Of a DNA stretch of 64,000 bases, positions 1 through 64,000 are shown piece after piece (position 1 is the first letter of the stretch; each line of letters starts with the position of its first letter). The DNA lies in NCBI GenBank assembly GCA_963724215.1, contig CAVRTZ010000008.1, positions 130,378-194,377 on the forward strand, read 5' to 3'. The position numbers were made by a program, and so were the translations under genes. The notes under the pieces were generated by a model. The model saw only the letters and a list, made by a program, of their open reading frames with translations. It was not told the origin of the DNA and made no database searches. This DNA comes from an uncultured Ignavibacteria bacterium. Its GTDB lineage: Bacteria > Bacteroidota > Ignavibacteria > UBA10030 > SZUA-254.

Positions 1-193
1 GGACTGGTCGCTCGTCACGAGGAGCCGCGTTTCGTCCGGGGAGAAGGCCCCGGCGGAGATCCGCGCGTTCTTGTAGAACTGGCCGATGGTGTACTGCGGG
101 ACGCTCTTCGGCGCGGCCGACTTTTCCGGGGCGCAGGAGGAAAACAGGAAAACCAGGAGGGACAGGGCCGGAGCGATGATGGACGTTTTTCAT
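1..193 (-). pseudogene. 5' end of a secreted S9-peptidase/TolB-like propeller lipoprotein gene (continues past window start); frame broken directly after the ATG
   Basis: The ATG at 193-191 overlaps the stop of the upstream corA-like gene (ATGA). Deleting one base of the T5 run at 186-190 gives MKTSIIAPALSLLVFLFSSCAPEKSAAPKSVPQYTIGQFYKNARISAGAFSPDETRLLVTSDQS, a lipobox followed by a motif typical of S9/DPP-type propeller N-termini. The uncorrected frame reads MKNVHHRSGPVPPG, which is not protein-like. Confidence 0.4.
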
Positions 194-1194
194 GGTTTTA
201 CTCCTGATGAGTGTTGTGGTAAATGGGGTTTCCGCCGGTGTACGCGTTTCCGGGTCCCCTGTTGCGGAAAACTCATCCGTCCCAGTAAAAAAGCCGTCAG
301 CCAGCCGATGAGCATCATCGCCACGGCGAAGAGGGAATAGGAGATCCGCCAGTCGATCCCGGACGTCATCATGCTGAATTCGCTCATCCCGCCGATGCCG
401 GCGACGAGGTTGAGGGGAAGGAAAACGATGTTGATGATGGTGAGATTTTTGAGCAGGACGTTCATGTTGTTGTTCACCAGCGAACCGCGGGCGTCCATCA
501 GCCCGGAGAAGACCGTCGCGTAGATTTCGGTCTGGCGGAAGCACTGGTTGGTTTCGATGAGGAGGTCGTCGATCAGGTCGCGGATCCGTTCCGGGAGCGA
601 GGTCTTCTCGGCGTGGGATTTCAGTTTCAAGAGGACCGCGTGGTTGCCGTTGATCGCGTTGGTGTAGTAGACCAGGCTCTCGGTGAGGTTGAACATCTGG
701 ATCAGGTGCCTGTTCTCCATCGAGGTGTTGATCTTCTGCTGAAGGTCCCGGCCGATCATCTTGATGACCTTCAGGTGTTCCAGGTAATGGTGGATGGTCT
801 CGTAGAGGAAGGCGAGCAGCACGTCGAGCGGTGAGCCGAGTTTCTGCGCCTTCCGCGCGCCCGTCGGCGCGATGGACACGTCCTCGGTGAGGACCACGGC
901 GAGGCGCCCGCCCGCGAGGAAGAGCCCCACGGAGGCGACGTTGAAATAAAAATTGTCCTGGCCGGAATAGTTCAACGGGCGCTTCCAGATCATCGTGATG
1001 TTCTCGCCGTCGATCTCGACCCGGGACTCCTCATCGGGGTCGAGGGCCGAGAGGAGGGAATGTTCGTCGATGTCGAACTCCTTCCGCATCCACTCCGACT
1101 CGGAGGCGTCGGGAGTGATGAAGACGAGCACCGGGGCCTCCGCCCTCTCGGAGGGCGCGAGCGTGTTATTGACCAGGTCGAATTTCTTGAGCAT
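190..1194 (-). CDS. CorA-family divalent-cation transporter (signature reads GMS instead of GMN)
   Basis: 334-aa ORF. A soluble N-domain is followed by two C-terminal TM helices flanking LNLVAGIGGMSEF, the position of the CorA YGMNF loop. The stop overlaps the next ATG. Confidence 0.75.
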   Translation of the reverse strand: MLKKFDLVNNTLAPSERAEAPVLVFITPDASESEWMRKEFDIDEHSLLSALDPDEESRVEIDGENITMIWKRPLNYSGQDNFYFNVASVGLFLAGGRLAVVLTEDVSIAPTGARKAQKLGSPLDVLLAFLYETIHHYLEHLKVIKMIGRDLQQKINTSMENRHLIQMFNLTESLVYYTNAINGNHAVLLKLKSHAEKTSLPERIRDLIDDLLIETNQCFRQTEIYATVFSGLMDARGSLVNNNMNVLLKNLTIINIVFLPLNLVAGIGGMSEFSMMTSGIDWRISYSLFAVAMMLIGWLTAFLLGRMSFPQQGTRKRVHRRKPHLPQHSSGVKP

Positions 1195-1325
1195 TGGTGG
1201 TAGTCCCTTGGTTGCATGCCGGCCGACGGACCGGCTGTTTCATGCCCGGCACGACGATCGTCCGGGTGATACGGATGGTTGAAAGGGCGGCGAACCAGCG
1301 CTTTATCCTCACCGGAGGTTCGCCT

Positions 1326-2483
1326 TCATTTCCCGCCGCCGGATTTCTTTTTCTGCTCCTCGAGGTTCTTCCGCCACGCGTCTTCCCCCCCTCCCTCGAA
1401 CGACGGTGAGATCAGTTTCGCCTGCTTCCCGTACGAGCGCGCCATCAGCGTGTCACCGAGAAAATAGTGCACTTCGCCGAGGGTGTCCCACACGTTCGGG
1501 TCGGAGGGATTCGCCCCCGCCTGGAGGTGGGCCAGCAGCGCGGCCTTCGACAGGGCGTTCCTGCCGAGCGCGGAGTAGACCGCCCGGTTGATGACCGAGG
1601 CCGGTATGTGGTCGCGGACGATCGACCGGACGAGGCTGTCGCGTGAAACGCGCAGCGTCGTTTCGTCGAGCGCGAGGTAGCCGTCGGAGAGCGCGGTCGC
1701 GCTCACGCCGTTCACCACGACGTCCCGCAGCCCCTCGTACGGCTGCATGTCGTTCTTTTCCGTTTTTTCCCTGCTGAGCCTGATCAGGTATTCCGGCCTG
1801 AGGTTCCTCGCCGACATGAACCGGTCGAGGTCCTCCTCCCTCCCCGTGAGTAATTCCTTCCCGGCGACCTTCTCGCCGGTCCACTTGTTGTACATGCACG
1901 CGCAGTGGAGGTAGTTGTACTTCGGCAGGTAACAGTAGAGGTAATCCGCCGAAGGGGCGTTCGGGTATTCCTCCTGCGTGAAACGGTGGATGACGATCCT
2001 GTTGCCGGGGTCGGCGATGACGAGGGAGTCGCCGTCGACGAACGTGATGTTTTTCCCGTAGCGCGCGATGTCGGCGGAGTCCACGAACTCCTTCAGGCGC
2101 TCGAAGTTCTTCCTGGTCGAGACCAGCGTGACGCCGTTCGAAATAAAGGGGCGCACCGAGGAAATGCTGTGCGGGTGCCAGTGGCTGTGGACCACATAGC
2201 GCAGCGGCTTCGAAGGGAAATATCCCTTCAGCGTCCGGAGGACCTTTTCGCCGCCTTCGGCGTGTTCCTCCAGCACGCGCGCGTTGCCTCCCTGGTCTTT
2301 GACCGGCACTTCGATCAGCGCGAGGAAATCGTCGAACTCGACGATCGTGCTCTTCGACTGCGACGAGTCGTAGTACATGAAGTAGAGGCCGTCCCCGGCC
2401 TTCGTGATCGTGTTGGTCTGGGCCCCGGCCGGGGACGTCGCGAGCCGGGCCGCCAGCAGCAGAAGAACGATTGAGGTTTTCAT
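1326..2483 (-). CDS. secreted metallo-beta-lactamase-fold protein with helical C-terminal domain
   Basis: 385-aa ORF with signal peptide MKTSIVLLLLAARLATSPAGAQ. HSHWHPH resembles the HxHxDH zinc motif of MBL-fold hydrolases. Family assignment is by eye only. Confidence 0.5.
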   Translation of the reverse strand: MKTSIVLLLLAARLATSPAGAQTNTITKAGDGLYFMYYDSSQSKSTIVEFDDFLALIEVPVKDQGGNARVLEEHAEGGEKVLRTLKGYFPSKPLRYVVHSHWHPHSISSVRPFISNGVTLVSTRKNFERLKEFVDSADIARYGKNITFVDGDSLVIADPGNRIVIHRFTQEEYPNAPSADYLYCYLPKYNYLHCACMYNKWTGEKVAGKELLTGREEDLDRFMSARNLRPEYLIRLSREKTEKNDMQPYEGLRDVVVNGVSATALSDGYLALDETTLRVSRDSLVRSIVRDHIPASVINRAVYSALGRNALSKAALLAHLQAGANPSDPNVWDTLGEVHYFLGDTLMARSYGKQAKLISPSFEGGGEDAWRKNLEEQKKKSGGGK

Positions 2484-2567
2484 GGGATGATCGTGGTTGA
2501 ACAGGGTGACGTATCTGTTGCAGGAAAATACGAAATCGGCGGGGATAATGTTCCGGAATCGTCGCCG

Positions 2568-3425
2568 TCAATGGATCCGGGTGACACCGTTCCGTCCCAC
2601 CTGCCGTGCGCGGACGGCGTTCACGGGTGAAAATTCGAGTATCCAGAGGTCGCCGTTTGCGGAGACAAGGCCGCCGGAGGGTTTCCAGGGGGATGTGCTC
2701 CTGTCGGCAACCGTGGTCGTGCCGCGGGGGTCGACCCGGATGACGGCCCCCCGTACCTGGACCGCCGCGTAGACGTTGTCGTTGACATCGGTCCAGAGCC
2801 CGAAGATGGCATTCCTGCTGAACGCGGGCCTCCTTCCTTCGTCGTCGGCGGTCAAGGCGCGCCCGAGGGTCCTCACCTCTCCCGCAGGGGAAAGGGCGAG
2901 GAGGTCGTCGCCGTCCACGAAGTACAGCGTCCCTCCGCGGGATACCGTCATCGAGCCCGCAGGCCGCATCTTCATTCGCGTAAGGTCGGTCGCCCGTCCG
3001 CCGGGGGTCCGTTTCCGAACCACCGTCATCGTGTCATCGTCTTCCCAGTACATGTTCCCGGCCCGGTCCCGCACGAAGTGAAAGTCGTCGTAATCGTCGC
3101 GGAAGCCGGAGCGCGCGGGAATGATGTCGGACACGACTCCGTCCGGCGAGCGTTTCCAGACCCGGTGGCCCCACTTCCCCGAGGAGTCGCCCTCGTACCA
3201 GAGATGTTCGCCGTACAGGTTGTCGAGCGTGTCGATCCAGAGTTCGTGGGTGTGGACGTTCGGCACCGCGACGGTTTTATTACCGTCCGGTGAGATGCGC
3301 CACACCTGCCTGAGGTCGGTGAAATAGATATATCCTTTCGAGTCGGCGACGATCCCGATCCCCGGATGGGCGACGGATATGCCCTGCGTGGCAAAAGCGA
3401 GGAAAATCCAGGCCAGCCCCCTCAT
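2568..3425 (-). CDS. secreted beta-propeller protein (NHL / SMP-30-gluconolactonase-like repeats)
   Basis: ORF 2568..3530 trimmed to MRGLAWIFLAFATQGISVA, a signal peptide whose ATG overlaps the stop of the upstream 60-aa ORF. Recurrent YFTD / LYFVD / VYAAV strand motifs suggest a bladed propeller. Family call is tentative. Confidence 0.5.
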   Translation of the reverse strand: MRGLAWIFLAFATQGISVAHPGIGIVADSKGYIYFTDLRQVWRISPDGNKTVAVPNVHTHELWIDTLDNLYGEHLWYEGDSSGKWGHRVWKRSPDGVVSDIIPARSGFRDDYDDFHFVRDRAGNMYWEDDDTMTVVRKRTPGGRATDLTRMKMRPAGSMTVSRGGTLYFVDGDDLLALSPAGEVRTLGRALTADDEGRRPAFSRNAIFGLWTDVNDNVYAAVQVRGAVIRVDPRGTTTVADRSTSPWKPSGGLVSANGDLWILEFSPVNAVRARQVGRNGVTRIH

Positions 3426-3604
3426 CTCCGGGCTTCGCCCTCGAGCGCGCGGACCCTCGATTCGAGTTCCTCGAGGCGCCGGGCAAGTGACCCGTCGGCC
3501 TGTTTCTGTTTGAACGTCCTCCTGATCCATTCGGGGAGTCCGAGGAGTTCAAAGAGGAGGAGGATGACGATGATCGCGGCGATGCCGCTGACGGTGTCCC
3601 ACAT
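3422..3604 (-). CDS. small single-pass membrane protein with charged coiled-coil tail
   Basis: 60-aa ORF: TM helix IAAIIVILLLFELLGL followed by RRLEELESRVRALEGEARR. It is translationally coupled (ATGA) to the propeller gene. No family recognised. Confidence 0.4.
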   Translation of the reverse strand: MWDTVSGIAAIIVILLLFELLGLPEWIRRTFKQKQADGSLARRLEELESRVRALEGEARR

Positions 3605-3751
3605 GCCTGGTCCTTTCAGTGGTGTTGGTTGAAGGTACTGAACATCCGGGAAAAATGTCCGGTTGTACCGCTCACCGGCCCCTGCCGAACCTGAGCGGGC
3701 TCGCCGCCCACGTCCCGACCGGCCTTCCGTCCACCGCCGCCTGTCCGTCGG

Positions 3752-4651
3752 CTAACCTGCGGGCAGGCGTTCCCGCAGCAGGTCCGACGGTTCGATGTGG
3801 ATCAGCACGTCGGCGATGTCGGTGCGCGACGCGAGGATCGCCCTCTTCACCTCGCGTGCGATGTCGTGCCCCACCCGCACGGTGTGCGTCCCGTCGACCG
3901 TGACGTGAAGGTCGACGTAGTACGAAAACCCCATTTTCCTGACGAAGCACTTGTCCAGACCGACGACGCCCGGTACCCGCGCGGCAAGGTCGCGGACCGC
4001 CAGTTCGATGTCCGGTGACGGCGCCCTGTCCATCACCTCGTTGATCGCGGGGCGGATGATCCGGAACGCGTTCACGACGATGATCGCCGACGCGAAGAGC
4101 GCCGCCCAGTCGTCCGCGCTCTCGTAGCCGTCCCCCCCGATGAGCGCGATCGCGATGCCGGCCGCGGCGGCGGCCGACGTGATCGCGTCGCTGCGGTGAT
4201 GCCACGCGTCGCTTTTCACCACGGTGCTGCGGATGCTCGTCCCGACGTTGAAAACGCGGCGGTACAGCGTTTCCTTGACGATGACCACGATGAGGAGGAC
4301 CGCGAGCGTGAACGGCGCCGGGGCGTGGTGGGGGGTGACGATCTCCCTGACGCTCTGGATCGCGATCCCCGCGGCCGCCGCGAAGAGGGCGAGCGCGACC
4401 ACCGTTGCGGCGAGCGGCTCCGCCTTCCCGTGGCCGTAGGGGTGGTCCTCGTCCGGGGGAAGGCCGGAGATCTTCAACCCGCCCCAGACGATGAGGGAGC
4501 TCGCGATGTCGGTCGTGGACTCGATGGCGTCGGCGATGAGCGCGTACGAATTGCCGAGGATCCCCGCGATCGCCTTGGTGACCGCGAGGAGCGTATTGGT
4601 CAACACACCCCAGATCGTGGTGCGGATCCCGAGTTGCGTTGGATGGGTCAT
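3752..4651 (-). CDS. cation diffusion facilitator (CDF) family metal efflux transporter
   Basis: ORF 3752..4747 trimmed to MTHPTQ, 3 nt after the upstream stop. It has six TM helices, DHPYGHGKAE and HHRSD motifs, and a C-terminal cytoplasmic domain ending VLIHIEP. Confidence 0.85.
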   Translation of the reverse strand: MTHPTQLGIRTTIWGVLTNTLLAVTKAIAGILGNSYALIADAIESTTDIASSLIVWGGLKISGLPPDEDHPYGHGKAEPLAATVVALALFAAAAGIAIQSVREIVTPHHAPAPFTLAVLLIVVIVKETLYRRVFNVGTSIRSTVVKSDAWHHRSDAITSAAAAAGIAIALIGGDGYESADDWAALFASAIIVVNAFRIIRPAINEVMDRAPSPDIELAVRDLAARVPGVVGLDKCFVRKMGFSYYVDLHVTVDGTHTVRVGHDIAREVKRAILASRTDIADVLIHIEPSDLLRERLPAG

Positions 4652-4653
4652 GG

Positions 4654-6755
4654 TCACTTCGTGAGCACCATTTTCCGCGTCTCGATGGTTCCTTCGGCCT
4701 GCAACCGGTAAAAATACACGCCGCTCGTGACTCCCGACACCTCCCACACGACCTCGTGGGGACCCGGTTCCATGACGCCGTCGACGAGCGTGGCGACTTC
4801 CCTTCCCAGGATGTCATACACCCTCAGGGAAACGAACCCCTGCCGCGGCAGGTCGAACCGGATCGTCGTCGCGGGGTTGAACGGGTTGGGATAATTCTGG
4901 GCCAGTCGGAACACGGCCGGCGTTGCGTCGACCGGTCCCTCCGCCGCGGTCACACCCCCTGTGGACGTCCGGAGAATGCACCCGTTGTCGGCGACGATCG
5001 TGGCGGTGACCGGGTCGATCATCGATACGGACCTGAACGTGTTCGAGGTGCGGCCCTCCTGTTTCGTCCAGGTCACGCCGCCATTCGTGGTGCCGGCGAC
5101 GAAACCCCCTTCGCCCACGACGAGCCCGTTGTTCTGATCGGCGAAGGCGACGCCGCGGAGGGAAAACGCCGTGCCGCTCGTCTGGGCGGTCCAGTTCGCC
5201 CCGCCGTCGGTGGTGTGTCGCACGACCCCGGCGTCGCCGACCGCCCAGCCGTGGTTAGCGTCAGTGAACACAACCGCGTGGAGCGCAAAGGGTGTGCCGC
5301 TCGCCTGGGGGACCCAATTCGCCCCTCCGTCGGTGGTGCGAAGGATCGTCCCGGTCGAGGTGTTCGATCCGACGATCGTCCCGGTGTCGGAATTGATGAA
5401 ATGCACGCCGTACAGCCATTGAATGGTCCCGCTCGTCTGCGGGTTCCAGTTCGTCCCGCCGTTCGTCGTCCGGAGGATCGTCCCGCCCACTCCGACGGCG
5501 GTCCCGGTGTTCGCGTCGGTGAACCAGACGGAACTGAGCGTCGTCGTCCCGGCCCCGGGCTGGAACGTCCAGGACGTCCCGCCGTTGGTCGTCCGGCGGA
5601 TCAGGCCCGACTGGCCGACCGCCGTGCCGTGATCGGCGTCGCCGAACGAGACGGCGTTGAACCCGCCGCCGACCCCCCCTTCCGGGAGCCACGTCGTCCC
5701 CCCGTCGGTCGTGCCGAGGATTCCGCCCGCCCCCACGGCCGTCCCGTTGTTCGCGTCGGTGAAGCACACCCCGTTGAGGCTCCCGTACGGCCCGGCGGAT
5801 TCGGGAGTCCACGTGGCGCCGCCGTCGCTGGTGCGCAGGATCGTGCCCAGCTGTCCGACCGCGACTCCGTCGTTCGCGTTGAGGAGCCGCACGCCGGTCA
5901 GCGACCAGGATCGAGCCGGGGTTCACCGGCGTCCAGTTCGTCCCGCCGTCGGTCGTCGTGAAGACGTGGTTGCCGCCCGGGTCGAGCCCGACGATGATGC
6001 CGTTGGACGCGTCGGCGAAGTGCACGTCGGCCAGCATCCCGATCGAGCCGCTCGTCTGGGGGTTCCAGTTCGCGCCGCCGTCGGTCGTGCGGAGGATCTT
6101 GCCGCTCCACCCGACCGCGGTGCCCGTGGATCCGCCCGTGAAATGCACGGCGTTGAGCGTGCTCGACAACCCGCTCACCTGGGGAGACCAGTTCGCCCCG
6201 CCGTCGGTCGTCCGGATGATCGTCCCTCCCGCCCCGACCGCCACACCGGTGTCGGCGTCGAGGAACCAGACTCCGTACAACCACTGGCTCGTGCCGCTCG
6301 TCTGCGGGTTCCAGGAAGCGCCGCCGTCGGTTGTGCGAAGGATCTTGCCGTTGCTGCCCACCACCGTCCCGTTGTTCACGTCGGTGAAATGGACGGCGGA
6401 GGGAAACCAGGGCGTCGCGCCGCTGATTTGTTCGGTCCAGGTTGCTCCGCCGTCGGTGGTCCGGAGGATCACGCCGAGATCGCCCACGGCGGTGCCGGTG
6501 TTCGCGTCGGAGAAGGAAACGTCGTTGAGACCGTACGGGCCGCCGTCGGATTGCTCCGTCCAGGAGACGCCGCCGTCGGTGGTGCGGAGGATCGTGTTGA
6601 AGGCCCCGACCGCGACGGCGGTGGTTGACGTCGAGGACGGCGACGGAGAAGAGGTCGCTTCCCTGCGGATGGGGCTGTTGCCACTCCCATCCGGGCTGGG
6701 CATATGTCGTCGCGCACGCGACGAGGAACAAGAACAGGTAAACGAATGATTTCAT
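4654..6755 (-). pseudogene. BNR/Ycf48-like repeat beta-propeller protein with T9SS C-terminal sorting domain; two frame breaks
   Basis: Signal peptide MKSFVYLFLFLVACATTYA starts at 6755. There are more than 12 repeats of ILRTTDGGxxW(T/N)xQ, and the C-terminus is NYPNPFNPATTIRF...GVYFYRL (T9SS type-A CTD). The pieces lie in ORFs 5898..7217 (N-terminus only), 5261..6703 and 4654..5892. Frame switches fall near 6622 (VLDVN|TAVAVG, extra C) and near 5910 (NPGS|SWSLTGV). Confidence 0.75.
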
Positions 6756-6802
6756 GATGTGATTCCTGATGAATGATATGATTGATGATGTGGTGATGAA
6801 TT

Positions 6803-7285
6803 TCAGGACCGACGACCGATATACCTGCGGACGCGGTTCCTGTAGTCGATGTATGGACGTCCGAACCGCGCCTCCAGGAACTTTTCCTCCCTGAGGATGA
6901 TGCGATGGTGAACTGTCATGGTGACGGCGAACAGGAACAGGTTCAACGGGTGGATCGCGACGCAACACGACCCGGCGCACAGCAGGAACGCCGCCAGGTA
7001 GATCGGGTTGCGGCTGATCCGGTAGACGCCGCCGGTCCTGAGTTCGGTCTCCGACTCGGGAAGTCCGACCGAGAGTGACCTGCCGAGGGAGGCGAATGAG
7101 AAAACCGCCAGGACCGTCCCCGCGGCGTACAAGACCACGCCGACAGCCCGGGCGACGGCGCTGTCGTAACCCATCGTCACTATTTCGTACCGGCCCGCGA
7201 GCGGGAACGCCCAGCAACAGGCCATGGCGATCTTTCCGGCGATCAGGACCGGGGCCGCGACGGGGCTTTTACCGATCGGATCCAT
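6803..7285 (-). CDS. membrane methyltransferase of the isoprenylcysteine carboxyl / phospholipid methyltransferase (ICMT/PEMT) type
   Basis: 160-aa ORF with four hydrophobic helices. GGVYRISRNPIY and REEKFLEARFG motifs are characteristic of this family. Confidence 0.7.
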   Translation of the reverse strand: MDPIGKSPVAAPVLIAGKIAMACCWAFPLAGRYEIVTMGYDSAVARAVGVVLYAAGTVLAVFSFASLGRSLSVGLPESETELRTGGVYRISRNPIYLAAFLLCAGSCCVAIHPLNLFLFAVTMTVHHRIILREEKFLEARFGRPYIDYRNRVRRYIGRRS

Positions 7286-7319
7286 CGTTTAGCGACGGTG
7301 TGTGCGCCGCCCTCATCCG

Positions 7320-7658
7320 TCATCCCCCGCCGTGGGTGTACCGGATGACCTTCATCTTCTCCAGCGTCACGAGCCCCCCCTCCACCGTCTCGTCGATGAA
7401 CGGCATCAGCAGGCCGATCTTCTCCTCGGTATCGACGATCTCGATCACCATCGGGAGGTCGGTCGAGAGTTCGAGCAATTTGGTGGTGTGGATGCGGCTC
7501 GCCGCGCCGAATCCCATCACCCCGCGCAGCACCGTCGCTCCGGCCAGGTTCAGTTCCCGTGCCTTCAGGACGATCTGCTCGTAGAGCGGCTTGCCGCGGT
7601 AATGGTCCGACTCCCCGATGAATATTCTGAGCAACAGGGCATCTTCCGGGAGCGTCAT
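7320..7658 (-). CDS. DUF190 (PII-like) protein, usual partner of CrcB
   Basis: 112-aa ORF. LLRIFIGESDHYRGKPLYE ... LAGATVLRGVMGFG fits the DUF190 pattern. It lies 11 nt downstream of crcB. Confidence 0.7.
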   Translation of the reverse strand: MTLPEDALLLRIFIGESDHYRGKPLYEQIVLKARELNLAGATVLRGVMGFGAASRIHTTKLLELSTDLPMVIEIVDTEEKIGLLMPFIDETVEGGLVTLEKMKVIRYTHGGG

Positions 7659-7669
7659 TGGTTCACCTT

Positions 7670-8062
7670 TTACGAGGACAGCATTTTAAGAAGGAGGCGG
7701 GCAACGTAGATGCCGGCGACGACGGAGCCGAGGCCGGCGGCGTTGCTGCCGATGACGTTCAGGGTCGCGAGGCCGAATTCCCCCTCGCGGAGCATCTGGA
7801 TCGTCTCGTACGTGTAGGTCGAGAAGGTCGTGTAGGCCCCCAGGAACCCGATCGTCAGGAGGCTCCTCCATTCTGGAGGGATGACGGCGGCGTCGAAGAG
7901 CTCCATGAGGACGCCGATGAGCAGCGATCCGGTGATGTTCACGACGAGCGTGCCGCTCGGGAATGTTCCGCCGCCCGCCTGGTAGACGAGGGTCGAGACT
8001 CCGAACCGGGCGAGCGCCCCGAAGGCCCCCCCGACCGCGATGAAAAGCGCTTGCTGCATCAA
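7670..8062 (-). CDS. crcB: fluoride ion channel CrcB/Fluc
   Basis: 130-aa ORF with four TM helices. It carries GGAFGALAR and GFLGAYTTFSTY, the two hallmark CrcB motifs. Confidence 0.9.
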   Translation of the reverse strand: MMQQALFIAVGGAFGALARFGVSTLVYQAGGGTFPSGTLVVNITGSLLIGVLMELFDAAVIPPEWRSLLTIGFLGAYTTFSTYTYETIQMLREGEFGLATLNVIGSNAAGLGSVVAGIYVARLLLKMLSS

Positions 8063-8063
8063 T

Positions 8064-8291
8064 TCACTGCCCGTGGCCGTGCTGTTTTTTCCTCCGCGAC
8101 AGCGCGAGGCCGCCGAACCCGGAGATGATCGCCATGTAAAATCCGAAATCGTACCACCACCCGGTGTTGAACGGTTCGTAGATCCTGACCCCGTCGGTGA
8201 AGATGCCGACGATCAGCGACAGCGGGGCGATCCAGCCGTGCCACACGCCGGAGAAGAATCCGGCCGGTTCCAGCGGGGGAGTACGAATCAC
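8064..8291 (-). CDS. small Trp-rich two-pass membrane protein, first gene of the crcB operon
   Basis: 75-aa ORF with a GTG start. Helices are WHGWIAPLSLIVGIF and FGFYMAIISGFGGLAL, with a basic tail RRKKQHGHGQ. The stop abuts the crcB start. No family recognised. Confidence 0.4.
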   Translation of the reverse strand: MIRTPPLEPAGFFSGVWHGWIAPLSLIVGIFTDGVRIYEPFNTGWWYDFGFYMAIISGFGGLALSRRKKQHGHGQ

Positions 8292-8476
8292 CGCCGGGAA
8301 AACAGCCGGTCAGGCAGAGCCGCGGCCGGCCAGGATCAACGCGACCGCAGCGGCTCGCACGGCCGTAGAGCGGGGGGGATAAACGCGTGGGAGTTTCATG
8401 GGCGCCTCGATGAAGGTTCCAGGGATTCGCAAAGGTACCGGACTATCCCTATATTAGCAAATATTATCATAGGGAA

Positions 8477-9688
8477 ATGGAGAAACGGGTGTCGGTGTAC
8501 GTCATGTGGTTTGCGATCGTACTTGTGGTTCTGGGGGCGGGCTATGCGTACATCGGGTGGCGGCTCATCGCCCCGTTTCGCCTCGCGCCGCCCTGGAACG
8601 TCATCGCCTGGTCGGGACTCGCGCTCCTCGTCGTGCTGCCCTTTCTCTCTTCGGTGTTGATGCGGACGGCCGAAGGCGCGATGGACCCGTTCGCGTGGAT
8701 CGCGTACGTCGGGCTCGGGTTCCTGTCGCTGATCTTCACGCTCCTGCTCCTGCGCGATATCGCCTGGATCGGGACGCTTGCCGGGGCGAAGCTCATCGCG
8801 GTCGTGCAGGGACTGTTCCCGGACGCTGACCCCGCCCCGGCCGATCCCTCGCGCCGTCGGATGCTGCTGGAGATGACCGGCCTCGGCGTCATCGGCGCGG
8901 CGGGCCTGCTCACCGCGTACGGCATCTACGAAGCCCGCCGGAAGCCGGGGATCGTCGACATCTCCGTCGAAATCGCCGGCCTGCCGGAGCAGTTCGCGGG
9001 GTTCAGGATCGTGCAGATCACCGACATCCACGCCGGGCTCACCGTCAAGCGCGACTGGATCGAAACGATCGCCCGCGAGGTGGACGCGCTCCGTCCCGAC
9101 CTGATCGCCTTCACCGGCGACCTGGCTGACGGGACGGTCGGGCACCTCCGGGACGACGTCGCCCCCCTCGGCGAGCTGAGCGCCCCCCACGGGAAATTCT
9201 TCGTGACGGGGAACCACGAGTATTACTCCGGGGTCCTTCCCTGGGTGGAAGAAGCGCGGCGTCTCGGGTATGACGTGCTCCTGAACGAGCACCGGGTGGT
9301 GCGCAGGAACGGCTCGTCGCTCGTGCTGGCGGGCGTGACCGATACGTCGGGAGGGCAGTTCCTTCCCGCCCACGAGTCGGATCCGGCGCTCGCGCTGCGC
9401 GGCGCCCCGGACGGCGCGGTGAAAATCCTGCTCGCGCACCAGCCGCGCACCGTCCTCCAGACCGGCTCCCTCGGCGTGGACCTCGTCCTCTCCGGACACA
9501 CCCACGGCGGGCAATTCTTTCCGTGGAACCTGGTGGCGACGCTCGCGCAGCCCTACATCGAAGGCTTGCACCGGCACGACGGCACCTGGATTTACGTCAG
9601 CAAGGGGACAGGGTACTGGGGCCCTCCGGTGCGGCTGGGGGCGAGGTCGGAGATCACGGTGATCACTCTGCGCCGGGCCGTGGTGTAA
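8477..9688 (+). CDS. membrane-anchored metallophosphoesterase (calcineurin-like, YkuE/YaeI type)
   Basis: 403-aa ORF. Four N-terminal TM helices are followed by the phosphoesterase motifs DIHAG, GDLADG, GNHEY and GHTHGGQ. Confidence 0.85.
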   Translation: MEKRVSVYVMWFAIVLVVLGAGYAYIGWRLIAPFRLAPPWNVIAWSGLALLVVLPFLSSVLMRTAEGAMDPFAWIAYVGLGFLSLIFTLLLLRDIAWIGTLAGAKLIAVVQGLFPDADPAPADPSRRRMLLEMTGLGVIGAAGLLTAYGIYEARRKPGIVDISVEIAGLPEQFAGFRIVQITDIHAGLTVKRDWIETIAREVDALRPDLIAFTGDLADGTVGHLRDDVAPLGELSAPHGKFFVTGNHEYYSGVLPWVEEARRLGYDVLLNEHRVVRRNGSSLVLAGVTDTSGGQFLPAHESDPALALRGAPDGAVKILLAHQPRTVLQTGSLGVDLVLSGHTHGGQFFPWNLVATLAQPYIEGLHRHDGTWIYVSKGTGYWGPPVRLGARSEITVITLRRAVV

Positions 9689-9700
9689 CCCCCGCGACGA

Positions 9701-11381
9701 TCACGTCCCGAAATCCACGGTCGGGAGGAAGCGGGGAGGTTTCCTGGTCTTCGTCGCCTGCTCGAAGGCGTACGCGATCCGGATGAGCGCCGGTTCACTC
9801 CACGCTCGCCCGAAAAACGAAATCCCCACCGGCAGCCCGAAGACGTTCCCGGCCGGGACGGTCACGCCCGGGTATCCCGCCACGGCCGCGGCCGTCGAGC
9901 TCCCGCCGATGTAATGGTCCCCGTTGATGAGGTCGGTCGGCCACGCCGGGCCGTCGGTGGGGGCCGCCAGCGCGTCCAGGTTGTGCTTCTCCATCACGGC
10001 GTCGATGCCCTCCGTCCCCGCCAGGCGCCGGCATTTCTCCAGGGCGTCGAGGTATTCGGCGTCGCTCAGGGGTCCCTTCGCGTTCGCCTTGATGAAGAGG
10101 TCCTGTCCGAACCAGGGCATCTCCGAGGCATCGGTTCTTCTCGTTGAATTCGATGATGTCCTTGAGCGTGCGGAGCGGAAAATCCGGGCCGAGCCGCGCC
10201 AGGTAGACGGCGATGTCGGCCTTGAGTTCGTACAGCAGGACGGTCATCTCGGCGTTGCCGATTTCGTCGAATGTCGGGATCTCCACCGGATCGACGATGA
10301 TCGCGCCCCTGTCCCTGAGGGTCCCGATCGCCTCCTCCATCAGCCGGTCCACTGAATCCAGGAATCCGAAATACGACCGCACGACGCCGATCCTCCGGCC
10401 GCGGAGTCCGTCGGGGTCGAGTCCGGCCGTGTAGTCGGCGATCGACCTGACCGCGGACGCGGACGTCGCGGGATCGCCCGGGTCGGCGCCGGCGAGCGCG
10501 CCGAGCAGGATCGCCGCGTCGGTGACGGTCCGGGCCATCGGGCCCGGGGTGTCCTGGGTGTGCGAGATGGGGATCACGCCGGTGCGGCTGACGAGGCCCA
10601 CGGTCGGTTTGATGCCCACGATCCCGTTGATCGACGACGGGCTGACGATCGAGCCGTCGGTTTCCGTCCCCACCGCTGCGGCGCAGAGGTTCGCGCTGAC
10701 CGCGACCGCGGACCCGGAGCTCGACCCCGACGTGTTCCTGTCGAGGGCGTAGGGGTTCCTCGTCAGGCCCCCGCGGCCGCTCCAGCCGCTCGTGGAACGG
10801 CCCGACCTGATGTTCGCCCACTCGCTCAGGTTCGTTTTCCCCAGGATGACGGCGCCGGCCTCCCTCAGGCGGCGGACCAGGAACGAGTCTGCCGGCGGCC
10901 GCGCCCCGATCAGGGCGTTCGACCCGGCCGTCGTGGCCATCCGGTCGGCCGTGTCGATGTTGTCCTTGATCAGCACCGGGATCCCGTGGAGCGGGCCGCG
11001 CGGTCCTTTTCCCTTCCGCTCCGCGTCGAGCCCGGATGCGATCGCGCCGGCTTCGGGGTTCAGCTCGATGACGCTCCCGAGCGACGGTCCCGCCCTGTCG
11101 ACCGCTTCAATCCTCGAAGCGTATTTCTCCACGATCGATCGCGCGGTCCAGGTCCCCGATCGCATTCCCTCCTGGAGCCCGGCGATCGTCATCTCGTCGA
11201 ATTCGAACGGGGGAACGTTGCCGGGCGTGTATGGCGCGGACCCGGTGGCGCCTCCCGCGACGTTATCCCGGTCGAAGAACGGCGCCGCGGCGGCGAGCAC
11301 TCCCGCGGATAGGCCGGTCTTCAAAAACTTCCGCCGGCCGTATCCCGCGGGCATCGGAAAATTCATTCTTGTCGGATGCAT
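9701..11381 (-). pseudogene. exported amidase (amidase-signature family, GatA-like); one frame break
   Basis: Tat-like N-terminus GRRKFLKTGLSAGVLAAAAP. The amidase-signature block is GIPVLIKDNI ... NTSGSSSGSAVAVSANLCAAAVGTETDGSIVSPS. The last 139 aa are in ORF 9701..10120, with the frame switch near 10133 (EFNEKN|DASEMPWFGQDLF). Confidence 0.85.
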
Positions 11382-11392
11382 GGACGTTCTCC

Positions 11393-12130
11393 TTATGTGA
11401 AGATCAGCTTCAGGCCCGCGATGACGAGCACGACGGAGAGAATCATCCTGATCGTCGGTCCGCTGAACCGTGCGCTGCCGTATCGCGAGCCGATCAGCCC
11501 GCCGGCCGCCGCTGCGACGGCCCAGAGGGGGATCTCCGGCGGCAGGCTTGCCACCGACGACACGTGACCGAGCAGCCCGGCGACGGAATTGACGAGGATG
11601 AACGCCGACGATACGCCCGCCGTGGTCTTCGCGTCAGCCCATCCCATGAAGAGAAGGACCGGGCTCAGGAAGATGCCGCCGCCCACCCCGGTGAGCCCCG
11701 AGAGGAACCCGATCACGACGCCGAGGACGACCGCGGGGATGACGGGCAGCGGATCGATCTCCGGCTGAGGGCGCCGGGTGGTGAGGAAGAGCCGGACCGC
11801 CGCGTAGAGCAAGACGGTCCCGACGATGGCCTTGTAGGTGGTCCCGGGGAGCGTGACGGATCCTCCGAGGAACGCGAACGGCACCGCGCCGAGCGCGAAG
11901 GGCCGGAAGATCGTCCACGAAAAACACCCGGCCCGGTAGAACATGGTGAACGCGATCGCGGCCACGAGGATGTTCAGCGCGAGCGCCGTCGGTTTCATCA
12001 CGGCGGGCGCGACCCCGAAGAGCGCCATCGCGGCGAGATAACCCGACGCCCCCGCGTGCCCCACCGAGGAGTATAAGAGGGCCGCCGCGAAAATCAGGAT
12101 GGTGAGGAATACGGCTGAGACGGGTTCCAT
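11393..12130 (-). CDS. TauE/SafE family sulfite-exporter-like permease
   Basis: ORF 11393..12319 trimmed to MEPVSAVFLTILIF. It has 7-8 TM helices and the duplicated motif VGHAGASGYL / LSGLTGVGGGIFLSP. Confidence 0.8.
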   Translation of the reverse strand: MEPVSAVFLTILIFAAALLYSSVGHAGASGYLAAMALFGVAPAVMKPTALALNILVAAIAFTMFYRAGCFSWTIFRPFALGAVPFAFLGGSVTLPGTTYKAIVGTVLLYAAVRLFLTTRRPQPEIDPLPVIPAVVLGVVIGFLSGLTGVGGGIFLSPVLLFMGWADAKTTAGVSSAFILVNSVAGLLGHVSSVASLPPEIPLWAVAAAAGGLIGSRYGSARFSGPTIRMILSVVLVIAGLKLIFT

Positions 12131-12158
12131 GCGGTCGGCGACCGGTATTGTGTGTCCG

Positions 12159-12752
12159 TCATCGCGGGGTCGCTCCGGCGGGACGATCGGTTGCGCACGC
12201 CGGTAGTTCCGAGTGCGACAGCCATTCCCTCGGGGGCGTCTCCCGTTCCACCGGGTATCCGTTTTCAATGTCCGCCCTGAGCACGCGGAGAGATTCAATC
12301 TGTCCCTTGAGTACCGCACCCTTCGGACCGGCGAGCGATTGTTCGATGACCCTCACGCTTCCGTGCAGTTCATCGGGCCGGATGTTCCTGAAATTTGCGG
12401 CCGACAGCAGGCCCCTCAGCAGTCCCTCGGACGTCTTCGAATTCCATTCCATGAACACGGGACCGAGTTCCTCGGCCTCGACTTCGATCGATCGGCCGGG
12501 AACGGACTGCAGGATCATCCTGATCGACCTGCCGTTCGCTCGGCCGGTGGGGCAGACCTGCACGATCGCGTACGCGGTCCGGGCGACATCGTGGCCGGCT
12601 TCGACGAATCCTTTCGAAAGGATTTGAACGTCATACCCCGAAAGCGCGGCTTCGTACTCACCGTGAAACCGGAACCCGCCGTCCGCGGGACCGCAGCCGG
12701 CGACCAGCGCCAGGAGGACGACGAGCATCATCGTGAAGGATAGAAGGGTCAT
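12159..12752 (-). CDS. lipoprotein of unknown function
   Basis: 197-aa ORF with lipoprotein signal MTLLSFTMMLVVLLALVAGC. No recognisable family. Confidence 0.5.
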   Translation of the reverse strand: MTLLSFTMMLVVLLALVAGCGPADGGFRFHGEYEAALSGYDVQILSKGFVEAGHDVARTAYAIVQVCPTGRANGRSIRMILQSVPGRSIEVEAEELGPVFMEWNSKTSEGLLRGLLSAANFRNIRPDELHGSVRVIEQSLAGPKGAVLKGQIESLRVLRADIENGYPVERETPPREWLSHSELPACATDRPAGATPR

Positions 12753-12773
12753 GACGGCGTCTCTCCGGCCTTT

Positions 12774-14294
12774 TCAGATGAAGTTTTTCCCGCTGTCCCA
12801 GAGATCCCTGACGGGCCTCAGGGGTTTTTTACAGACGCAGACCGGGAGGTCGTTTTCATACGGCATCGCATGCTCAGACCTGATGACGCCGGCTTCCCGG
12901 ACTTCTTCGAAGTCTTCCAGCAGGTCGGTTTTCGGGACACCGATGACAATGATGACCGCGTCCTGCCTCAGGTGGTCGAGACTCCAGTACCAGTAACTGT
13001 TGTGCTGGCTGATGGCCGGGGGGAGTCCGTCCCCGCGGCCGAAATAGTCGATGGCCCCCGCCTCCCCGTAGTTGCGCCCGTAGACAACCGTGCGTCGCTT
13101 TTCAGAATCGGGGAGCGAGGCATACACCCGACCGACGACGCCGGCCATTTCCCGCCAGCCGAACCGGTCGGCGTAGTGCTGCGGCAGGTCTCCCATGCGG
13201 TGCCCCTCGGTGGAAGGAGGCGTCAAGCCGAGCCGGGCCTGGTACCTCACGAACGTTTCGACCGGCAGGAAATCGATCGTCAGCGGCGTGAGTAAAAGCC
13301 CGCTCGTGAACACGACGGCCGCGTACGGCCATCGGACCAGCCGGGAATGGCGTCCCAGGAGCCATCGTTCCAGCTGGACCGATCCGGCGGGCACCAGCGC
13401 GGTCATCGCCCCGGCGAAATACTCCGACTTCGAGTGGATGTTGACGAGCAGGATGACGAGGACGGTGAGGATGGCCAATCCGACGGGCCGGAATTCCCTC
13501 CTCGCAGCCAGGAACCAGCACCCCGCCCCCCATACGGGGAGTGCGAGCGGATTCATGAGCAGCGGTAAACCTGAGAGGAACGTCAGCGGGGTTTGCGACC
13601 CGTATTTGTCCGTGGAGGCATTCCGGATGAATGCGAGGTGGGCCCAGTCGTGTGTCATATTCCAGATCACGAACGGCAGGAAGAGCAGCGCCGCGATCAG
13701 TCCGGCGATCCAGGGGGCCGGAGACCTGAGAACGACGCGGTGCAGGGTGAGGAGGAATCCGGCGAAGATCCCGGCGCCGAGCCAGAGCATGCTGAGTTTG
13801 TTCAAGGCGCCGAGCCCGACGATCGCCCCGAGGAGGTACCACTGACGCGGCTCGCCGGTCTCCATGAGCCTCACGAGGACGAGAAACGCAAGGGCCCAGA
13901 GGACGAGATCGATTGCGTTCATGGTGTACAGTCCGAAAAACGCCAGGAAGATCGGAGCGAGCATCGTCACCAGCGCCGCCAGGACCACGGCATATCGCCC
14001 CCCTCCGAACGCCTGACAGAGCCGACCGACGATAAACGTCGTCAGGCCCGCGCACAGTGCCGGTATGACCCGCAGGGAGAAGAGCGAGTCGGTGAAGACC
14101 GACGTCCACGCCGCGAGCAGCCAGATCGACAACGGAGGGTGGTCCACATAACCGAGGTCCGGGTGTTTTGCGCAGGCGATGTAATAGAGCTCGTCGCGGA
14201 AGATTCCGTATCCGCCGCACGCGGCGGCCAGGTGGATGCCGATCGTCAGGAGTGAAAGCGGCCAGAGGAGGGAATATGTGACATTCCGGTTCAT
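12774..14294 (-). CDS. GT-C glycosyltransferase, family 39 / ArnT-PMT-like
   Basis: ORF 12774..14387 trimmed to MNRNVTYSLLWPL. It has about 11 TM helices, a first periplasmic loop RDELYYIACAKHPDLGYVDHPPL, and a soluble C-terminal domain. Confidence 0.75.
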   Translation of the reverse strand: MNRNVTYSLLWPLSLLTIGIHLAAACGGYGIFRDELYYIACAKHPDLGYVDHPPLSIWLLAAWTSVFTDSLFSLRVIPALCAGLTTFIVGRLCQAFGGGRYAVVLAALVTMLAPIFLAFFGLYTMNAIDLVLWALAFLVLVRLMETGEPRQWYLLGAIVGLGALNKLSMLWLGAGIFAGFLLTLHRVVLRSPAPWIAGLIAALLFLPFVIWNMTHDWAHLAFIRNASTDKYGSQTPLTFLSGLPLLMNPLALPVWGAGCWFLAARREFRPVGLAILTVLVILLVNIHSKSEYFAGAMTALVPAGSVQLERWLLGRHSRLVRWPYAAVVFTSGLLLTPLTIDFLPVETFVRYQARLGLTPPSTEGHRMGDLPQHYADRFGWREMAGVVGRVYASLPDSEKRRTVVYGRNYGEAGAIDYFGRGDGLPPAISQHNSYWYWSLDHLRQDAVIIVIGVPKTDLLEDFEEVREAGVIRSEHAMPYENDLPVCVCKKPLRPVRDLWDSGKNFI

Positions 14295-14328
14295 CCCTGT
14301 CGGCGTGTCGTTTCCGGTCGGGGCCCTG

Positions 14329-14979
14329 TCAGGCCTCCCAGGTCGCGGCGACCATTCCGCGTCCCAGGATCGACGAGCCGATGTCATACCTCCGGATCTC
14401 GACCCCCGGGATCCTCGCGATTTCGGCGTCGAGACGGCCCGATTCGCGCTGGATGTAGCTCACGATGCAGCGCCGGCCGAGTGATGAGAGTTTATTGATG
14501 GCCTCCCGGACATCCTGGATGTAATACAGCGTTTCCGCGCAGACGACGACGTCGAATTTTTCCGCGGCGTCGAACGAATCCAGGCTGGTCGTCATGAACG
14601 TCACTCCGGGGCACCGTTCCCTGGCGCGGGCGACGGCGGTCGGGCTCACGTCGATTCCCACGACCCGGTCCGTCATGGTCGAGAGCATCGACGTGAACAC
14701 GCCCTCGGCGCATCCGACCTCGAGGACCGACCCGGGCGAGCACCGCGCGACCTCGTCGAGGAGCAGCTTCAGGCGTTCCTGTTCGTAGGGGGAGCTCTCG
14801 AAGTTCCAGGGGTCCTTCAGGGTCTTGAAGATCCTTTCGAGCTCGCGGTGATCGTCGCTGTACCACGCCGAACGGAAATACAGGGTCCTGAAGATGTTCT
14901 TGACGGCGGGCACACCGGGTCTGCCGTTCCTGCCCAGGTAGCCGGAGAGGAGGAACAGCAGGCTGGATTTCGGGTTCAT
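14329..14979 (-). CDS. class I SAM-dependent methyltransferase (NodS-like)
   Basis: ORF 14329..15123 trimmed to MNPKSS. SAM motif I is VLEVGCAEG, followed by VVGIDVS and DVVVCAETLYY blocks. Confidence 0.7.
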   Translation of the reverse strand: MNPKSSLLFLLSGYLGRNGRPGVPAVKNIFRTLYFRSAWYSDDHRELERIFKTLKDPWNFESSPYEQERLKLLLDEVARCSPGSVLEVGCAEGVFTSMLSTMTDRVVGIDVSPTAVARARERCPGVTFMTTSLDSFDAAEKFDVVVCAETLYYIQDVREAINKLSSLGRRCIVSYIQRESGRLDAEIARIPGVEIRRYDIGSSILGRGMVAATWEA

Positions 14980-15145
14980 GTCGTTCGCGTCGTTGTGTGC
15001 CGAATGATGTCCTGCGCCGCGGCCGCCCGCGGACGGCGGACGATGATGGCGGTCAGAAGAAGTGACAATATACGTATAATTTCCGCAGAGGTGTCGGCTT
15101 TTCCGGTCGCCCGGCCGGCGCACCCCCGCGTGGTGGTTCCTGAAT

Positions 15146-15867
15146 TCAATCAGCCGGGAGGTACAATTTCACCGAACCTTTCCTCAGGACCACCTCGTCG
15201 AGGTGCCCCATCCTGGTTCTGTCCGCGGTCAGCAGGTGCATATGGACATAGGTGTCGTGGTGAGTGAAAACGGCCTGATGTTCGGTCGAGAAAATCCGAC
15301 GATCTCCGACGGCTCGTTCCGTAGCGTGTAGATCCTGCGGCCCCGGTGGGAGTCGTCAGGCGAGCTCACCGTCGCGCCCGGCGGTAAATTCACGATATGG
15401 ATCGTCGCCGCCTCGACCGTCCCGGTCAGCCTGAACGCAAACGGCCTCGTCGCGTTGGTGGTCATCCGGTCCAGGTAGCCCTCAAATTGGGGGAGGGTCC
15501 GGACGCTGTCGGGCACGTCGTGCTCCGTCCACCGGTCGACATTTCCATAGACGAAGAAGGGCGCGCCGGCCTTGAATGTTTCTTCGATCTTCATCGTGGT
15601 GTCGGTGTCGACGGTCGATTTGTACGACCTGCCGTCGATGATCAACAGTTCGCCGGACAGGTACTCCGCCGGGCCGAGCCCGTACAGGTGTTCCCTGTTC
15701 GAGATCGTGTCGAGGTCGATGGTGCGCCCGAGCTGTCCCTTCCACATGACATTCTTCATCGCGCCGACGACGCTGACGGCGCCGGCCGGGTGTCTCGTCG
15801 TCGGGCTGCAGCCCGGGAGGGAGACCAGCAGCGAAAGGAGCGTCGTGAGCGCCATCGAACGCGTCAT
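15146..15867 (-). pseudogene. acetolactate-decarboxylase-family lipoprotein; one frame break
   Basis: Lipoprotein signal MTRSMALTTLLSLLVSLPGC. LYGLGPAEYLSGELLIIDGRSY is typical of the AlsD fold. One base is missing from the A4/T4 run at 15291-15294; restoring it gives GFFSTEHQAVFTHHDTYVHMHLLTADRTRMGHLDEVVLRKGSVKLYLPAD with a stop at 15146. Confidence 0.65.
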
Positions 15868-18800
15868 TTTGGCTTCCACTCCGGGACTCGTCCCGGGGTC
15901 CAGGGCGCGCCGGCGTTTTCCATCGCGCCTTCGACCCGCTTCAGGTCGGTCTCAACGACCGTCTTCAGGTCCGCCAGCATCGGGGTGAATTCCTCGCCCG
16001 CGATCTCGTAGGCCCGGAGCTGCGTCCCGGTCGGCGCCGACGTGGATTGCCACAGGTCGTCGACGATGCCGTTGACCCTCTCGTTGATGGAGGGCGGGGT
16101 CCCTTCGTTGCGGCTCCTGAGCGTGTTGTCCCCGCGCAGGGCGCGAACGATCTCGTTCGCGTGCGCCTCGATCGCCAGGACGTCGACCAGCAGTTGCGCG
16201 GGGGCGGCCGGCGCGTCGTGGAGCGCCTTCTTGATGAGGGCGATGCGTCCTTTCACCTCGTCGGCGACCCTCGAAGCCCCGAGCACCGCGCGCTGAAGGT
16301 CGGCGACGCGACGCTGAAAGGCCAGGAGGGCGTTCCGGTCGGCGGCCGGCAGGGTCGTGTTGGCGAGCGGCGCAGCGGAAAACGTTTGCGGGCCGGCCAG
16401 TTCCGTCAGGACGCCGCCCGCGCGCTTCGCGAGGGAGACGGAATATTTCCCCGGGAGCGCAAGCGGCCCCTGGGGGCCTTCCGCCGCAGGGTCGTCCTCG
16501 TCGGGAGGGGCCAGCGTCGCGGGGTTCGACGCGGCATACCGCAGGTTCCACGGCACGCGGTTGAAACCCTTCGACGCCGGGCCGGTGAGCCGCCGGACGA
16601 CGCCCCCGGATTCGTCGGTCACCGTGAGAATGATCGCCGGCGCCTCCTCCTCGTCTTCGACGCGGAGCTCGTCGAATGTCGGGTAGCGCGGAGTCTCGCC
16701 TTTCTTCACGGCCTCCTTCTCGGCGTCCTGCCGGAGCTGTTTTTTCGTCTTGACGGCGTCCTTCAGGTAATAGGTGAACGCGGCGCCGAAGGGCGGGTTG
16801 TCCGCCGTATAGAAGGCTTCCCCCTGGAACGACTTCCCGCGGCCGCCGTACGGGCTGGACGGGATGTACATGAGCGCGTCCTTCACCGGGAAGAGCCGGC
16901 CCTCCGCGGCGAGGGCCTCACCGCCGGCGTCGCGAAGGGGCGCGTAATTGTCGAGGACGTAGAACCCGCGGCCGAAGGTCGCAAGCACCAGGTCGTTCTC
17001 CCTTTTCTGGATGGCGATGTCGCGGACGGCGATCGTCGGGAGTCCGCCCTTGAGAGGGAGCCAGCGTTCGCCGCCGTTGGTGGAGGCATAGACCCCGAAC
17101 TCCGTCCCCAGGAAAAGGAGAGCGGCGTTCACGTGGTCCTCGGCGAGCGCGTACACGGGGCCGTTCGCCGGCAGGTTCGCCTTCAGGGACGTCCAGCTCT
17201 TCCCCGCGTCGGTGCTCTTCAGGATGTGCGGCCTGAAGTCCCCGCTCTTGTGGTTGTCGAACGCCGCGTAGACCGTGTTCACCGCGTGCTGCGACGCGAC
17301 GACCCGGCTCACGTAGGTCGTCTCCGGGACGCCCGGAAACCGGTCGATCTTCCGCCAGTGACCGCCGCCGTCCTCGGTCACCTGGACCAGGCCGTCGTCG
17401 GTGCCGGCGTAGATCAGTCCCTCTTTGATCGGCGACTCCGACAGCGCCGTGATGTTGCCGAAGAGCGAAGTCGAGGCGTTCTTCGCGACGGCGTCCGCGC
17501 CCCAGATTTTATCCATGACGGGAAGTTTGTTCCGCTCCAGCGCGCGCGTGAGGTCGCCGCTGACCGCCTTCCAGGAATCCCCCCTGTCGTCGCTCCGGAA
17601 AAGGACGTTCGCCGCGAAGTAGAGTCGCGTGCGGGAATGCGGGCTGATCAGCAGCGGGGAATCCCAGTTCCACCGGTAGGCCGCCTCCCCCTTTCCTTCC
17701 TGCGGCCGGATCCCCGCGTTCTCGCCGCTGCGACGGTCGAAGCGCACCAGGCCGCCGTACTGCGACTCCGAGTAGACGATGTTGTGGTCCTCCGGGTCGA
17801 CCTGCGTGTAGAACCCGTCACCGCCGACGGTGACGAACCAATCGGCGTTGGTGATGCCGCTCGCGCTGATCGTTCTCGACGGGCCGCCGAGCGTGAAATT
17901 GTCCTGCGTCCCGCCGTAGACGGTGTAGAACGGCAGCGCGTTGTCCACCGCCACGCGGTAGAACTGCGTGACCGGGAGGTTGCTCTTGAACACCCACGTC
18001 GCGCCCCGGTCGAAACTCTCGTACACCCCGCCGTCGCCGCCGACCAGGTAGTAGTTCGTATTGTCCGGGTCGACCCAGATCGCGTGGTTGTCGACGTGTT
18101 TGTTCTTCTCGCCGAGGTTCCTGAACGTCTTGCCGCCATCGACGGTGACCTTCAGGTAGGTGTCCATCGAATAGACGCGGTCCACCTCCTTCGGGTCGGC
18201 GACGATCTCGTTGTAGTACTGGGGGCTGCCGCTGACGTGGTCACTCCGCTTTTCCCACGTCGCGCCCCGGTCGGCGGAGCGGTAGAACCCGCCCTTCCTG
18301 TTCGGCAGCTCGATGATCGCGTACACCACGTCGGGGTTCACCGGAGAGAGGGCCAGCCCGATCCGGCCGACGTCGTCTTTGGGAAGGCCGCTCGTCAGCT
18401 TCTTCCAGGTCGCCCCGCCGTCGGTGGACTTGTGGATCGCGGACTCCGGGCCGCCGTCGATGAGCGTCCAGACGCGCCGGGCGCGCTGGTAGGACGCCGC
18501 GTACAGCACGTCGGGGTTCCGCGGATCGATCGCGAGGTCGGAGACCCCGGTGTACTTGCTGATGAACAGGGCCGTGTCCCAGCTCTTTCCGCCGTCGGTC
18601 GTCTTGTAGAGGCCGCGGTCTCCGCCGGGGGCCCAGAGCGGGCCCTGGGCGGCGACGTACACGACGTTCGAGTTGCGCGGGTCGACCACGATCTTGCCGA
18701 TATGCTCCGAGGCCTTGAGCCCCATGTTCTGCCAGCTCTTCCCGCCGTCCTCCGAACGGTAGACGCCGTCGCCGTACGACACGCTCCGCTGGCTGTTGTT

Positions 18801-19154
18801 CTCGCCGCTGCCCACCCAGACCACCGACGGGTTCCGCGGGTCCATCGCGACGCAGCCGATCGAGTACGATCCCTGGTCGTCGAAGACCGGGGTCCAGCTC
18901 GTGCCCGCGTTCGTGGTCTTCCACACCCCGCCGGACGCGACCGCGACATAGTACAGCGAGCGGTCGTCGGGATGGACCGCGAAGTCGACCACGCGGCCGG
19001 AGGTCACCGCCGGACCGATCGAGCGGAACTTCAGGCCGCTGAAGATCGAGGCGCTGGTATCGGGCGCGGTCTTCCCGTCGGATTTTTTCTGGGCGAAAGC
19101 GCCGTGAGCAGTGAAGAGGAGCAGGAGGGCGAGGATCGCGAAAAGGGACTTCAT
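15864..19154 (-). CDS. secreted VPS10/sortilin-like double-propeller protein with BNR/Asp-box repeats
   Basis: 1096-aa intact ORF with signal peptide MKSLFAILALLLLFTAHGAFA. It carries many Asp-boxes: TTNAGTSW, SEDGGKSW, TTDGGKSW, STDGGATW, SADRGATW, SFDRGATW, STDAGKSW, STNGGERW. Confidence 0.8.
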   Translation of the reverse strand: MKSLFAILALLLLFTAHGAFAQKKSDGKTAPDTSASIFSGLKFRSIGPAVTSGRVVDFAVHPDDRSLYYVAVASGGVWKTTNAGTSWTPVFDDQGSYSIGCVAMDPRNPSVVWVGSGENNSQRSVSYGDGVYRSEDGGKSWQNMGLKASEHIGKIVVDPRNSNVVYVAAQGPLWAPGGDRGLYKTTDGGKSWDTALFISKYTGVSDLAIDPRNPDVLYAASYQRARRVWTLIDGGPESAIHKSTDGGATWKKLTSGLPKDDVGRIGLALSPVNPDVVYAIIELPNRKGGFYRSADRGATWEKRSDHVSGSPQYYNEIVADPKEVDRVYSMDTYLKVTVDGGKTFRNLGEKNKHVDNHAIWVDPDNTNYYLVGGDGGVYESFDRGATWVFKSNLPVTQFYRVAVDNALPFYTVYGGTQDNFTLGGPSRTISASGITNADWFVTVGGDGFYTQVDPEDHNIVYSESQYGGLVRFDRRSGENAGIRPQEGKGEAAYRWNWDSPLLISPHSRTRLYFAANVLFRSDDRGDSWKAVSGDLTRALERNKLPVMDKIWGADAVAKNASTSLFGNITALSESPIKEGLIYAGTDDGLVQVTEDGGGHWRKIDRFPGVPETTYVSRVVASQHAVNTVYAAFDNHKSGDFRPHILKSTDAGKSWTSLKANLPANGPVYALAEDHVNAALLFLGTEFGVYASTNGGERWLPLKGGLPTIAVRDIAIQKRENDLVLATFGRGFYVLDNYAPLRDAGGEALAAEGRLFPVKDALMYIPSSPYGGRGKSFQGEAFYTADNPPFGAAFTYYLKDAVKTKKQLRQDAEKEAVKKGETPRYPTFDELRVEDEEEAPAIILTVTDESGGVVRRLTGPASKGFNRVPWNLRYAASNPATLAPPDEDDPAAEGPQGPLALPGKYSVSLAKRAGGVLTELAGPQTFSAAPLANTTLPAADRNALLAFQRRVADLQRAVLGASRVADEVKGRIALIKKALHDAPAAPAQLLVDVLAIEAHANEIVRALRGDNTLRSRNEGTPPSINERVNGIVDDLWQSTSAPTGTQLRAYEIAGEEFTPMLADLKTVVETDLKRVEGAMENAGAPWTPGRVPEWKPK

Positions 19155-19307
19155 ATGCGTCTCCGTTGAAAATGGACCGTGCGGATCGTCTTCGGAATTA
19201 TTTGTTGCGACAGGGAGCGGCGGTAAGGTACGAAAATGTCCCGCCGAAGGCGAGCCGGTCGGCGGTTATTTGCGTCCCCCGGGGGGGGACCGGGGATCCT
19301 CACGGGT

Positions 19308-19715
19308 CTATTGTTCGCACTTTACCCTCCGGTAAGGAAAGTCAGCCCCCCGCTCCCTGCCGTCGATCGTGCCTTCAACCCTTGCGGAGAGCGAATCGCG
19401 CGTCACGAACCGGAAAATCGCCTCGTTTTGCCCCGACGGCTGCGCGAGATAATGGACCGATCCGTCATCGGCACGTTTCAGCCGGACGCTCTCGGACTCG
19501 ATGGTCTTCCCGTTCTTCACCGTGCGGGACATCCCCATCATCAGGTCCCCCATCGGCTTCATCCACGGCTCGGAGACGATCCGGCCGTTGGCGTACGTCC
19601 CTTCCCGGCAACCGGCGAGCCAGCCGAGCGAATCCAGGTCGTTCCCCGCCGATTGGGAGAATGCGGAAGGCGCGACCATGGTTGAATGCGCGAGAATGAC
19701 GAACAGGGGCTTCAT
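19308..19715 (-). CDS. small secreted protein (possibly DUF6265-like)
   Basis: 135-aa ORF with signal peptide MKPLFVILAHSTMVAPSAFS. Family call is weak. Confidence 0.4.
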   Translation of the reverse strand: MKPLFVILAHSTMVAPSAFSQSAGNDLDSLGWLAGCREGTYANGRIVSEPWMKPMGDLMMGMSRTVKNGKTIESESVRLKRADDGSVHYLAQPSGQNEAIFRFVTRDSLSARVEGTIDGRERGADFPYRRVKCEQ

Positions 19716-19762
19716 GGCAGACTCCGAACGATGATCATCGTGTCGAGTGGCGGGTCCGGGAA

Positions 19763-20395
19763 TCAGCGCTCCGGTTCTATCGAATACAGCACATACCCCT
19801 GCAGCTGGTAATTGGACAACACCGTCTGGGCCGTGAGCGATATTTTCACCGCCGGCAGGAGGTCTTCTTTTGCGAACTCGAAATACGCCATGGCCTGACC
19901 GCAGACGATGAACTTCGCCCCCGCGTTCTCCAGGTCCCGGACGATGTTCAGGTTCGGGTTATCGACGGAATGTTTCTTCCTGTAACCCTCCCGGGACGTC
20001 ACGGCCTCGATGCCGGGGCCGTGGATCACGATGACCGGAACGAGTTTCGCGGCCGGTATGCCCGAAGCGACATGCAGGTTCAGCACCCGGGCCACTTCGT
20101 CGAGCCCGCTGTTGATTTCACCGGCCAGCGAATCGGGGTTTTTCGCGATGAACTCGAACAACAATTTATACTCCCGGTCCGGGTCGGGAACCTCCGTCGG
20201 GTTCGCGACGGGAATGACGCCGCTCCATTTGCTCCCCTTGATGTACGGATACTGGGCGACGGCGAAAAGCCCCGCCAACCTGACCGAGTCCCGGACCATG
20301 ATGGCGCGCCCGAGGCTGTCGGCCGGGGGGGCCTGGGCGGATGAGATCGACAGCGCCGATCCGGCCATGACGATGAGGGACAAGAGTTTTCTCAT
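19763..20395 (-). CDS. exported DsrE/DsrF-like family protein
   Basis: ORF 19763..20449 trimmed to MRKLLSLIVMAGSALSISSAQA. VIVIHGPGIEAV ... AGAKFIVCGQAMAYF resembles the DsrE/YchN fold. Confidence 0.55.
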   Translation of the reverse strand: MRKLLSLIVMAGSALSISSAQAPPADSLGRAIMVRDSVRLAGLFAVAQYPYIKGSKWSGVIPVANPTEVPDPDREYKLLFEFIAKNPDSLAGEINSGLDEVARVLNLHVASGIPAAKLVPVIVIHGPGIEAVTSREGYRKKHSVDNPNLNIVRDLENAGAKFIVCGQAMAYFEFAKEDLLPAVKISLTAQTVLSNYQLQGYVLYSIEPER

Positions 20396-20547
20396 GATGG
20401 TCTCTGGTTGAAGGGTTGGACAACGGGCCCGGGCGCGACCGTGAGACACGTCATCGGCGGGATGAAACCCAATGTACCAAAATGTCCGGTGGGATGTACC
20501 CTGGCGTCCGGTTTTTTTATCACTGAAAATATTCCAACATTCAGGCC

Positions 20548-21062
20548 ATGACCCTCCATACCCTCACCCGGCGACAGTTCGTGCCGGCGCCGCCCGAAAC
20601 GGTGTTCGGCTTCTTTTCGCGGCCCGAAAACCTCTCGAAGCTGACCCCTCCCGACCTGGGTTTCGTCATCCTCACGCCCTCGCCGATCGAAATGAAGAAG
20701 GACGCGCTGATCGATTACACGATCCGCCTCCTCGGGATCAGGGTGCGCTGGACCACGATCATCACGGCATACGAGCGGGGCGCTCCTTCGTGGACGAACA
20801 GCTGAAGGGCCCGTACTCATACTGGCAGCATTCGCACGACTTTGAAGCCGTCCCGGGCGGAACGATGGTGCGGGACCGGATCCGGTACGCGCTCCCCTTC
20901 GGGCCGGCCGGGCGGTTCGTCCATTCGGTGGCGGTCAGGAGACGGCTCGAGGAGATTTTTAACTACAGGGCGCGCGTGATCGACGGGACCTTCGGTGAGC
21001 GGGGAACGGACGTCGTGGCCGATGGACAACCGGGAATCGCCGGGGGGAGGCTTTCGCGATGA
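20548..21062 (+). pseudogene. SRPBCC (cyclase/dehydrase-like) protein; one frame break
   Basis: MTLHTLTRRQFVPAPPETVFGFFSRPENLSKLTPP ... is followed, after the G4 run at 20777-20780, by SFVDEQLKGPYSYWQHSHDFEAVPGGTMVRD in the next frame (ORF 20472..21062). This is the usual upstream partner of TIGR01777-type genes. Confidence 0.7.
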
Positions 21063-21976
21063 AGATCCTGCTCTCCGGATGCACCGGGTTTATCGGCGGC
21101 CGGCTCACGAAGGAACTGGCCCTTGAAGGCCACGATCTCGTATCCCTGACGCGGAGGACGGACCATTCGGGGCGCTTTTCCGCGAAGAATGTCAGGTACG
21201 TGACGTGGAATGGTCGCGACGCCGGTCCGCTCGCCGGCCTCGTGAACGGGGCGGATGCCGTCTTCAATTTCGCCGGCGAATCGATCGCCAGGGGACGGTG
21301 GAGCGACGCGCGGAAGAAAATACTGGTCGCGAGCCGCGTCGGGCCGACCGCGGCGATCGTCGGGGCGATCGCGAAGGCGGAATCGAAGCCGAGGGTGCTG
21401 GTGAACGCGTCGGCCGTCGGCTACTATGGGAACGTGGACGAGGGCGACGTGCCGGAAGGGCGCCCGGCGGGCGAAGGGTTCCTCGCGTCGCTCTGCGTGG
21501 AGTGGGAAAGGGCGGCGAACCACGCGGAGGCGCTCGGCCTGCGCGTCGTGACGCTGCGCATCGGGTTCGTGGTCGGCGGAAAGGGGAGCGCGCTCGGGAG
21601 GATGGCGCTGCCCTTCCGGATGTTCGTCGGCGGGCCGATCGGCACCGGGCGTCAATGGCTCCCCTGGGTTCACGTCTCGGACGTCACGGGCGCCGCGCGC
21701 TTCGCCCTGGCCGCGGAACAGTTGCGCGGACCCGTGAACGTCGTCGCCCCGCAACAGTCGCGGATGAAGGAGTTCTCCTCCGCGCTGGGCGCGGCGATGG
21801 GACGGCCTTCGTGGGCGCCGGTCCCGGGGTTCGTCGTCCGATTGCTCCTCGGCGAGCTGGCGGACATGGTCCTGGGCGGTCAGAAGGTGGTCCCGTCGGT
21901 CCTCCTGAAGGCCGGGTACGGTTTCCGGCATCCCGGGTTGACGACCGCGCTCGACGACGCCTTGAAAAAAGCCTGA
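21059..21976 (+). CDS. TIGR01777/YfcH-type NAD-dependent epimerase-family protein (DUF1731 tail)
   Basis: 305-aa ORF whose start overlaps the previous stop. Rossmann motif LLSGCTGFIGGRL; the C-terminus is QKVVPSVLLKAGYGFRHP. Confidence 0.85.
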   Translation: MKILLSGCTGFIGGRLTKELALEGHDLVSLTRRTDHSGRFSAKNVRYVTWNGRDAGPLAGLVNGADAVFNFAGESIARGRWSDARKKILVASRVGPTAAIVGAIAKAESKPRVLVNASAVGYYGNVDEGDVPEGRPAGEGFLASLCVEWERAANHAEALGLRVVTLRIGFVVGGKGSALGRMALPFRMFVGGPIGTGRQWLPWVHVSDVTGAARFALAAEQLRGPVNVVAPQQSRMKEFSSALGAAMGRPSWAPVPGFVVRLLLGELADMVLGGQKVVPSVLLKAGYGFRHPGLTTALDDALKKA

Positions 21977-21982
21977 AAGACG

Positions 21983-22933
21983 ATGGAAGAACGGATACGG
22001 ATCGGCGTCAGCACCTGCCTCCTCGGGGAGCACGTGCGCTACGACGGCGGCCACAAGCACGACCGGTTTCTCACCGACGTCTTCGGCCCGTACGTCGAGT
22101 GGGTTTCCGTCTGCCCCGAGCTCGAGGCGGGCATGGGGGTGCCGAGGGAAGCGGTGAGGCTGGTCGGGCCGTCGTCCGCCCCGAACATGGTCGGCGTCGA
22201 TTCGGGCGAGGACTGGACGGAGAGGATGCTCGCATACTCCGACCGCCGCGTGGCGCAGCTCGGGAAGATGAACCTCTCCGGTTACGTGCTGAAGAGCAGG
22301 TCGCCGTCGTGCGGAATGGAGCGCGTGAAGGTGTACAGCCGGAAAGGAATGGCGGAAAAGGACGGAACCGGCCTTTTTGCCGCCGTCCTGATCAAGGGCC
22401 ATCCGCTCCTGCCCGTGGAAGAGGAGGGGAGGCTGAACGATCCGCACCTGAGGGACAATTTCATCGTGAGGGTCTTCGCGTACCACCGGCTGTCAACATT
22501 GATGGACGGAAAGTTCTCCCTTGGAAAGCTGGTCGAATTCCACACCGCGGAAAAGTACCTGCTCCTGGCGCACAGCCCGAAGCACTATCGCGAACTCGGC
22601 CCGCTCGTCGCCGGCGCGAAGAAGATGCAGGTTGCGGAGCTGAAAGAACGGTACACGACGCTCTACATGGAATGCCTGAAGGTGATGAGCACCGTCAAAA
22701 AGAACGTCAACGTGCTCCAGCACATCGTGGGCTTCCTCCCCGAAGCGGTTCCGGCCGGTGAGAGGAAGGAAATCCTGCGGGTGGTCGAGGACTACCGGCT
22801 GGGGTTCGTGCCGCTGGTGGTGCCGGTGACGCTCCTGCGCCACTACGTCCGTGCCCACTCGATCGACTACATCCGGAACCAGGTATACCTCGACCCGCAC
22901 CCGAAGGAACTGATGCTCCGGAACCACGTCTGA
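21983..22933 (+). CDS. DUF523 + DUF1722 protein (YbgA/TudS family)
   Basis: 316-aa ORF. IGVSTCLLGEHVRYDGGHK and SPSCG are DUF523 blocks. The C-terminal half (HTAEKYLLLAHSPKHYRELG) is DUF1722-like. Confidence 0.8.
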   Translation: MEERIRIGVSTCLLGEHVRYDGGHKHDRFLTDVFGPYVEWVSVCPELEAGMGVPREAVRLVGPSSAPNMVGVDSGEDWTERMLAYSDRRVAQLGKMNLSGYVLKSRSPSCGMERVKVYSRKGMAEKDGTGLFAAVLIKGHPLLPVEEEGRLNDPHLRDNFIVRVFAYHRLSTLMDGKFSLGKLVEFHTAEKYLLLAHSPKHYRELGPLVAGAKKMQVAELKERYTTLYMECLKVMSTVKKNVNVLQHIVGFLPEAVPAGERKEILRVVEDYRLGFVPLVVPVTLLRHYVRAHSIDYIRNQVYLDPHPKELMLRNHV

Positions 22934-23009
22934 GGGGATGTTCCGATGGGGGGCGGGGGTGAGGGTGCGCGACGGATCCGCCCGCGGGTGGAGCCGGTTG
23001 ATACGAATA

Positions 23010-23594
23010 CTACCCTTTGGGGCGGGGACGGGCCTGACGCCGGAAGCAGGACGCGACGTGGTCGTCGACCATCCCGCACGCCTGCATGAACGCGTAACAG
23101 ATGGTCGAGCCGACGAACGTGAACCCCCGCTTCTTCAGGTCCCTGCTCATCGCCTCCGAGACGGGCGTGGCGGCGGGGATGTCGTTCATCGTCCGGCGCC
23201 TGTTGACGACAGGTTTTCCGCCGGCGAGCCCCCAGAGGTAGTCGTCGAAGGAACCGAATTCCTCCATGACCCGGAGGTACGCGCGAGCGTTCTTCACGAC
23301 CCCCTCCACTTTGAGCCTGTTCCGAACGATCCCCTCGTCCTTCAACAGGCGTTCGATCTTTCCCCGGTCGTACCGGGCGATTTTCTTCGGGTCGAAGTCA
23401 TCGAACGCCTTCCGGTAGTTTTCCCTCTTCCGCAGGATCGTGATCCAGCTGAGACCGGCCTGCGCCCCCTCCAGGCAGAGCATTTCGAACAGGCGCCGGT
23501 CGTCGTGGAGCGGGACGCCCCACTCCTCGTCGTGGTATCGGACATACAACGGGTCGTCGCCGGCCCAGCCGCACCGCTTCCGTTCGGTGTCCAT
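23010..23594 (-). CDS. tag: DNA-3-methyladenine glycosylase I
   Basis: 194-aa ORF. RCGWAGDDPLYVRYHDEEWGVPLHDDRRLFEMLCLEGAQAGLSWITILRKRENY closely matches the Tag family pattern. Confidence 0.9.
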   Translation of the reverse strand: MDTERKRCGWAGDDPLYVRYHDEEWGVPLHDDRRLFEMLCLEGAQAGLSWITILRKRENYRKAFDDFDPKKIARYDRGKIERLLKDEGIVRNRLKVEGVVKNARAYLRVMEEFGSFDDYLWGLAGGKPVVNRRRTMNDIPAATPVSEAMSRDLKKRGFTFVGSTICYAFMQACGMVDDHVASCFRRQARPRPKG

Positions 23595-23596
23595 CG

Positions 23597-24544
23597 TCAG
23601 GGGGTGGCGCCGGGGGGTGTGTCGAGGAGCTTATGTTTGCCCTCGTGGTCCTCGATCGGTTCCATGTGGGTCGTCACGGTGCAGGGCACCTTCAGGTTCC
23701 GGTGGAGGATCGCCTCGATCTCGGTCGTCTGGTCGTGGGCGTCCTCGATGCTGGTGCCCGAGGGGAAGAGCAGGTGGAAATCGATCCAGACGGAGTTCCC
23801 GCTCTTGCGGTGCCGCAACTCGTGGTACTCAAGGGAGCGCTTCTTCGTTTCGGCGTCGAGGATCGCGCGGACGTCCCGGTCCACGCCGGGGTCCACCTCG
23901 TCCATCAGTCCGCCGACCGAGAGGCGGATCAGTTTGCCCCCCGACCAGAGGATGTTCAGGGCCACCACGATCGCGAGAATGGGATCGAACGGGAGCCAGT
24001 CGGTGAGCAACACCAGGACCAGTCCGCCCACCACGCCGAAGCTCGTCCAGGAATCGGTGAGGACGTGTTTGCCGTTCGCGATCAGGATGAGAGATTGGTG
24101 GCGCTTCCCCTTCCAGACGAGGTAGAAGCCGAGCACCGCGTTCACCGCGGAGGCGGCGGCGACGATCATCGTTCCGTCGTCGAGGTTCTCGAGCTGGAGG
24201 CCCCGGACCCACTTGAGGACCGATTCGACGATGATGAAGAGCGCGGCGACGACGATCAGCCCGCCCTCGATCCCTGCCGAGAAGAAGCTGACCTTGTCGT
24301 GCCCGTAGGGGTGGTCGGTGTCGGGCGGTTTGAAGCTGAGCCACATGCTGAACGCCGCGAAGCCGACGGCGAGCACGTGGACGACCGACTCCGCCGCGTC
24401 CGAAAGGATCGCGGCGGAACCGGTGAGGAGGTACGCGTACGACTTCCCGGCGAGCATGAGCACGCCGACGGCGAGCGAAAGCCGCATCGCGAACTTCTGT
24501 TCAGCGGCCGAGGCGGGCCCGGTCGGGACGGGTTCGGTGCTCAT
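23597..24544 (-). CDS. cation diffusion facilitator (CDF) family transporter, second copy
   Basis: 315-aa ORF with six TM helices. Motifs are ILSDAAESVVH, DHPYGHDK and HVLTDSW, with a C-terminal cytoplasmic domain. Confidence 0.85.
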   Translation of the reverse strand: MSTEPVPTGPASAAEQKFAMRLSLAVGVLMLAGKSYAYLLTGSAAILSDAAESVVHVLAVGFAAFSMWLSFKPPDTDHPYGHDKVSFFSAGIEGGLIVVAALFIIVESVLKWVRGLQLENLDDGTMIVAAASAVNAVLGFYLVWKGKRHQSLILIANGKHVLTDSWTSFGVVGGLVLVLLTDWLPFDPILAIVVALNILWSGGKLIRLSVGGLMDEVDPGVDRDVRAILDAETKKRSLEYHELRHRKSGNSVWIDFHLLFPSGTSIEDAHDQTTEIEAILHRNLKVPCTVTTHMEPIEDHEGKHKLLDTPPGATP

Positions 24545-24570
24545 CGCGGCTCCGTCACTCGTCGCCGGGG

Positions 24571-25182
24571 TTACCGGTGTTCCTGCGCCCTCGTGTAGAC
24601 GATCTCCCCGGCCTTGACGGGCGCGCCCTTCGCGGGAAACTCGTGCATCTCGAAGACGAACTTGTCCTTGCTGACCGTCCGGAGCACGTACTGGATCTTC
24701 TTGTCCTTTTCGCCGGTGAAGGGATCGTCCGCCTTGCCGGTCATCGTCAGCACCGCGCCGGCGGCGTCGAAGCCTCCGGCGGCCGTGAACATGCCGGTGG
24801 AGGTGTTGTCGATCCAGAACATCGTGTAGGTCTTCTTGAGGTTGTCGTAGCCGGTCATGCCCAGTCCGTCCATCGGCATGCCCATGAAATATCCCTGGAA
24901 ATCCTGCCGCAGGAACCGGCCGCCGAAGGCCCAGACGTTCCTCGAAACACCCTTGCTGACTGCGGGCGGCTTGTCAGGACCGTCCATCCAGAACGACGAC
25001 TCGGTGTCCCAGGTCCCGACGAAGGCGTCGAGCTTCTTGTGGTTTTGGTTGGGCGAAGACGCTTCGATGAATTTCATCATCGCGTCGTCCATCGCCGGCG
25101 GGGGCGGGGGAGGCGTGTCCTGCGCCGAGGCGCGGGCCGTGACGACGAGGGCGAAAGCCGTAAGAACGGTGCTGAGTTTCAT
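24571..25182 (-). CDS. secreted DUF1579-like protein
   Basis: 203-aa ORF with a signal peptide and poly-Pro linker, then FVGTWDTESSFWM ... GMTGYDNLKKTYTMFWIDNTSTG, typical of DUF1579. Confidence 0.6.
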   Translation of the reverse strand: MKLSTVLTAFALVVTARASAQDTPPPPPPAMDDAMMKFIEASSPNQNHKKLDAFVGTWDTESSFWMDGPDKPPAVSKGVSRNVWAFGGRFLRQDFQGYFMGMPMDGLGMTGYDNLKKTYTMFWIDNTSTGMFTAAGGFDAAGAVLTMTGKADDPFTGEKDKKIQYVLRTVSKDKFVFEMHEFPAKGAPVKAGEIVYTRAQEHR

Positions 25183-25282
25183 GGGGATGTCCTTTAATGG
25201 TGAATGTGGCGGTTGTTGACGGGAACTGAACGTACGGCGGATGATGGTCTGAAAAATTACTAAAATTCCGGACGGGGCGCAA

Positions 25283-25306
25283 CCGGGGGGACCGGTGACC
25301 CCCCGG
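25283..25306 (-). terminator. GC-rich hairpin just downstream of the LMF-fusion gene
   Basis: CCGGGGGG-ACCGGTGA-CCCCCCGG forms a perfect 8-bp stem 7 nt after the stop at 25313. Only a loose T-rich stretch follows on the minus strand. Confidence 0.45.
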
Positions 25307-25312
25307 CGGCGC

Positions 25313-27269
25313 TTACCGCCCGTCGAGCGAAAAAGGCGGCAGATAGGTGGAATTGAGGGTCCTCACCCACGTGGCGCCGGTGGCCTCGCGCTCCGCGGGC
25401 GTGGCGTACCGGTACTCGTAGAGGAGCGCGCGCACAAACACGGGCGGACGGTCCGGAAACGGGTTTCCGTCCAGGAGCCCGATCACCTCCGGCGAACCTT
25501 CCATCAACCTGATCGCAAGGTTGACGAGCCACCCGTTCTCCCGGTAATTCCCCAGCGCGGCGAACCACATCTGCCAGTCGAGACGCGGCTGGTGGGGCGC
25601 CACCCAGGGGAGCGGCCTCGAGACGCCGCCGGGCTTGTAGCGGAATTCGTAGGGAGTCCAGTTCGTCCGGTCGAGGCTCCCCTCGAGGACGATCTCGGGA
25701 CGCTTCGTCGTCATCACGCGGAAGAGGCCGTAACCGTTCACGACATGGTAATGGGAGGCCCACGCCGAAATCGACGCCACCGTCGCGGGCCACCAGGAGC
25801 GTGGAAGGACGAGGCCGGCGACCTGGTTGAAGTTCAGCAGGAGCATCAGCGAGAACGCCCCGATGCCGACGGCGCCGTGGAGGCGCCGGAGGGCGGACAG
25901 GCCGACGGCCGTCCCCGGCCGCCCCTGCGCGGGGGGGGCGGCGGGTTTCCCCAATCTCCGCGTGAGGAATCGCGGGATCAGTTTTTTCGTCACGCCATCG
26001 TCGAGCAGGATAAGGCAGAGCATGATCGAAAGCCAGTTGAAGAACGCAAAATTGCCGGTGAGGATGATGATCGCCTGCAACCCGACCAGGAGGAAGGCCC
26101 CGAGGTGCCGGAGTCGCCTCGGGGTGAAGAACAGCAGGGGCGCCCCGATTTCGATGGAGAACATCACGAACGCCGATGCCTGGTGGAACCAGAGCGGGAG
26201 CCGGTGCGCGTACCACGCCGCCGGGGTCGGGAGGCATTGCGTCTGGTAATGAAACGAGAGTGCCGAGAGGTTCCACCAGTTCGGGTCGCCCGCCGCGAGT
26301 TTCACCACGCCCGACATGAACATCAGCCGGAAGGCCAGCAGCCAGAGGAGCCATCGGACGAGCCGCGGTGGCTCCGCGTCGTCGGGGAGTGGGCGGAGAT
26401 ATCCCGGCGGGGCGAAGAAGATCGTCAGGAAACCGGCTTCGAGAAGCAGGACGTCCCACTGGAACTGGAGGAAGACCTGCCCCGCGACGGCGAGCGAAAA
26501 GTAGAGCGCCCAGCACGCGAACGCCGAAACCCTCGGCGCGATTCCAACCAGCAACAGCCCGGCCGACGCCATTCCGGCCACGCACAGTCCGGTGAGGAAC
26601 CCGTCCCCCGGGTCGAACCACGCGAGCGTGGGATAGAGAAGGGCGCCCGCGCTCCCGAGCTGCGCGTGCACTGCGTCGAGGAACATCGCCGCGGGTGAAA
26701 TCCCCCCGGAGCCGACGAGCCCGAGGATCTGCGAGCCGAGGGAGGCGAAGGCGATCCCGTACACCACGGCCATCCCCCTGAGGAAAAGCCATCGACCGGC
26801 GGCGAAGCCGGGCGAGACGACGGATTTTCCCCAGAGCACCCGGGTCACCAGGTACATCTCGTCACGGTGGCCGGCCACCGACCGGTAGACGGCCTCGGCG
26901 ATTTCCCGGAACACCGGAAATTTTATTATGGAGGAGGAGAAGGATGCGCCCGGCCGTGGATGTCCCGATCGCCGTCAACACGGCGCGCGCGCCGGTGAGG
27001 TAGCGAACCGTCGGGAAGGATGAGGACGACGCTTTTCCTGAATTCCTCAGGGGGTATGGCCGGTCGGAACGCCGGAGCCCCGGTCCCGGCCGCGACGCGC
27101 GACCGGCGCCATCATCCGGCGCGTCGGGGGGATCGACGCGAGCCGCGTATTCGGCCGACGTCACGTATTCGACGCTGTCGCCCGTGATGGTTTTCCACCG
27201 GTCGATCCACATCCGGCAGAACGCGCACTGTCCGTCGTAGACCAGGAGAGGTTTGTCTGGAGTGTTCAT
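25313..27269 (-). pseudogene. DCC1-like thiol-disulfide oxidoreductase (DUF393) fused to a lipase-maturation-factor (LMF) membrane domain; about three frame breaks in the DUF393 part
   Basis: The N-terminus is MNTPDKPLLVYDGQCAFCRMWIDRW at 27269. EEFRKSVVLILPDG, RYLTGARAVLTAIG and FREIAEAVYRSVAGHR then follow in different frames, with switches near 27100, near 27007 and in the T4 run 26921-26924. From 26914 the 533-aa ORF is a multi-TM LMF-type domain (YGLFRVMTTKRPEI, QPRLDWQMWFAAL). Confidence 0.65.
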
Positions 27270-27281
27270 CGGCGGTAAGGT

Positions 27282-27319
27282 ACAAAATAAAAACTGCCCC
27301 GGAAAAGTTTCCGGGGCAG
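27282..27319 (-). terminator. intrinsic terminator after the outer-membrane barrel gene
   Basis: The minus strand reads CTGCCCCGGAAACTTTTCCGGGGCAG (10-12 bp GC-rich stem) followed by TTTTTATTTTGT. Confidence 0.75.
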
Positions 27320-27330
27320 CCCTTGAAATA

Positions 27331-28021
27331 TCACACGAACACCGGATGCTGGTCCCCGCTCCTCCCGCCCGATCGGATGGTGGTTCAGGCCGGGGACGGG
27401 TCCCGCGGAGAGTGTCAGTCCAGCACCCACTCCGACGCCGATGGCGAACGTGACCCAGCTGAGGTCGCCCTCGTCGTCGGGGATGCCGGTGTAGTCGATG
27501 TGGGCGTCGACCATCATATTGCGGCCGGCCCTGAACTGTGCGCCCACGGCCGGGGCATAACCGAATTTCGAATCGCTGCCGCTGACGGCTCGTGACCGTC
27601 CCGCCGAGGCTGTTCGTCAGATCGCCGGTGGTCGACATGAAGAACATCCCCGCCTCGCCGGTGGCGTAAATCCTCGTGTCGCCCTCGAGGAAATAAACCT
27701 TGAGGCCGCCGAGCAGCGGAACGATCCCGTAATTGGTCTTGATCGTGCCCGGTCACTCCCGAAATCGTTTCGGTGATCTCCTTCCCGCCCGTGAAGATGT
27801 ATCCGGTGCGCGCGGTGACGGCGAACCTCGATGAGAAGGCGTACCCGGCGTAGCCCGTGCCCCCGACGCCGAAGCTGGCGATGTCCTTGAAATCACCCAT
27901 CGGCAGCGAGCCCCGGAAATCGAGCCCCCAGATCCAGTGTGAAGTCGACGGTGTCCTGGGCCTTTGCAGGGACCGTGAGAAAGACTGCGAGGAGAAGGAG
28001 AAGAATAATGGCGTTTTTCAT
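27331..28021 (-). pseudogene. outer-membrane beta-barrel protein (OMP_b-brl/OmpW-like); at least three frame breaks, 3' end unresolved
   Basis: Signal peptide MKNAIILLLLLAVFLTVPAKAQ starts at 28021. Barrel-like segments DFRGSLPMGDFKDIASFGVGGTGYAGYAFSSRFAVTARTGYIF, TIKTNYGIVPLLGGLKVYFLEGDTRIYATGEAGMFFM, SKFGYAPAVGAQFRAGRNMMVDAHIDYT and SWVTFAIGVGVGAGLTL lie in alternating frames. Switches are at the C5 run 27925-27929, near 27747 and near 27588. Confidence 0.5.
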
Positions 28022-28180
28022 GGTCATTCCCGTTTGAATTCGCGTAATATGTTTTTAGCCCGCATCCGGGCAGGAAATGTTACTAAATTCCGGCGTCGGA
28101 TTCAACTTTTTCGCCCCCGAGGTTCCCCGTCAGCCGCCTGCGGTCACGCACGTCCCCGTTTTGCGCGCGATGCCGCGCGA

Positions 28181-28777
28181 TCACATCGCGGCGACGGATT
28201 TCTGTTTGATGATGGCCGATATGCCGATCCCGGCGAGCAGCCACGCCGCGATGCTGTCGAACATCATCGCCCTGGTCCAGTCGAAGGACCATCCCAGCCA
28301 GTTCCACTCGGAGAGGTGGCACCCGACGGCGAACAGCGTCCCGATCATCCCGCAGTAGATCACCCTCGAGAGGAACGACTCGCCCACGGCCGTGCTCCTC
28401 GACAGGAGCCACGCGACGATCCCCGCCGTGACCATGAAGATGAGAAGCCCGGAGATCATCTGGTTGACCATGAACGGGTCCTTTCCCGCGGGGTCGAAGA
28501 AGATGAACCCGGTGGGACCTGACTCGTATTTCGCCATGTAGGCGGCCATCGCGGCTTCCTGCTCGGCCGGAGGGAGGTCGGCCGCTTCCTTCGGCATCAG
28601 GGGGAATACGTACACCCCTTTTCCGGGGAGCGAACGGCCGAGCGAAGCGACGATCTCCGCTTCGTTCGGGATCGGTCGCATGGCGGAGAGGTGGAGTGGG
28701 AGGACGACCCAGGAGATGAACCCCCAGACCCAGAGTATAAGCCCCCCGACGATGCCCGCAAAGACGATTCTTTTCAT
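28181..28777 (-). CDS. four-pass membrane protein of unknown function
   Basis: 198-aa ORF. TM helices are at the N-terminus (IVFAGIVGGLILWVWGFISWVVL), in the middle and at the C-terminus. No family recognised. Confidence 0.5.
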   Translation of the reverse strand: MKRIVFAGIVGGLILWVWGFISWVVLPLHLSAMRPIPNEAEIVASLGRSLPGKGVYVFPLMPKEAADLPPAEQEAAMAAYMAKYESGPTGFIFFDPAGKDPFMVNQMISGLLIFMVTAGIVAWLLSRSTAVGESFLSRVIYCGMIGTLFAVGCHLSEWNWLGWSFDWTRAMMFDSIAAWLLAGIGISAIIKQKSVAAM

Positions 28778-28932
28778 TGGCGATCCCTTTCAATGTGGTG
28801 TGCTGTCGGAACCCTCCCAATATAGCCAGAGCCCCGTTGAAGGTAAAGGGGAGGACGGCTGTTATCTTTCCGTAAAGTGGCGTTTCCGGCGTATTTCCGG
28901 GATGATCCCTGATGCGATTGGCCGGCGTCGGC

Positions 28933-28961
28933 TTGATTTGCCAGGAGATTTTCTCTATATA
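28933..28961 (+). promoter_or_regulatory. candidate sigma70-type promoter of DUF1800/DUF1501 copy 1
   Basis: TTGATT (28933-28938), a 17-nt spacer, then TATATA (28956-28961). It lies about 135 nt upstream of the ATG at 29095. Confidence 0.3.
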
Positions 28962-28966
28962 TAATG

Positions 28967-29094
28967 ATTGAAGGTCATGCGGGTTTCGGGGAACCCGTCA
29001 CGCCGGGATGCATCCCACAGGCCGATGGTTTCGAAAAACGTCCCTTCTCCCGGGGACCATGCGGTTTATTTATTCAATCGATGAGGGTGGAGCG
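28967..29094 (+). promoter_or_regulatory. conserved structured 5' leader, copy 1
   Basis: Hairpins CGGGTT-TCGGGG-AACCCG (28980-28997), GGGATGCATCCC and GTCCC-N7-GGGAC are all mirrored in copy 2. A GGTGGAG Shine-Dalgarno precedes the ATG. Confidence 0.3.
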
Positions 29095-30804
29095 ATGAAA
29101 CGCAGGGAATTCATCTCGACGGTCGCCGAAACCGACCGGCCGGTCCAGCGGCCGCGGCGCCGGAAATTCGAGCCGAGCGATTTCGCCAACAAGGCGTTAC
29201 CGACCGTCCCGAGGAGCGCCTCGGGGCTCGAGCCGTACGCAGGACCGTGGGGCGCCGCGCAGGTCAGGCACCTCCTCCGCCGGACGATGTTCGGCGTGAA
29301 GCCGCAGGACGTGACCACGCTTTCCGCGATGAGCATCAATGACCTTGTGGACCTCCTCCTGACCGAACCGGCCATCCCCGATCCCCCGGTAAGCTACAAC
29401 GACAATGACCTCGAAGCGCCGGCCGGCACGACCTGGATCAACGCCCCGACATCCACCTCGAACGGGCTGCGCCACAACTCGCTCCGGGGGTGGTGGACGG
29501 GCCTGATGCTCGCCCAGGGCCCGTCCCTGCGCGAGAAGATGACGCTCTTCTGGCACAACCATTTCGCCACCGAATCCACCATCATCAAGGATGCGCGCCA
29601 CACCTGGAGGAACCACGCCCTCCTGCGTCAACACGCCCTGGGGAATTTCAGGGACCTGACGAAGTTCGTCACACTCGACGGGGGGATGCTCCGGTTCCTC
29701 AACGGAAACACGAACACCGCCACCAACCCGAACGAAAATTACGCCCGCGAGCTCCAGGAACTCTTCACCATCGGGAAAGGCCCCGAAATCGGCCCCGGCA
29801 ACTACACCAACTACACCGAGGTGGACGTCCAGCAGGCCGCCCGCGTCCTGAGCGGGTGGAGGGACAGCAGCGCGACCTTCGTCTCCTATTTCACCGCCAA
29901 CCGCCATGACGCGGGCAACAAACAGTTTTCGCCGGCATACGGTAATACGCTGATCACGGGCCAGGCCGGCGCGGCCGGGGCCAACGAGGTGGACGACCTC
30001 CTGAACATGATCTTCCTGCAAAATGAAACCGCGAAGTACATCTGCAGGAAATTCTACCGCTGGTTCGTCTATTACGTCATCGACGCCGCCGCCGAGGCGA
30101 ACGTCATCGCCCCGATGGCGGACATCTTCCGGAGCGGCAACTACGAGATCAAGCCGGCGCTCGCCGCCCTCTTCAGGAGCGCCCATTTCTATGACCCGGT
30201 CAACTTCGGCTGCGTGATCAAGAACCCGGTCGACCTGACCGTGGGCACGGCGCGGACCTTCTCCGTCGCGTACCCCTCGGCGGCGCCTCCCGACACGACG
30301 AACCTCCTGGCGCAGTACAACCACTGGAGATACCTCTCCACGCAGTCCACGGCGATGCAGCAGGAGCTGCTCGACCCGCCGGGCGTGGCGGGGTGGCCGG
30401 CGTACCACCAGGACCCGCTCTACTATGAAATGTGGATCAACGCCGACACGCTCGCGAACAGGACGGAATTCACCGACCGGCTCTCCGGGACCGGGTACTC
30501 TCAGAACGGGTTCAAGCAGATCATCGACCCGGTCGCGTTCGCGAACCTCTGCTCCAACCCGGCCGACCCGAACGGGCTCATCGACGAGTGGGCGGAATTC
30601 CTCTACCCGATCGCGATCACGGCGTCCCAGAAAACGTTCCTGAAGGACGCGCTGCTCCCGGGCCTGCCCGACTACGAATGGACGATCGAATGGTCCGACT
30701 ACGTCTCGGACCCGACAAACCCCGGGAAGGCCGCCGCCATCACCACGAAGCTGCGCGAATTGCTCTCGGTGATGCTCGCGATGCCCGAATACCAGCTGAT
30801 GTGA
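29095..30804 (+). CDS. DUF1800 domain protein, copy 1
   Basis: ORF 29008..30804 trimmed to MKRREFISTVAE, preceded by GGTGGAG. LTLFWHNHFATE ... LRQHALGNFRDL ... MLRFLNGN ... NENYARELQELFTIG are the typical DUF1800 blocks. Confidence 0.8.
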   Translation: MKRREFISTVAETDRPVQRPRRRKFEPSDFANKALPTVPRSASGLEPYAGPWGAAQVRHLLRRTMFGVKPQDVTTLSAMSINDLVDLLLTEPAIPDPPVSYNDNDLEAPAGTTWINAPTSTSNGLRHNSLRGWWTGLMLAQGPSLREKMTLFWHNHFATESTIIKDARHTWRNHALLRQHALGNFRDLTKFVTLDGGMLRFLNGNTNTATNPNENYARELQELFTIGKGPEIGPGNYTNYTEVDVQQAARVLSGWRDSSATFVSYFTANRHDAGNKQFSPAYGNTLITGQAGAAGANEVDDLLNMIFLQNETAKYICRKFYRWFVYYVIDAAAEANVIAPMADIFRSGNYEIKPALAALFRSAHFYDPVNFGCVIKNPVDLTVGTARTFSVAYPSAAPPDTTNLLAQYNHWRYLSTQSTAMQQELLDPPGVAGWPAYHQDPLYYEMWINADTLANRTEFTDRLSGTGYSQNGFKQIIDPVAFANLCSNPADPNGLIDEWAEFLYPIAITASQKTFLKDALLPGLPDYEWTIEWSDYVSDPTNPGKAAAITTKLRELLSVMLAMPEYQLM

Positions 30805-30811
30805 GGATGCC

Positions 30812-32419
30812 ATGAGAAGAAGATCGTTCATACGGAATTCCGTTCCCGTCGCAGTCCTCCCGTTCCTGCTCGGCGGCTTCAACGTCAGGGCCTACGGCCG
30901 GTCGAAGGTCCTCGAGGGGCTGATCGGGGCCGGCACCCCCGGCGACCGCGTCCTCGTGCTCATCCAGCTCAACGGCGGCAACGACGGGCTCAACATGGTG
31001 ATCCCTCTCGACCAGTACCCGGCGCTCGTGAACGCCCGCGGGAACATCGCCATCCCGGAGAACAAGGTCCTGAAGCTCACCGACGCCACCGGGCTCCATC
31101 CCTCCATGACCGGGTTGCGGAACCTCTACACCGCCGGAAGGGTGAACATCGTCCAGGGCGTGACATACCCGAACCCGAACAAGTCGCATTTCCGCGGAAC
31201 GGACATCTGGCTCACGGCCTCGGACGCGGACGAGACCCTGAGCACCGGGTGGCTCGGGAGGTGGCTGGACCAGGCGTTCCCCGATTTCCCGGACGGGTAT
31301 CCGAACGAGGTGATGCCCGACCCGTTGGCGATCCAGATCGGGTCGGTGGTCTCGACGGGGCTCCAGGGGCCGAACGGCTCGCTCGGCATGGCCATCACCA
31401 GCCCGACGACTTTTTACCAGCTTCTCACCGGCGGGGTGGACACGGCCCCCGACACGCCCGCCGGCCACGAGCTGACGTTCATCCGGCAGGTCGCGCAGCA
31501 GACGTCGGTGTACGCCGACAGGATCAAGGCGGCCGCCGGGAACGTACCGGCGCAATCGACCCTCTATCCGCCGGCCGGTTCGAACAAGCTCGCCGACCAG
31601 TTGAAGATCGTCGCCCAGCTCATCGCGGGCGGACTGAAGACCCGCATCTATGTCACCAACCTCGGGGGGTTCGACACGCACGCGGGGCAGATCGACGACG
31701 CGCTCGGGACGGAGTTCGGGGACCACGCCGACCTCCTCGGCAAACTCTCGGAGGCGATCCTCGCGTTCCAGGAGGACCTCCGCGTTCTTCGGGCGGACCA
31801 CAGGGTCATCGGCATGACGTTCTCGGAGTTCGGGCGCAGGATCAAGTCGAACGCCAGCTTCGGGACGGACCACGGCGAAGCGGCCCCCGTCATCCTCTTC
31901 GGCAAGGGCATCAAGCACGGCATCACCGGCGCCAACCCGGTGATCCCCAACCCGGTCTCAAGCACGGACAACCTGGGGATGCAATACGACTTCCGGCAGG
32001 TGTACGCCTCGGTGCTGAAGCAGTGGTTCGGCGTGCCGCAGGACGTGCTCGACGCCGTGCTGCTGCAGAATTTCCAGACGCTCCCCGTCGTCGTCGGCCT
32101 GCCGGAACCGCGCCTCCCGATCGTCAACCAGGAGGGAGCGGCCGCGGACGGTCTCCCTGAAACCGTCGGCCTGGGCCAGAACTATCCCAACCCGTTCAAC
32201 CCCTCGACGACCATTTCGTTCACGTCCGACGGCGGGCCGGTGAGCGTCAGGGTCTACGACACGCTCGGGCGTGAGGTGGCGACGCTGGTGGACGGCGTGG
32301 CGGGGGCCGGACGGTTCAACGTCACCTTCGACGCCTCGGCGCTCCCGGCGGGCATCTACTATTACAGGATGCGGAGCGGGGCGCACGAGGAAGTCCGGAA
32401 AATGAACCTGGTGAAATAA
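30812..32419 (+). CDS. DUF1501 (sulfatase-fold) protein with T9SS C-terminal sorting domain, copy 1
   Basis: 535-aa ORF with N-terminus MRRRSFIRNSVPVAVLPFLLGG. DUF1501 blocks are QLNGGNDGLN, GGFDTHAGQ and FGTDHGEAAP. The last roughly 85 aa are NYPNPFNPSTTISF...GIYYYRM (type-A CTD). Confidence 0.85.
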   Translation: MRRRSFIRNSVPVAVLPFLLGGFNVRAYGRSKVLEGLIGAGTPGDRVLVLIQLNGGNDGLNMVIPLDQYPALVNARGNIAIPENKVLKLTDATGLHPSMTGLRNLYTAGRVNIVQGVTYPNPNKSHFRGTDIWLTASDADETLSTGWLGRWLDQAFPDFPDGYPNEVMPDPLAIQIGSVVSTGLQGPNGSLGMAITSPTTFYQLLTGGVDTAPDTPAGHELTFIRQVAQQTSVYADRIKAAAGNVPAQSTLYPPAGSNKLADQLKIVAQLIAGGLKTRIYVTNLGGFDTHAGQIDDALGTEFGDHADLLGKLSEAILAFQEDLRVLRADHRVIGMTFSEFGRRIKSNASFGTDHGEAAPVILFGKGIKHGITGANPVIPNPVSSTDNLGMQYDFRQVYASVLKQWFGVPQDVLDAVLLQNFQTLPVVVGLPEPRLPIVNQEGAAADGLPETVGLGQNYPNPFNPSTTISFTSDGGPVSVRVYDTLGREVATLVDGVAGAGRFNVTFDASALPAGIYYYRMRSGAHEEVRKMNLVK

Positions 32420-32639
32420 AGGCCCCCCTGGCGGGAACCACCCGTCGATCCCCGCGAAGACGATCTTGCATACCCCCTGAGCCCACCCGCACCAGCCGCA
32501 GTCCCGTTGATGAAAAATGTGACAACGGGCATCATCAGTCATGAAAGTGCCGTTACCGGTGTAATTTGATGTGATCCCGGTCACACCCACTCCGCGAAAT
32601 TTTGTATCGCCGTCTGTTTTTCTCTACCTATAAGGACTG

Positions 32640-32763
32640 CATGGAGTGCGGGTTTTAGGGAGCCCGTCAAGCCCGGGTATATCCCAATGATCGGCAATAC
32701 GCGGAATTGTCCCTGTTACCGGGGACGGGGCGGGCTGTTTTTACAACCGATGAGGATGGAGCG
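32640..32763 (+). promoter_or_regulatory. conserved structured 5' leader, copy 2
   Basis: CGGGTT-TTAGGGA-GCCCG (32649-32666, with one G-U in place of A-U), a GGG-N5-CCC hairpin, and GTCCC-TGTTACC-GGGGAC with the same stem but a different loop. A GGATGGAG SD precedes the ATG. Confidence 0.3.
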
Positions 32764-34467
32764 ATGAAACGCAGAGAATTCATCTCGACGGTCGCCGAGA
32801 AAGACGGACCGGACCAGCGGCCGCGGCGCCGGAAATTCGAGGCGAGCGATTTCGCCAACAAGTCGTTGCCGGATGTCCCGCGGAGCGCCTCGGGGATCGA
32901 GCCGTACGCCGGCCCGTGGGGAGCAGCGGAGGTCAGGCACCTCCTCCGCCGGACGATGTTCGGCGCTAAGCCGCAGGACGTGACCACGCTTTCCGCGATG
33001 AGCGTCAATGACCTCGTGGACCTCCTCCTGACTGAACCGGCCATCCCTGATCCCCCTTTGAGCTACAACGACGGCGACCCCGAAGTGCCGGCCGGCACGA
33101 CCTGGATCAACGCCCCGACGTCCAGCTCGGAAGGGGTACGCCTCAACTCCCTCCGTGGGTGGTGGGTGGGCCTCATGCTCGGGCAGGGCCCCAGCGTTCG
33201 CGAGAAGATGACGCTCTTCTGGCACAACCATTTCGCCACCGAGTCTTCCGTCATCGGGGACGCTCGCCATACCTGGAGGAACCACGCCCTCCTGCGTCAA
33301 CACGCCCTCGGCAATTTCAGGGACCTGACGAAGCTCGTCACCCTCGACGGGGGGATGCTCCGGTTCCTCAACGGAAACTCCAACACCGAGAGCAACCCGA
33401 ACGAGAATTACGCCCGCGAGCTCCAGGAACTCTTCACGATCGGAAAGGGGTTCGAAATCGGCCCCGGCAACTACACCAACTACACCGAGGTCGACGTCCA
33501 GCAGGCCGCCCGCGTCCTGAGCGGGTGGAGGGACAGCAGCGCGACCTTCGTTTCCTATTTCACCGCCGGCAGGCACGACCCCGGGGACAAGCAGTTTTCA
33601 CCGGCCTACGGCGACACCCTGATCACGGGCCGGGAAGGGGCCGCCGGCGCCGACGAGCTGGACGACCTCCTCGACATGATCTTCCTGCAGGCCGAGACGG
33701 CGAAGTACATCTGCCGGAAACTGTACCGCTGGTTCGTCTATTACGTCATCGACGCCGCCGCCGAGGCGAACGTCATCGCCCCGATGGCGGACATCTTCCG
33801 GAGCGGCAACTACGAGATCAGGCCGGCGCTCGCCGCCCTCTTCAAGAGCGCCCATTTCTTCGACCCGGTGAACGTCGGCTGCGTGATCAAGAACCCGGTC
33901 GAGCTGACCGTGGGGACGGCGAGGACCTTCTCCGTTTCCTACCCCGCGGCCGTCGACAACCCGACGCTCCTCGCCCGGTACAACCACTGGAGATACCTCT
34001 CCACGCGGGCCACGGCGATGCAGCAGGAACTGCTCGACCCGCCCGGCGTGGCGGGTTGGCCGGCGTACCGCCAGGACCCGCTCTACTATGAAATGTGGAT
34101 CAACGCCGACACCGTGGCGCGCAGGGCCGAATTCACCGACAGGCTGGCCGGGCAGGGGTTTTCACAGAACGGGTTCAGGCAGGTCATCGACCCGGTCGCG
34201 TTCGCGAACCTCTGCTCCAACCCGGCCGACCCGAACGGGCTCATCGACGAGTGGGCGGAATTCCTCTACCCGATCGCGATCACGGCGTCCCAGAAAACGT
34301 TCCTGAAGGACGCGCTGCTCCCGGGCCTGCCCGACTACGAGTGGACGATCGAATGGTCGGATTATGTGGCCGATCCGACGGACCCCGGGAAGGCCGCCGC
34401 CATCACCACGAAGCTGCGCGAACTGCTTTCGGTGATGCTCGCGATGCCCGAATACCAGCTGATGTGA
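32764..34467 (+). CDS. DUF1800 domain protein, copy 2
   Basis: ORF 32707..34467 trimmed to MKRREFISTVAE. Collinear with copy 1 along its whole length, with mostly conservative differences. Confidence 0.8.
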   Translation: MKRREFISTVAEKDGPDQRPRRRKFEASDFANKSLPDVPRSASGIEPYAGPWGAAEVRHLLRRTMFGAKPQDVTTLSAMSVNDLVDLLLTEPAIPDPPLSYNDGDPEVPAGTTWINAPTSSSEGVRLNSLRGWWVGLMLGQGPSVREKMTLFWHNHFATESSVIGDARHTWRNHALLRQHALGNFRDLTKLVTLDGGMLRFLNGNSNTESNPNENYARELQELFTIGKGFEIGPGNYTNYTEVDVQQAARVLSGWRDSSATFVSYFTAGRHDPGDKQFSPAYGDTLITGREGAAGADELDDLLDMIFLQAETAKYICRKLYRWFVYYVIDAAAEANVIAPMADIFRSGNYEIRPALAALFKSAHFFDPVNVGCVIKNPVELTVGTARTFSVSYPAAVDNPTLLARYNHWRYLSTRATAMQQELLDPPGVAGWPAYRQDPLYYEMWINADTVARRAEFTDRLAGQGFSQNGFRQVIDPVAFANLCSNPADPNGLIDEWAEFLYPIAITASQKTFLKDALLPGLPDYEWTIEWSDYVADPTDPGKAAAITTKLRELLSVMLAMPEYQLM

Positions 34468-34474
34468 GGTTATC

Positions 34475-36046
34475 ATGAGAAGAAGATCGTTCATACGGAA
34501 TTCCGTTCCCGTTGCAGTCCTCCCGTTCCTGCTCGGCGGCTTCAACGTCCGGGCGTACGGGCGTTCGAAAATCCTCGAGGGGCTGATCAACGCCGGGACC
34601 CCCGGCGACCGCGTCCTCGTGCTCATCCAGCTCAACGGCGGCAACGACGGGCTCAACACGGTGATCCCTCTCGACCAGTACCCCGCCCTCATGAGCGCCC
34701 GACGAAACATCGTCATCCCGGAGAACAAGGTCCTGAAGCTCACCGACGCCACCGGGCTCCACCCCTCGATGACCGGACTGCATGAGCTCTTCACCGACGG
34801 ACGGGTGAACATCGTCCAGGGGGTGAGCTATCCGAACCCGAACAAGTCCCATTTCCGCGGCACGGACATCTGGCTCACGGCCTCGGACGCCGACGAGACC
34901 CTGAACACCGGGTGGCTCGGGAGGTGGCTGGACCAGACGTACCCCGATTTCCCGATCGGGTACCCGAATGAAATCATGCCCGACCCGCTGGCGATCCAGA
35001 TCGGGTCGGTGGTCTCGACGGGGATCCAGGGGCCGAACGGCTCGCTCGGCATGGCCATCACCAGCCCGACGTCGTTCTACCAGCTGCTCACCGGCGGGGT
35101 GGACACGGCCCCCGACACGCCCGCCGGCCACGAGCTGACGTTCATCCGGCAGGTCGTGCAGCAGACGTCGGTGTACGCCGACAGGATCAGGGCGGCCGCG
35201 GACGCTGTGCCGGCGCAATCGCCCCTGTATCCGCCGGCCGGTTCGAACAGGCTCGCCGACCAGTTGAAGATCGTCGCGAAACTCATCGCGGGCGGACTGA
35301 AGACCCGCATCTACGTCACCAGCCTCGGGGGGTTCGACACCCACGCCGGGCAGGTCGACGGTACGCTGGGGGCGGAGTTCGGGGACCACGCCGACCTCCT
35401 CGGCAAACTCTCGGAGGCGATCTTCGCGTTCCAGGAGGACCTCCGCATGCTGAGGGCGGACAACCGCGTCATCGGAATGACGTTCTCGGAGTTCGGGCGC
35501 AGGATCAAGTCGAACGCCAGCTTCGGGACGGACCACGGTGAAGCGGCCCCCGTCATCCTCTTCGGCAGGGCCGTCAGTAACGGCATCATCGGCGTCAACC
35601 CGGTGATCCCCGATGCGGCTTCGAACTCGGACAACCTGGAGATGCAATACGACTTCCGGCAGGTGTACGCCTCGGTGCTCCGGCAGTGGTTCGGCGTGCC
35701 GCAGGACGTGCTCGAGGCGGTGTTGCTGCGTGATTTCCAGGCGCTCCCGATCGTCGACCCGAACGCCGCGGCGGGCGGTCTCCCGGAGACCATCAGCCTG
35801 GGCCAGAACTATCCCAACCCGTTCAACCCGTCGACGGTCATTTCGTTCCTGTCCGACGGCGGGCCGGTCACCATCAAGGTGTTCGACACGCTCGGGCGTG
35901 AGGTGGCGACCGTGCTGGACGGCATCCCGGGAACGGGCCGGTTCAGCGTCAACTTCGACGCCTCGGCGCTTCCTTCGGGCGTCTACTTTTACAGAATGCA
36001 GACCGGCTCCCACCAGCTGGTCCGGAAAATGAACCTGATCAAATAG
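34475..36046 (+). CDS. DUF1501 (sulfatase-fold) protein with T9SS C-terminal sorting domain, copy 2
   Basis: 523-aa ORF with the same blocks as copy 1. It is 12 aa shorter in the linker before the CTD (PIVDPNAAAGGLPETI vs VVVGLPEPRLPIVNQEGAAADGLPETV). Confidence 0.85.
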   Translation: MRRRSFIRNSVPVAVLPFLLGGFNVRAYGRSKILEGLINAGTPGDRVLVLIQLNGGNDGLNTVIPLDQYPALMSARRNIVIPENKVLKLTDATGLHPSMTGLHELFTDGRVNIVQGVSYPNPNKSHFRGTDIWLTASDADETLNTGWLGRWLDQTYPDFPIGYPNEIMPDPLAIQIGSVVSTGIQGPNGSLGMAITSPTSFYQLLTGGVDTAPDTPAGHELTFIRQVVQQTSVYADRIRAAADAVPAQSPLYPPAGSNRLADQLKIVAKLIAGGLKTRIYVTSLGGFDTHAGQVDGTLGAEFGDHADLLGKLSEAIFAFQEDLRMLRADNRVIGMTFSEFGRRIKSNASFGTDHGEAAPVILFGRAVSNGIIGVNPVIPDAASNSDNLEMQYDFRQVYASVLRQWFGVPQDVLEAVLLRDFQALPIVDPNAAAGGLPETISLGQNYPNPFNPSTVISFLSDGGPVTIKVFDTLGREVATVLDGIPGTGRFSVNFDASALPSGVYFYRMQTGSHQLVRKMNLIK

Positions 36047-36203
36047 GGGCCGCACCCCGCCGGATCCGCGCTCTCCCGGACCTGGCGGGCCCCGGATCCC
36101 GCCGGTTTCCGGTCCACCCGTACCCGGTCCCCTCCACCCCTCGCGGGCCGGATGCCGGGAACTTGTATTTTCCCTCAGCCGTTCGTATCTTGCGTTCCAT
36201 TCC

Positions 36204-36215
36204 TTTAAGCTTAAA
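36204..36215 (+). promoter_or_regulatory. perfect 12-bp palindrome abutting the marR-like start (candidate autoregulatory operator)
   Basis: TTTAAGCTTAAA at 36204-36215, 3 nt before the TTG start at 36219. Confidence 0.3.
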
Positions 36216-36218
36216 CCA

Positions 36219-36707
36219 TTGATTCCGAGGCGTTCATACGGGGAACGGGCCGATCGCGCACTCGCGATGTGGGTCAAACTGGCGCGGGCGTCGGCGACGT
36301 TCGGCAGGCTCACCGAAAAACACATTCACTCTTTCGGCCTGACGGAGCCGCAGTTCGGCGTGCTCGAATGCCTGGGGCACCTCGGGCCGCTCACGCTGGG
36401 GGAACTCTCCCGGAAGATGCTGGTCAGCGGGGGCAACATCACCTGCGTGGTGGACCACCTCGAGCGCGACGGGTTCGTCGAACGGGTCCGGGCGAAGAAC
36501 GACCGGCGCAAAGTGGTCGCGAAACTCACGCCGAAGGGGAACCGGCTCTTCCTCACCACCTTCCGGAAGCACGCGACGTTCGTCGGCTCGGTGGCGTCGG
36601 TGCTGGACGCGAAGGAGCAGGCCGCGCTGGCGAGGCTCCTGAGGAAGCTGGGAGTCGGGCTCGCCGAAACCCACGGCCGCGAACGGGTGAACGGAGGCGG
36701 GGCCTGA
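36219..36707 (+). CDS. MarR family transcriptional regulator
   Basis: 162-aa ORF (TTG start; an alternative ATG lies at 36267). The winged-helix block is LTEPQFGVLECLGHLGPLTLGELSRKMLVSGGNITCVVDHLERDGFVERVRAKNDRR. Confidence 0.85.
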   Translation: MIPRRSYGERADRALAMWVKLARASATFGRLTEKHIHSFGLTEPQFGVLECLGHLGPLTLGELSRKMLVSGGNITCVVDHLERDGFVERVRAKNDRRKVVAKLTPKGNRLFLTTFRKHATFVGSVASVLDAKEQAALARLLRKLGVGLAETHGRERVNGGGA

Positions 36708-36798
36708 CAGGCCGCCGGGGATACGGGAGGCGTCCATCGATCGGAAGGGAACGACGATAATCAACCATCAACCATCATCACAACAGGAAGCACCCATC

Positions 36799-37401
36799 AT
36801 GAAAATATTCTCAATTCTTTCCGGGCTCATCCTCCTCGCCGCGGGACCTCTCGCCGGCCAGGACGCCTGGCAGATCGACCGGTCGCACAGCTCCATCGAG
36901 TTCGCCGTCACCCACATGGTGATCGCCGAAGCGACCGGCCGTTTCAAGGACTTCGACGTCAAGATGACATCGACCGGCGAGGATTTCGCGGCAGCCGGGA
37001 TCGAGGCCGTCATCAAGACCGCCAGCATCGCCACCGACAACGAATACCGGGACAACGACCTGCACGGCGCCGAATTCTTCGACGTGGAGAAATACCCCGA
37101 GGCCACCTTCAAGAGCACGAAGTTCGAGAAGACGGGCGACGGCAGGTATAAAATCACGGGGAACCTCACGATCCGCGATACGACGAAGCCGGTCGTGCTC
37201 GACGCGACCTACTTCGGCAGCATCACCGATGCGAAGGGCGGCGTGCGCATGGGCTGGAAGGCCGAAACCACCATCGACCGTTTCGATTTCGGCGTCAAAT
37301 GGAACAAGGCGCTCGAAGCGGGCGGGCTTGTGGTTTCGAAGGACGTCAGGCTCACCATCCGGGTGGAGATGAAAAAAGTCCAGCCGGGAAAAAAGGAATA
37401 A
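36799..37401 (+). CDS. YceI-family periplasmic polyisoprenoid-binding protein
   Basis: 200-aa ORF with a signal peptide. It carries IDRSHSSIEFAVTHMVIAEATGRF, RDNDLHGAEFFDVEKYPEATF and ITGNLTIRDTTKPV, the canonical YceI blocks. Confidence 0.9.
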   Translation: MKIFSILSGLILLAAGPLAGQDAWQIDRSHSSIEFAVTHMVIAEATGRFKDFDVKMTSTGEDFAAAGIEAVIKTASIATDNEYRDNDLHGAEFFDVEKYPEATFKSTKFEKTGDGRYKITGNLTIRDTTKPVVLDATYFGSITDAKGGVRMGWKAETTIDRFDFGVKWNKALEAGGLVVSKDVRLTIRVEMKKVQPGKKE

Positions 37402-37430
37402 CCCCGCAGTCCCAATCATCCGGGAAAGCC

Positions 37431-38360
37431 ATGGCCGGCGAAACGATGAACAGGATCTTCATGCTACCGGACGAGAAGGAGATGGAGGCGTCCGGGAAGA
37501 CCACCATCCTGGAGGTCTCCCTCGATTCCGGCATCCCCCACGTCCACGTCTGCGGCGGGAAGGCGCGATGCTCCACCTGCCGTGTGGTGGTGGTCTCCGG
37601 GCTCGACCGTTGTTCTCCGCGCCAGGGCGCCGAAGAAAAACTCGCCGGCAGGCTCAACTTCGGGCCCCACGTGCGCCTCGCCTGCCAGACCACGGTCAGC
37701 GGCGACGTGACCGTCCGCCGGACGGTCCTGGACACGCTCGACATCCAGCTCTCCAACCAGACGGGTCCGGGCCTCAAGCTCGGGTCGGTCGGGGAGGAGA
37801 AACACCTCGCGATCCTCTTCGCGGACATCGGGGACTACACGTCGTTCGCGGAGTCGCTCCCCGCCTATGACGTGATCCACGCCCTCCGGCGGTACTTCAT
37901 CACGATGGGAAGGGTGATCGACGCGCACGGCGGCCGCATCAACGACTACGTCGGCGACGGGATCATGGCCCTCTTCGGCATCGACGACGCCCCCGATCCG
38001 GTCTACCGCGCGATCCGCGCCGGCCTCGAGATGCTCTGGGAGGTCGATTCCCTCAATCCCTACCTGCAGGCGATGTACCGGCGGACGTTCCGCGTCCGCA
38101 TCGGCATTCACTACGGTCCGGTGGTGATCGGCACGATCGGCATGGCCGACATGGAGAAGATGGCCGTGATCGGAGACGCGGTGAACGTCGCGGAAAGGAT
38201 CGAGGACGCCAACAAACAGACGGGCACGTCGATGCTCGTCTCCGACGCTGCGCTGCGCGAGGTCTTCGGCCGGGTCCGCACGCGGGAATCGTTCAGGGAC
38301 GTCTCCCTCAGGGGGAAACGCGCCCGCTTCACACTTCACGAGGTCTCCGAGGTCCTCTAG
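37431..38360 (+). CDS. [2Fe-2S] ferredoxin domain fused to a class III adenylate/guanylate cyclase
   Basis: ORF 37299..38360 trimmed to MAGETMNRIF. The N-terminal domain has CGGKARCSTC...LAC (C-x5-C-x2-C...C). The cyclase domain has LAILFADIGDYTSF, YVGDGIMALFG, IGIHYGPVVIG and VIGDAVNVAERIE. Confidence 0.85.
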   Translation: MAGETMNRIFMLPDEKEMEASGKTTILEVSLDSGIPHVHVCGGKARCSTCRVVVVSGLDRCSPRQGAEEKLAGRLNFGPHVRLACQTTVSGDVTVRRTVLDTLDIQLSNQTGPGLKLGSVGEEKHLAILFADIGDYTSFAESLPAYDVIHALRRYFITMGRVIDAHGGRINDYVGDGIMALFGIDDAPDPVYRAIRAGLEMLWEVDSLNPYLQAMYRRTFRVRIGIHYGPVVIGTIGMADMEKMAVIGDAVNVAERIEDANKQTGTSMLVSDAALREVFGRVRTRESFRDVSLRGKRARFTLHEVSEVL

Positions 38361-38364
38361 GGCG

Positions 38365-39075
38365 ATGAAGAACCTCTTCGAAATACCGCATTGCGAGACC
38401 TGCCTGCCGCGCCTCCATTCAGTGTTCAGCGTGCTTTCGCAGGAGGGACTCGCGAAGCTCCAGCTCCACAAGGGATGCAATTTCCACCGGAGCGGCCAGG
38501 TGCTCTTCTACGAGGGCGACTATCCTTCCGGCCTCTACTGCATCAACCAGGGCAAGGTCAAGCTGACGAAGGTCGGTGAGGCCGGCCGCGAACAGATCGT
38601 CCGGCTGGCCCGCGAGGGGGACGTCGTCGGCTATCGCGCGCTCGTGAGCGGGACGCCGTACGAACTCTCGGCCACGGTCCTCGAGGACGCGTCGATCTGC
38701 TTCATCCCCCGCCAGACGTTCCACGTCCTGATGGCGGAAAACCCCGCGCTCACCGCGCGGATCATGCGGCAGCTTACGCAGGACCTCGCGCGCGCAGAAC
38801 AGAAACAGGTGTCGCTCGCGCAGAAACAGGTGAGGGAGCGCCTCGCCGAAACGCTCCTGATGCTGAAGGAATTCTACGGCACCGAGGACGACCACCACAC
38901 CCTCCGGAGCAAGCTCTCCAGGGAAGACATCGCCAACTACATCGGCACGGCGACGGAGACGGTCATCCGGCTCCTGTCGGAATTCGCGAAGGAGGGGATC
39001 ATCGCGCTGGAGGGGAAGAAGATCAAGATCGTGGACCTCCGCACCCTGCGCGACGCGGCGCGCCTGCCGGACTAG
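38365..39075 (+). CDS. Crp/Fnr family transcriptional regulator
   Basis: 236-aa ORF starting 4 nt after the cyclase stop. It has a cNMP-binding beta-roll (GQVLFYEGDYPSGLYCINQGKVKL) and a C-terminal HTH (SREDIANYIGTATETVIRLLSEF). An N-terminal HCETC is present. Confidence 0.85.
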   Translation: MKNLFEIPHCETCLPRLHSVFSVLSQEGLAKLQLHKGCNFHRSGQVLFYEGDYPSGLYCINQGKVKLTKVGEAGREQIVRLAREGDVVGYRALVSGTPYELSATVLEDASICFIPRQTFHVLMAENPALTARIMRQLTQDLARAEQKQVSLAQKQVRERLAETLLMLKEFYGTEDDHHTLRSKLSREDIANYIGTATETVIRLLSEFAKEGIIALEGKKIKIVDLRTLRDAARLPD

Positions 39076-39263
39076 CGACACCCCGCCATCCCCCCCCCTC
39101 CTGGGGGACATCCCCCCCCAAACTCTCCTGCTCGGGATCCCCGACCACGTGGTCGAACGGACAATCCGTCATTCCTCCATCGCACAACACGATATCCGTC
39201 ATCATTCAGACATCTGCAGGTGGCCGGCGAAAATCATTCATTTTCGCCGATTCGGGATGCCGA

Positions 39264-39279
39264 CATGATATAAATCATG
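39264..39279 (+). promoter_or_regulatory. candidate Crp/Fnr-family operator upstream of the cytochrome cluster
   Basis: Perfect palindrome CATGAT-ATAA-ATCATG. Its core TGAT-N4-ATCA matches the FNR-type consensus TTGAT-N4-ATCAA at 8 of 10 positions. Its centre is 66 nt upstream of the ATG at 39338. Confidence 0.4.
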
Positions 39280-39337
39280 TTTTAACCTTTCCAAGATCAT
39301 ACCCCCCGGCCCGTCGATTGCTTATTTTTTATACAGG

Positions 39338-40156
39338 ATGTTGAAGAAAACGACAAATATTAACAAGATCCTGGTACCGGTCGATCTCACGGACGCCTCA
39401 TTGTGCGCCGTTGAGGCCGCCCTGACCCTTTCAAGGGAAAAAAAATCCCAGATCTACCTTCTCCACGTCATCACCCGGGCCGACGACCGGCCGGGCGCCG
39501 GAGGGGAGACTGACCCGGAGCTGCAGAAAAAATACCGCGCGATGGAAGAGTTCTTCCTGAAGAAAGTCAGGCAGCAATCCAGGTTCGCCTGCATCGTCCG
39601 CACGGGGACGCCCGCTGTGGAGATCCTGACGTTCGCGAGGGAGGAAGGCGTCGACGTCATCGTGCTCCCCGTCGGGGCCGATCTGACCGGGGACGCCGTC
39701 CGGCCCGGGGGCATCGCCGACCAGATCGTCCGCAACGCCTCGGTCCCCGTCATGGTCGTCAAGCCGGGACAGGCCGCGCGGAAACTCACCGGTACCGTGC
39801 ATTGGGAAAAGGAAGAGAGGAACTCCATGCAACACGACGAACGCTATCTCCAGGAAATACGGCAAAGGGTGTGCGCGAAGTGCATCGACCGCACGCCGAC
39901 GGGTCTCTGCGTGACCTCCACCTACGATTCCTGCGCCATCAATAAATACCTGCCGGAAATCATTGACATCGTCCTCACGACCGGGGGCGACGACCTCGAC
40001 GCCTACGTCGCACGGTTGAGGGAAAAGGTCTGCGCCGTCTGCCAGCACCAGTCGCCCGACGGGCGCTGCGACGTGCGGGACGACGTCGAATGCGCCCTCG
40101 ACCGGTATTTCCCCATCGTCGTCGAGGCGATCCAGGAAGTGAAACACTCGCGATGA
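39338..40156 (+). CDS. universal stress protein (UspA) domain fused to a tandem four-Cys module
   Basis: 272-aa ORF. The USP fold spans aa 1-145 (ILVPVDLTDAS ... VIVLPVG ... VRNASVPVMVV). Two repeats of VCAxC-x8-C-x7-CA follow (aa 165-270). Confidence 0.75.
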   Translation: MLKKTTNINKILVPVDLTDASLCAVEAALTLSREKKSQIYLLHVITRADDRPGAGGETDPELQKKYRAMEEFFLKKVRQQSRFACIVRTGTPAVEILTFAREEGVDVIVLPVGADLTGDAVRPGGIADQIVRNASVPVMVVKPGQAARKLTGTVHWEKEERNSMQHDERYLQEIRQRVCAKCIDRTPTGLCVTSTYDSCAINKYLPEIIDIVLTTGGDDLDAYVARLREKVCAVCQHQSPDGRCDVRDDVECALDRYFPIVVEAIQEVKHSR

Positions 40157-40163
40157 ACCGCTC

Positions 40164-42521
40164 ATGAAACCGAACGATCAATCAGCCGGAAACGCCGCAC
40201 GCAACCCCCTCGCGCGGCTGATGCTCATGGTCGCGTTCGCGGCCGTGGCGTTTCTCCTGGCCGCGTTCTGGATCCTGGCAGGCCCGGCGAAGGCCCAGTC
40301 GAAGGACGACTGCCTGGCGTGCCACTCCGACGCTTCGCTCTCGACAGAGAGAAACGGGGCGCCGGTGTCGCTCCACGTCGACGCCGCCGTCCTCGACCGG
40401 TCGCCGCACCGGAAACTCGTCTGCGTCGCCTGCCACGCCGGCTTCGACCCCAACGAGCTCCCGCACAGGAAAACCATACGGCCGGTGGAATGCCTCACCT
40501 GCCACAAGGGCTCGGAATTGAAGCACGCGTTCCATCCCCAGATGGCGAAGTCGATCGCCGCCGGGGAAGAGCCTTCGGTCTCGTGCAAGGACTGTCACGG
40601 GACGCACAACGTCGTCTCGCCCAAAGAGAAGGAATCGCCGTTTAACCGCGCGAACATGTCCGAGGGGTGCGGCCGGTGCCACGGCGACGTCGTCGGGCAG
40701 TACGCTGCTTCGGCGCATGGCGGCGCGTTTTCGGCCGGCGTGAAAGGCGCGCCGGAGTGCCTCGGCTGCCACGGCCACGACGTCACGGCGTCGAGCCATC
40801 CGGACGACACCGTCGGCATGAAGCTCGCGCAGGAACGCCTCTGCCTCAGCTGTCACCTCGACAACCCCGACGTGAGGGAAAAAACCTCGCCTTCGGCGGG
40901 CTTCATCGCCGCCTACGAGCAGAGCGTCCACGGGCGGGCCCTGATGAACGGGAACGCCAGGGCGCCCAACTGCGTCGATTGCCACGGCAGCCACCAGATG
41001 GCGAAGGGTTACGACCCGGCGGCGAAGGTCAGCAAGATGAACATCGCCGAAACCTGTTCCAAGTGCCACGAAGACATTGCGAACGTCTACAACGAGAGCG
41101 CGCACGGCAAGGCGGTCGCCAAGGGCGTGGCCGACGCCCCCACCTGCACGAACTGCCACGGGGAACACACGATCCTCAGGCACAACGACCCGAAATCGCC
41201 GGTCGCGAAGCAGAACCTCTCGGCGCAGGTCTGCTCGCCGTGCCACAGCTCGGTCGCCCTCTCGACCAAGTACGGCATCGAGAGCGACCGGTTCAAGACC
41301 TTCTCCGACAGCTACCACGGCCTCGCCATCCGCGGCGGTTCGATCGAGGTCGCCAATTGCGCCAGCTGCCACGGGACGCACAACATCAAGTCGTCGAGCG
41401 ACTCCACCTCGATGATCAGCCGGGCGAACCTCGCGAAGACCTGCGGCAGCTGCCACCCCGGGGCGAACCAGCGGTTCACCGTCGGCAAGGTCCACGTGGA
41501 CGAATCCTCCCGCGCGGAGGAACCGATGCTCTACTGGATCACGACCGCCTACATCCTCCTGATCGTGGTCACCATCGGCGGGATGCTGGTCCACAACGCC
41601 CTCGACTTCGTGAAGAAATCTCGCCGGAAACTGATGATCCGCCGCGGACTCATCCCCCATCCGCACACGAGCCACGAGCTCTACCCGAGGATGAGCAGGA
41701 ACGAACGGTTCCAGCACGCGGCCCTCCTGTTGAGCTTCATGACGCTGGTCATCACAGGGTTCATGCTCCGGTTCCCCGAGGTCTGGTGGGTGCAGTGGAT
41801 CAGGTCGATCAGCGGATCGGTGTTCGACACCCGCAGCGTCATCCACCGCGTCGCCGGCGTGGTGATGCTTACCGCGAGCTTTTACCACGTCTGGTACATC
41901 CTCTTCACGGTCCCGGGGCGGCGGCTGGTGTTCGACATGTTCCCGCGGATCCAGGACGCGAGGGACGCCGTCGCGATGGTGAGGTACAACCTCGGTCTTT
42001 CCGCGGAGCGCCCGCTCTTCGACCGGTTCTGCTACATCGAGAAGGCCGAATACTGGGCCCTCATCTGGGGGACGTTCGTCATGGGCGCCACGGGCCTCGT
42101 CATGTGGTTCGACAACACGTTCATCGGTCTCTTCACGAAGCTGGGGTACGACGTCGCCCGCACGATCCATTACTACGAGGCGTGGCTGGCGACGCTCGCC
42201 ATCATCGTCTGGCACTTCTATTTCGTGATCTTCAACCCGGACGTTTATCCGCTGAACGTGGCGTTCTGGAAGGGCACGCTCACCGAAGAGGAGATGGAGG
42301 AGGACCATCCGCTCGAGCTGCAGCGGATCGTGGCCGGCAGGACGAGTGAGGACCTTCCCGCCGAAGAGATGCGGGGAGAGAAACTCGAAGACGGCGATGG
42401 CGCCGGCAGGGCGGCGAAAAAACAGACGACCGATGTGAAACCTCCGGCCGACGGGAAACCTCCGGTCCAGGGAAAACCGCCCGCCGGGAATCCCGACAAC
42501 CGCGGAGGCGGAAAGAAATGA
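40164..42521 (+). CDS. CbcL-like fusion: membrane-anchored 13-haem cytochrome c + FdnI/HydC-type dihaem cytochrome b domain
   Basis: 785-aa ORF. It has an N-terminal TM anchor, 13 CXXCH motifs (CLACH, CVACH, CLTCH, CKDCH, CGRCH, CLGCH, CLSCH, CVDCH, CSKCH, CTNCH, CSPCH, CASCH, CGSCH) and a linker TM helix. A 4-TM domain follows with His pairs IHRVAGVVMLTASFYH and IHYYEAWLATLAIIVWH and loop YIEKAEYW. The tail is Lys/Pro/Gly-rich. Confidence 0.85.
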   Translation: MKPNDQSAGNAARNPLARLMLMVAFAAVAFLLAAFWILAGPAKAQSKDDCLACHSDASLSTERNGAPVSLHVDAAVLDRSPHRKLVCVACHAGFDPNELPHRKTIRPVECLTCHKGSELKHAFHPQMAKSIAAGEEPSVSCKDCHGTHNVVSPKEKESPFNRANMSEGCGRCHGDVVGQYAASAHGGAFSAGVKGAPECLGCHGHDVTASSHPDDTVGMKLAQERLCLSCHLDNPDVREKTSPSAGFIAAYEQSVHGRALMNGNARAPNCVDCHGSHQMAKGYDPAAKVSKMNIAETCSKCHEDIANVYNESAHGKAVAKGVADAPTCTNCHGEHTILRHNDPKSPVAKQNLSAQVCSPCHSSVALSTKYGIESDRFKTFSDSYHGLAIRGGSIEVANCASCHGTHNIKSSSDSTSMISRANLAKTCGSCHPGANQRFTVGKVHVDESSRAEEPMLYWITTAYILLIVVTIGGMLVHNALDFVKKSRRKLMIRRGLIPHPHTSHELYPRMSRNERFQHAALLLSFMTLVITGFMLRFPEVWWVQWIRSISGSVFDTRSVIHRVAGVVMLTASFYHVWYILFTVPGRRLVFDMFPRIQDARDAVAMVRYNLGLSAERPLFDRFCYIEKAEYWALIWGTFVMGATGLVMWFDNTFIGLFTKLGYDVARTIHYYEAWLATLAIIVWHFYFVIFNPDVYPLNVAFWKGTLTEEEMEEDHPLELQRIVAGRTSEDLPAEEMRGEKLEDGDGAGRAAKKQTTDVKPPADGKPPVQGKPPAGNPDNRGGGKK

Positions 42522-44536
42522 AACGGACGATCGTCGTCGCCGCGGCGTTCCTGTTCCTCTTCGCGTTGAGTGCGACCGCGCAGGAGGACGCCGACTGCCT
42601 CTCGTGCCACGAGGACAGATCGCTGGAGGGGACCCGCGGCGGGAGGACGATGTCGGTGTACGTCAACGTGAAAACGCACGCCGGCTCGATCCACGGCGCG
42701 AACGGGTGCGTCTCGTGCCACGCCGACCTGGCGGGGAAGGAACTCCCCCACGGGGAGGACGTCGCCCCCGTCGACTGCGGCAGCTGCCACAGCGCGGAGC
42801 AGGAGGAGGAATCGAAATCGCTCCACGGCCAGGCCGCCGCGCGGGGCGACAAGCTCGCGCCCCTCTGCAAGGACTGCCACGGGACCCACAACGTGCTTCC
42901 GAAATCGAACCGGAACTCCCCGATTTCGCCCCTGAAAATCCCGTTCCTCTGCGGGAAGTGCCACCAGGAGGGTTCGCCGGTCCAGCGCCAGCGGGTGATC
43001 CACCAGGACAACATCATCGAGAATTTCTCGGAGAGCATCCACGGCGAGGGGCTCCTCAGGAAAGGGCTCATCGTGGCTCCCAACTGCGCCTCCTGCCACA
43101 CCGGGCACTCGATCCTCCCCCACACGAATCCCGCGTCGTCGATCGCGAGGAAGAACATCGCCTCGACCTGCACGAAATGCCACGCCGAGATCGAGGCGGT
43201 GCACCGCAAGGTGATCAAGGGGGAGCTCTGGGAGAAGGAGAACCACGTCCTCCCGGCGTGCGTGGACTGCCACCAGCCGCACAAGATCCGGAAGGTCTTC
43301 TACGCGCAGGGCATGGCCGACCGCGACTGTCTCAGTTGCCACGAAAAACCGGAACTGAAGTCCTCCCGCGACGCTCATTCGCTGACCGTGAAGGTTTCGG
43401 AGCTCACGGATTCGAGGCACGTGAAAATATCGTGCAGCCAGTGCCACGCGCAGGTGAACGCATCGAAGGTGAGGCCCTGCGAGACCATCACGGAAAAGGT
43501 CGACTGCGCGTCGTGCCACGCCGAGGTTGGCCAGCAGTTCAACGTCAGCCTCCACGGCAGGCTCGTCGCGAACAAGGACCCGAACGGGCCGACCTGCAAG
43601 GAATGCCACGGCCGGCACGGCGTGAAGGGGAAACAGGACCCGGCGTCGGGCACGTTCCCCACGAACGTCCCCGACCTCTGCGCGCGGTGCCACCGCGAGG
43701 GGAAGAAGGCGGCGCTGCTCTACACGGGGGCCGAGCACCAGATCATCGAGCGGTACACCGAGAGCATCCACGGCAAGGGGCTGATGAAGAGCGGCCTCAC
43801 CGTGACCGCGATGTGCAGCAACTGCCACACGCCCCACAGCGTGCTGCCGCGCAGCGACACGCTCTCGAGCGTCAACCCGCGGAACCTCCCGAAGACGTGC
43901 GGAAAATGCCACCACGGCATCGAGGAACAGTTCCAGAAGAGCGTCCATTCGAAGCTCGTCTCGAAATCCGACAAGGAGCTCCCGGTGTGCGACGACTGCC
44001 ACACCGCGCACAAGATCAAACGCGCGGACTCGCAGGGGTTCAAGCTCGAAATCATGCAGCAGTGCGGCCGCTGCCACGAGAAGATCGCGGAGACCTACTT
44101 CGACACCTACCACGGCAAAGTGTCCCAGCTCGGCTATACGAAGACGGCGAAGTGCTACGACTGCCACGGCGCCCACGACATCCTCCCGGTGGCCGACCCG
44201 AAATCGCACCTGAGCCACGACAACGTGGTCGGGACCTGCCAGAAGTGCCACGAGGGCGCTACGCGCCGGTTCGCGGGATACCTGACCCACGCCACGCACC
44301 ACGACCCGGAGAAATACCCCTTCCTCTTCTGGACGTTCTGGGGGATGACGTCGCTCCTGGTCGGGACGTTCCTCTTCGGAGGCGTGCACACGCTCCTCTG
44401 GCTCCCGCGGGCGTTCCAATACCGGAAATTGCTCAAGGCGAAGCACCTGGAGAAGATGAGCGGCGGGCCGCCCACGGCCCCTGAAATGGATGAACCCGGC
44501 AACGCGGGCGGCGGGAAGGAAGGGCGGGATGGATAA
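42518..44536 (+). CDS. 19-haem c-type cytochrome with C-terminal TM helix
   Basis: 672-aa ORF whose start overlaps the previous stop by 4 nt. It has a signal peptide, 19 CXXCH motifs counted, recurrent S(I/V/L)HG spacers, and a C-terminal helix YPFLFWTFWGMTSLLVGTFLFGGVH. Confidence 0.85.
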   Translation: MKRTIVVAAAFLFLFALSATAQEDADCLSCHEDRSLEGTRGGRTMSVYVNVKTHAGSIHGANGCVSCHADLAGKELPHGEDVAPVDCGSCHSAEQEEESKSLHGQAAARGDKLAPLCKDCHGTHNVLPKSNRNSPISPLKIPFLCGKCHQEGSPVQRQRVIHQDNIIENFSESIHGEGLLRKGLIVAPNCASCHTGHSILPHTNPASSIARKNIASTCTKCHAEIEAVHRKVIKGELWEKENHVLPACVDCHQPHKIRKVFYAQGMADRDCLSCHEKPELKSSRDAHSLTVKVSELTDSRHVKISCSQCHAQVNASKVRPCETITEKVDCASCHAEVGQQFNVSLHGRLVANKDPNGPTCKECHGRHGVKGKQDPASGTFPTNVPDLCARCHREGKKAALLYTGAEHQIIERYTESIHGKGLMKSGLTVTAMCSNCHTPHSVLPRSDTLSSVNPRNLPKTCGKCHHGIEEQFQKSVHSKLVSKSDKELPVCDDCHTAHKIKRADSQGFKLEIMQQCGRCHEKIAETYFDTYHGKVSQLGYTKTAKCYDCHGAHDILPVADPKSHLSHDNVVGTCQKCHEGATRRFAGYLTHATHHDPEKYPFLFWTFWGMTSLLVGTFLFGGVHTLLWLPRAFQYRKLLKAKHLEKMSGGPPTAPEMDEPGNAGGGKEGRDG

Positions 44537-45518
44537 GCACGACGAGGGCATGAAAAAACCGGGCGGGGAATCCACGCCCCTGAAATCGAAGCCGGAACGA
44601 CCGGCGCCCGCGCAATCCGCGCCGTCGCACGGCGCCCCGGCGCCCGCGGCGCCCGCGACATCCTCCCATCCCGTCGAGAGCGCCCCCCCCGCCGAGCGGC
44701 AGTTCCTCCGCTTCACGCGGCTCAACAGGGCCCTGCACATCTTCCTCATCATGAGCTTCCTGACACTCGCGCTCACCGGGCTGACGCTGAAGTTTTCCTA
44801 CACCGGCTGGGCGGTGGTGCTCTCGCACCTGCTCGGCGGGTTCGAGAGCGCCGGCTACCTCCACCGCTTCGCGGCGGTGATCATGTTCGCCGTCTTCACC
44901 ATCCACGTCACCGACGTCCTCAGGATGAAGAAGCGGGAGGGCCGCACCTGGAGGACGATGATCTTCAGCGCCGATTCGATGATGTTCAACGGGAAGGACC
45001 TCTCGGACTTCATCGGGTCGGTGAAGTGGTTCGTGGGGAAGGGCCCGCGCCCGCAGTTCGGCCGGTGGACCTACTGGGAGAAGTTCGACTACTTCGCCGT
45101 CTTCTGGGGCGTGGCGGTCATCGGCTCCACGGGGCTGATGCTCTGGTTCCCGGAGTTCTTCACGAATTTCATGCCGGGCTCGCTGCTCAACGTCGCCACG
45201 ATCATCCACAGCGACGAGGCCCTGCTCGCCGTCGGGTTCATCTTCACGGTGCATTTCTTCAACACCCACCTCCGCCCGGAGAAATTCCCGATGGACATCG
45301 TCATCTTCACGGGAAGGATGGACGTCGACGAGTTCGCCCTCGACAAGCCCGCGGAGTACGAGGAGCTCGTGAAATCGGGCCGGCTCGAGTCCCGCCTGGT
45401 CGAGCCGTACCAGCCGATCGTCATCCGGGCGGTCAAGGCGTTCGGGTGGACAGCGCTGATCATCGGGTTCAGCGTGGTGATCTGGATCATCTACGCGATG
45501 CTGTTTGCCTACCGGTAA
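44529..45518 (+). CDS. FdnI/HydC-type dihaem cytochrome b membrane subunit
   Basis: ORF 44490..45518 trimmed to the ATG at 44529, an 8-nt overlap with the upstream stop. It has a Pro/Ala-rich N-tail and four TM helices. The His pattern is LNRALH, LHRFAAVIMFAVFTIH, IHSDEALLAVGFIFTVH, with loop YWEKFDYF. It is a paralogue of the C-terminal domain of 40164..42521. Confidence 0.8.
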   Translation: MDKHDEGMKKPGGESTPLKSKPERPAPAQSAPSHGAPAPAAPATSSHPVESAPPAERQFLRFTRLNRALHIFLIMSFLTLALTGLTLKFSYTGWAVVLSHLLGGFESAGYLHRFAAVIMFAVFTIHVTDVLRMKKREGRTWRTMIFSADSMMFNGKDLSDFIGSVKWFVGKGPRPQFGRWTYWEKFDYFAVFWGVAVIGSTGLMLWFPEFFTNFMPGSLLNVATIIHSDEALLAVGFIFTVHFFNTHLRPEKFPMDIVIFTGRMDVDEFALDKPAEYEELVKSGRLESRLVEPYQPIVIRAVKAFGWTALIIGFSVVIWIIYAMLFAYR

Positions 45519-45614
45519 ACGGCGATGCCGTCATTCCATTCACGGCGGCCCCGGTGTTTGGATTCAACGCCGGAATCATTACATTGACAACTGTTTCCAG
45601 CCAACGACCCCAGA

Positions 45615-47114
45615 ATGAAACGCATCTTTCCCGCATCGTTCTATAACCTCACCACGCTCATCGGGGCGGCCGTCTCCGGCGTCAGCTTCGGCCTGATCCT
45701 GTTCCTGATGCTCGTCGAGTTCATGTCCGCCAACGAGCACCCGTACATGGGCATCATCACGTTCGTGATCCTCCCGGTTTTCCTCATGATGGGGATCGGG
45801 ATGATGGTGTTCGGCGTGATGCGCGAGCACCGGCGCGAGCGGCTCGGCAAGCCCCACGGCCTGCACCTGCCGCAGATCGACCTGAACAACCCGAGGCACC
45901 GCACCGCGTTCGTGAGCGTTTCGGTGGGGGGCATCGCGCTCCTCCTGTTCTCGGCGTTCGGCAGCTTCAAGGCGTACGAGTACACCGAGTCCGACCAGTT
46001 CTGCGGGGAGACGTGCCACACCGTGATGGAGCCGGAGTACACCGCGTACCAGTTCTCCCCCCATGCGAGGGTCGGCTGCGTACAGTGCCACATCGGGTCC
46101 GGGGCGGACTGGTTCGTCAAGTCGAAGATCTCCGGCAGCTACCAGCTCTACGCCGTCGCCTTCAACAAGTACCCGAAGCCGATCCCCACGCCGATCGAGA
46201 ACCTCCGGCCCGCGCAGGAGACGTGCGAACAGTGCCACTGGCCGAAACATTTCTTCAGCGAAAAACAGCGGACGAATACCTACTACCTCGCCGACGAAAA
46301 GAACACGCGCTGGGACATCAATCTGCTGATGAAGATCGGCGGCGGCAACGTCGAGGCGGGTCCCACATCCGGGATCCACTGGCACATGAACATCGCGCAC
46401 GAGGTCACGTACAAGGCCCTCGACCGCGAGCGGCAGGTGATCCCGTGGGTCAGGTCCAGGACGCCCGACGGCACGGAGACGATCTACCGGAGCACCGAGG
46501 TCGACGTCCCCGAGGATTCGCTCGCGGCGGCGTTCACGCGCCGGATGGACTGCATCGACTGCCACAACCGGCCGACGCACATCTACCATCCCCCCGCGCG
46601 CTCGGTGAACCACGTGATGTCGCTCGGCTGGATCAGCCCGTCGCTGCCGTCGGTGAAATCGGTGAGCGTCGAGGCCCTCGAGGCCGGATACGAAACGCGG
46701 CAGGGCGCGCTCGACACCATCCGGCTCACGATGGAGGGCTATTACCGGGACAACCACCCGGAGGTCTTCGAGACGAAAAAGCCCACGCTCGACAGCGCGA
46801 TCGCCGAAGTGCAGAAGATCTACAACAGGAACTACTTCCCCGAGATGAAGACAGACTGGAAGAAGTTCCCCGACAACCTCGGGCACCTCTACTATAACGG
46901 ATGTTTCCGCTGCCACGACGGCAAGCACGTCAACGAGGCGGGAAAGGTGCTCTCGAAGGACTGCAACACCTGCCACACGATCCTCTCGCAGAAATTCGAA
47001 GACGACACGCTCCGGATCTCCCTCGAAGGCGTCGATTACAGGCATCCCGTCGACATCGGCGACGCGTGGAAGGAAATGAACTGCAGCGACTGTCACGCGC
47101 CCGACGCACCATAG
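45615..47114 (+). CDS. inner-membrane heptahaem cytochrome, NapC/NirT-related, ImcH-like
   Basis: 499-aa ORF with three N-terminal TM helices. It has 7 haem sites: CGETCH (CX3CH, followed by TVM as in the NapC/NirT first site), CVQCH, CEQCH, CIDCH, CFRCH, CNTCH, CSDCH. Confidence 0.75.
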   Translation: MKRIFPASFYNLTTLIGAAVSGVSFGLILFLMLVEFMSANEHPYMGIITFVILPVFLMMGIGMMVFGVMREHRRERLGKPHGLHLPQIDLNNPRHRTAFVSVSVGGIALLLFSAFGSFKAYEYTESDQFCGETCHTVMEPEYTAYQFSPHARVGCVQCHIGSGADWFVKSKISGSYQLYAVAFNKYPKPIPTPIENLRPAQETCEQCHWPKHFFSEKQRTNTYYLADEKNTRWDINLLMKIGGGNVEAGPTSGIHWHMNIAHEVTYKALDRERQVIPWVRSRTPDGTETIYRSTEVDVPEDSLAAAFTRRMDCIDCHNRPTHIYHPPARSVNHVMSLGWISPSLPSVKSVSVEALEAGYETRQGALDTIRLTMEGYYRDNHPEVFETKKPTLDSAIAEVQKIYNRNYFPEMKTDWKKFPDNLGHLYYNGCFRCHDGKHVNEAGKVLSKDCNTCHTILSQKFEDDTLRISLEGVDYRHPVDIGDAWKEMNCSDCHAPDAP

Positions 47115-47141
47115 TCCCAACAGGCATCATAGGACAGAACG

Positions 47142-47600
47142 ATGAACCCCACCAGCAACCAGCCCGCTCCCGACGCCGGGAAACGAGACTTCCTGAAATA
47201 CGCACTGGGGGGAGGATTGCTCGCCTTTTTCGCGTCGATCTTCTATCCCGTCCTCGCCTACCTGAAACCCCCGGTCCAGGCGGAGGTGGAGGTGAAATCG
47301 GTGAACGCGGGGAAGAAGGACGACATCCCCCGCGACTCGGGGAAGATCATCAAGTTCGGCACCAGGCCGGTGATCCTCGTCCGGACGGCCGACGACGAGC
47401 TCAAGGCGTTCGACGCCACCTGCACCCACCTCGACTGCACGGTGCAGTTCAACAAGGACATCGGGATGATCTGGTGCGCCTGCCACAACGGCAAGTACGA
47501 CCTCACCGGGCGAAACGTCGCGGGTCCGCCCCCAAGGCCGCTCACGCCGTACAAGGTCATCATCCAGGGCGATGAAATCCTGATCGCGAAAAACGCATGA
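47142..47600 (+). CDS. Rieske [2Fe-2S] subunit of a cytochrome bc/b6f-type complex
   Basis: 152-aa ORF. It has a Tat-like KRDFLK plus TM anchor and cluster boxes CTHLDC and CACHNG. Confidence 0.9.
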
Positions 47601-48691
47601 AGAACGCACTGAACAAAGCCTACGACTGGGTCAACGAGCGGGTACACCTCGAAGACCTGGTGAACTTCATGGGGAAGAAGTATGTTCCCGTGCACCGTCA
47701 TTCCGTCTGGTACTACTTCGGGGGCGTGACGCTCTTCCTCTTCATCATCCAGGTCGTCACGGGGATCATGCTGCTCCTCTATTATAAGGGGAGCGAGGAC
47801 CTGGCATTCGAAAGCATCCAGTTCATCATGTCGAAGGTGGAGTTCGGCTGGCTGATCCGGTCGATCCACAGCTGGGCGGCGAACCTCTTCATCCTCTCGG
47901 CGATGATCCACATGTTCAGCGTGTTCTTCGAAAGGACCTACCGCAAACCGCGCGAGATCACCTGGCTCACCGGGATGTTGATGCTCTTCCTCGGGATGGG
48001 GTTCGGGTTCAGCGGGTACCTGCTCCCCTGGAACGAACTGGCGTTCTTCGCCACGAAGGTCGGGACCGACATCGCCGGCGTCGTGCCGTTCATCGGCGAA
48101 CCGATACTGGAATTCCTCAGGAGCGGCCCCGACGTCACCGGCGCGACCCTCTCCAGGTTCTTCGGGTTCCACGTCGCGGTCTTCCCCGGCCTCTTCACCG
48201 TCCTCCTCGGGATCCACCTCGTGCTGGTCCAGCGGCAGGGGATGAGCGAGCCGATGGGCCACGGCACGACGGACGAGGGCGGGGCGCCGCCCATGGCGAT
48301 GAAGAAAATGCCCTTCTTCCCGAACTTCCTCTACCGGGACCTCCTGTTGTGGCTCATCGTCCTGAACCTGCTCGCCGTCCTCGCGGTGCTCTTCCCGTGG
48401 GAGCTGGGCGTGAAGGCCGACCCGTTCGCGTCAGCCCCCGCAGGCATCAAGCCGGAGTGGTACTTCATGTTCATGTTCCAGACGCTCAAGTACCTGCCTG
48501 CGAACGTCCTGGTCTTCGAGGGCGAGATGCTCGGCATCATGTTCTTCGGCCTCGCCGGGCTCCTCTGGACGCTGGTCCCCTTCTGGGACAGGAGCAGCGC
48601 GAGGGGGAAGAAGAGCCGGCTCGTCACCTACGGCGGCCTCATCGCCGTCATGTTCATCATCGTCATGACCATTATCGGCTGGCTCTCATGA
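47597..48691 (+). CDS. cytochrome b6 fused to subunit IV (cytochrome b of the Rieske/b complex)
   Basis: 364-aa ORF with an ATGA overlap with the Rieske stop. Helix B is [16 protein letters not shown] (H-x13-H) and helix D is [17 protein letters not shown] (H-x14-H, b6/Bacillus-type). The PEWY motif (KPEWYFMF) lies in the C-terminal half. Confidence 0.9.
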
Positions 48692-50217
48692 AGACACGAA
48701 CCGTCATCTTCGCGGCGGCGCTGCTGCTCACCGCCACCGGCGGGTTCCCGCTCCTCCCCGCGCCCGCGCTTCACGCCCAATCCGCCGACGCCCTGTTCCG
48801 GACCGCGACCGCCAGACCGGACAACTGCTTCACCTGCCACAAGGCCCTCGGCGAGGTGGCGGGGGTGAAGTACACGGCCGACATCCACTATAAAAAGGGT
48901 ATCTCCTGCGCCGGTTGCCACGGGGGCGACCCTACGACCGACGACCAGGAAAAGTCCATGTCCGCCGACCACGGGTTCCTGGGTGTACCGAAGGGCGACG
49001 ACGTCTCGAAGACCTGCCAGCGGTGCCACTCAGACGCGCAGGTGATGAAGGTGAACTTCAAGTCGTCGGTGGGGCTGAACCAGATGGAGGACCTCGCGGC
49101 CAGCGTCCACGGGAAAATGGCCGTCTCGGGGAAGGAAAAGATGGTCCAGTGCGTCACCTGCCACAGCGTCCACGACATCAGGAGCGTAAAGGACCCCCAG
49201 TCCCCGGTCAACCACCTGAACGTCAACAGGACCTGCGCGACCTGCCACTCGAGCGCACTCTTCATGAGGTCGTACAACCAGGCCCTGCCGATCGACCAGG
49301 AGGAGAAATACAAGACGAGCGTCCACGGGATGAAGCTTGCGAAGGGCGACGCGAAGGTGGCCGTCTGCTCGAGCTGCCACGGCAGCCACGACATCCTCAA
49401 GGCCGTCGACGCGAAATCGCACGTCAACGCGATCAACCTGCCCGCCACCTGCGGCACCTGCCACGCGAACGCGGAGTACATGAAGGAGTATTCCATCTCC
49501 ACCGACCAGCTCGCGGAGTTCCGCACGAGCGTCCACGGCAAGGCCCTGCTCGAGAAGCACGACCTCGGCGCCCCCTCGTGCAACGATTGCCACGGCAACC
49601 ACGGCGCGGCGCCGCCGGAGGTGGCGTCGATCTCGAAAGTGTGCGGCACGTGCCACGCGATGAACGCGTCCCTCTTCGCCGAAAGCCCTCACAAGAAGGC
49701 CTACGACGAACTCGGCCTTCCGGAGTGCGAGACGTGCCACGGCAACCACGCGATCATCAACGCCACCGACGCCCTCCTCGGGGTCTCGGACGAGGCGGTC
49801 TGCTCCCGCTGCCATTCGCAAAGCGACAACCCGAAGGGGTTCCAGGCGGCGGCGCTCATGCGCATCATGATCGACTCGCTCGAACTTGCCGAACACAGGG
49901 CCGATTCGCTCGTGTCGAACGCCGAGCAGAAGGGGATGGAAATCTCCGAGGCGAAGTTCAAGCTCCGCGACATCCGGCAGGCAAGACTGCTGTCGCGCAC
50001 GGCGGTGCACTCGTTCAACGAGCCGAAATTCGCGGAGGTCGTGAACCAGGGGATCGCCGTCGCCGGCGTGGTGGCGGTGCAGGGGCAGGCGAGCATCGAC
50101 GAGTACTACTTCCGGCGGTACGGGCTGGGCGTGGCCACGCTGATCATCACGATCGTGGCGATCGCGCTCTACATGACCATTAAACGAATCGAGAAGAAAC
50201 AGGCCGAAAAGGCCTGA
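48688..50217 (+). CDS. 11-haem c-type cytochrome with helical stalk and C-terminal TM anchor (in the cytochrome c1/f position)
   Basis: ORF 48349..50217 trimmed to the ATG at 48688, an ATGA overlap with the cytochrome b stop. It has signal peptide [19 protein letters not shown], 11 CXXCH motifs, a long charged helical region, then [19 protein letters not shown]. Confidence 0.85.
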
Positions 50218-50222
50218 CCGGT

Positions 50223-50244
50223 GGCCCCGCCTTCGCGCGGGGCC
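50223..50244. terminator. GC hairpin between convergent genes (possible bidirectional terminator)
   Basis: GGCCCCGC-CTTCGC-GCGGGGCC forms an 8-bp perfect stem, 6 nt after the stop at 50217 and 4 nt before the convergent stop at 50248. There is no U-tract. Confidence 0.5.
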
Positions 50245-50247
50245 GGG

Positions 50248-51612
50248 TTACTTCACATACACCGTCTTGACGTTCACGAACTCCCGTATCCCGTGAACGC
50301 CCAGTTCCCTCCCGTATCCCGAATTCTTCACTCCTCCGAACGGAAGCCGCACGTCGGACGACACCATCTCGTTGATGAACACCGATCCCGCCTCCAGATC
50401 TTCGATGAACAGCGCCTTTTCCCTTTCGTCGTTCGTCCACGCGCTCGAGCCGAGTCCGAACGGCGAATCATTCGCGAGCGTCACCGCCTCTTCGGCGCCG
50501 GCGACCGTGAAAAGAAGCGCCACGGGCCCGAAGAACTCCTCCCGGTACGCGGGGGAGTCGTGAGGGATGTTGCTCAACACGGTGGGAGGGTAGAAGTTGC
50601 CTTCCCCGGGGAGCCGTTCGCCTCCGAGCAACAATCGGGCGCCCTTCCGAACCGATTTCTTCACCTGCCGGTCGAGGTCCTCGAGAATCTCCGGCGTGGC
50701 GAGGGGCCCGACGCCGGTGGCGGGGTCCATCGGGTCCCCGGTTTTCAGCTTCTTCATTTCTTCGACGAACCGTTCCGTGAATGCCGCTGCGACGTCCTGA
50801 TGAATGATGAACCGCTTCGCCGCGATGCACGATTGCCCGTTGTTGACGACGCGCGCCTTCACGGCGGTCGAGACGGCGGCGTCCAGGTCGGCGGTCGGCA
50901 TCACCAAAAATGGATCGCTCCCGCCCAATTCCATCACGCAGGTCTTGATCGACGACCCCGCGACTCCCCCCACCTCGCGGCCGGCCATGTCGCTTCCGGT
51001 CAGCGTCACCGCCTTGATCCTGGGGTCTTCGATCACCTTCGCGGTGCCGGCGGAAGGAAGGAGGAGGGTCTGGAACACTCCCTCGGGGAACCCCGCCCTG
51101 CGGATGATCTCCTCGATCGCGAGCGCGCATTGCGGGACGTTCGAGGCGTGCTTCAGGAGACACACGTTCCCCGCCATGATCGCCGGCGCGGCGAACCGGA
51201 ACACCTGCCAGAAGGGGAAGTTCCACGGCATGATCGCCAGCACCGGACCGAGCGGTTCGTAGCGCACATAACTTCTCGTCGCGGCCGTCGGTACCACGTC
51301 GTCAGCCAGGAATTTCTCCGCCTCGTCAGCGTAGAACCGGCAGGCCCACGCGCACTTCGAGGCCTCGGCGATCGCGGCCGTGAAGAGCTTCCCCATCTCG
51401 AGCGTCATCAGCTTCGCGAACGATTCCTTCCCGGATTCCAGGATCTCGCCCGCCTTCCGCATCAGGGCGGCGCGTTCGGCGAACGTGGTCCTGTGGTGGG
51501 AGGCGAAACGAGTTCGGGCCTTCTCAATTTTTTGTTCGAGGTCCTTGTCGCTGATCTGCCGGAAGGATTTCAGGAGCTCTCCGGTGGCGGGGTTGACGGT
51601 CTGGATCGGCAT
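50248..51612 (-). CDS. NAD(P)-dependent aldehyde dehydrogenase, succinate-semialdehyde dehydrogenase-like
   Basis: 454-aa intact ORF. ALDH blocks are PWNFPFWQ, VTLTGS, VMELGGSDP (catalytic Glu), NNGQSCIAAKR (catalytic Cys) and EEFFGPV. Confidence 0.9.
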   Translation of the reverse strand: MPIQTVNPATGELLKSFRQISDKDLEQKIEKARTRFASHHRTTFAERAALMRKAGEILESGKESFAKLMTLEMGKLFTAAIAEASKCAWACRFYADEAEKFLADDVVPTAATRSYVRYEPLGPVLAIMPWNFPFWQVFRFAAPAIMAGNVCLLKHASNVPQCALAIEEIIRRAGFPEGVFQTLLLPSAGTAKVIEDPRIKAVTLTGSDMAGREVGGVAGSSIKTCVMELGGSDPFLVMPTADLDAAVSTAVKARVVNNGQSCIAAKRFIIHQDVAAAFTERFVEEMKKLKTGDPMDPATGVGPLATPEILEDLDRQVKKSVRKGARLLLGGERLPGEGNFYPPTVLSNIPHDSPAYREEFFGPVALLFTVAGAEEAVTLANDSPFGLGSSAWTNDEREKALFIEDLEAGSVFINEMVSSDVRLPFGGVKNSGYGRELGVHGIREFVNVKTVYVK

Positions 51613-51760
51613 GGCTGGGGCTTTCGTTGTCGGATTGACGCGTGTGTTCCGAAAGTAGAAACTTCCGGGGAGATATTCAATCTCACCGCGGCTCGTTCCG
51701 GGGGCGTGGAAATCACCCCACGATTATTTATATTGGGGGCGCAATCACCACCACCATCCT

Positions 51761-52605
51761 ATGCGACTCCCGATGGAAAAAATCATACGCGTGGGGCACA
51801 GCCCGGACCCCGACGACGCCTTCATGTTCTACGGCCTGGCCAGCGGCAGGGTCAAGCTCGAGGGGATCAGGATCGAGCACATGCTCGAGGACATCCAGTC
51901 GCTGAACGCCCGCGCGATGAAGGGGGAGCTGGAGGTCACCGCGATCTCGGCCCACGCCTATCCCTACGTCCAGGACAAATACTGGATCATGCGCACCGGC
52001 GCGAGCATGGGGGACGGGTACGGCCCGGTGCTCATCTCGAAAAAGTACAAGACCCTCGCGGAGTTGAAGGGAAAGACCGTCGGAACGCCCGGGCCCCTCA
52101 CCACCGCGACGCTCCTCTTCAGGATGTTCACCGAGGGGATCGAAACATCGACCGTCCCTTCGACCAGTTGATGCCGATGATCGACGCCGGGAGGCTCGAC
52201 GCGGGCGTCGTGATCCACGAAGGGCAGATTACGTATCAGGAACAGGGATACCATAAGATCCTCGACTTCGGAGAGTTCTGGCGCGACGAGACGAAGGGGC
52301 TCCCCCTCCCCCTCGGCCTCGACGTGGTCCGGAAGGATCTCGGGGAAAAGATGGCCCGCGACCTGTCCGTGGGCCTGCGGGAGAGCATCGACTACGGCTA
52401 CGAGCACCAGGAAGAATCGATCCCCTACGCGCTCGAGTGGGGCCGCGGAATCGACGCGGACAAGGGGGAAACATTCGTGAAGATGTACGTCAGCGACCTG
52501 ACGATCGACATGGGGGAGCGGGGAGAAGCGGGGCTGAAGGAACTGTTCCGCCGCGGCGGCGAAAAAGTCGGGTTGCCGGCGGTGAAAGAATTCAGGCTGG
52601 TGTAA
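51761..52605 (+). pseudogene. mqnD: MqnA/MqnD-fold menaquinone (futalosine pathway) protein, MqnD-like; one frame break
   Basis: IRVGHSPDPDDAFMFYGL and LEDIQSLNARAMKGELEVTAISAHAYP come first. After the C3 run at 52156-52158, VPFDQLMPMIDAGRLDAGVVIHEGQITY continues in the next frame to the stop at 52605. A separate MqnA is present, hence the MqnD-like call. Confidence 0.7.
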
Positions 52606-52606
52606 C

Positions 52607-53712
52607 GTTACGCAGCCGCCGCGGGGTCGTACACTCGCAGAATGTTATAGAGCGTGTCCCGCTGCGCGGCGACGAACCCCGACTCGTGGATGAGGTCCAT
52701 GAACTCTTCGGTGTTGGTCTTGTTGACGAAGTTCGCCGCCGCGTGCACGTTCTCCTCGAAGCAGCGTCCCGCCGAAATCGTCCGCGCCGAAGTGGAGCGC
52801 GATCTGCCCCGTCTTCTTCCCCTCCGAGAACCACGACGCCTGGATGTGGTCGAAGTTGTCGAGGTAGATCCGCGAGAGCGCGAGCATCTGGAGGTACCGC
52901 GTCGGCGTGGCGTAGTGCGGGATGATCTTCTCCAGCGGCGTGTTCCCCGGCTTGAAGCTCCACGGCATGAACGCCGTGAACCCGCGGTCTCGTCCTGCAG
53001 CTCCCGGACGCGTCGAGGTGCTCGACGATGTCCTCGTCGGTCTCGAGGTGGCCGTACATCATCGTGGCGGTCGAGTCTTGTAGCCGAGCCTGTGCGCCTC
53101 GCGCATCACCATCGAGCCAGTCGTCGCAGCTCGTCCCTTCAGGTGGCTGATCTTCTTCTTCACCCGGTCGGAGAGGATCTCCGCGCCGCCGCCCGGGATC
53201 GTCCGCAGCCCCGCGTCCCACAAGCTGCTGCAGCACCTCCGGCACGCTCAGCCCCGACACGTCGGCCATCCCGATGATCTCGGAGGTGGAGAAGAAGTGC
53301 GGATGGACCTCGGGGACTTCCGCGCACGGTCCGCTCGCACCATCTCGAGATAGTAGTCGAACGGCAGGGCCGGGTTGACTCCGCCCTGCAGGAGGACGGT
53401 GGTGACGCCGTTGGCGGCCGACTCCTTGAACTCGCCGATCATGTGATCGACGCTGTATGTGTATTCGCCCTCGTCGCCCGGATGCCGGTAGAACGCGCAG
53501 AAGATGCAGTCGATGTTGCAGACGTTGGTGTAGTTGGGGTTGGTGTCGATCACGAACGTGACCCGCGGTTCGGGGTTCTTCCGGAAGCGGACGCCGTTCG
53601 CCAGGTCGCCGAGCTCGAGCAGTTCGCCGTGCTGCAGCAGGACGACCGCCTCTTCCTGCGTAAGGCGCCCGCCGCCGCGGACCTTTTCATACACCGACGA
53701 GAGCCCGCTCAT
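52607..53712 (-). pseudogene. mqnC: radical-SAM cyclic dehypoxanthinyl-futalosine synthase (MqnC-like); about eight frame breaks
   Basis: The core is TNPNYTNVCNIDCIFCAFYR. Later family blocks are scattered over all three frames: EVPEVHPHFFSTSEIIGMADVSGLSVPEVLQQL, MREAHRLGYKT, TATMMYGHLETDEDIVEHL, FMPWSFKPGNTPLEK, HIQASWFSEGKKTGQIALHFGADDFGGTLLEENV and QRDTLYNILRVY. The HIQ.SW and GADD.GG..LEENV blocks match my recollection of MqnC rather than MqnE. Confidence 0.65.
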
Positions 53713-53716
53713 ATCG

Positions 53717-54506
53717 TCACCTCCCGGGCGTCACCGTCGGCCGGTGCAGTTTCCTGAACTCACGCATCGCTTCTCGTTCCCGGTCGCCGAGCGTGTAGTT
53801 GAACCCCTCGAGGTACTCCTCCGCGTATGCGGGTCGGAGAGTCCCAGGATTTTCCCGTGGAGCTCGCCGATCGCGCGGTACCGGCCTTCCGTCCTGCGGA
53901 GCGATTCGGCGATCGTCGCCGAGAGCGCGTGCTTTGTCGACCGCCGGGAGCGCCTTCTTCACCGCCCAGACCGCGAAGACGAACGGCAGCTTCTTCCAGT
54001 CGTACCATTCGCGCGCGAGGTCGTAGACCAGTTCGAATCCTTCGAGCCCGTGTTTGTTATGCTGGAGCGCCTCGTCGCCGATCAGGAGCACCGCGTCGAA
54101 GTCGCGAGTAACTCGTTCACGCCGGCGTGCAGGCGGTCGAACTCGGCCTTCACGCCGTACTTCTTTCCGAGCAGGACGCGCAGGAGCTGGACGGAGGTGG
54201 CCGTCTCGTCGGTGATGCCGATCCTCTTCCCGTCGAGGCCGGCCCAGCCGTCGTTCGAGAAGAGCATCACGCTCTTCACCTGGTCGCGCGTGGCGATGCA
54301 CCAGCCGAGCGGCTCGAGCGTCGACTCGTTCCGGTAGTAATCCATCAGCGAGAAAAGCCCCGCGTCGAGCTGGCCGTCGGCCGCTGAGCATCCCCATCCG
54401 CCGCGGGACGACCGGGAGGATCTTGAACTGCCCCTTCTCGAAATCGCGCGTAGAACGGCACGGAATTCAGATACGGAATCTTCCCGATGACGTTGTCGGA
54501 GTGCAC
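53717..54506 (-). pseudogene. mqnA: chorismate dehydratase MqnA; about five frame breaks; no stop separates it from mqnE
   Basis: Blocks are IGKIPYLNSVPFY, QFKILPVVPRRMGMLS, AADGQLDAGLFSLMDYY, KRIGITDETATSVQLLRVLL, DAVLLIGDEAL, LPFVFAVWAV and AEEYLEGFNYTLGDREREAMREF. They are spread over ORFs 54345..55589, 54082..55269 and 53717..54397. A possible GTG start lies at 54506. Confidence 0.65.
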
Positions 54507-55589
54507 CTGCAGGGGATTGTAGTAGACGTCCCGCTCGACCGGTATCTTGCCCGCGTCTCGGATGATCCGGATGATCTGGTCCTTCGCCAGCGTCATCGGG
54601 CTCGTCGCGCCGGCGTCGTGCGCGATCTTCTCCCGCCCGACGGTGCCGTCCATGTCGTCGGCGCCGAAGTTGAGCGCGACCGAGGCGACCTCCTCGGTCA
54701 GCATCACCCAGTAGGCCTTGATGTGCGGGAAGTTGTCGAGCATGAGCCGCGAGACCGCGATCGTCTTCAGGTCGTCGATCGCCGAGGTGAACCGGTCGCG
54801 CGGCTTGATGCCGGTGTCGCCCGGCTGGAAGGCCAGGGGGATGAACGTGAGGAACCCGCCCGTCTCGTCCTGCGCCTCGCGCAGCTGGATCATGTGGATC
54901 GAGCCGCTCCTCGAGCGTCTCGATGTGGCCGTAGAGCATCGTGCTGTTGGTCGGGATGCCGAGCCGGTGCGCCGTCTCGTGGACGTCGAACCAGCCCTTC
55001 GCGCCGATCTTCTGGTTGAAGAGGAGCTGCCGCACGCGCTCGGAGAACACCTCCGCGCCGCCGCCGGGCATCGTCTTGAGCCCGGCCGCCTGCAGCTGCC
55101 GGAGGACCTCCTCGATCGGCATCTTGAATTTCTTGTGGAAGAAATCGATCTCCACCGCGGTGAACGCCTTGACGTCGGCGTTCGGGAGACTGCCGTGCAG
55201 ATGGTCGCGGACGATGTCGAGGTACCGCTCCCAGGGCCAGTCGGCCGGCATCCCGCCGGTGATGTGCACCTCGCGGATCTCCGGCGTGAGCTTGCGAGAG
55301 GATCTCCTCGGTCGTCATCTCGTAGGCGCCGGCGTCCCCCTTCTTCACGGCGAAGTCGCAGAACTTGCACGACAGGACGCAGATGTTGGTGTGCTCGATC
55401 TTCTGATTGAGGACGAAGTAGACGGCGTCGCCGCTCTTCTGCTGCTGCACGAAGTGGGCCATCTTGCCGAGCGACATCAGGTCGGGCGTGCGCGTAGAGC
55501 GCCAGGCCGTCGTCCATCGAAAGGCGTTCGCCCTTCTGGACCTTTTCCCAGATCGGGATGAGCGCGGTGTCGCGGAAATTGAATGTCAT
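54507..55589 (-). pseudogene. mqnE: radical-SAM aminofutalosine synthase (MqnE-like); at least three frame breaks
   Basis: The N-terminus is MTFNFRDTALIPIWEKVQKGERLSMDDGLALY. Then come EHTNICVLSCKFCDFAVKKGD, KAFTAVEIDFF, MPGGGAEVFSERV, STMLYGHIETLEER, LREAQDETGGFLTFIPLAFQ and TIAVSRLMLDNFPHIKAYWVM. The last blocks are GADDMDGTVGREKIAHDAG and ERDVYYNPLQ. Segments lie in ORFs 54345..55589, 54890..55477 and 54082..55269. Confidence 0.7.
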
Positions 55590-55664
55590 CTGTGCGTCGA
55601 TTTCTTCTGTCGAATTCCTGTCGAGTCTCCGGACCGGGGGCGTCCGGTTCTTGTCATTTCCAGA

Positions 55665-57484
55665 TCATTTCCAGAGCCTGCCCCACTTTTCGTCCACCCG
55701 GCGGACGACGTCGTCGTCCATCACCAGGGGTTTGGGATAGCCCTGCTTCCACGTCGCGTCGATCCCCATCGTCCCCTTATAGACCGGCGAGATGCCGATG
55801 AGACGGTTTTCGGTGAAAACGACGTCCCTTTCGCAGTCGAAGCGCGTGAAAACTCCCCAAATATAACTCTCCCGGTCGTGAATGTCCACGTCGTCGCTCA
55901 CCGCGGCGATCATCGGGACCATGGCGAAGCGCGGGTCCTTCACGAGTTTCCCGACGATCTCCCTTCCGCCTGCGGTGACCTTGACGAGCAGCATCGTGGC
56001 CTGCGGGAACGCAGCGTCGAGGATGCGCGAATCGAACGAGCGGGCGTCGCTGACGATCGCGTCGGAAAGGACGATCCGGGCGCCCGGCTGACTGACGCGC
56101 CTGCATCGCCCCGGCCACCCTTGCCTGAGTTCCGATCCGCCGCGCTCCTCCCCGGCTTGCGGGTCGCGTCGATGATCATCTTGCTCCCGAGGTTCATCGT
56201 GAAGCTCGTGAAGTCGAGCGTGTCGAGCGGGACTTTCGGGATCATCACAAAATCGAAGTGCGGGTCGAAGTGATCGCGAACCTCGCGCAGGACACCGTCC
56301 CAGTCGCGCGGGTCGACGCCCGCCGAGACCGTGACGATGCACTTCGTGAGCGAGAGCTGGTCCGTGCCCATGAGGCCGAGCGCGGTCTTCATCGCCTCTT
56401 TCTGATAGCGCTGTTCGATCGCGACCACGAGCAGGTTATGAAATCCCGCCTCGTAGTACGCCCAGAGCGCGGTGACTTCCTTGTGGATGAGCCTGACCAG
56501 CGGACCGAGGATCTTCTGCGTCGCGTCGCCGAGGAACTTGTCCTCCATCGGCGGCTTGCCCACGACGATCGCCGGATAGACCGGCTCGTTCCGGTGCGTG
56601 ATGGTCCGGATGTGGAACACCGGGAACTCGGCGGCCGCTGAGTAATGCCCGAAGTGGTCGCCGAACGGACCTTCCATCCGCCGTTCGCGCGCGGGCACGA
56701 CGCCTTCGAGGATGAACTCCGCAGACGCGGGCACCGGGAGACCGATGGTCTTTCCCCGCGCGAATTCTATCCTGCGGTTCATCAGGAAACCGGCGAACAT
56801 CGCCTCATCGATCTTCTCGGGGAGCGCCGCGATCGTCGCGAACAGGAGCGCGGGATCGGTACCGAGCGCGACGGCGACTTCGAGGTCTCGCCCGGCTTTT
56901 TCGGCCTTATAGTAGTGGAACCCGCCGCCTTTCTGGATCTGCCAGTGCATCCCGGTGGTGCGCTCGTCGAAGACGTGCATCCTGTAGATGCCGATGTTCC
57001 GCTTGCCGTTTTCCGGGTCGGCCGTGTGGACCTGCCCGTACGTGATGAACTTTCCGCCGTCGCCGGGCCAGCATTTCTGCACCGGGAGCAGGCCGAGGTC
57101 GGGCGAGACGACGTTCTGCTGGCTGAGCGCCGGGACGGAGGTCTCCTTCGGCCTGGCGTTCAGCGCGCGGCGCACCATCGGCCACTCGCCGCGGACGCTT
57201 TTCAATGACGGGGGAAAGATCCGCTCCGCGAAACCGATGAGCGCTTCGCCGAGGAGGTCGGGGTCCTCGCCGAGGGCGAGCCGGATCCGCTCCTCGTTCG
57301 AAAAATGGTTGACGACGAGCGGGAACGCCGCGCCGCGGGGGCGCTCGACCAGGAGCGCGGGCTTGCCTTCCTTCAGCGCGCGGGTGGAAATTTCAGTGAG
57401 CTCGAGGACGGGATCGATGTCGACGGAAGTGCGGTGGAGCTGCCCCTTCGACTCGAGGAGGCGGAGGAATTCTCTCAGAGCCAT
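55665..57484 (-). pseudogene. UbiD-family (menaquinone-pathway) decarboxylase; at least one frame break near 56150
   Basis: MALREFLRLLESKGQLHRTSVDIDPVLELTEI opens the protein at 57484. Further blocks are GGKFITYGQVHT, RNIGIYRMHV and GPFGDHFGHYS. After GSKMIIDATRKPG, the C-terminus SYIWGVFTRFDCERDVVF...GIDATWKQGYPKP continues in ORF 55665..56342. Confidence 0.75.
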
Positions 57485-57489
57485 CGCGG

Positions 57490-58043
57490 TTATTCCAGCT
57501 CTTCCGACCGCCAGCCCTTGCCCGTCCCGGCGCCGATCACGTGAAGGACCCTGTCCACGAACCCCCCGACGTATTCCTGCACGGTGTCCGGCTTGTAATA
57601 GAGGGGCGGGGATACCGGCATGATGATGACGCCGGAACGCGAGAGCGGTCGCGCACTGCTCGAGCGAAATGGTCGAAAGCGGGGTTTCGCGGACGCAGAG
57701 GACGAGTTTGTACCGCTCCTTGAGCGCGACGGCGGCGGTCCGCGTGATGAGCGAGTCGCCGATGCCGGAGGCGATCTTCCCGAGCGTGGAGGTCGAACAG
57801 GGGAGGATGACGTACGCGTCGAACCTGTTCGAGCCGGACGCCAGCGGCGCGGTGAGGTCGTCGTTGGCGAACTGCTTCTTGACGTACGGCTGAAGGTCCT
57901 TCTCGGTGATCTTCAGCTCGTCTTTCAAGAAGAGCCTTCCCCCACTTGCTGACGATCAGGAATTTGTCGCCGGGACAGCGCTTCAGGAAGTCCTGCGCGT
58001 AGACGGCGCCCGACGATCCGGTGATGCCGACGACGATCCTCAA
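57490..58043 (-). pseudogene. ubiX: UbiX-type flavin prenyltransferase; two frame breaks
   Basis: A TTG start overlaps the ubiA-like stop. Blocks are RIVVGITGSSGAVYA, AYVILPCSTSTLGKIASGIGDSLITRTAAVALKERYKLVLCVRETPLS and VIIMPVSPPLYYKP. Frame switches are at the T3 run 57923-57925 and near 57650. The stop is at 57490, 6 nt before the UbiD-like ATG. Confidence 0.75.
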
Positions 58044-58876
58044 TGGACCACCGTCCCGGTGATGATCATCCCGAAGACCACGAACCCGAGCCAGGCGTTG
58101 ATCCTGAAGAACGCCAGGTCGACGTCCGCGGCGCGGTGCTGCTCGACCCAGAGGAGGACGCCGGTCAGCACGAAGAAAAGGCGAGGCGTACCACGACCTG
58201 ATCGTCGTGGCGAAGAGCATCGCGAGGAACACGAACGCGGCGAGGTGGAAGCCGGCCGACCAGCGCAGCGCTTTCTCCTTTCCAAACCGTGAAACGAATG
58301 ACCGCAGGTTGAGCTTCTTGTCGAACTCCTCGTCGAGCGTCGCGTAGATGATGTCGAACCCGGCGCCCCAGAAAACGGTGAAGAGGCAGAGCCAGACCGC
58401 CGGCAGGATGTTATCGAACGACTGCGCGGCGGCGAAGTATCCGCCGAGCGGCGCCATCGACATCCCGAGCCCCACGCCGAAGTGCGCGAGGACGGTGAAG
58501 CGTTTCATGTAGGGATAGACCATGAAGACCGCGAGCGGAATCGGGGAGAGGACGAGGCAGAACGTCGAAGATCGCCGCGGCGGAGGCGAAGTAGAACGCG
58601 CACCCGAGCGCGAGCACGAGGTACCCTTCCCGCACGCGACATCCTGCCGCTCGGCAGTTCGCGGCCGGCGGTGCGGGGGTTCTGCGCGTCGATCTTCCTG
58701 TCGATGATCCGGTTCAGGGCGAACGCCGCCGTGCGCGCCCCGACCGCCGCCAGGAGGACCAGGACGAGGAGGGAAAACTCCGGCGGTCCGTCCAGCCCGA
58801 GAATCACCCCGGAATAGATGAGCGGCAGGGTGAACAGCGTATGCTCGATCTTGACGAAATTGATGAATTTCTTCAA
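58040..58876 (-). pseudogene. UbiA-family aromatic prenyltransferase (menaquinone-pathway MqnP-like); at least three frame breaks
   Basis: A TTG start gives LKKFINFVKIEHTLFTLPL. Further blocks are ARTAAFALNRIIDRKIDAQNPRT (NxxxD motif), VYPYMKRFT, WGAGFDIIYATLDEEFD and a hydrophobic C-terminus. The pieces lie in ORFs 58505..58936, 58411..58635, 57537..59000 and 58040..58285. Confidence 0.65.
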
Positions 58877-58993
58877 AGGGGGCGGCTTTCCGGGTGATGG
58901 TTGGAAAAATATACCCAAAAGGGGAGATGCAATCAAGAAACCGTCCCACGGCCGGGTGACCGGATATTTTCAGGCCGCATGCGTGGGAGGATG

Positions 58994-59022
58994 TTGACAT
59001 TATTCCCGGGTAATTGTAAATT
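58994..59022 (+). promoter_or_regulatory. candidate sigma70-type promoter of the lipoprotein gene
   Basis: TTGACA (58994-58999), a 17-nt spacer, then TAAATT (59017-59022). It lies about 47 nt upstream of the ATG at 59069. Confidence 0.4.
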
Positions 59023-59068
59023 CAGCCCGTTGTACCCATCATATCAACCATCATAAGGAATTTTCGAT

Positions 59069-59779
59069 ATGCAGTTAAAGTCGTTGTTCTTGCTCCTGGC
59101 GGTCTTCGCGCTCATCCTCGGCGGCTGCAAGGATGACGAGAACCCGGCCGGTCCGGCCGGCCCCACCATCACCAGTTACGTCGGCGTCATGGCCGGCACC
59201 GGCGTTTCCGGCACGCTCACGATCAGCATCCCCACCGCGAAACGCGTCTATACCCCGTCGGCCGATCCCGGCGACACCGTCGAGATCACCGCGACGCTGA
59301 AGATCAACGGCGGTGCCACCATCCCGCTCACCGGACACCACATCGTCGCCACCGGTGCAAATCCACCTCGAGGGCGGCGGGTACATGTTCGACGGCATCG
59401 TCACCGCCGGTGGGATCACCGGCACGTTCACGTACGCCGGGCGGCAGCGGCATCTTCAACTGCCACGAGGGGAACGCGCTGAACGTCAAGACGTTCTGCG
59501 GCCGGTACCAGGACAACACCCCCGGGACCGAGGCGGGTGCCTTCAACATGACCATCAGCGGGACGGCGATTTACGTGATCGTGTATCCCGACGAAGCGGG
59601 CGGACAGTCCTTCTCGACGACCGGCTCGATCAACGCGGAGAACGTGATATCGATTTACAACCCCGAGAATACGGCCATCGTCATCGCGACGGGCACGTTG
59701 AACCCGACAGCGAACACCGTGAGCGGGTCAGTACTACGGCGAACCGGGCGGTACCTGGTCCGGCGAGCTCTGCCACTGA
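59069..59779 (+). pseudogene. lipoprotein of unknown function; three frame breaks
   Basis: Lipoprotein signal MQLKSLFLLLAVFALILGGC. The coding signal continues through ORFs 59069..59482, 59313..59843 and 59410..59919, with switches near 59358, 59445 and 59730. It ends YYGEPGGTWSGELCH with a stop at 59777-59779. Confidence 0.5.
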
Positions 59780-60016
59780 TCGATTCTTCTCCCGGTACGA
59801 CGGGCGGTCGACTCTTTTTTTTCAGGAGCGGCCGCCTTTTTAATTTTCTCCCCGGGGGTCCTGTGTTCCCCGCAACCGGCCGGTTTTGCCCTATCCTTCC
59901 CTTCAGGTATGGGTCGTAATCCCCGAAACCTTGTATTTTTTCGGATATTTTGGTATTATTTACATCTGTTTCAGGGCACATCACCTCCACTTCGCACAAC
60001 GAAAGGAATTTCATCA

Positions 60017-62034
60017 ATGGTTGTAAAATCCGCATCGGTCGCGGCGTTCCTGGTCGTATTCCTGTTCGGGGCCTGCTCCCCGAAGGTCGGCGAATCGGTC
60101 GTCCTCGAGGTCGGGACATCGAAGGTCACGCTCAATGAGTATGAGAATTTCTACGCCAGGAACAGCGGGACCGGGGACACGCTTTCCAATACCCCGATGG
60201 CCGAACGGGAACGGTTCCTCGACCTGCTGACGCGCTACCGATTGAAACTGGCGGACGCGGAGGACAGGAACCTCGCCGCCGATCCCGAAGTGCAGGGCGA
60301 ACTGCGCGACTACCGCGCGAGCCTCGCGGCCACCTATATGATCGAAAAGGAAATCACCGATCCGGGGATCAGGCTGCTCTACGACCGGAAGACCGAGGAG
60401 ATCCGCGGAAAGCACATCCTCGTCGCGTTGAAACCGGAGGCGTCACCCGCCGACACCCTGAAGGCGTACGAGAAGGCGATGGGCCTGATCGCGAAACTGA
60501 AGGCCGGCGCGGACTTCGATTCGCTCGCGTTGGCGGAATCGGAGGACCCCACGGTGAAATCGAACGGTGGCGACCTCTATTTCTTCACAGGCGGCCAGAT
60601 GGTGATGCCGTTCGAAAACGGGGCGTACGCGATGAAGGTGAACGAGACCTCGACCATCCCGGTCCGCACCTCCTTCGGCTATCATGTCCTGAAAATCACC
60701 GCCCGCCAGCCGCGTCCGCGGATCGATCAAGGTCCGGCACATCATGGCCCTCGTGAAGCGGGCGCCGACCGACACCGGCGACACCGCATCCGCCATCGGC
60801 AGGATCCGCGCGTGGCAGGACAGCCTGGCGAAGGGCGTCGACTTCGCCACGCTGGCGACCGCAGTCTCCGAGGACCAGGGCAGCGCGGCGCGCGGCGGAG
60901 ACCTCGGCTGGTTCGAACGGAAACGGTACGTCCAGCCGTTCGACGAAGCGTCGTTCCTCCTGATGCCCGGCCAGGTCTCGCCGGTCGTGAAGACCCCCTA
61001 CGGGTACCACCTCATCAAGTGCGACAGCGCAAAGCCCCTCCCGTCGTATGCGGAGATGCGGGCGCAACCGGGGGACCCCCTGAAAGAAACGTACCAGCAG
61101 ATCCGGTTCAACGACGACTACAACGCCTACATCGCCGGGCTGATGAAGAAATACAATTACGCGTTCCAGGAGGGGACATTCTCGTCCCTGCTGAGCGTCC
61201 TCGATTCGAACATGACCACCCAGGACAGCGGCTGGGACGGAAAGGTGACCGCGTCGATCCGCAGCGCGTCCCTGTTCAGGCTCGATACCGTCGTCTACGA
61301 CGTCGACACCGCGCTCTCGATGCTGGTGAACCGCCCCGAGCTCCAGAACACGCTCCTGCGCAGGGGAGACCTCGAGAAGCAGTTCAGGAAAATCTCCGAA
61401 ACACTCCTCCTCGACGCGCATTCGACGGGGCTCGAGCAGCGGTCGCCGGAGTTCGGCGCGTTGATGAAGGACTACCGCGACGGCATCGTGCTCTACAAGG
61501 CGGAACAGATCGAGGTGTGGAACAGGGTCAGCGTCACCGATTCCGCCCTCCGGGTCTACTGGGAGGGGCACAAGGAGGACTTCAACTTCCCGGCGAAGGT
61601 GACATACGCCGAGATGAACTTCGACAGCGACACGCTCGCGCTGATCATCTACGATTCGCTGATGCGCGGGGCCGACTTCACGGCGCTCGCCCGTGAGCAC
61701 AACTTCGACGACTCGCTCAAGGCGAGCGGCGGCCTGGGAGCCCCCCAGCCCGCGAACACCGACGAGGTCACGGAAATGCTCGCGGGGATGAACGTCGGCG
61801 ACGTCTCGGAGCCGCTCTCGGTCGGGAGCGGGATCATGATGATCGTGAAACTGGTCGCCAAGGAGCCGCCGAAGCAGAAGACCTTTCGAGGAGGCGGGGG
61901 CCGAGCTCTCGAACGCCTACCAGGACGCCGAGTCGAAACGGCTCGAGGGCCTCTGGATCGAAAAGATCAAGGTGAAGCACCCGGTCGTCCAGCACAGGGA
62001 ACTCCTCAAGGACGCGTTCCCGCCGATGAAATGA
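60017..62034 (+). pseudogene. periplasmic peptidyl-prolyl isomerase with two parvulin (PpiC) domains, SurA/PpiD-like lipoprotein; two frame breaks
   Basis: The start is MVVKSASVAAFLVVFLFGAC. The parvulin blocks are IRGKHILV...GGDLYFFTGGQMVMPFENGAY...FGYHVLKI and VRHIMALV...GGDLGWFERKRYVQPFDEASF...YGYHLIKC. Frame switches are near 60715 and in the T3 run 61884-61886. The stop at 62032-62034 overlaps the next ATG. Confidence 0.75.
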
Positions 62035-62897
62035 GAATCCTCCCCGGCGCCTTCCTGATCGTCGTCATCTCGCTGCTCTCCTGCGGCTGCAGGGCCGAGC
62101 CGGAGGGGACGGTGATCGCGCGGGTGGGCGATTCGGCGCTCACGCTCGAGCAGGCCAGGGGCGAACTGGACACCACGGCTGCCGACATCGATGAGCGTCT
62201 CGCCCGGTACACGTCGGCGTGGGTGAACTCGGAACTTCTTCACCAGGAAGCGGTGCGGCTCGGGATCGAGGGCGATCCGGGTTTCGAAGCTCGCATGGGC
62301 GCGGTGCGGCGCCAGCTCGCGAACCAGGAGCTCATCGACCGGCTGATCTACGGCGACACCGCGTCGTTCGGCGACGACGTCCTCCGGTCCTATTTCGCCT
62401 CCCACCCGGACGAATTCACCATCGCCGAGAACCACCTGAAGCTCCGGCTCGTCACGTTCCGCGGGCGTGAGTTCGCCAGGAGATTTTCCGTGTCGGTGAC
62501 GCCGGCGAGGAGCTGGACGACGGTGCTCGATACGGTCGTGAGGGACGCGAAGATGTCGCAGGAGCTCGTCTCGTCAATCCCGGAGCGGTGGTACACGCGC
62601 TCCACACTCTATCCGCCCGAGCTCTGGAAGGTCGCCGGACCGCTCGGACCCGGGGACGTTTCCTTCCCCGTGAAGACCGACGGGGGCTTCACGGTGCTCC
62701 AGTACGTCGCGCTCGCCCCCGCGGGGAAAACGACCGAATTCGACCTCGCGCGGGAGGAAGTGCTCAACCGGGTGCTGATCGACAACCGCCGCTCGCGCCT
62801 GGAGGCGCTCCTCGGAACTCTCCGTGAGAGGTACGGTGTTGAAATCAACATGAATGACGCCAGGCGTCGGGAAGGATCCGCCGATACCAATGAGTAA
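62031..62897 (+). CDS. SurA-N/PpiC-like periplasmic chaperone lipoprotein (degenerate parvulin)
   Basis: Internal ATG of ORF 60744..62897. Lipoprotein signal MRILPGAFLIVVISLLSCGC. A SurA_N-like helical region (ARVGDSALTLEQARGEL...NQELIDRLI) is followed by a weak parvulin-like domain. Confidence 0.55.
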   Translation: MRILPGAFLIVVISLLSCGCRAEPEGTVIARVGDSALTLEQARGELDTTAADIDERLARYTSAWVNSELLHQEAVRLGIEGDPGFEARMGAVRRQLANQELIDRLIYGDTASFGDDVLRSYFASHPDEFTIAENHLKLRLVTFRGREFARRFSVSVTPARSWTTVLDTVVRDAKMSQELVSSIPERWYTRSTLYPPELWKVAGPLGPGDVSFPVKTDGGFTVLQYVALAPAGKTTEFDLAREEVLNRVLIDNRRSRLEALLGTLRERYGVEINMNDARRREGSADTNE

Positions 62898-64000
62898 GAG
62901 GGACAGTTCCAGGGGGATCACGCCTGCGATCCTCGCCCTCGCGGGCGCGCTCGCGCTTTTTTTCCCGGCGGCCGCCCCCGCGCAGAACGACACGCTCGAC
63001 AGGATCGTGGCCGTCGTGGGGAAGGAGGCGATCTTCCTCTCCGACCTCAAGGCCCAGACCGACTTCTACGCCCTCTCGAACCGCATCAGCCCCGAGACCC
63101 CGGGGTTGAAGGAGCAGGTCCTCGACGCCATGATCAACGAGAAACTGCTCCTCGCCCAGGCCCTCCGCGACACCTCGCTCAAGGTCACCGAAGACCAGAT
63201 CACCACCCGCCTCGACGAGCTGGTCGCGCAAAGGATCGCGCACCCCCAGGTCGGCACGCAGGAGAAGCTCGAGGAACTCTACGGGATGCCGGTGAGCAGG
63301 ATGAAGCGGGAGTTCCGGGACGAGATGCGCAAGCAGATCCTCGCGCAGCAGCTCCAGCAGGTCCGCTTCGACGGCGTGCAGGTGTCCCGACGGGAGGTCG
63401 AGGAATTCTTCACCACGTACAAGGACAGCCTCCCGGAGGTCCCGGCGGAACTGGAGCTCTACCATATCTTCCGCTTTCCCCGGGTGAGCGCCGCGAGTCG
63501 CGAGGCGATCATGAAGAAAGCCACCATGGTGCGCGATTCGTTGATCCTGGGCGGCGACTTCGCCGCGTTCGCGAAACAGTATTCCGAGGACAAGGCCACC
63601 GCCGGCTCCGGCGGCGACCTCGGGTTCTGGAAACGCGGGGAATTCGTCCCCGACTTCGAGGAGATCGTCTTCTCGCTCAAGGAAGGCCAGCTCTCCGGGA
63701 TCGTCGAGACGTCCCGCGGCTTCCACATCATCGAGGTCATGGAACGCCGGGGGGACAAGGTGAAGGCCAGGCACATCCTGTTCCGCGCGGAGGTCGACTC
63801 GACCTCGTCGTCGGAGGCGGTCTCACTCCTCCTCTCCCTGAAGGACAGCGCGAAGGCGGGTGTCCCGTTCGCCGACCTTGCCCGGAGGCATTCCGACGAC
63901 AAGGAGTCGGGCCCGCTCGGCGGGCTGATCGGCCGCCTGACCACGGACCAGTTCGACCCGGAGCTGGTGAAGGTGGCGGACTCCCTCGAAACGGGCGAAA
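62890..64000 (+). CDS. surA: chaperone/peptidyl-prolyl isomerase SurA (3' end beyond window)
   Basis: An open frame runs from the ATG at 62890 (8-nt overlap with the previous stop) to the window end; it is not in the ORF track because no stop is reached. It has a signal peptide. LDRIVAVVGKEAIFLSDL is SurA_N. The first parvulin domain is ELYHIF...GGDLGFWKRGEFVPDFEEIVFSL...SRGFHIIEV, and a second parvulin begins at ARHILF. Confidence 0.8.
   Translation, partial: MSKRDSSRGITPAILALAGALALFFPAAAPAQNDTLDRIVAVVGKEAIFLSDLKAQTDFYALSNRISPETPGLKEQVLDAMINEKLLLAQALRDTSLKVTEDQITTRLDELVAQRIAHPQVGTQEKLEELYGMPVSRMKREFRDEMRKQILAQQLQQVRFDGVQVSRREVEEFFTTYKDSLPEVPAELELYHIFRFPRVSAASREAIMKKATMVRDSLILGGDFAAFAKQYSEDKATAGSGGDLGFWKRGEFVPDFEEIVFSLKEGQLSGIVETSRGFHIIEVMERRGDKVKARHILFRAEVDSTSSSEAVSLLLSLKDSAKAGVPFADLARRHSDDKESGPLGGLIGRLTTDQFDPELVKVADSLETGE

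Follow-up and report, generated by a model that had tools for sequence, protein, structure and literature searches.

Work with Geobacter has shown that ImcH, CbcL and CbcBA serve acceptors of different potential, and that imcH and cbcL are constitutively expressed. In Geobacter sulfurreducens, high-potential acceptors are served by ImcH, a heptahaem menaquinol oxidase of the inner membrane, while the bc oxidoreductase CbcBA (Cbc5), made of two subunits, comes into play close to the energetic limit. Fe(II) oxidisers, too, have CbcL/MtoC-type proteins. Homologues outside the Desulfuromonadota have been described as well: Levar 2014 (PMC4251993) covers Melioribacter, and Zhong & Shi 2018 (PMC6295460) tabulates ImcH homologues of Ignavibacteria together with 19-haem CbcL homologues, the published identity of non-Geobacter ImcH homologues ranging from 31.5 to 49%. 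A first-pass annotation of the DNA considered here had placed the characterised examples in the Desulfuromonadota; ImcH and CbcL homologues of the Ignavibacteriae had been catalogued in 2014 and 2018. Porin-cytochrome (Pcc) gene clusters were earlier noted in Ignavibacterium album, with "associated cytochromes", and in other bacteria (Shi et al. 2014); CbcL, ImcH and Rieske/b genes do not figure in that survey's description of the island. The locus reported here lies in a 64-kb stretch of DNA (the window) and brings together four distinct membrane modules, predicted to be electron exits and carrying 50 c-type haems, in one tight string that is kept in related genomes.

Layout of the string and its flanks

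Eight forward-strand reading frames, g1 to g8, fill positions 39338–50217 (Table 1), all of them where the first-pass annotation had put them. The junctions from g1 to g8 measure +7, −4, −8, +96, +27, −4 and −4 nt, in keeping with the claimed overlaps of 4–8 nt or gaps of at most 96 nt between same-strand genes. The CXXCH motifs number 0, 13, 19, 0, 6 (plus one CX3CH at C130), 0, 0 and 11, giving the same 50 haem-c sites (13+19+7+11) that had been counted before, and hydropathy likewise supports a membrane anchor on every cytochrome (g2, g3, g5 and g8). In g2 this consists of a signal/anchor and five TM helices, and in g5 of three TM helices, while g3 and g8 are alike in plan, each having a single C-terminal TM helix in addition to a signal peptide. 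A six-frame scan of the whole 64 kb found no further reading frame with two or more CXXCH outside the string, which agrees with the earlier statement that the window encodes no shuttle, porin-cytochrome or catalytic enzyme.

Table 1. Features of the string and its immediate surroundings, in window coordinates
Feature	Position	Strand	Evidence or remark
2Fe-2S ferredoxin-domain adenylate/guanylate cyclase	37299..38360	+	Pfam Fer2 + Guanylate_cyc
CRP/FNR-family regulator	38365..39075	+	Pfam cNMP-binding + HTH_Crp_2
Palindrome ATGATATAAATCAT, FNR/CRP-type 5-4-5 box	39265..39278		about 60 nt upstream of g1
g1, universal stress protein (Usp), C-terminal 8-Cys extension	39338..40156	+	first gene of the string; Pfam Usp E = 2.4e-18
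g2, CbcL-type fusion: 13-haem periplasmic domain + 5-TM FdnI/HydC-type dihaem b	40164..42521	+	13 CXXCH; Ni_hydr_CYTB, formate-DH-gamma
g3, 19-haem cytochrome c, signal peptide, one C-terminal His-bearing TM helix	42518..44536	+	19 CXXCH
g4, 5-TM FdnI-type cytochrome b, partner of g3	44529..45518	+	FdnI match; alternative start 44490
g5, ImcH-type heptahaem quinol dehydrogenase, 3 TM helices	45615..47114	+	CX3CH first, then 6 CXXCH
g6, Rieske 2Fe-2S subunit, N-terminal anchor (KRDFLK, Tat-like)	47142..47600	+	Pfam Rieske, b6f PetC-type
g7, cytochrome b, b6-like N-terminal half fused to subunit-IV-like C-terminal half	47597..48691	+	Cytochrome_B E = 1.5e-48, Cytochrom_B_C
g8, 11-haem cytochrome c, signal peptide, helical stalk, C-terminal TM helix	48688..50217	+	11 CXXCH; TM helix 480–498
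GC-rich hairpin	50215..50250		between g8 and convergent aldehyde dehydrogenase gene

Inside g1–g8, a terminator scan returned nothing terminator-like above chance. The hairpin that follows g8 (folding at −24.2 kcal/mol, z = −2.6) is the probable end of the transcription unit, and was not called by the scan because it lacks a T-run. Judged from the sequence, g1–g8 are probably co-transcribed.

As a correction to the first reading, the gene that opens the string encodes a universal stress protein and no haem; a Pfam search with its 8-Cys extension gave no match. The Usp gene precedes the cluster among the called genes of loci L001, L003, L004 and L086, and by tblastn in L021 and L030. The CRP/FNR regulator gene is directly 5′ of it in L003 and L086 too, and the Fer2-cyclase gene, a candidate redox-sensing input for the cluster, is also upstream in L003, the closest relative, and is not adjacent in L086. 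The palindrome is the sole perfect match to the FNR/CRP-type box within the 64-kb window, where five matches with at most one mismatch were found against 0.6 expected. At the equivalent position, L003 carries CTGATATAAATCAT and L086 carries ATGACAATTATCAT, in spacers that have otherwise diverged. This putative box would be bound by the CRP-family regulator, and control of cluster expression probably runs from the ferredoxin-domain cyclase through that regulator and the conserved palindrome. In many Ignavibacteria loci the cluster is adjoined by a sigma-54 response regulator; the window's regulator is CRP-type. Downstream of the string are menaquinone genes (futalosine and prenyl-decarboxylase), so that the cAMP/CRP pair and the menaquinone synthesis noted earlier on the two sides were both recovered. 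The accompanying claim of a 23-kb stretch free of frame breaks fails for these menaquinone genes, which contain them.

Composition of the modules

The proposed CbcL-like module and its split paralogue were both recognisable by Pfam/NCBIfam matches and by comparison of g2 with g3 and g4. Besides its multihaem domains, g2 matches Ni_hydr_CYTB and formate-DH-gamma at residues 509–693. It has His residues in post-haem TM helices 1–3, with H669 and H684, 15 residues apart, in TM helix 5, a pattern that agrees with the published description of CbcL. The g3 protein aligns to g2 over the haem domain and first TM helix (E = 1e-50), and g4 aligns to residues 507–731 of g2 (31% identity, E = 3e-24). By this homology, g3 is assigned as the c subunit of a split CbcL-type paralogue of g2. 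Its haem spacing is that of the 19-haem fused Ignavibacteria CbcL homologue OGU58019.1, bar a single one-residue indel, and its equivalent is fused to the b part in L052 and L029. Orthologues of g4, whose start is ambiguous (44490 or 44529), are 60–86% identical in at least 20 loci.

The ImcH-like character claimed for g5 is borne out by its haem motifs, its three TM helices, and its NapC/NirT and NrfH matches, which fall in the N-terminal region across TM helix 3 and the first haems. All seven of its haem motifs are invariant among 30 diverse relatives, and Zhong & Shi 2018 (PMC6295460) count Ignavibacteria proteins of the same layout among the ImcH homologues. The haem spacing of the homologues in that compilation is almost identical to that of g5 and g3.

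The third group, g6–g8, was correctly read as a Rieske/cytochrome b core with an undecahaem, as domain matches and the 11 CXXCH motifs attest. The nearest solved relatives of g6 are b6f-type and anammox Rieske proteins, and its two motifs are CTHLDC at residue 94 and CACHNG at residue 112. The latter (Rieske box II) lacks the Ser of CPCHGS, which suggests a low-potential cluster matched to menaquinol. The best PDB matches of g7 are cytochromes b6 (E = 3e-58), and its four His residues (H91/H105 and H192/H207) and PEWY at residue 286 mark it, on motif grounds, as a genuine cytochrome b. The g8 gene overlaps g7 by 4 nt, and its orthologues always come after the cytochrome b gene. In Ignavibacteriota/Bacteroidota these orthologues bear 11 haems, and in Acidobacteriota, Calditrichota and KSB1 they bear 9; g8 is predicted to stand in for cytochrome c1/f. 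Profile and PDB searches placed none of g2, g3, g5 and g8 in the NrfA, HAO or OTR-type catalytic families (no significant match, no CXXCK), the PDB matches to NrfA being only local, over 50-residue haem-motif stretches at E of about 1e-4.

Conservation and possible roles

At least seven complete loci of Ignavibacteriota/Bacteroidota genomes share this gene order, and L001, L004, L006, L008, L009, L016 and L048 also repeat the exact 13/19/7/11 haem counts. The order matches in L003 as far as its contig end, and is kept in L052 (Calditrichota), with a 9-haem terminal cytochrome, and in L086, with an extra NrfD module. The string is thus not confined to this one genome. An extra Cbc4-like module (cytochrome, 4Fe-4S, NrfD) is present in L001 and L086. 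Across loci with the shared order, g5 orthologues are only 47–88% identical, and the order also crosses phyla. Partial sets of the modules are frequent in Acidobacteriota, KSB1 and Verrucomicrobiota, and the module combinations seen were LH, LABH, LHRbc, RbcLH, ABLH and HRbc. Among 83 ImcH-type loci drawn from many phyla, a set representing the best 80 of at least 598 and skewed to relatives of the query, a CbcL-type gene adjoins 58, a Rieske/cytochrome b set adjoins 24, and at least one partner module lies within 10 kb in 67.

The reading that we favour, and consider reasonably likely, is that the string is the inner-membrane end of electron export, built of four parallel menaquinol:multihaem-cytochrome modules that are co-transcribed and do not make up one complex. 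The host would be a menaquinone-using bacterium of the class Ignavibacteria (Bacteroidota/FCB), as the menaquinone genes downstream suggest. Electrons from a shared menaquinol pool would enter each module and pass into long membrane-tethered haem chains in the periplasm. In g2, quinol would be oxidised at the FdnI-type dihaem b domain, with electrons leaving via the 13 c haems; in g3/g4, the 19-haem subunit would lend its first TM helix and that helix's His to the 5-TM b subunit. The NrfH-like heptahaem g5 would take electrons from quinol at its haem 1, on the periplasmic side of the membrane, and g6–g8 would form a Rieske/cytochrome b6-type complex whose high-potential branch ends in the anchored 11-haem cytochrome and which could run a proton-motive Q cycle. 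By analogy with G. sulfurreducens, the modules may be parallel exits. Since the Geobacter ImcH, CbcL and CbcBA are partitioned by potential, and imcH and cbcL are constitutive, the exit in use might likewise be set by acceptor potential at the protein level, and not by separate transcription. Both this tuning and the direction of flow are what we infer.

The earlier proposal of a single complex is at odds with how the set varies from genome to genome, modules being reordered, gained or lost, a pattern that fits separate, co-regulated modules. Assembly into one physical supercomplex, or action in series, is accordingly unlikely. ImcH/CbcL-type chains could, for example, dock on the 11-haem subunit and so couple a Q cycle to long-range export. 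The start/stop overlaps of 4–8 nt at four junctions would suit this, since co-linearity with translational overlap equally fits physical assembly, as would the strict order in at least seven complete loci, the tethering of all cytochromes with no soluble carrier in the 64-kb window, and the rarity of ImcH-type genes standing alone (a partner module in 67 of the 83). However, free gain, loss and reordering (LH, LHRbc, RbcLH, ABLH, HRbc) would not be expected of obligate subunits, the Geobacter homologues work independently, and most relatives' clusters hold a small 4-haem cytochrome that is probably soluble.

On the favoured reading of parallel export modules, the cluster probably feeds quinone-pool electrons to acceptors outside the cytoplasm, going by its gene content. 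In 11 related loci, the inner-membrane genes are directly followed by a small 4-haem cytochrome, a 438-aa porin-like protein and a 12-haem cytochrome, and also by two multihaem lipoprotein cytochromes and CcmF. The porin-like protein and the lipoproteins point to extracellular electron transfer, and in many relatives electrons would leave the cell through this neighbouring porin-cytochrome conduit. A role in extracellular electron transfer gains from these 11 relatives, but no porin-cytochrome genes lie beside the cluster in the window or in L086 and L088, the nearest relatives with sequence past g8. An extracellular destination in the host organism itself is presumed from its relatives, and its own conduit would lie outside the 64-kb window.

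Electrons could conceivably flow the other way, with extracellular Fe(II), reduced sulfur or a cathode reducing menaquinone and the Rieske/b module running in reverse on proton-motive force. Haem wires are reversible, no terminal reductase is encoded in the 64-kb window, and CbcL/MtoC/MtrH homologues occur in metal reducers and Fe(II) oxidisers with no distinguishing sequence feature. Uptake is nonetheless quite unlikely: quinol oxidation is the one activity with which ImcH homologues have been connected to date, the Ignavibacteria in culture that bear these genes (Melioribacter, Ignavibacterium) live as organoheterotrophs, with Fe(III) reduction in some of them, and the CACHNG box of g6 suggests, as noted above, a cluster matched to menaquinol.

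We rate as similarly improbable that the modules feed periplasmic reductases encoded elsewhere (with soluble or colloidal acceptors, nitrite, N2O, polysulfide/thiosulfate, arsenate and selenite being the candidates) in place of an outer-membrane conduit. Rieske/b complexes of other anaerobes do supply periplasmic Nap, Hao and Nos, reduction of selenite and tellurite has been linked to the Rieske/b-bearing Ext cluster of Geobacter, a molybdopterin oxidoreductase/FeS/NrfD set lies 4 kb downstream in L004, and the nearest relatives have no adjacent porin-cytochrome set. Yet 50 haems in long tethered chains would be excessive for a soluble enzyme, the four cytochromes bear no catalytic-family signature, and in 11 relatives it is the porin-like protein and multihaem lipoproteins that come next. 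Incidental adjacency of unrelated respiratory genes, for which the sole point is that in Geobacter the homologues are encoded at different places in the genome, is highly improbable given an order that recurs at such g5 divergence and across phyla, conserved haem counts and overlapping reading frames.

Comparison with described systems

Like CbcL (GSU0274; Cbc1), g2 joins an N-terminal multihaem c domain to a C-terminal HydC/FdnI-type dihaem b domain within one chain, but CbcL has 9 haems, six TM helices and 619 aa, against 13 haems, five post-haem TM helices and 785 aa in g2. CbcL is a single gene, whereas the cluster's second copy, g3+g4, is split in two and has 19 haems. In this it recalls CbcBA, which also combines a c subunit bearing one C-terminal His-bearing TM helix with a separate dihaem b subunit, and which lies beside a sigma-54 response regulator, as the cluster does in many Ignavibacteria loci; CbcBA has 7 haems. 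Membership of g3/g4 in the CbcBA family was not supported: g4 is a clear paralogue of the CbcL-type b domain of g2 and CbcB is reported to lack sequence homology to CbcL, which makes g3/g4 a split CbcL-type pair.

The likeness of g5 to G. sulfurreducens ImcH (GSU3259) is one of layout, taken from Table S3 of Zhong & Shi; the 80 loci retained for comparison include none from Geobacter, and g2 was likewise set against the published description of CbcL. The two proteins measure 499 and 507 aa, with TM helices at 16–34/47–65/98–116 in g5 and 13–35/45–67/100–122 in GSU3259. Both have CX3CH and then six CXXCH, with identical inter-motif spacings of 49, 117 and 20, and the mutual spacing of E125/K171/Y186 in g5 equals that of the conserved E127/K173/Y188 in Geobacter ImcH. 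Geobacter imcH is monocistronic, whereas g5 is set between a bc-type pair and the Rieske/b set.

Precedents for a Rieske/b6 core with multihaem cytochromes, which tell against its novelty as such, are found in Geobacter Cbc6/ExtMNOPQS and in anammox complexes. The former has a Rieske protein (ExtO), cytochrome b6 (ExtP), a subunit-IV-like ExtQ and 10–12-haem cytochromes, and shares with g6–g8 a Rieske and b6-type b whose c1/f is replaced by multihaem cytochromes. As an ExtP equivalog, g7 was rejected, scoring 199 bits (E = 6e-59) against a cut-off of 290. Ext keeps b6 and subunit IV apart, whereas they are fused in g7; the string lacks the selenoprotein, rhodanese and ExtI porin of Ext, and its single 11-haem partner, g8, has its own TM anchor. 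The anammox complexes Kuste4569–4574 and Kustd1480–1485 are also b6-like, with a TM-anchored hexa- or octahaem cytochrome instead of cytochrome f, and g6 has Kuenenia Rieske proteins among its nearest relatives of solved structure. They have an NAD(P) oxidoreductase and HAO-like subunit, whereas the string has neither and its partner carries 11 haems.

Finally, the inner-membrane genes of 11 relatives run straight on into a porin-like protein, a 12-haem cytochrome of the periplasm and multihaem lipoproteins, which is the Pcc layout (Shi et al. 2014); Pcc genes are absent from the 64-kb window. A literature search found no description of ImcH/CbcL linkage to Rieske/cytochrome b. Going by that search, Ignavibacteriae were already known to carry ImcH and CbcL homologues, and what appears to be new is their conserved linkage with a Rieske/cytochrome b set in one string.

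Gene string and haem content of the cluster

The cluster consists of eight plus-strand genes, g1 to g8, all of which lie at the coordinates first assigned to them. Their successive spacings are +7, -4, -8, +96, +27, -4 and -4 nt. Recounting of the haem-c motifs returned the same 13 + 19 + 7 + 11 = 50 sites that the first-pass annotation had reported in g2, g3, g5 and g8, respectively. A six-frame scan of the 64-kb window revealed no ORF with two or more CXXCH motifs besides the cluster cytochromes, so the concentration of haem is real. The earlier naming of the cluster parts was also right according to domain searches, motifs and alignments, and the cluster is built wholly from known families. 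Scans of the cluster for sigma-70 promoters and intrinsic terminators gave nothing above chance, with Bacteroidota-type promoters lying outside the coverage of the scan. A strong hairpin occurs directly beyond g8.

Features of the window and of related loci (locus numbers beginning with L)
Feature	Coordinates	Strand	Description
Two tandem DUF1800/DUF1501 gene pairs	29008-36046		each DUF1501 ends in a type-IX secretion sorting domain
g1	39338-40156	+	Usp domain, C-terminal 8-Cys tail
g1 extension	39800-40156	+	~110 aa
g2	40164-42521	+	13 haems, then FdnI/HydC-type cytochrome b domain with five TM helices
g3	42518-44536	+	signal peptide, 19 haems, one His-containing C-terminal TM helix
g4	44529-45518	+	FdnI-type cytochrome b, five TM helices
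g5	45615-47114	+	ImcH-type; three TM helices, one CX3CH, six CXXCH
g6	47142-47600	+	Rieske protein
g7	47597-48691	+	cytochrome b; b6-like N-terminal half, subunit-IV-like C-terminal half
g8	48688-50217	+	signal peptide, 11 haems, C-terminal TM helix
mqnA (VitK2_biosynth)	51761-52605		frame change
mqnA, first ORF	51761-52171		profile positions 1-113
mqnA, resumed in another frame	~52156-52605		profile positions 125-250
UbiD-type decarboxylase and UbiA prenyltransferase ORFs	55940-58936	-	UbiD-type ORF with partial flavoprotein (UbiX-like) N-terminal piece
L052 (Calditrichota), g3+g4 equivalent	6807-9665		one ORF, 952 aa
L029 (KSB1), g3+g4 equivalent	255-3032		one ORF, 925 aa
L001, extra module	11520-14216		246-aa multihaem cytochrome, 4Fe-4S protein, NrfD
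L086, extra module	11530-14238		same composition
L006, downstream set	14384-21491		4-haem c554-like cytochrome; 438-aa protein with faint phosphate-porin match; 12-haem 360-aa cytochrome; two multihaem proteins with lipoprotein signal sequences; CcmF-like gene
L001, sigma-54-dependent response regulator	2120-3478		upstream
L004, sigma-54-dependent response regulator	2135-3493		upstream
L030, -24/-12-like sequence	~3100-3200		precedes Usp gene

Families of the individual modules

Beside its 13 CXXCH motifs, g2 has a Ni_hydr_CYTB/FdnI match at residues 509-693, and its histidines H479, H518, H561/H575 and H669 plus H684 fit the CbcL pattern, which places them in the first three helices and two in the fifth. 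The same parts, a multihaem c and a dihaem b, are found in g3 and g4 on two genes. Alignment of g3 with g2 spans the haem domain and continues into the first TM helix (E = 1e-50), while g4 is 31% identical to g2 residues 507-731 (E = 3e-24), which bears out the earlier description of the pair as a split paralogue. Since the equivalents of g3 and g4 are fused into a single ORF in Calditrichota and KSB1, the split is lineage-specific. In sum, g3 and g4 carry six TM helices, as in the description of the CbcL family, and g2 carries five. Geobacter CbcL (GSU0274) has nine haems and six TM helices, compared with 13 haems in g2 and 19 in g3, but these counts are not disqualifying because the published CbcL/MtoC/MtrH family table spans 9-19 haems (PMC6295460). 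Table S2 of Zhong and Shi (2018) includes fused Ignavibacteria proteins with 19 haems and six TM helices, whose haem spacing is that of g3 bar a single one-residue indel (PMC6295460).

Another candidate identity for g3/g4 was a true CbcBA (Cbc5) system. Joshi et al. described CbcA as a 7-haem cytochrome with a C-terminal His-bearing helix and CbcB as a 4-TM protein, and reported no sequence homology between CbcB and CbcL; CbcB has also been termed 'thiosulfate-reductase-like'. Given this lack of homology and the paralogy of g4 with the CbcL-type b domain of g2, true CbcBA is ruled out, and g3/g4 are CbcBA-like in design only and CbcL by sequence.

The hydropathy profile of g5 peaks at residues 16-34, 47-65 and 98-116, giving three N-terminal TM helices; those of ImcH (GSU3259, 507 aa) lie at 13-35, 45-67 and 100-122 in Table S3 of Zhong and Shi (PMC6295460). 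Directly past TM helix 3 of g5 is a CX3CH at residue 130, followed by CXXCH at 155, 204, 313, 430, 450 and 490, positions shared by its close relatives in this set. Table S3 gives 132, 156, 205, 311, 428, 448 and 486 for GSU3259, and for Ignavibacteria entries of 496-498 aa it gives positions such as 130, 154, 203, 312, 429, 449 and 489 (PMC6295460); the latter layout coincides with that of the g5 relatives if the later columns of the table are offset by one. Among 30 diverse family members, none of the seven haem motifs varies. Homology of g5 to NapC/NirT/NrfH covers TM helix 3 and the first haems, as seen with Cytochrom_NNT (residues 97-186), an NrfH model (105-209, E = 5e-15) and the PDB NrfH structure 2j7a_C (101-209). 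Finally, E125, K171 and Y186 are spaced by 46 and 15 residues and, on numbering deduced from Table S3, are candidate counterparts of E127, K173 and Y188 in GSU3259, conserved protonatable residues near haem 1 with the same spacing.

The g5 family is large, with more than 8000 close matches and 775 clusters at 50% identity with E < 1e-30, and the best homologues are from MAGs of Ignavibacteriae, Ignavibacteriota and Bacteroidota. Among the cluster names of 20 family members there was neither a Geobacter entry nor any accession listed in the published tables. Because no Geobacter locus occurs among the best 80 of at least 598 loci, ImcH and CbcL-type membership rests on architecture and on published motif tables. 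A putative homology of g5 to GSU3259 has indirect support, in that Ignavibacteria proteins that share its length and the positions of its motifs are published as ImcH homologues. An AlphaFold2 model of g5 (36-sequence alignment, 69-88% identity) reached a pLDDT of 53.9 and a pTM of 0.29, with haem regions below 50, values so low that fold matches to it would be meaningless.

The Rieske protein g6 displays the cluster boxes CTHLDC (residue 94) and CACHNG (residue 112) and matches Pfam Rieske (E = 1.9e-13) as well as PetC-type models. Its partner g7 contains the four haem-ligand histidines of helices B and D, H91/H105 and H192/H207, and a PEWY Qo motif at residue 286; it matches Cytochrome_B (E = 1.5e-48), and its best PDB matches are cytochromes b6 (E = 3e-58). 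The third redox subunit is the 11-haem g8 with its C-terminal TM helix, not a monohaem cytochrome c1/f, and because of this replacement the module is grouped with the multihaem variants of Geobacter Cbc6 and anammox bacteria. Geobacter (Cbc6/ExtMNOPQS) and anammox bacteria provide precedents for a Rieske/b6 core that has multihaem partners.

No c-type subunit of the cluster matched a known catalytic family. The cluster cytochromes show no gathering-level Pfam or NCBIfam match to NrfA, HAO or OTR and no CXXCK motif, and the sole PDB matches to NrfA are local, covering ~50 residues of haem motif at E ~1e-4 (7.5e-5 or weaker). Weak Cytochrom_C552/NrfA matches had made g8 a candidate nitrite reductase relative, which is ruled out by their local, sub-threshold nature and by the lack of CXXCK.

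Gene order and neighbourhood in related genomes

A scan of species-representative genomes yielded at least 598 loci, of which the best 80 were examined together with five fetched through homologues; after removal of two duplicates, 83 distinct loci were compared by tblastn with the window proteins. The claim that the cluster is singular was not upheld, for several uncultured phyla share it as a conserved, modular feature. With L for the CbcL-type fusion, A for the 19-haem cytochrome, B for its b subunit, H for ImcH-type, R for Rieske, b for cytochrome b and c for the terminal multihaem cytochrome, the window order LABHRbc recurs in L001, L004, L006, L008, L009, L016 and L048 of Ignavibacteriota/Bacteroidota, in L052 of Calditrichota and in L003, which ends at a contig edge. 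ABHRbc runs up to the contig end in L012 and L013. Other arrangements are LHRbc (L007, L010, L015), LABH (five loci), HRbc (L085, Melioribacteraceae), ABRbc...H (KSB1), RbcLH and ABLH (four and three loci, respectively, of Acidobacteriota) and LH alone, in ~31 loci, largely from Acidobacteriota but also from a second Ignavibacteriaceae type. L023, from a MAG of Ignavibacterium album, belongs to the LH type, and among MAGs related to Melioribacter roseus, L085 differs from L069 and L081, in which H stands alone. At least one partner module lies near the ImcH-type gene in 67 of the 83 loci: L in 58, Rb in 24 and B in 22. Haem counts of 13, 19, 7 and 11 are identical in all Ignavibacteriota/Bacteroidota copies, and in Acidobacteriota the number is 9-13 for L and nine for c.

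The locus L086 (82% g5 identity) reads LMF1 ... MarR, CRP, Usp, L, A, B, H, extra module, R, b, c ... aldehyde dehydrogenase. This extra quinone-interacting module, which also occurs in L001, is comparable to Geobacter Cbc4 and is missing from the window, where H and R are separated by a 27-nt gap (47115-47141). The DUF1800/DUF1501 pairs of the window are missing from the syntenic region of L086.

Six more genes, of the types listed for L006, lie directly downstream of the inner-membrane genes in L006-L010, L012, L015, L016, L019, L021 and L030. Their layout is the porin-cytochrome arrangement published for Ignavibacterium album, and one of the two multihaem lipoproteins carries a CX4CH motif of the Geobacter type. 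No such set lies beside the cluster in the window, L086 or L088.

In the window, which has a GC content of ~64%, the upstream neighbours of the cluster are MarR, an adenylate cyclase with a 2Fe-2S domain and a CRP-family regulator. A perfect palindrome, ATGATATAAATCAT, lies ~60 nt upstream of g1; L003 preserves it in the same position, as does L086 apart from a single change in each half-site region, while the spacers around it have otherwise diverged. The cluster is probably under CRP/cAMP control. Many Ignavibacteria loci have a sigma-54-dependent response regulator upstream; one is nearby in 21 loci, some with -24/-12-like sequences, such as TGGCACAACTCTTGAA in L030. These regulators recall the control of Geobacter cbcBA by BccR, whereas the window clade has a CRP-type regulator instead. 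The g1 extension holds two repeats of C-x2-C-x8-C-x7-C followed by Y(L/F)P, eight cysteines in all; it has no Pfam match and may be a metal or redox-sensing domain. The Usp protein is long in L003 and L086 (275-277 aa) and short in L001 and L004 (169-172 aa).

Downstream of the cluster are a convergent aldehyde dehydrogenase gene and then menaquinone-pathway genes. The frame change in mqnA reflects either an assembly indel or a pseudogene. The UbiD-type ORF and an adjacent UbiA prenyltransferase ORF, which covers only profile positions 2-66 of 250, are likely to contain further frame breaks in quinone-synthesis genes.

A probable battery of quinol oxidases and its counterparts in Geobacter

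The best-supported reading of these data is that the cluster would encode a battery of four menaquinol:multihaem-cytochrome oxidoreductases, independent of one another but transcribed together, which would serve as the inner-membrane end of an electron-export path, extracellular in many relatives. Direct observations cover the genes present, their families and paralogy, their conservation, the reshuffling of modules and, in relatives, the contiguity with porin-cytochrome genes; co-transcription and the quinol-oxidising direction are inferred. Separate enzymes are favored over one complex because the modules are freely gained and lost. Gene order is nevertheless tight and conserved, and the modules may therefore be in physical or functional partnership. 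Operation of the cluster in reverse, for electron uptake, is a live alternative, as is service to periplasmic reductases. It is judged unlikely that the ImcH-, CbcL- and Rieske/b6-type modules, instead of being interchangeable alternatives, are parts of one integrated membrane machine, widespread outside Desulfuromonadota, in which tethered 11-, 13- and 19-haem chains would form a shared periplasm-spanning wire, a Rieske/b Q cycle or quinol-based bifurcation would conserve energy during electron export or import over a wide potential range, and CbcL-ImcH adjacency (58 of 83 loci) would mark an ancestral two-part enzyme secondarily separated in Geobacter.

For a battery of independent oxidoreductases, a partition of the modules by acceptor potential may be envisaged by analogy with Geobacter, in which imcH and cbcL are expressed constitutively and the choice between routes is made after transcription. 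The g6-g8 module would presumably conserve energy through a Q cycle.

Some of this is already known. The definition of ImcH goes back to Levar et al. (2014), who also pointed out homologues in Melioribacter (PMC4251993), and tables of ImcH and CbcL/MtoC/MtrH homologues from Ignavibacteriae and Bacteroidetes appear in Zhong and Shi (2018) (PMC6295460), so that both components are catalogued in Ignavibacteria. Full-text searches of the literature found no account of ImcH or CbcL genes linked to Rieske/cytochrome b, or of CbcL-ImcH adjacency as a general pattern. The Melioribacter multi-omics paper does not mention these genes (PMC5492636), and the Rieske/b pair reported in the Caldithrix genome paper is a different one, within a nap locus. 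What appears to be new is the systematic linkage of these quinol oxidases to each other, to a multihaem Rieske/b complex and, in relatives, to a porin-cytochrome conduit.

Such linkage provides a compact, portable marker of extracellular electron transfer potential in lineages abundant in soil, sediment and bioreactors, and it offers a natural experiment on cooperation among these quinol oxidases. It also hints, for the first time from genomes, that such pathways routinely include a Rieske/b Q-cycle complex, a point relevant to the amount of energy conserved. Should the modules be merely co-regulated alternatives, the result would be a useful comparative-genomic observation and not a new mechanism.

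Knowledge of electron transfer from the quinone pool to minerals or electrodes comes almost wholly from Geobacter and Shewanella. In Geobacter, ImcH, CbcL, CbcBA and an uncharacterised Rieske/b cluster are encoded apart from one another and regarded as independent routes, each specific to a potential. In contrast, the homologous modules are physically linked in the window and in many uncultured Ignavibacteriota, Acidobacteriota, Calditrichota and KSB1 genomes, often adjoining a porin-cytochrome conduit.

What the first reader, a model, noticed from the sequence alone, without database searches (positions are those of the whole stretch)
40164..45518. Fused and split versions of the same multihaem-c + dihaem-b module sit side by side
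Gene 40164..42521 consists of an anchor, 13 CXXCH motifs, a linker TM helix and a 4-TM b domain.

Gene 42518..44536 has 19 CXXCH motifs and ends exactly with the equivalent linker helix (YPFLFWTFWGMTSLLVGTFLFGGVH vs MLYWITTAYILLIVVTIGGMLVH). Gene 44529..45518 is the stand-alone b domain.

Both b domains share the same features:
- one His in helix 1 (RFQHAAL / LNRALHIF);
- H-x13-H in helix 2 (IHRVAGVVMLTASFYH / LHRFAAVIMFAVFTIH);
- H-x14-H in the last helix (IHYYEAWLATLAIIVWH / IHSDEALLAVGFIFTVH);
- the Y-x-EK-xx-Y-(W/F) loop.

This looks like a gene fission/fusion pair preserved in tandem. The two parallel gates, with wires of 13 and 19 haems, could be tuned to different potentials, as reported for CbcL versus ImcH. 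The fused protein also carries a low-complexity tail (GKPPVQGKPPAGNPDNRGGGKK).
Basis: seen in the sequence. Interest (0 to 1): 0.7.

Follow-up and report, generated by a model that had tools for sequence, protein, structure and literature searches.

The report
Split and fused CbcL-type cytochromes in tandem
Two related membrane "electron gates" (a many-haem wire joined to a haem-b membrane anchor) sit side by side, one as a single protein and one cut into two genes; the cut is real and recurs in many bacterial phyla, but the protein family (CbcL-type quinol oxidoreductases) is already known.

Summary
Gene 40164-42521 is a 13-CXXCH cytochrome c fused through one membrane helix to an FdnI-type cytochrome b. 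Genes 42518-44536 (19 CXXCH, C-terminal helix) and 44529-45518 (stand-alone b) form the same module as two polypeptides.

The b domains are 31% identical (E 9e-27). The c domains are 29% identical (E 3e-52).

The split is not an assembly error. An independently assembled relative has the same ATGGATAA stop/start overlap, and thousands of stand-alone ~300-aa b homologues exist. Among 77 species loci, the 19-haem module is one ORF in 35 and two in 42.

The split b subunit belongs to the Geobacter CbcL clade (53-56% identity to CbcL fragments). The fused gene is an older paralogue (31%). The pair lies in tandem in most loci, across several phyla.

The helix left on the c subunit carries an invariant His. 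This recalls CbcA/CbcB.

Next door are an ImcH homologue, a Rieske/cytochrome b/11-haem complex and menaquinone biosynthesis genes.

Most likely these are parallel menaquinol:periplasmic-cytochrome oxidoreductases. Direction and potential tuning are untested. I rate it a new variant of a known kind, of moderate interest.

The parts
40164..42521 (+). g1: fused bc cytochrome, 785 aa. N-terminal hydrophobic segment, 13 CXXCH, linker TM helix, 4-TM FdnI-type b domain, low-complexity cytoplasmic tail.
40311..41456 (+). g1 periplasmic multihaem c domain (first to last CXXCH, residues 50-431)
41526..41594 (+). g1 linker TM helix (residues 455-477) ending in His477. This His is invariant in 47 family members.
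41691..42239 (+). g1 cytochrome b domain (PF01292, residues 510-692). Invariant His518, His561, His575, His669, His684.
42261..42521 (+). g1 C-terminal cytoplasmic low-complexity tail. It contains no sixth TM helix. Homologues cover only 84-97% of the query, so the tail is poorly conserved.
42518..44536 (+). g2: 19-CXXCH cytochrome c subunit, 672 aa, with a signal peptide and a C-terminal TM helix. Its start overlaps the g1 stop by 4 nt (ATGA).
42593..43324 (+). g2 8-haem repeat unit A (residues 26-269)
   Evidence: 40% identical to unit B, E 2e-56
43325..44062 (+). g2 8-haem repeat unit B (residues 270-515), an internal tandem duplicate of unit A
44315..44389 (+). g2 C-terminal TM helix (residues 600-624) ending in His624. 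This His is invariant in 41 split and 30 fused homologues. It is the equivalent of the g1 linker helix and of TM1 of CbcL.
44390..44536 (+). g2 cytoplasmic low-complexity tail (48 aa) plus stop codon
44529..44536 (+). Fission junction ATGGATAA: the g3 ATG overlaps the g2 TAA in a different reading frame. The same junction is present in relative L081.
44529..45518 (+). g3: stand-alone CbcL-clade cytochrome b subunit, 329 aa. An alternative ATG lies at 44490. Disordered head of 56 aa, 4-TM FdnI-type core, cytoplasmic segment, sixth TM helix.
44697..45278 (+). g3 b core (residues 57-250) with invariant His70, His112, His126, His227, His242
45453..45509 (+). g3 C-terminal TM helix (residues 309-327). 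It corresponds to the sixth TM of CbcL and is absent from g1.
45615..47114 (+). g4: ImcH homologue. 3 TM helices, an atypical CX3CH plus 6 CXXCH, and a NapC/NirT-like core.
47142..47600 (+). g5: Rieske 2Fe-2S subunit
47597..48691 (+). g6: cytochrome b (b6/ExtP-like)
48688..50217 (+). g7: 11-CXXCH cytochrome c. Its start overlaps the g6 stop (ATGA).
37299..40156 (+). Upstream regulatory set conserved with L081: a Fer2-domain class III nucleotidyl cyclase, a Crp/Fnr cNMP-binding regulator, and a Usp with a Cys-rich C-terminal extension.

Best explanation
The region encodes two paralogous CbcL-type 'bc' quinol:cytochrome oxidoreductase modules in one co-directional, tightly packed gene string.

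Module layout (shown for g1 by sequence and topology rules):
- A Sec-exported multihaem c wire lies in the periplasm.
- It is followed by one TM helix running from periplasm to cytoplasm, which ends in an invariant His.
- A cytoplasmic linker follows.
- Last comes an FdnI-type four-helix cytochrome b bundle, with His at the four FdnI haem-ligand positions plus one more invariant His in TM2.

Module 1 (g1, 13 haems) keeps all of this in one chain.

Module 2 (19 haems, made by internal duplication of an 8-haem unit) has been cut inside the cytoplasmic linker.
- g2 keeps the wire and the His-bearing helix.
- g3 is the b bundle plus a sixth TM helix.
- The overlapping stop/start (ATGGATAA) suggests translational coupling.

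Inferred:
- The g2 helix docks onto g3 in the membrane and rebuilds the CbcL six-helix arrangement, in the way proposed for CbcA/CbcB.
- Each module oxidises menaquinol at the b domain and passes electrons through the b haems and the c wire to periplasmic acceptors.
- Together with the adjacent ImcH homologue and the Rieske/cytochrome b/11-haem complex, they give several parallel exits from the quinone pool.

Evolution: the paralogue pair is old and widely kept in tandem. Fused/split transitions at this one linker are recurrent, and fused is the favoured ancestral state.
For: Anatomy.

Homology of the two modules.

FdnI relationship:
- PF01292 is above its cut-off.
- 1kqf_C is the only PDB sequence hit, and His aligns at FdnI H18, H57, H155 and H169.
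- 1kqf_C is the only significant Foldseek hit: E 2.3e-4, TM 0.71 normalised by target length.

CbcL relationship:
- g3 is 53% identical over 182 aa (E 2e-66) to a fragment retrieved with OCR-derived CbcL sequence.
- g3 is 56% identical over 57 aa to the OCR fragment of GSU0274.
- CbcL has an N-terminal nine-haem domain followed by six TM helices, with His in TM1, TM2, TM3 and two in TM5. This matches g2 helix + g3.

The split is real:
- Same junction in L081.
- Thousands of stand-alone homologues at 66-85% identity.
- 42 split versus 35 fused among 77 species loci.
- 20 stand-alone versus 67 fused among the best 150 50%-identity cluster representatives.
- The fused linker is 39-49 aa; split tails are longer and low-complexity.

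Other points:
- The linker-helix His is conserved in 100% of 118 sequences.
- The tandem is conserved: 41 of 54 loci with enough flank hold the smaller paralogue, and in 34 it is directly adjacent.
- g2 carries an internal duplication.
- Context: ImcH homologue, Rieske/cytochrome b, menaquinone genes.
- Precedent for a His-bearing helix on a separate c subunit: CbcA/CbcB.
Against: - No experiment exists. The direction of electron flow, the quinone used, the partners and the haem b number are all inferred.
- Six invariant membrane His exceed the four a dihaem b needs.
- The AlphaFold model of g3 is poor (mean pLDDT 61). No complex could be modelled, so docking of the g2 helix onto g3 is not shown.
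- A full-length authentic GSU0274 sequence could not be obtained. The CbcL link rests on OCR fragments and on truncated homologues found with them.
- Fused as the ancestral state is only favoured. Root state: fused 63, split 25, ambiguous 12 of 100 bootstraps; fused 23, split 1, ambiguous 16 of 40 in the wider set.
- No outer-membrane conduit is present in the window.
- CbcL relatives (MtoC) also occur in Fe(II) oxidisers.
Confidence: 0.75

Rival explanations
1. The split is an artefact (an assembly or sequencing indel) or a recent pseudogenising frameshift, and the true gene is one fused 19-haem bc cytochrome.
For: Fused single-ORF versions exist in 35 of 77 related loci. Some nanopore-derived MAGs show obviously broken genes: L004, L022, L063.
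Against: - An independently assembled relative has the identical stop/start junction, and all gaps are multiples of three.
- About 28 of the split loci come from MAGs that are not MFD nanopore assemblies.
- Thousands of stand-alone b proteins at 66-85% identity exist in four source databases.
- The split tails are much longer than the 39-49-aa fused linker, which implies long independent evolution.
Confidence: 0.03
2. The two ORFs are joined during translation by programmed frameshifting or readthrough, so the cell still makes a fused protein.
For: The ORFs overlap by 8 nt in different frames. The most common frame offset among split loci is +1.
Against: - Split loci use all three frame relations, including in-frame stops, and the distance from the g2 stop to the start of g3 homology varies from about -117 to +129 nt.
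- The junction lies in non-conserved low-complexity sequence with no shared slippery site.
- g3 homologues have their own start codons and variable heads.
Confidence: 0.03
3. The architecture is as described but the modules work in reverse. They would take electrons from periplasmic or extracellular donors (for example Fe(II), as proposed for MtoC) and reduce quinone at the b domain. As in FdnI, this would give a proton-motive redox loop.
For: - The b domain is FdnI-like, and FdnI is a quinone reductase.
- CbcL/MtrH/MtoC homologues occur in both Fe(III) reducers and Fe(II) oxidisers, with no sequence signature of direction.
Against: - g3 is closest to the CbcL type, which acts as a menaquinol oxidase in Geobacter.
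- The neighbour is an ImcH homologue, a family so far reported only in reducers.
- None of this is decisive.
Confidence: 0.15
4. g2 and g3 are neighbours but do not form a complex. g2 would be a helix-anchored periplasmic cytochrome, and g3 would serve another partner, such as a periplasmic dehydrogenase.
For: Stand-alone PF01292 proteins usually anchor enzymes such as formate dehydrogenase or hydrogenase. L081 has a molybdopterin enzyme about 10 kb downstream.
Against: - The same two parts are one polypeptide in 35 of 77 species.
- g2-type and g3-type genes are adjacent in all 42 split loci.
- The His-bearing helix is invariant in both split and fused forms.
- No catalytic subunit gene is present in the window island.
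Confidence: 0.04

Closest known systems
CbcL (GSU0274) of Geobacter sulfurreducens and the CbcL/MtrH/MtoC family
   Same: - N-terminal periplasmic multihaem c domain followed by an FdnI/HydC-like b domain.
- Six TM helices with His in TM1, TM2, TM3 and two in TM5.
- g3 is 53-56% identical to CbcL-type fragments.
- The family is already reported in Ignavibacteriae, Bacteroidetes, Acidobacteria, Gemmatimonadetes and other phyla, with 3-23 haem motifs and lengths of 416-1034 aa.
   Different: - 19 or 13 haems instead of 9.
- The 19-haem member here is cut into two genes between TM1 and TM2.
- g1 lacks the sixth TM helix and is only 31% identical in the b domain.
- The two members sit in tandem and next to an ImcH homologue. 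By locus numbering (GSU0274 versus GSU3259, the latter from my own knowledge) cbcL and imcH are far apart in Geobacter.
- The papers read did not mention split forms or tandem pairs.
CbcBA (GSU0593-0594) of G. sulfurreducens
   Same: Two-subunit bc cytochrome. The multihaem c subunit is anchored by a C-terminal TM helix proposed to supply a His to the four-helix b subunit. The authors mention cbcB-cbcA gene fusions in Chloroflexi.
   Different: - Gene order is b then a.
- It has seven haems.
- Its authors state that CbcB shares no sequence homology with the CbcL b domain. g3 is CbcL-like, so this is a convergent or analogous arrangement, not the same family. No direct comparison with a CbcB sequence was made here.
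FdnI, gamma subunit of E. coli formate dehydrogenase-N (PDB 1KQF chain C)
   Same: Same Pfam family (PF01292). It is the only significant sequence and fold match in the PDB. His aligns at all four haem-ligand positions.
   Different: - NCBIfam FdnI models score far below their cut-offs (48 versus 115.85 bits).
- The partner is a multihaem c wire, not a molybdoenzyme/FeS subunit.
- There are two additional invariant His and an extra partner helix.
ImcH (GSU3259), for the neighbouring gene g4
   Same: 499 versus 507 aa. Three TM helices. Seven haem motifs, including an atypical CX3CH. E125, H135, K171, Q177 and Y186 match ImcH E127, H137, K173, Q179 and Y188 at a constant offset of -2.
   Different: g4 is physically linked to the CbcL-type genes in one gene string. 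It was not compared directly with the GSU3259 sequence.

Membership tests
CbcL/MtrH/MtoC family | N-terminal periplasmic domain with multiple CXXCH motifs | tested here: met
   13 in g1 and 19 in g2. The published family range is 3-23.
CbcL/MtrH/MtoC family | C-terminal HydC/FdnI-like cytochrome b domain | tested here: met
   PF01292 is above its gathering score in g1 and g3. The best fold match is 1kqf_C.
CbcL/MtrH/MtoC family | c and b parts in one polypeptide | tested here: not met
   Met for g1. Not met for g2+g3, which are two ORFs with an 8-nt overlap. Orthologues are single ORFs in 35 of 77 loci.
CbcL/MtrH/MtoC family | Six TM helices after the c domain, with conserved His in TM1, TM2, TM3 and TM5 | tested here: met
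   The g2 helix plus five helices of g3 fit this, with invariant His in each expected helix (pattern). g1 has only five helices, a variant also reported for a few family members.
CbcL/MtrH/MtoC family | Sequence similarity to authentic CbcL | tested here: inconclusive
   g3 is 56% identical over 57 aa to an OCR fragment of GSU0274. It is 53% identical over 182 aa to a truncated homologue (P0242) retrieved with the OCR-derived CbcL fragment. g1's b domain is 31% identical. A full-length GSU0274 sequence could not be obtained.
CbcL/MtrH/MtoC family | Menaquinol oxidase needed for low-potential extracellular acceptors | not testable with these tools
   Needs genetics or electrochemistry.
FdnI/HydC dihaem cytochrome b (PF01292) | Four-helix bundle with His ligands at the positions of FdnI H18, H57, H155 and H169 | tested here: met
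   Alignment to 1kqf_C. These His are 100% conserved in 78 g3-type and 47 g1-type sequences.
FdnI/HydC dihaem cytochrome b (PF01292) | Equivalog-level match to formate dehydrogenase gamma or hydrogenase cytochrome b | tested here: not met
   TIGR01583 scores 48 and 40.9 bits against a cut-off of 115.85. TIGR02125 scores 26.8 against 121.5.
CbcBA | Separate multihaem c subunit whose C-terminal TM helix carries a His, paired with a four-TM b subunit | tested here: met
   The architecture of g2/g3 matches.
CbcBA | Sequence homology of the b subunit to CbcB | not tested
   No CbcB sequence was available. The authors report no homology between CbcB and the CbcL b domain, and g3 is CbcL-like.
ImcH (gene g4) | Three N-terminal TM helices, a NapC/NirT-like core, seven haem motifs including an atypical CX3CH, and the conserved residues E/H/K/Q/Y around haem 1 | tested here: met
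   compared against the descriptions.

The most novel reading that the evidence does not exclude
The His-bearing helix may be a separable adaptor. Fused/split transitions at the same cytoplasmic linker recur in at least three paralogous lineages. This would let multihaem wires of different length be matched to CbcL-type b subunits.

The six invariant membrane His comprise the four FdnI-type ligands plus the adaptor-helix His and a second TM2 His. Both extra His lie at the cytoplasmic leaflet. They could mean that these complexes hold a third haem b, or a switchable ligation, at the subunit interface. Such a switch could be the structural basis of the potential-gating reported for CbcL.
Probability: 0.12. 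Interest if true: 0.65.

Novelty: new variant of a known kind. Interest (0 to 1): 0.42.

Why it matters
CbcL-type cytochromes are among the few known exits from the quinone pool towards extracellular or periplasmic acceptors. Outside Geobacter they have been catalogued only as single fused proteins.

Several consequences follow.
- The split form is common: at least 42 of the 77 informative GTDB species loci examined, out of about 600 matching stretches, and thousands of metagenomic proteins. Searches that require c and b motifs in one protein will therefore miss many CbcL systems in Ignavibacteria and Acidobacteria.
- The fused/split series is a natural experiment. It indicates that the first TM helix with its invariant His belongs functionally to the b-haem/quinone module.
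- The conserved string of a CbcL paralogue, split CbcL, ImcH and Rieske/cytochrome b/11-haem, placed next to menaquinone biosynthesis genes and a cyclase/Crp/Usp set, is a compact candidate for redox-potential-dependent branching of respiration in abundant soil and sediment phyla.

Tried and rejected
1. Authentic GSU0274 sequence. Only OCR fragments were available in the supplement of PMC9129911. Using them as a query returned only five truncated homologues, not the full protein.

2. PDB sequence search with g1 found nothing. With g3 it found only a weak FdnI hit, E 0.016.

3. AlphaFold2 of g3 with a 15-sequence alignment was poor (mean pLDDT 61). The model was used only for the Foldseek hit to FdnI. 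The tool returns no coordinates, so His geometry and haem number could not be assessed. The g2-g3 complex could not be modelled.

4. The promoter/terminator scan gave no more sites than shuffled sequence.

5. An exact-sequence look-up of g3 in the contig index found no record.

6. Polarity of fusion versus fission.
- A first NJ tree gave a fused root with 6 changes.
- Bootstrapping showed this is not robust: fused 63, split 25, ambiguous 12 of 100.
- Adding 72 family representatives favoured fused: fused 23, split 1, ambiguous 16 of 40.
- I therefore report only that fused is the favoured ancestral state.

7. Literature searches for split CbcL forms, or for this cluster in Ignavibacteria, found only the fused-protein census of Zhong and Shi 2018.

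8. Rejected readings: assembly indel, programmed frameshift, unrelated b families (see the rival explanations).


Full report
**Observation**

The three ORFs are present as described.
- g1 (40164-42521, 785 aa) has 13 CXXCH motifs.
- g2 (42518-44536, 672 aa) has 19.
- g3 (44529-45518, 329 aa) has none.

Pfam places a prokaryotic cytochrome b561 domain (PF01292) above its gathering score in g1 residues 510-692 and in g3. It finds only multihaem c families in g2. NCBIfam gives sub-threshold hits to formate dehydrogenase gamma (FdnI), so these proteins are FdnI-like but are not FdnI equivalogs.

**Are the two modules the same thing?**

Yes.
- The b parts are 31% identical over 232 residues (E 9e-27).
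- The c parts are 29% identical (E 3e-52). One alignment runs from the last haems through the linker helix of g1 into the C-terminal helix of g2.

In a joint alignment of 78 g3-type and 47 g1-type b domains, 34 positions are more than 90% conserved in both families. Five of them are His: TM1; TM2 with H-x13-H; TM4 with H-x14-H. The His ending the linker helix is conserved in all 47 g1-type, 41 split g2-type and 30 fused sequences examined.

Four of the His align with the haem ligands of E. coli FdnI. FdnI (1kqf_C) is the only significant Foldseek match of a g3 model that is admittedly of low confidence.

The extra haems of g2 come from an internal tandem duplication. Two 8-haem units are 40% identical (E 2e-56), and three C-terminal haems follow.

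**Is the split real?**

Three lines of evidence say yes.

1. The b subunit has thousands of stand-alone homologues of about 280-330 aa at 66-85% identity, from NCBI, JGI, ENA and Logan assemblies.
2. The closest relative found is L081, an independent ENA assembly.
   - It has the same gene order from MarR to the 11-haem cytochrome.
   - Its junction sequence is the same (GGATGGATAA).
   - The g2 stop and g3 start fall at the same aligned positions, and all window-versus-L081 gaps are multiples of three.
3. In that alignment the 40 bases upstream of 44529 change more conservatively in the g2 frame than in the g3 frame. This favours 44529 over 44490 as the g3 start.

**How widespread, and fused or split?**

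A scan of one genome per GTDB species with a g3-family alignment matched at least 597 stretches. The best 80 come from MAGs labelled Bacteroidota/Ignavibacteria, Acidobacteriota, Gemmatimonadota, Zixibacteria, Eisenbacteria, Krumholzibacteria, Planctomycetota, Binatia, Elusimicrobia and Omnitrophota.

My ORF and BLASTP analysis of these loci gave these results for the 19-haem module:
- It is a single ORF of about 920-1020 aa in 35 species.
- It is two adjacent genes in 42 species.
- Split junctions use all three frame relations, and the distance from the g2 stop to the start of g3 homology varies widely.

This argues against any conserved recoding signal.

Linker lengths also differ. In fused proteins the stretch from the linker-helix His to the TM1 His is 39-49 aa. 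In split genes the two tails together are about 60-120 aa and low-complexity.

An exhaustive search of 50%-identity cluster representatives found 2352 family members (409 at E<=1e-30). Among the best 150:
- 67 are fused-type, with 2-22 haem motifs (modes 9 and 11);
- 20 are stand-alone b proteins.

None of the 150 is closer to g1's b domain than to g3.

**Polarity**

A first neighbour-joining tree suggested a fused ancestor with six changes. Bootstrapping is less decisive.
- Narrow set: root fused in 63, split in 25 and ambiguous in 12 of 100 replicates, with 5-10 changes.
- Wider set with family representatives added: fused in 23, split in 1 and ambiguous in 16 of 40, with 18-23 changes.

Recurrent transitions are therefore robust. 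Fused is the favoured ancestral state but is not proven.

The same cut also occurs in other paralogues.
- In L073 the small 11-haem paralogue is split, again with an 8-nt overlap, while the 19-haem gene is fused.
- L078 has an extra split 11-haem module beside a fused 19-haem gene.

**Tandem**

Of 54 loci with at least 3 kb on both sides, 41 hold a g1-like gene (9-13 haems plus b). In 34 it is directly adjacent. It lies upstream in the Ignavibacteria type and downstream or on the other strand in Acidobacteria. The pair is thus an old, conserved tandem of paralogues. The window shows the state 'small paralogue fused, large paralogue split'.

**What family?**

Published descriptions:
- CbcL of Geobacter sulfurreducens has a nine-haem periplasmic domain (residues 30-279) followed by a six-helix b domain.
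- It has one His in each of TM1-3 and two in TM5.

This is exactly the pattern of the g2 helix plus g3.

Sequence comparisons:
- OCR fragments of GSU0274 in a paper supplement are 56% identical to g3 over 57 aa.
- Truncated homologues retrieved with those fragments are 53% identical to g3 over 182 aa (E 2e-66), including the sixth helix.
- The same homologues are only 31% identical to g1's b domain.

Hence g2+g3 is a split, 19-haem member of the CbcL clade, and g1 is a divergent paralogue.

Zhong and Shi (PMC6295460) already listed CbcL/MtrH/MtoC homologues in 15 phyla, with 3-23 haem motifs and 416-1034 aa. Large fused forms are therefore known. Split forms and the tandem are not mentioned there, nor in the other papers I searched.

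The two-subunit arrangement recalls CbcBA, where a His in the C-terminal helix of CbcA is proposed to complete haem b binding in CbcB. Its authors state that CbcB is not homologous to the CbcL b domain.

**Context**

The gene string is tightly packed: ATGA overlap g1/g2, 8-nt overlap g2/g3, then gaps of 97 and 28 nt, and further ATGA overlaps.

g4 has the ImcH architecture.
- It has three TM helices and a NapC/NirT-like core.
- It has an atypical CX3CH motif plus six CXXCH motifs.
- It matches the five residues highlighted for ImcH around haem 1 at a constant offset.
- An ImcH-like gene is present in 44 of the 80 loci.

g5-g7 encode a Rieske protein, a b6/ExtP-like cytochrome b and an 11-haem cytochrome. 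These four genes or complexes contain the only multihaem ORFs in the whole window.

Downstream lie futalosine-type menaquinone genes. Upstream lie a ferredoxin-domain nucleotidyl cyclase, a Crp-family regulator and a Usp with a Cys-rich extension. These are conserved in L081.

**Mechanism**

Shown here:
- domain order;
- homology of the two modules;
- conservation of the His residues;
- reality and recurrence of the split;
- conservation of the tandem.

Inferred from the positive-inside rule and from FdnI: the c wire is periplasmic, and the linker helix runs from outside to inside, with its His at the cytoplasmic leaflet near the TM1 and second TM4 His.

Inferred by analogy with CbcL and ImcH in Geobacter:
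- menaquinol is oxidised and electrons are handed to periplasmic carriers;
- several parallel modules possibly serve different potential windows.

The reverse direction, as proposed for MtoC, cannot be excluded.

**Verdict**

It is a new architectural variant and a new genomic arrangement of a known family, not a new kind of system.

Noticed in passing
window 45615-47114 (+): ImcH homologue immediately downstream of the CbcL-type pair. It has 3 TM helices and an atypical CX3CH plus 6 CXXCH. E125, H135, K171, Q177 and Y186 match ImcH E127, H137, K173, Q179 and Y188 at a constant offset of -2. An ImcH-like gene accompanies the pair in 44 of 80 related loci.
   Followed up: partly
window 47142-50217 (+): A Rieske protein, a cytochrome b (b6/ExtP-like) and an 11-haem cytochrome c are encoded in the same gene string. 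This order is conserved in about 20 Ignavibacteria-type and some Acidobacteria loci. Together with g1-g4 this makes four quinone-pool modules and about 50 c-haem motifs in 10 kb.
   Followed up: partly
window 50221-59000 (both strands): Futalosine-type menaquinone biosynthesis genes start 4 nt after the last cytochrome gene: two VitK2_biosynth genes, one CofH/MqnC-like, UbiD with a flavoprotein domain, and UbiA.
   Followed up: no
window 37299-39075 (+): A 2Fe-2S ferredoxin domain fused to a class III adenylate/guanylate cyclase lies directly upstream of a cNMP-binding Crp/Fnr regulator. The same pair precedes the island in L081. It may be a redox-sensing cNMP circuit controlling the cytochromes.
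   Followed up: no
window 39338-40156 (+), residues ~143-272: The Usp protein carries an unannotated 130-aa C-terminal extension with two CX2CX8CX7C motifs and no Pfam hit. Usp genes precede the g1-like gene in several Ignavibacteria-type loci.
   Followed up: no
L073:5699-7907 (-) and L078:5543-8042 (+): Mirror-image cases in Gemmatimonadota MAGs: the smaller 11-haem paralogue is split (8-nt overlap in L073) while the 19-haem gene next to it is fused.
   Followed up: partly
L081:12654-15362 (+): The closest relative has an extra three-gene module inserted between the ImcH-like and Rieske genes: a 246-aa multihaem c, a 4Fe-4S protein and an NrfD-type membrane protein. The window lacks it.
   Followed up: no
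g1 His477/His575, g2 His624, g3 His126: Two invariant membrane His exist beyond the four FdnI-type haem ligands, both predicted at the cytoplasmic leaflet. Their role is open: third haem, alternative ligation, or quinone site.
   Followed up: partly
window 34475-36046 (+): A DUF1501 protein with a type IX secretion C-terminal sorting domain. Together with the best hits being labelled Bacteroidota/Ignavibacteria MAGs, this points to a high-GC (~64%) member of that group.
   Followed up: no

Follow-up and report, generated by a model that had tools for sequence, protein, structure and literature searches.

A candidate Rieske/cytochrome b complex of uncultured Ignavibacteria with a membrane-anchored 11-haem cytochrome proposed at the c1/f position

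Does a Rieske/cytochrome b pair encoded next to a membrane-anchored cytochrome with eleven haems form a complex III-type enzyme with it, and is the ImcH-like heptahaem gene just upstream part of the same machine? The question is raised by a locus within a stretch of 64,000 nucleotides (hereafter the window) from an uncultured Ignavibacteria bacterium. An earlier, sequence-only reading had described four ORFs on the plus strand between 45615 and 50217, all of which are present there. The features of the cluster and its flanks are the following:

37299..40156, plus strand: candidate regulatory genes ahead of the cluster (Fer2-fused class III nucleotide cyclase, Crp/Fnr-type regulator, Usp protein)
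40164..42521, plus strand: CbcL-like protein, 785 aa, a fusion of a periplasmic domain with 13 haems and a dihaem cytochrome b domain of the FdnI/HydC type
42518..44536, plus strand: 19-haem cytochrome, 672 aa, hydrophobic helix at the C-terminus
44490..45518 (start possibly 44529), plus strand: FdnI-like membrane cytochrome b
45519..45614, plus strand: 96-nt intergenic spacer before the imcH-like gene (site scan, folding test)
45615..47114, plus strand: ImcH-like inner-membrane heptahaem quinol dehydrogenase, 499 aa (motifs, hydrophobic segments, Pfam, NCBIfam)
47142..47600, plus strand: Rieske [2Fe-2S] subunit, 152 aa, with a KRDFLK Tat-like motif and an N-terminal TM anchor
47597..48691, plus strand: cytochrome b of the fused b6 + subunit-IV (SUIV) type, 364 aa, about 7 TM
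48688..50217, plus strand: MHC11, 11-haem c-type cytochrome and proposed c1/f equivalent, 509 aa, 11 CxxCH
50222..50243, no strand: GC-rich hairpin (GGCCCCGC...GCGGGGCC), read from the sequence, separating the MHC11 stop from the convergent aldehyde dehydrogenase gene
50248-51612, minus strand: aldehyde dehydrogenase (Aldedh), convergent to MHC11 and the gene after it in the window

The Rieske/cytochrome b core and MHC11

The Rieske protein has a TM segment at residues 20-41 and the boxes CTHLDC (94-99) and CACHNG (112-117), which, disulfide Cys included, are at least 95% conserved in 74 orthologues. In the cytochrome b the haem ligands are His91/His105, spaced x13, and His192/His207, spaced x14, and the PEWY motif lies at 286-289. 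Both Pfam domains (Cytochrome_B and Cytochrom_B_C) were found, the top PDB match was a cytochrome b6 (201 bits) and the NCBIfam b6 model scored 232 bits. Actinobacterial structures also appeared among the PDB matches of this protein. The segment WYYFGG (38) aligns to FYCLGG of b6, so that the position of the haem-ci Cys is occupied by Tyr. Motifs, Pfam and the b6 alignment agree that the Rieske and fused b6-SUIV core without this Cys, as first read, is genuine. The four b-haem His, PEWY, the Rieske boxes and the 11 CxxCH of MHC11 are all at least 95% conserved across 74-81 orthologues, and motif conservation over all four proteins of the original stretch (53-81 orthologues) far exceeds chance.

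MHC11 starts with a signal-like segment and ends with a TM anchor (476-501). Three haems belong to its N-terminal part, and haems 4-11 lie in four tandem dihaem modules, each with two extra conserved His. Three long helices follow in the C-terminal domain, placed at 382-414, 420-442 and 445-508 by the AF2 model (pLDDT 86). The signal peptide, long helical stalk and C-terminal anchor first read for this 11-haem protein are borne out by motifs and modelled helices. The neighbouring 19-haem and CbcL-like cytochromes are built from this dihaem module too. An alignment of 86 sequences (A2) contains, for the 11 haems, 10 invariant His outside the motifs, together with four to five invariant Met (M91, M120, M265, M391, M417). 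The order Rieske-cytochrome b-MHC11 is kept in 72/72 related loci, those with enough upstream DNA, taken from different species-level genomes. This 11-haem, C-terminally anchored protein follows cytochrome b in every one of them and is the only candidate for the c1/f position.

The ImcH-like gene and the extent of the operon

The ImcH-like protein has three hydrophobic segments (TM helices, 11-40, 42-70 and 96-120) and seven haem motifs, of which the first is CX3CH (C130-G-E-T-C-H135, then T-V-M138) and not CX2CH, while the remaining six, at 155, 204, 313, 430, 450 and 490, are CX2CH. The Met that follows the first motif is at position +3 relative to the His, against +2 in NrfH (CXXCHXM). Pfam NapC/NirT (PF03264) matches residues 97-186 (E 5.9e-10), and the NCBIfam NrfH match (5e-15) falls under the model cut-off. 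The motifs are at least 95% conserved across 53 orthologues, and 775 clusters (50% identity) match at E<=1e-30. The ImcH-type architecture proposed for 45615..47114 is sound, and it is matched by the published description of Geobacter ImcH (GSU3259) and its family (PMC6295460, PMC4251993), in its three N-terminal TM helices, length of about 500 aa, membrane-adjacent first CX3CH, six CX2CH and NapC/NirT/NrfH-like region. The Geobacter protein oxidises quinol electroneutrally and on its own, from a monocistronic gene (PMC4251993; bioRxiv 10.1101/2023.05.03.539133), whereas imcH in the window sits in a multi-module operon beside the Rieske/b complex.

The spacer between the ImcH-like and Rieske genes is 27 nt, and ATGA overlaps join both Rieske to cytochrome b and cytochrome b to MHC11. 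Further upstream, the start of the 19-haem gene overlaps the stop of the CbcL-like gene by 4 nt, and the FdnI-like cytochrome b with the 19-haem protein is predicted to be a split CbcL/CbcBA-like module, that is, a split b/c quinol oxidase. A terminator and promoter in the gap 45519-45614 had been named as evidence against a common unit; the scan of this spacer found no promoter-like or terminator-like site, it folds no better than shuffles (z = -0.22), and the orthologous spacer in locus L001 measures 12 nt. The four-gene stretch thus holds, but not its boundary at imcH: judging from the sequence, the transcription unit is larger than four genes and runs upstream through the split b/c quinol oxidase and the CbcL-like gene, the latter conserved in many loci. 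The three candidate regulatory genes recur in L002 and L003, and a Usp gene stands first in the cluster in several further loci. The hairpin at 50222..50243 is likely the operon end. Within the window no outer-membrane conduit genes lie downstream of MHC11, and the cluster contains no gene for the catalytic subunit of a reductase or oxidase. Futalosine/ubiD-type quinone genes beside it are frameshifted in this assembly, and the identity and availability of the quinone are presumed.

Conservation and gene neighbourhoods

At least 552 GTDB species representatives carry a relative, and the best 80 relatives all belong to Ignavibacteria/Bacteroidota MAGs. ImcH directly adjoins Rieske on its upstream side in 41/60 loci, with gaps of 9-237 nt; in 7/60 a three-gene octahaem/FeS/NrfD quinol module lies between the two, and in 12/60 ImcH is absent, the operon then beginning at Rieske and still ending with MHC11. 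In one locus (L015) imcH is found downstream of MHC11. ImcH is a frequent yet dispensable neighbour of Rieske-cytochrome b-MHC11, and the earlier wording of a heptahaem "directly coupled" to the core, as an "ImcH-type gate in one unit", is not supported by these counts. We regard as improbable the underlying idea that all four proteins make up one machine with two quinol sites, the heptahaem being built into it as a partner or gate. The close spacing in most loci and the failure to find a terminator between the units speak for it, but the Rieske-b-MHC11 set stays intact where ImcH is missing, the quinol module that intervenes in seven loci is a complete one, and imcH can lie on the other side of MHC11. 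Moreover, Geobacter ImcH works alone (PMC4251993) and, when purified, oxidises menadiol (bioRxiv 10.1101/2023.05.03.539133). The CbcL-like and split b/c modules sit in the operon just as imcH does, a pattern that fits a set of oxidases working in parallel.

Downstream of MHC11 the commonest context is a Geobacter-type porin-cytochrome conduit (25/54 loci). Its genes encode a tetrahaem c554-like protein, a porin candidate that is beta-rich and free of haem, proteins with 14 and 18 haems, and CcmF; the 18-haem one is a lipoprotein with four GSu_C4xC__C2xCH domains. The domain composition of this lipoprotein is one that we take to be that of Geobacter outer-surface reductases. MHC11 is followed by genes for an alternative complex III in 8/54 loci, and in 9 loci by a class I cytochrome c with four domains (Pfam Cytochrom_C/CBB3). 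No Cyc2 or MtoA-type oxidiser genes occur in the loci surveyed.

Comparison with known systems

The sequence-only reading knew of no described complex of this kind, and our literature search found no paper naming a Rieske/b-undecahaem plus ImcH arrangement; its list of known multihaem partners was, however, incomplete with respect to Geobacter Cbc6 (PMC5877670) and the anammox hexa-/octahaem subunits (bioRxiv 10.1101/2025.06.25.661457). Analogues exist in both. The anammox complexes (Kuenenia Kuste4569-4574 and Kustd1480-1485) likewise combine a Rieske protein with a b6-like cytochrome b and a subunit-IV-like protein. In them cytochrome f gives way to a c-type cytochrome with six or eight haems, long helices and a membrane anchor, and menaquinone is used, which we count as a likeness (bioRxiv 10.1101/2025.06.25.661457). 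Unlike them, the window has b6 and SUIV fused in one gene, a c subunit with 11 haems from a different sequence family, and no NAD(P) oxidoreductase subunit, separate HAO-like octahaem or haem-ci/cN Cys; its family keeps company with CbcL, ImcH and porin-cytochrome genes, that of anammox with nitrogen metabolism. In Geobacter sulfurreducens, Cbc6/ExtMNOPQS (GSU2930-2935) groups ExtO (Rieske protein), ExtP (b6-like cytochrome b) and ExtQ (small membrane protein) with multihaem cytochromes, the Rieske and cytochrome b being paired with 10- and 12-haem ones (PMC5877670); a 4-haem cytochrome and an adjoining porin-like gene complete the picture in a host that performs extracellular electron transfer (bioRxiv 10.1101/2021.04.15.440034). 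There, however, b and SUIV are split and the cluster includes a rhodanese and the selenoprotein ExtKL; the window cytochrome b reaches 199 bits on the ExtP model (cut-off 290), below its b6 score, and MHC11 matches neither of the NCBIfam models covered, ExtN and ExtS.

With cytochrome b6f and the Chlorobi-type Rieske/b complexes the window shares the His-x14-His of helix D, the PEWY Qo motif and the 7-TM b6+SUIV core. The cytochrome b of green sulfur bacteria is also a fused, b6/SUIV-like and menaquinone-using protein. The window differs in lacking the haem-ci Cys (Tyr at the position of b6 Cys35), cytochrome f and the small subunits, and in the 11-haem subunit of its operon. The bcc/bc complexes of Actinobacteria and Campylobacterota also have a Rieske/b core that oxidises menaquinol, with a dihaem c subunit replacing the monohaem c1. 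Their c subunits have two class I haem domains, as against eleven class III-type haems here, and donate to oxidases within supercomplexes. Closer by lineage, the two cultured Ignavibacteria type strains are reported to lack any Rieske/b complexes (PMC3362086, PMC3534657). Caldithrix abyssi, of the FCB group, has Rieske and cytochrome b genes (Cabys_2558-2556) without a nearby cytochrome c1 gene, as in the window, but next to epsilon-Hao and nap genes, the proposed acceptor being tetrahaem NapM or octahaem epsilon-Hao in a nitrate/nitrite role (PMC5317091). The window has instead a dedicated, anchored 11-haem partner, in a family surrounded by extracellular-electron-transfer genes.

Function of the complex and alternative explanations

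In our view 47142-50217 probably encodes a three-subunit Rieske/cytochrome b complex, most likely a menaquinol:multihaem-cytochrome c oxidoreductase standing beside parallel quinol oxidases. The conduit following MHC11 in 25/54 loci points to extracellular electron transfer. The CbcL-like and ImcH-like genes upstream also support this connection. Alternative complex III or class I cytochrome c genes downstream suggest that the output is perhaps not extracellular in all species, and they favour a more general menaquinol:cytochrome c reductase, with MHC11 as a long-range donor to soluble carriers, whose electrons would go to terminal enzymes in the periplasm or membrane (oxidases of the cbb3/caa3 type, reductases of nitrite, NO or N2O) and not to an extracellular pathway. 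The lack of conduit genes downstream in the window agrees with this. So does the role of Rieske/b complexes in Campylobacterota, where they feed the respiration of nitrate, nitrite and N2O, a role also proposed for those of Caldithrix (PMC5317091). We nevertheless consider it unlikely, with the porin-cytochrome cluster as the most frequent downstream context, two markers of extracellular electron transfer upstream and no catalytic subunit of a terminal enzyme in the cluster.

The direction of electron flow is not fixed by sequence, and the bc1 complex of acidophilic iron oxidisers has been proposed to operate in reverse. Extracellular Fe(II) or a cathode might then supply electrons that pass through the cytochromes and back through Rieske/b to reduce quinone. 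CbcL/MtoC-type proteins occur in iron reducers and iron oxidisers alike, but ImcH homologues have so far been linked just to quinol oxidation (PMC6295460). With oxidiser genes of the Cyc2 or MtoA type missing from the surveyed loci and the lipoprotein domains presumably resembling those of Geobacter outer-surface reductases, electron uptake seems very improbable. Least probable of all is that MHC11 is itself a catalytic HAO/epsilon-Hao-like enzyme, for instance a reductase of nitrite, hydroxylamine or NO, that is fixed to the Rieske/b complex and draws its electrons from it, in the manner of Kuste4574 in anammox R/b-3 or of epsilon-Hao beside the Caldithrix genes. The best Foldseek match of the AF2 model is indeed Kuenenia hydroxylamine oxidoreductase (4n4j, E 5.8e-3, prob 1.0, 406 columns), but with a TM-score of just 0.36 and 16% identity. 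The 10 invariant extra His imply that one of the 11 haems could be five-coordinate, and some homologues have NrfA-type Pfam matches or an NrfA annotation; against this, MHC11 matches no HAO-family model in Pfam or NCBIfam and has no CxxCK motif, a PDB profile search gave only marginal NrfA/NrfB matches of the haem-motif type, and 8/11 haems belong to the regular dihaem repeat common to the neighbouring wire-type cytochromes.

Returning to the menaquinol:multihaem-cytochrome c oxidoreductase, quinol would be oxidised at the PEWY-type Qo site of the assembled complex. One electron would pass to the Rieske cluster and on to MHC11, held at the periplasmic face by its C-terminal helix like cytochromes c1 and f, and the other by way of both b haems to a Qi site without haem ci. 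Such a Q-cycle would make the quinol oxidation step proton-motive. Multihaem wires with bis-His ligation are usually of low potential, and the haems of ImcH titrate from -150 to -358 mV, which would make MHC11 an awkward acceptor for the Rieske cluster unless some of its haems are His/Met-ligated. As a haem wire, MHC11 would hand electrons to periplasmic multihaem carriers and, in many relatives, these would deliver them to an outer-membrane porin-cytochrome conduit, the final acceptor being extracellular. The ImcH-like protein, the CbcL-like protein and the split 19-haem/b-type pair would be co-transcribed parallel quinol:cytochrome oxidases, neither subunits nor gates of the Rieske/b complex. 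Together they may offer electrons several alternative ways out of the quinone pool, probably used at different acceptor potentials, by analogy with Geobacter. Conserved in hundreds of uncultured Ignavibacteria-like species, the locus would encode an enzyme of the complex III type in which the usual single-haem cytochrome appears to be replaced by a membrane-anchored 11-haem electron wire.

Organization and core of the cytochrome cluster

The cytochrome genes form an uninterrupted run on the forward strand (40164-50217), in the following order:

40164-42521, + strand, CbcL-like protein, 785 aa, with 13 CxxCH motifs and a C-terminal Ni_hydr_CYTB/FdnI-type b domain
42518-44536, + strand, 19-haem cytochrome, 672 aa, with 19 CxxCH motifs
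44490-45518, + strand, FdnI-like b-type membrane protein
45615-47114, + strand, ImcH-like heptahaem cytochrome, 499 aa
47142-47600, + strand, Rieske protein, 152 aa
47597-48691, + strand, cytochrome b, 364 aa
48688-50217, + strand, MHC11, an 11-haem c-type cytochrome, 509 aa

The Rieske/cytochrome b and cytochrome b/MHC11 junctions are ATGA overlaps. A mechanical ORF list starts MHC11 at a GTG inside the cytochrome b gene (48349, giving 622 aa); the ATG at 48688 is the true start, judging by the alignment of homologues and by the signal peptide. The operon probably ends with a GC-rich hairpin, beyond which lies a convergent aldehyde dehydrogenase gene.

The Rieske protein carries the KRDFLK signal and the two boxes (CTHLDC, residues 94-99; CACHNG, 112-117) described by the sequence-only reading, together with a transmembrane anchor at residues 20-41, and its gene begins, as that reading had it, 27 nt 3' of the ImcH-like gene. 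The boxes are of the CxH and CxxH type, each followed by the disulfide Cys, as in the Rieske/cytochrome b superfamily; they are conserved in 74 orthologues, and the protein matches the Pfam Rieske model (E 1.9e-13). The cytochrome b, whose affiliation is expressed here as a ranking of HMM and PDB scores, has the pairs His91/His105 (H-x13-H) and His192/His207 (H-x14-H), all at least 95% conserved, and the Qo motif PEWY (286-289), invariant across orthologues. Its single 364-aa ORF bears both Pfam Cytochrome_B (E 1.5e-48) and Cytochrom_B_C. In a residue-by-residue alignment, FYCLGG of spinach b6 corresponds to WYYFGG, which is kept in the orthologues, Tyr replacing the haem-ci Cys. The proposed fusion of b6 and subunit IV lacking this Cys is thus confirmed by the motifs, the Pfam matches and the b6 alignment.

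Relatives of MHC11 number in the thousands, and the best 120 (58-88% identity) come from metagenomes or from MAGs labelled Ignavibacteriae, Ignavibacteriales or Bacteroidota; cytochrome b is more conserved than MHC11 (74-95% identity). When one genome per GTDB species was scanned, at least 552 genomes had a relative, and the best 80 of them were all MAGs of Ignavibacteria-like Bacteroidota. The co-occurrence search in related loci, carried out by tblastn of the window proteins, found Rieske, cytochrome b and MHC11 adjacent, with MHC11 next after cytochrome b, in all 72 loci with enough upstream DNA (five cases mapped as lacking cytochrome b were abutting genes), and the linkage of the core stands. 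The catalytic residues and haem motifs are all at least 95% conserved. These three proteins would form a physically assembled quinol:cytochrome c oxidoreductase operating a Q-cycle.

The undecahaem cytochrome

In agreement with the initial description of the gene, 11 CxxCH motifs were counted in MHC11; its N-terminus is signal-like, and a transmembrane anchor lies at the C-terminal end. An AF2 model computed from 14 sequences was too poor for use (pLDDT 57); in the one computed from 86 sequences (pLDDT 86, pTM 0.70), the C-terminal part consists of three long helices (382-414, 420-442 and 445-508). The protein is not homologous to cytochromes c1 or f, and shares with both the topology of its C-terminal anchor. 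Haems 4-11 are arranged as four tandem dihaem modules (SvHG...CxxCHxxH...CxxCH), and further copies of this module are found in the 19-haem protein (five) and in the CbcL-like protein (four), which suggests a wire-type cytochrome. The alignment of 86 sequences contains 10 invariant non-motif His for 11 haems as well as five invariant Met (M91, M120, M265, M391 and M417), so that one or two haems of the N-terminal trihaem part may have His/Met ligation and a higher potential.

A minor alternative is that MHC11 is a catalytic enzyme of the hydroxylamine oxidoreductase (HAO) kind. No sequence relative was found among solved structures, the profile search of the PDB giving marginal NrfA/NrfB motif hits only, and the best fold match retrieved by Foldseek was indeed the Kuenenia hydroxylamine oxidoreductase (4n4j), though a weak one (E 5.8e-3, TM 0.36). 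We give this reading less weight because the dihaem repeat architecture argues for a wire, and no HAO-family model of Pfam or NCBIfam matched the protein.

The ImcH-like protein and its linkage to the core

The three membrane helices and seven haem sites that had been reported for the ImcH-like protein were all found. A hydropathy scan, the only topology evidence used, gives hydrophobic segments at 11-40, 42-70 and 96-120, directly followed by the first haem motif and, downstream, by six CX2CH motifs; all seven are kept in 53 orthologues. The region around haems 1-4 is NapC/NirT-like (PF03264, E 5.9e-10, residues 97-186), as had been proposed for the first site, and a Met does follow that site; the motif itself is to be corrected to CX3CH (CGETCH, 130-135, then T-V-M), with the Met at +3 from the His, whereas NrfH has the CXXCHXM register. 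The NrfH model TIGR03153 scored under its cut-off (5e-15). ImcH homologues are defined by three transmembrane helices, one atypical CX3CH, six CX2CH and a length of 495-519 aa (PMC6295460; PMC4251993), and the sequence of the 499-aa protein of the window matches this definition exactly. Among the full-length relatives (37-46% identity) are proteins from Deltaproteobacteria and Myxococcota MAGs that bear the name NapC/NirT, which would fit the published distribution of ImcH; among the 50%-identity representatives, Geobacter ImcH (GSU3259) was not met by cluster name, the entries returned being unnamed or from Deltaproteobacteria or Myxococcota MAGs.

The sequence-only reading had further proposed that this protein is coupled directly, as a gate, to the Rieske/cytochrome b/undecahaem unit. 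Its gene lies directly 5' of the Rieske gene in 41 of the 60 assessable loci. At seven loci (L020, L029, L031, L037, L041, L052 and L073) a 2.9-kb insert, located in L029 at 5670-8367, splits the two genes; its products are an octahaem cytochrome with an anchor, a 4Fe-4S protein of the Tat type and a membrane protein of the NrfD family, probably one more quinol:cytochrome module, the fourth type in this neighbourhood. The remaining 12 loci have no ImcH-like gene, and in six of these (L014, L024, L027, L065, L068 and L076) none was present in about 8.4 kb of upstream DNA; the upstream ORFs of L014 and L024 are unrelated genes, after which the operon starts at Rieske. The commonest full order is CbcL-like, 19-haem, FdnI-like b, ImcH-like, Rieske, cytochrome b and MHC11, with short spacers or overlaps. 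The spacer 5' of the ImcH-like gene (12 nt in locus L001) measures 96 nt in the window (45519-45614). It had been singled out as the place where a terminator and a promoter might separate independently regulated genes; a consensus scan detected no promoter-like or terminator-like site there, nor was there any unusual RNA folding, so that a division into two independent units is unsupported. The variable linkage, the multi-module order and the lack of a signal in this spacer together indicate that the Rieske/cytochrome b genes are the 3' half of a longer operon, in which the ImcH-like protein is one of several side-by-side quinol-oxidising modules and no dedicated partner of Rieske/cytochrome b. 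What remains of the original interpretation is the core Rieske/b/MHC11 complex, without the ImcH gate. Geobacter ImcH is monocistronic, works alone and is electroneutral, with haems between -150 and -358 mV (PMC4251993; bioRxiv 10.1101/2023.05.03.539133).

Other genes of the neighbourhood

The 785-aa protein that opens the run combines a dihaem b domain of the FdnI/HydC type with its 13 CxxCH motifs, which is the architecture of the Geobacter CbcL/MtrH/MtoC quinol oxidases, and many of the related loci likewise have its gene as the first of the cluster. At 42518-45518, the 19-haem cytochrome has a His inside its C-terminal hydrophobic helix and is followed by a separate FdnI-like b-type protein with four transmembrane helices. 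This pair has a split CbcL design and resembles Geobacter CbcBA by its layout. The anchor of the CbcBA c subunit is thought to supply a b-haem ligand.

Directly 5' of the cytochrome operon (37299-40156), a 2Fe-2S ferredoxin (Fer2) domain is fused to a class III adenylate/guanylate cyclase, after which come a cNMP-binding regulator of the Crp/Fnr type and a protein that has a Usp domain and, at its C-terminus, a Cys-rich extension. The trio is also present in the related loci L002 and L003, and may constitute a redox-sensing cNMP circuit governing the cytochrome cluster. Further upstream (29008-36046) a two-gene unit is duplicated in tandem, each copy consisting of a DUF1800 protein (598 and 586 aa) and then a DUF1501 protein (535 and 523 aa); the DUF1501 proteins carry a type IX secretion C-terminal sorting domain, and the two copies hardly differ at their N-termini.

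[quoted passage not shown] With L002, from an 88-95%-related genome, as the reference, each of the six has from one to four or more single-base frameshifts, the indels lying outside homopolymers; no frameshift occurs in the neighbouring 13 kb, which hold the genes for cytochromes and regulators. The frameshifts could be a local assembly error or real pseudogenisation, and they weaken any statement on the quinone used by the source organism.

Relation to known Rieske/cytochrome b complexes

The Rieske/b/MHC11 genes of the window have the features of the Rieske/cytochrome b superfamily, namely the Rieske boxes, the His pairs in helices B and D, PEWY and an anchored c-type subunit encoded alongside. 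With the strict cytochrome b6f the window cytochrome b has in common the His-x14-His of helix D (His192, His207), but the cluster differs from it in having no haem ci/cn Cys, no separate petB and petD, and an 11-haem protein instead of cytochrome f. Membership in the Geobacter Cbc6/ExtMNOPQS group, a cluster of Rieske, b6-like cytochrome and 10- and 12-haem cytochromes (PMC5877670), was considered and rejected. The ExtP model (NF040969) gave cytochrome b 199 bits against a cut-off of 290, and the b6 model scored higher (232 bits); neither the ExtN nor the ExtS model of NCBIfam matched MHC11 at E<=0.01. The sub-cut-off ExtP score and the missing ExtN match make this a separate variant. The ExtO model (NF040968) did not match the window Rieske protein, and the same 416-position model matched a multihaem protein instead.

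The arrangement had been said to match no described complex. This holds for the exact combination, since no description of Rieske/b with an 11-haem cytochrome in Ignavibacteria was found in the searchable literature, an earlier mention in subscription literature being possible; the two cultured Ignavibacteria type strains have been reported to lack Rieske/b complexes (PMC3362086; PMC3534657). It does not hold for the kind of complex. The anammox Rieske/b complexes have b6-like and subunit IV-like subunits with anchored hexa- or octahaem cytochromes in the place of cytochrome f (bioRxiv 10.1101/2025.06.25.661457), Cbc6 is a further example, and in Caldithrix Rieske/cytochrome b adjoins an epsilon-Hao (PMC5317091). 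If counted, the present module would be a third independent case, beside anammox and Geobacter Cbc6, of a large multihaem cytochrome at the c1/f position, a replacement of interest for the question of what the ancestral bc complex looked like.

Downstream context and possible role in extracellular electron transfer

In 25 of the 54 loci with enough downstream DNA, MHC11 is followed, 0.2-7 kb 3' (e.g., L077, L021, L015 and L038), by genes for a tetrahaem protein resembling c554, a secreted protein of about 440 aa that is free of haem, a 14-haem cytochrome, a lipoprotein that has 18 haems and four GSu_C4xC__C2xCH domains, and CcmF. The window has no such cluster. The protein of about 440 aa matches no Pfam or NCBIfam model and shows an excess of beta-amphipathic periodicity in a beta-amphipathicity test, which makes it a porin candidate. 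The whole would have the layout of a Geobacter-type porin-cytochrome conduit, and conduits of this kind have already been reported in Ignavibacteria (PMC7399161). Alternative complex III lies 3' of MHC11 at eight of the 54 loci and other genes at 21; a four-domain class I cytochrome c comes after MHC11 in nine surveyed loci.

The assembly, Q-cycle, direction of electron flow and acceptor that we infer from the observed genes, motifs, conservation and synteny would be as follows. Quinol would be oxidised at the Qo site; one electron would pass from the Rieske cluster to MHC11 and from there to multihaem carriers of the periplasm, its route in many species leading on to an outer-membrane conduit, and the second would be recycled by way of the b haems to a Qi site that has no haem ci. 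The ImcH-like, CbcL-like and split b/c modules would be parallel exits, non-electrogenic or less electrogenic. Such parallel modules mirror what is found in Geobacter, where ImcH, CbcL and CbcBA form a system tiered by potential (bioRxiv 10.1101/2021.04.15.440034; PMC13591261).

We put forward as a tentative proposal, with the odds somewhat against it, that Rieske/b-MHC11 is the inner-membrane module by which electrons enter a trans-envelope pathway of extracellular electron transfer (EET) in Ignavibacteria, and that a Q-cycle makes this module proton-motive. For the characterised EET quinol oxidases (CymA, ImcH, CbcL, CbcBA), energy conservation at the quinol step is considered to be slight or nil. 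If the proposal is true, energy would be conserved at quinol oxidation in this EET route, and the ImcH-, CbcL- and CbcBA-like oxidases of the same operon would be lower-yield bypasses picked by acceptor potential. With a multihaem chain wired to a Rieske/b complex the H+/e- yield could be doubled, and an energy-conserving step would explain living by metal or electrode reduction in non-Geobacter lineages. Ignavibacteria-like Bacteroidota are often met with in sediments, aquifers, bioreactors and anode biofilms, and since the module is found in at least 552 species-level genomes of such common organisms it could serve as a genomic marker and would be worth complexome and structural study. This widespread, unstudied module could make EET proton-motive at the quinol step.
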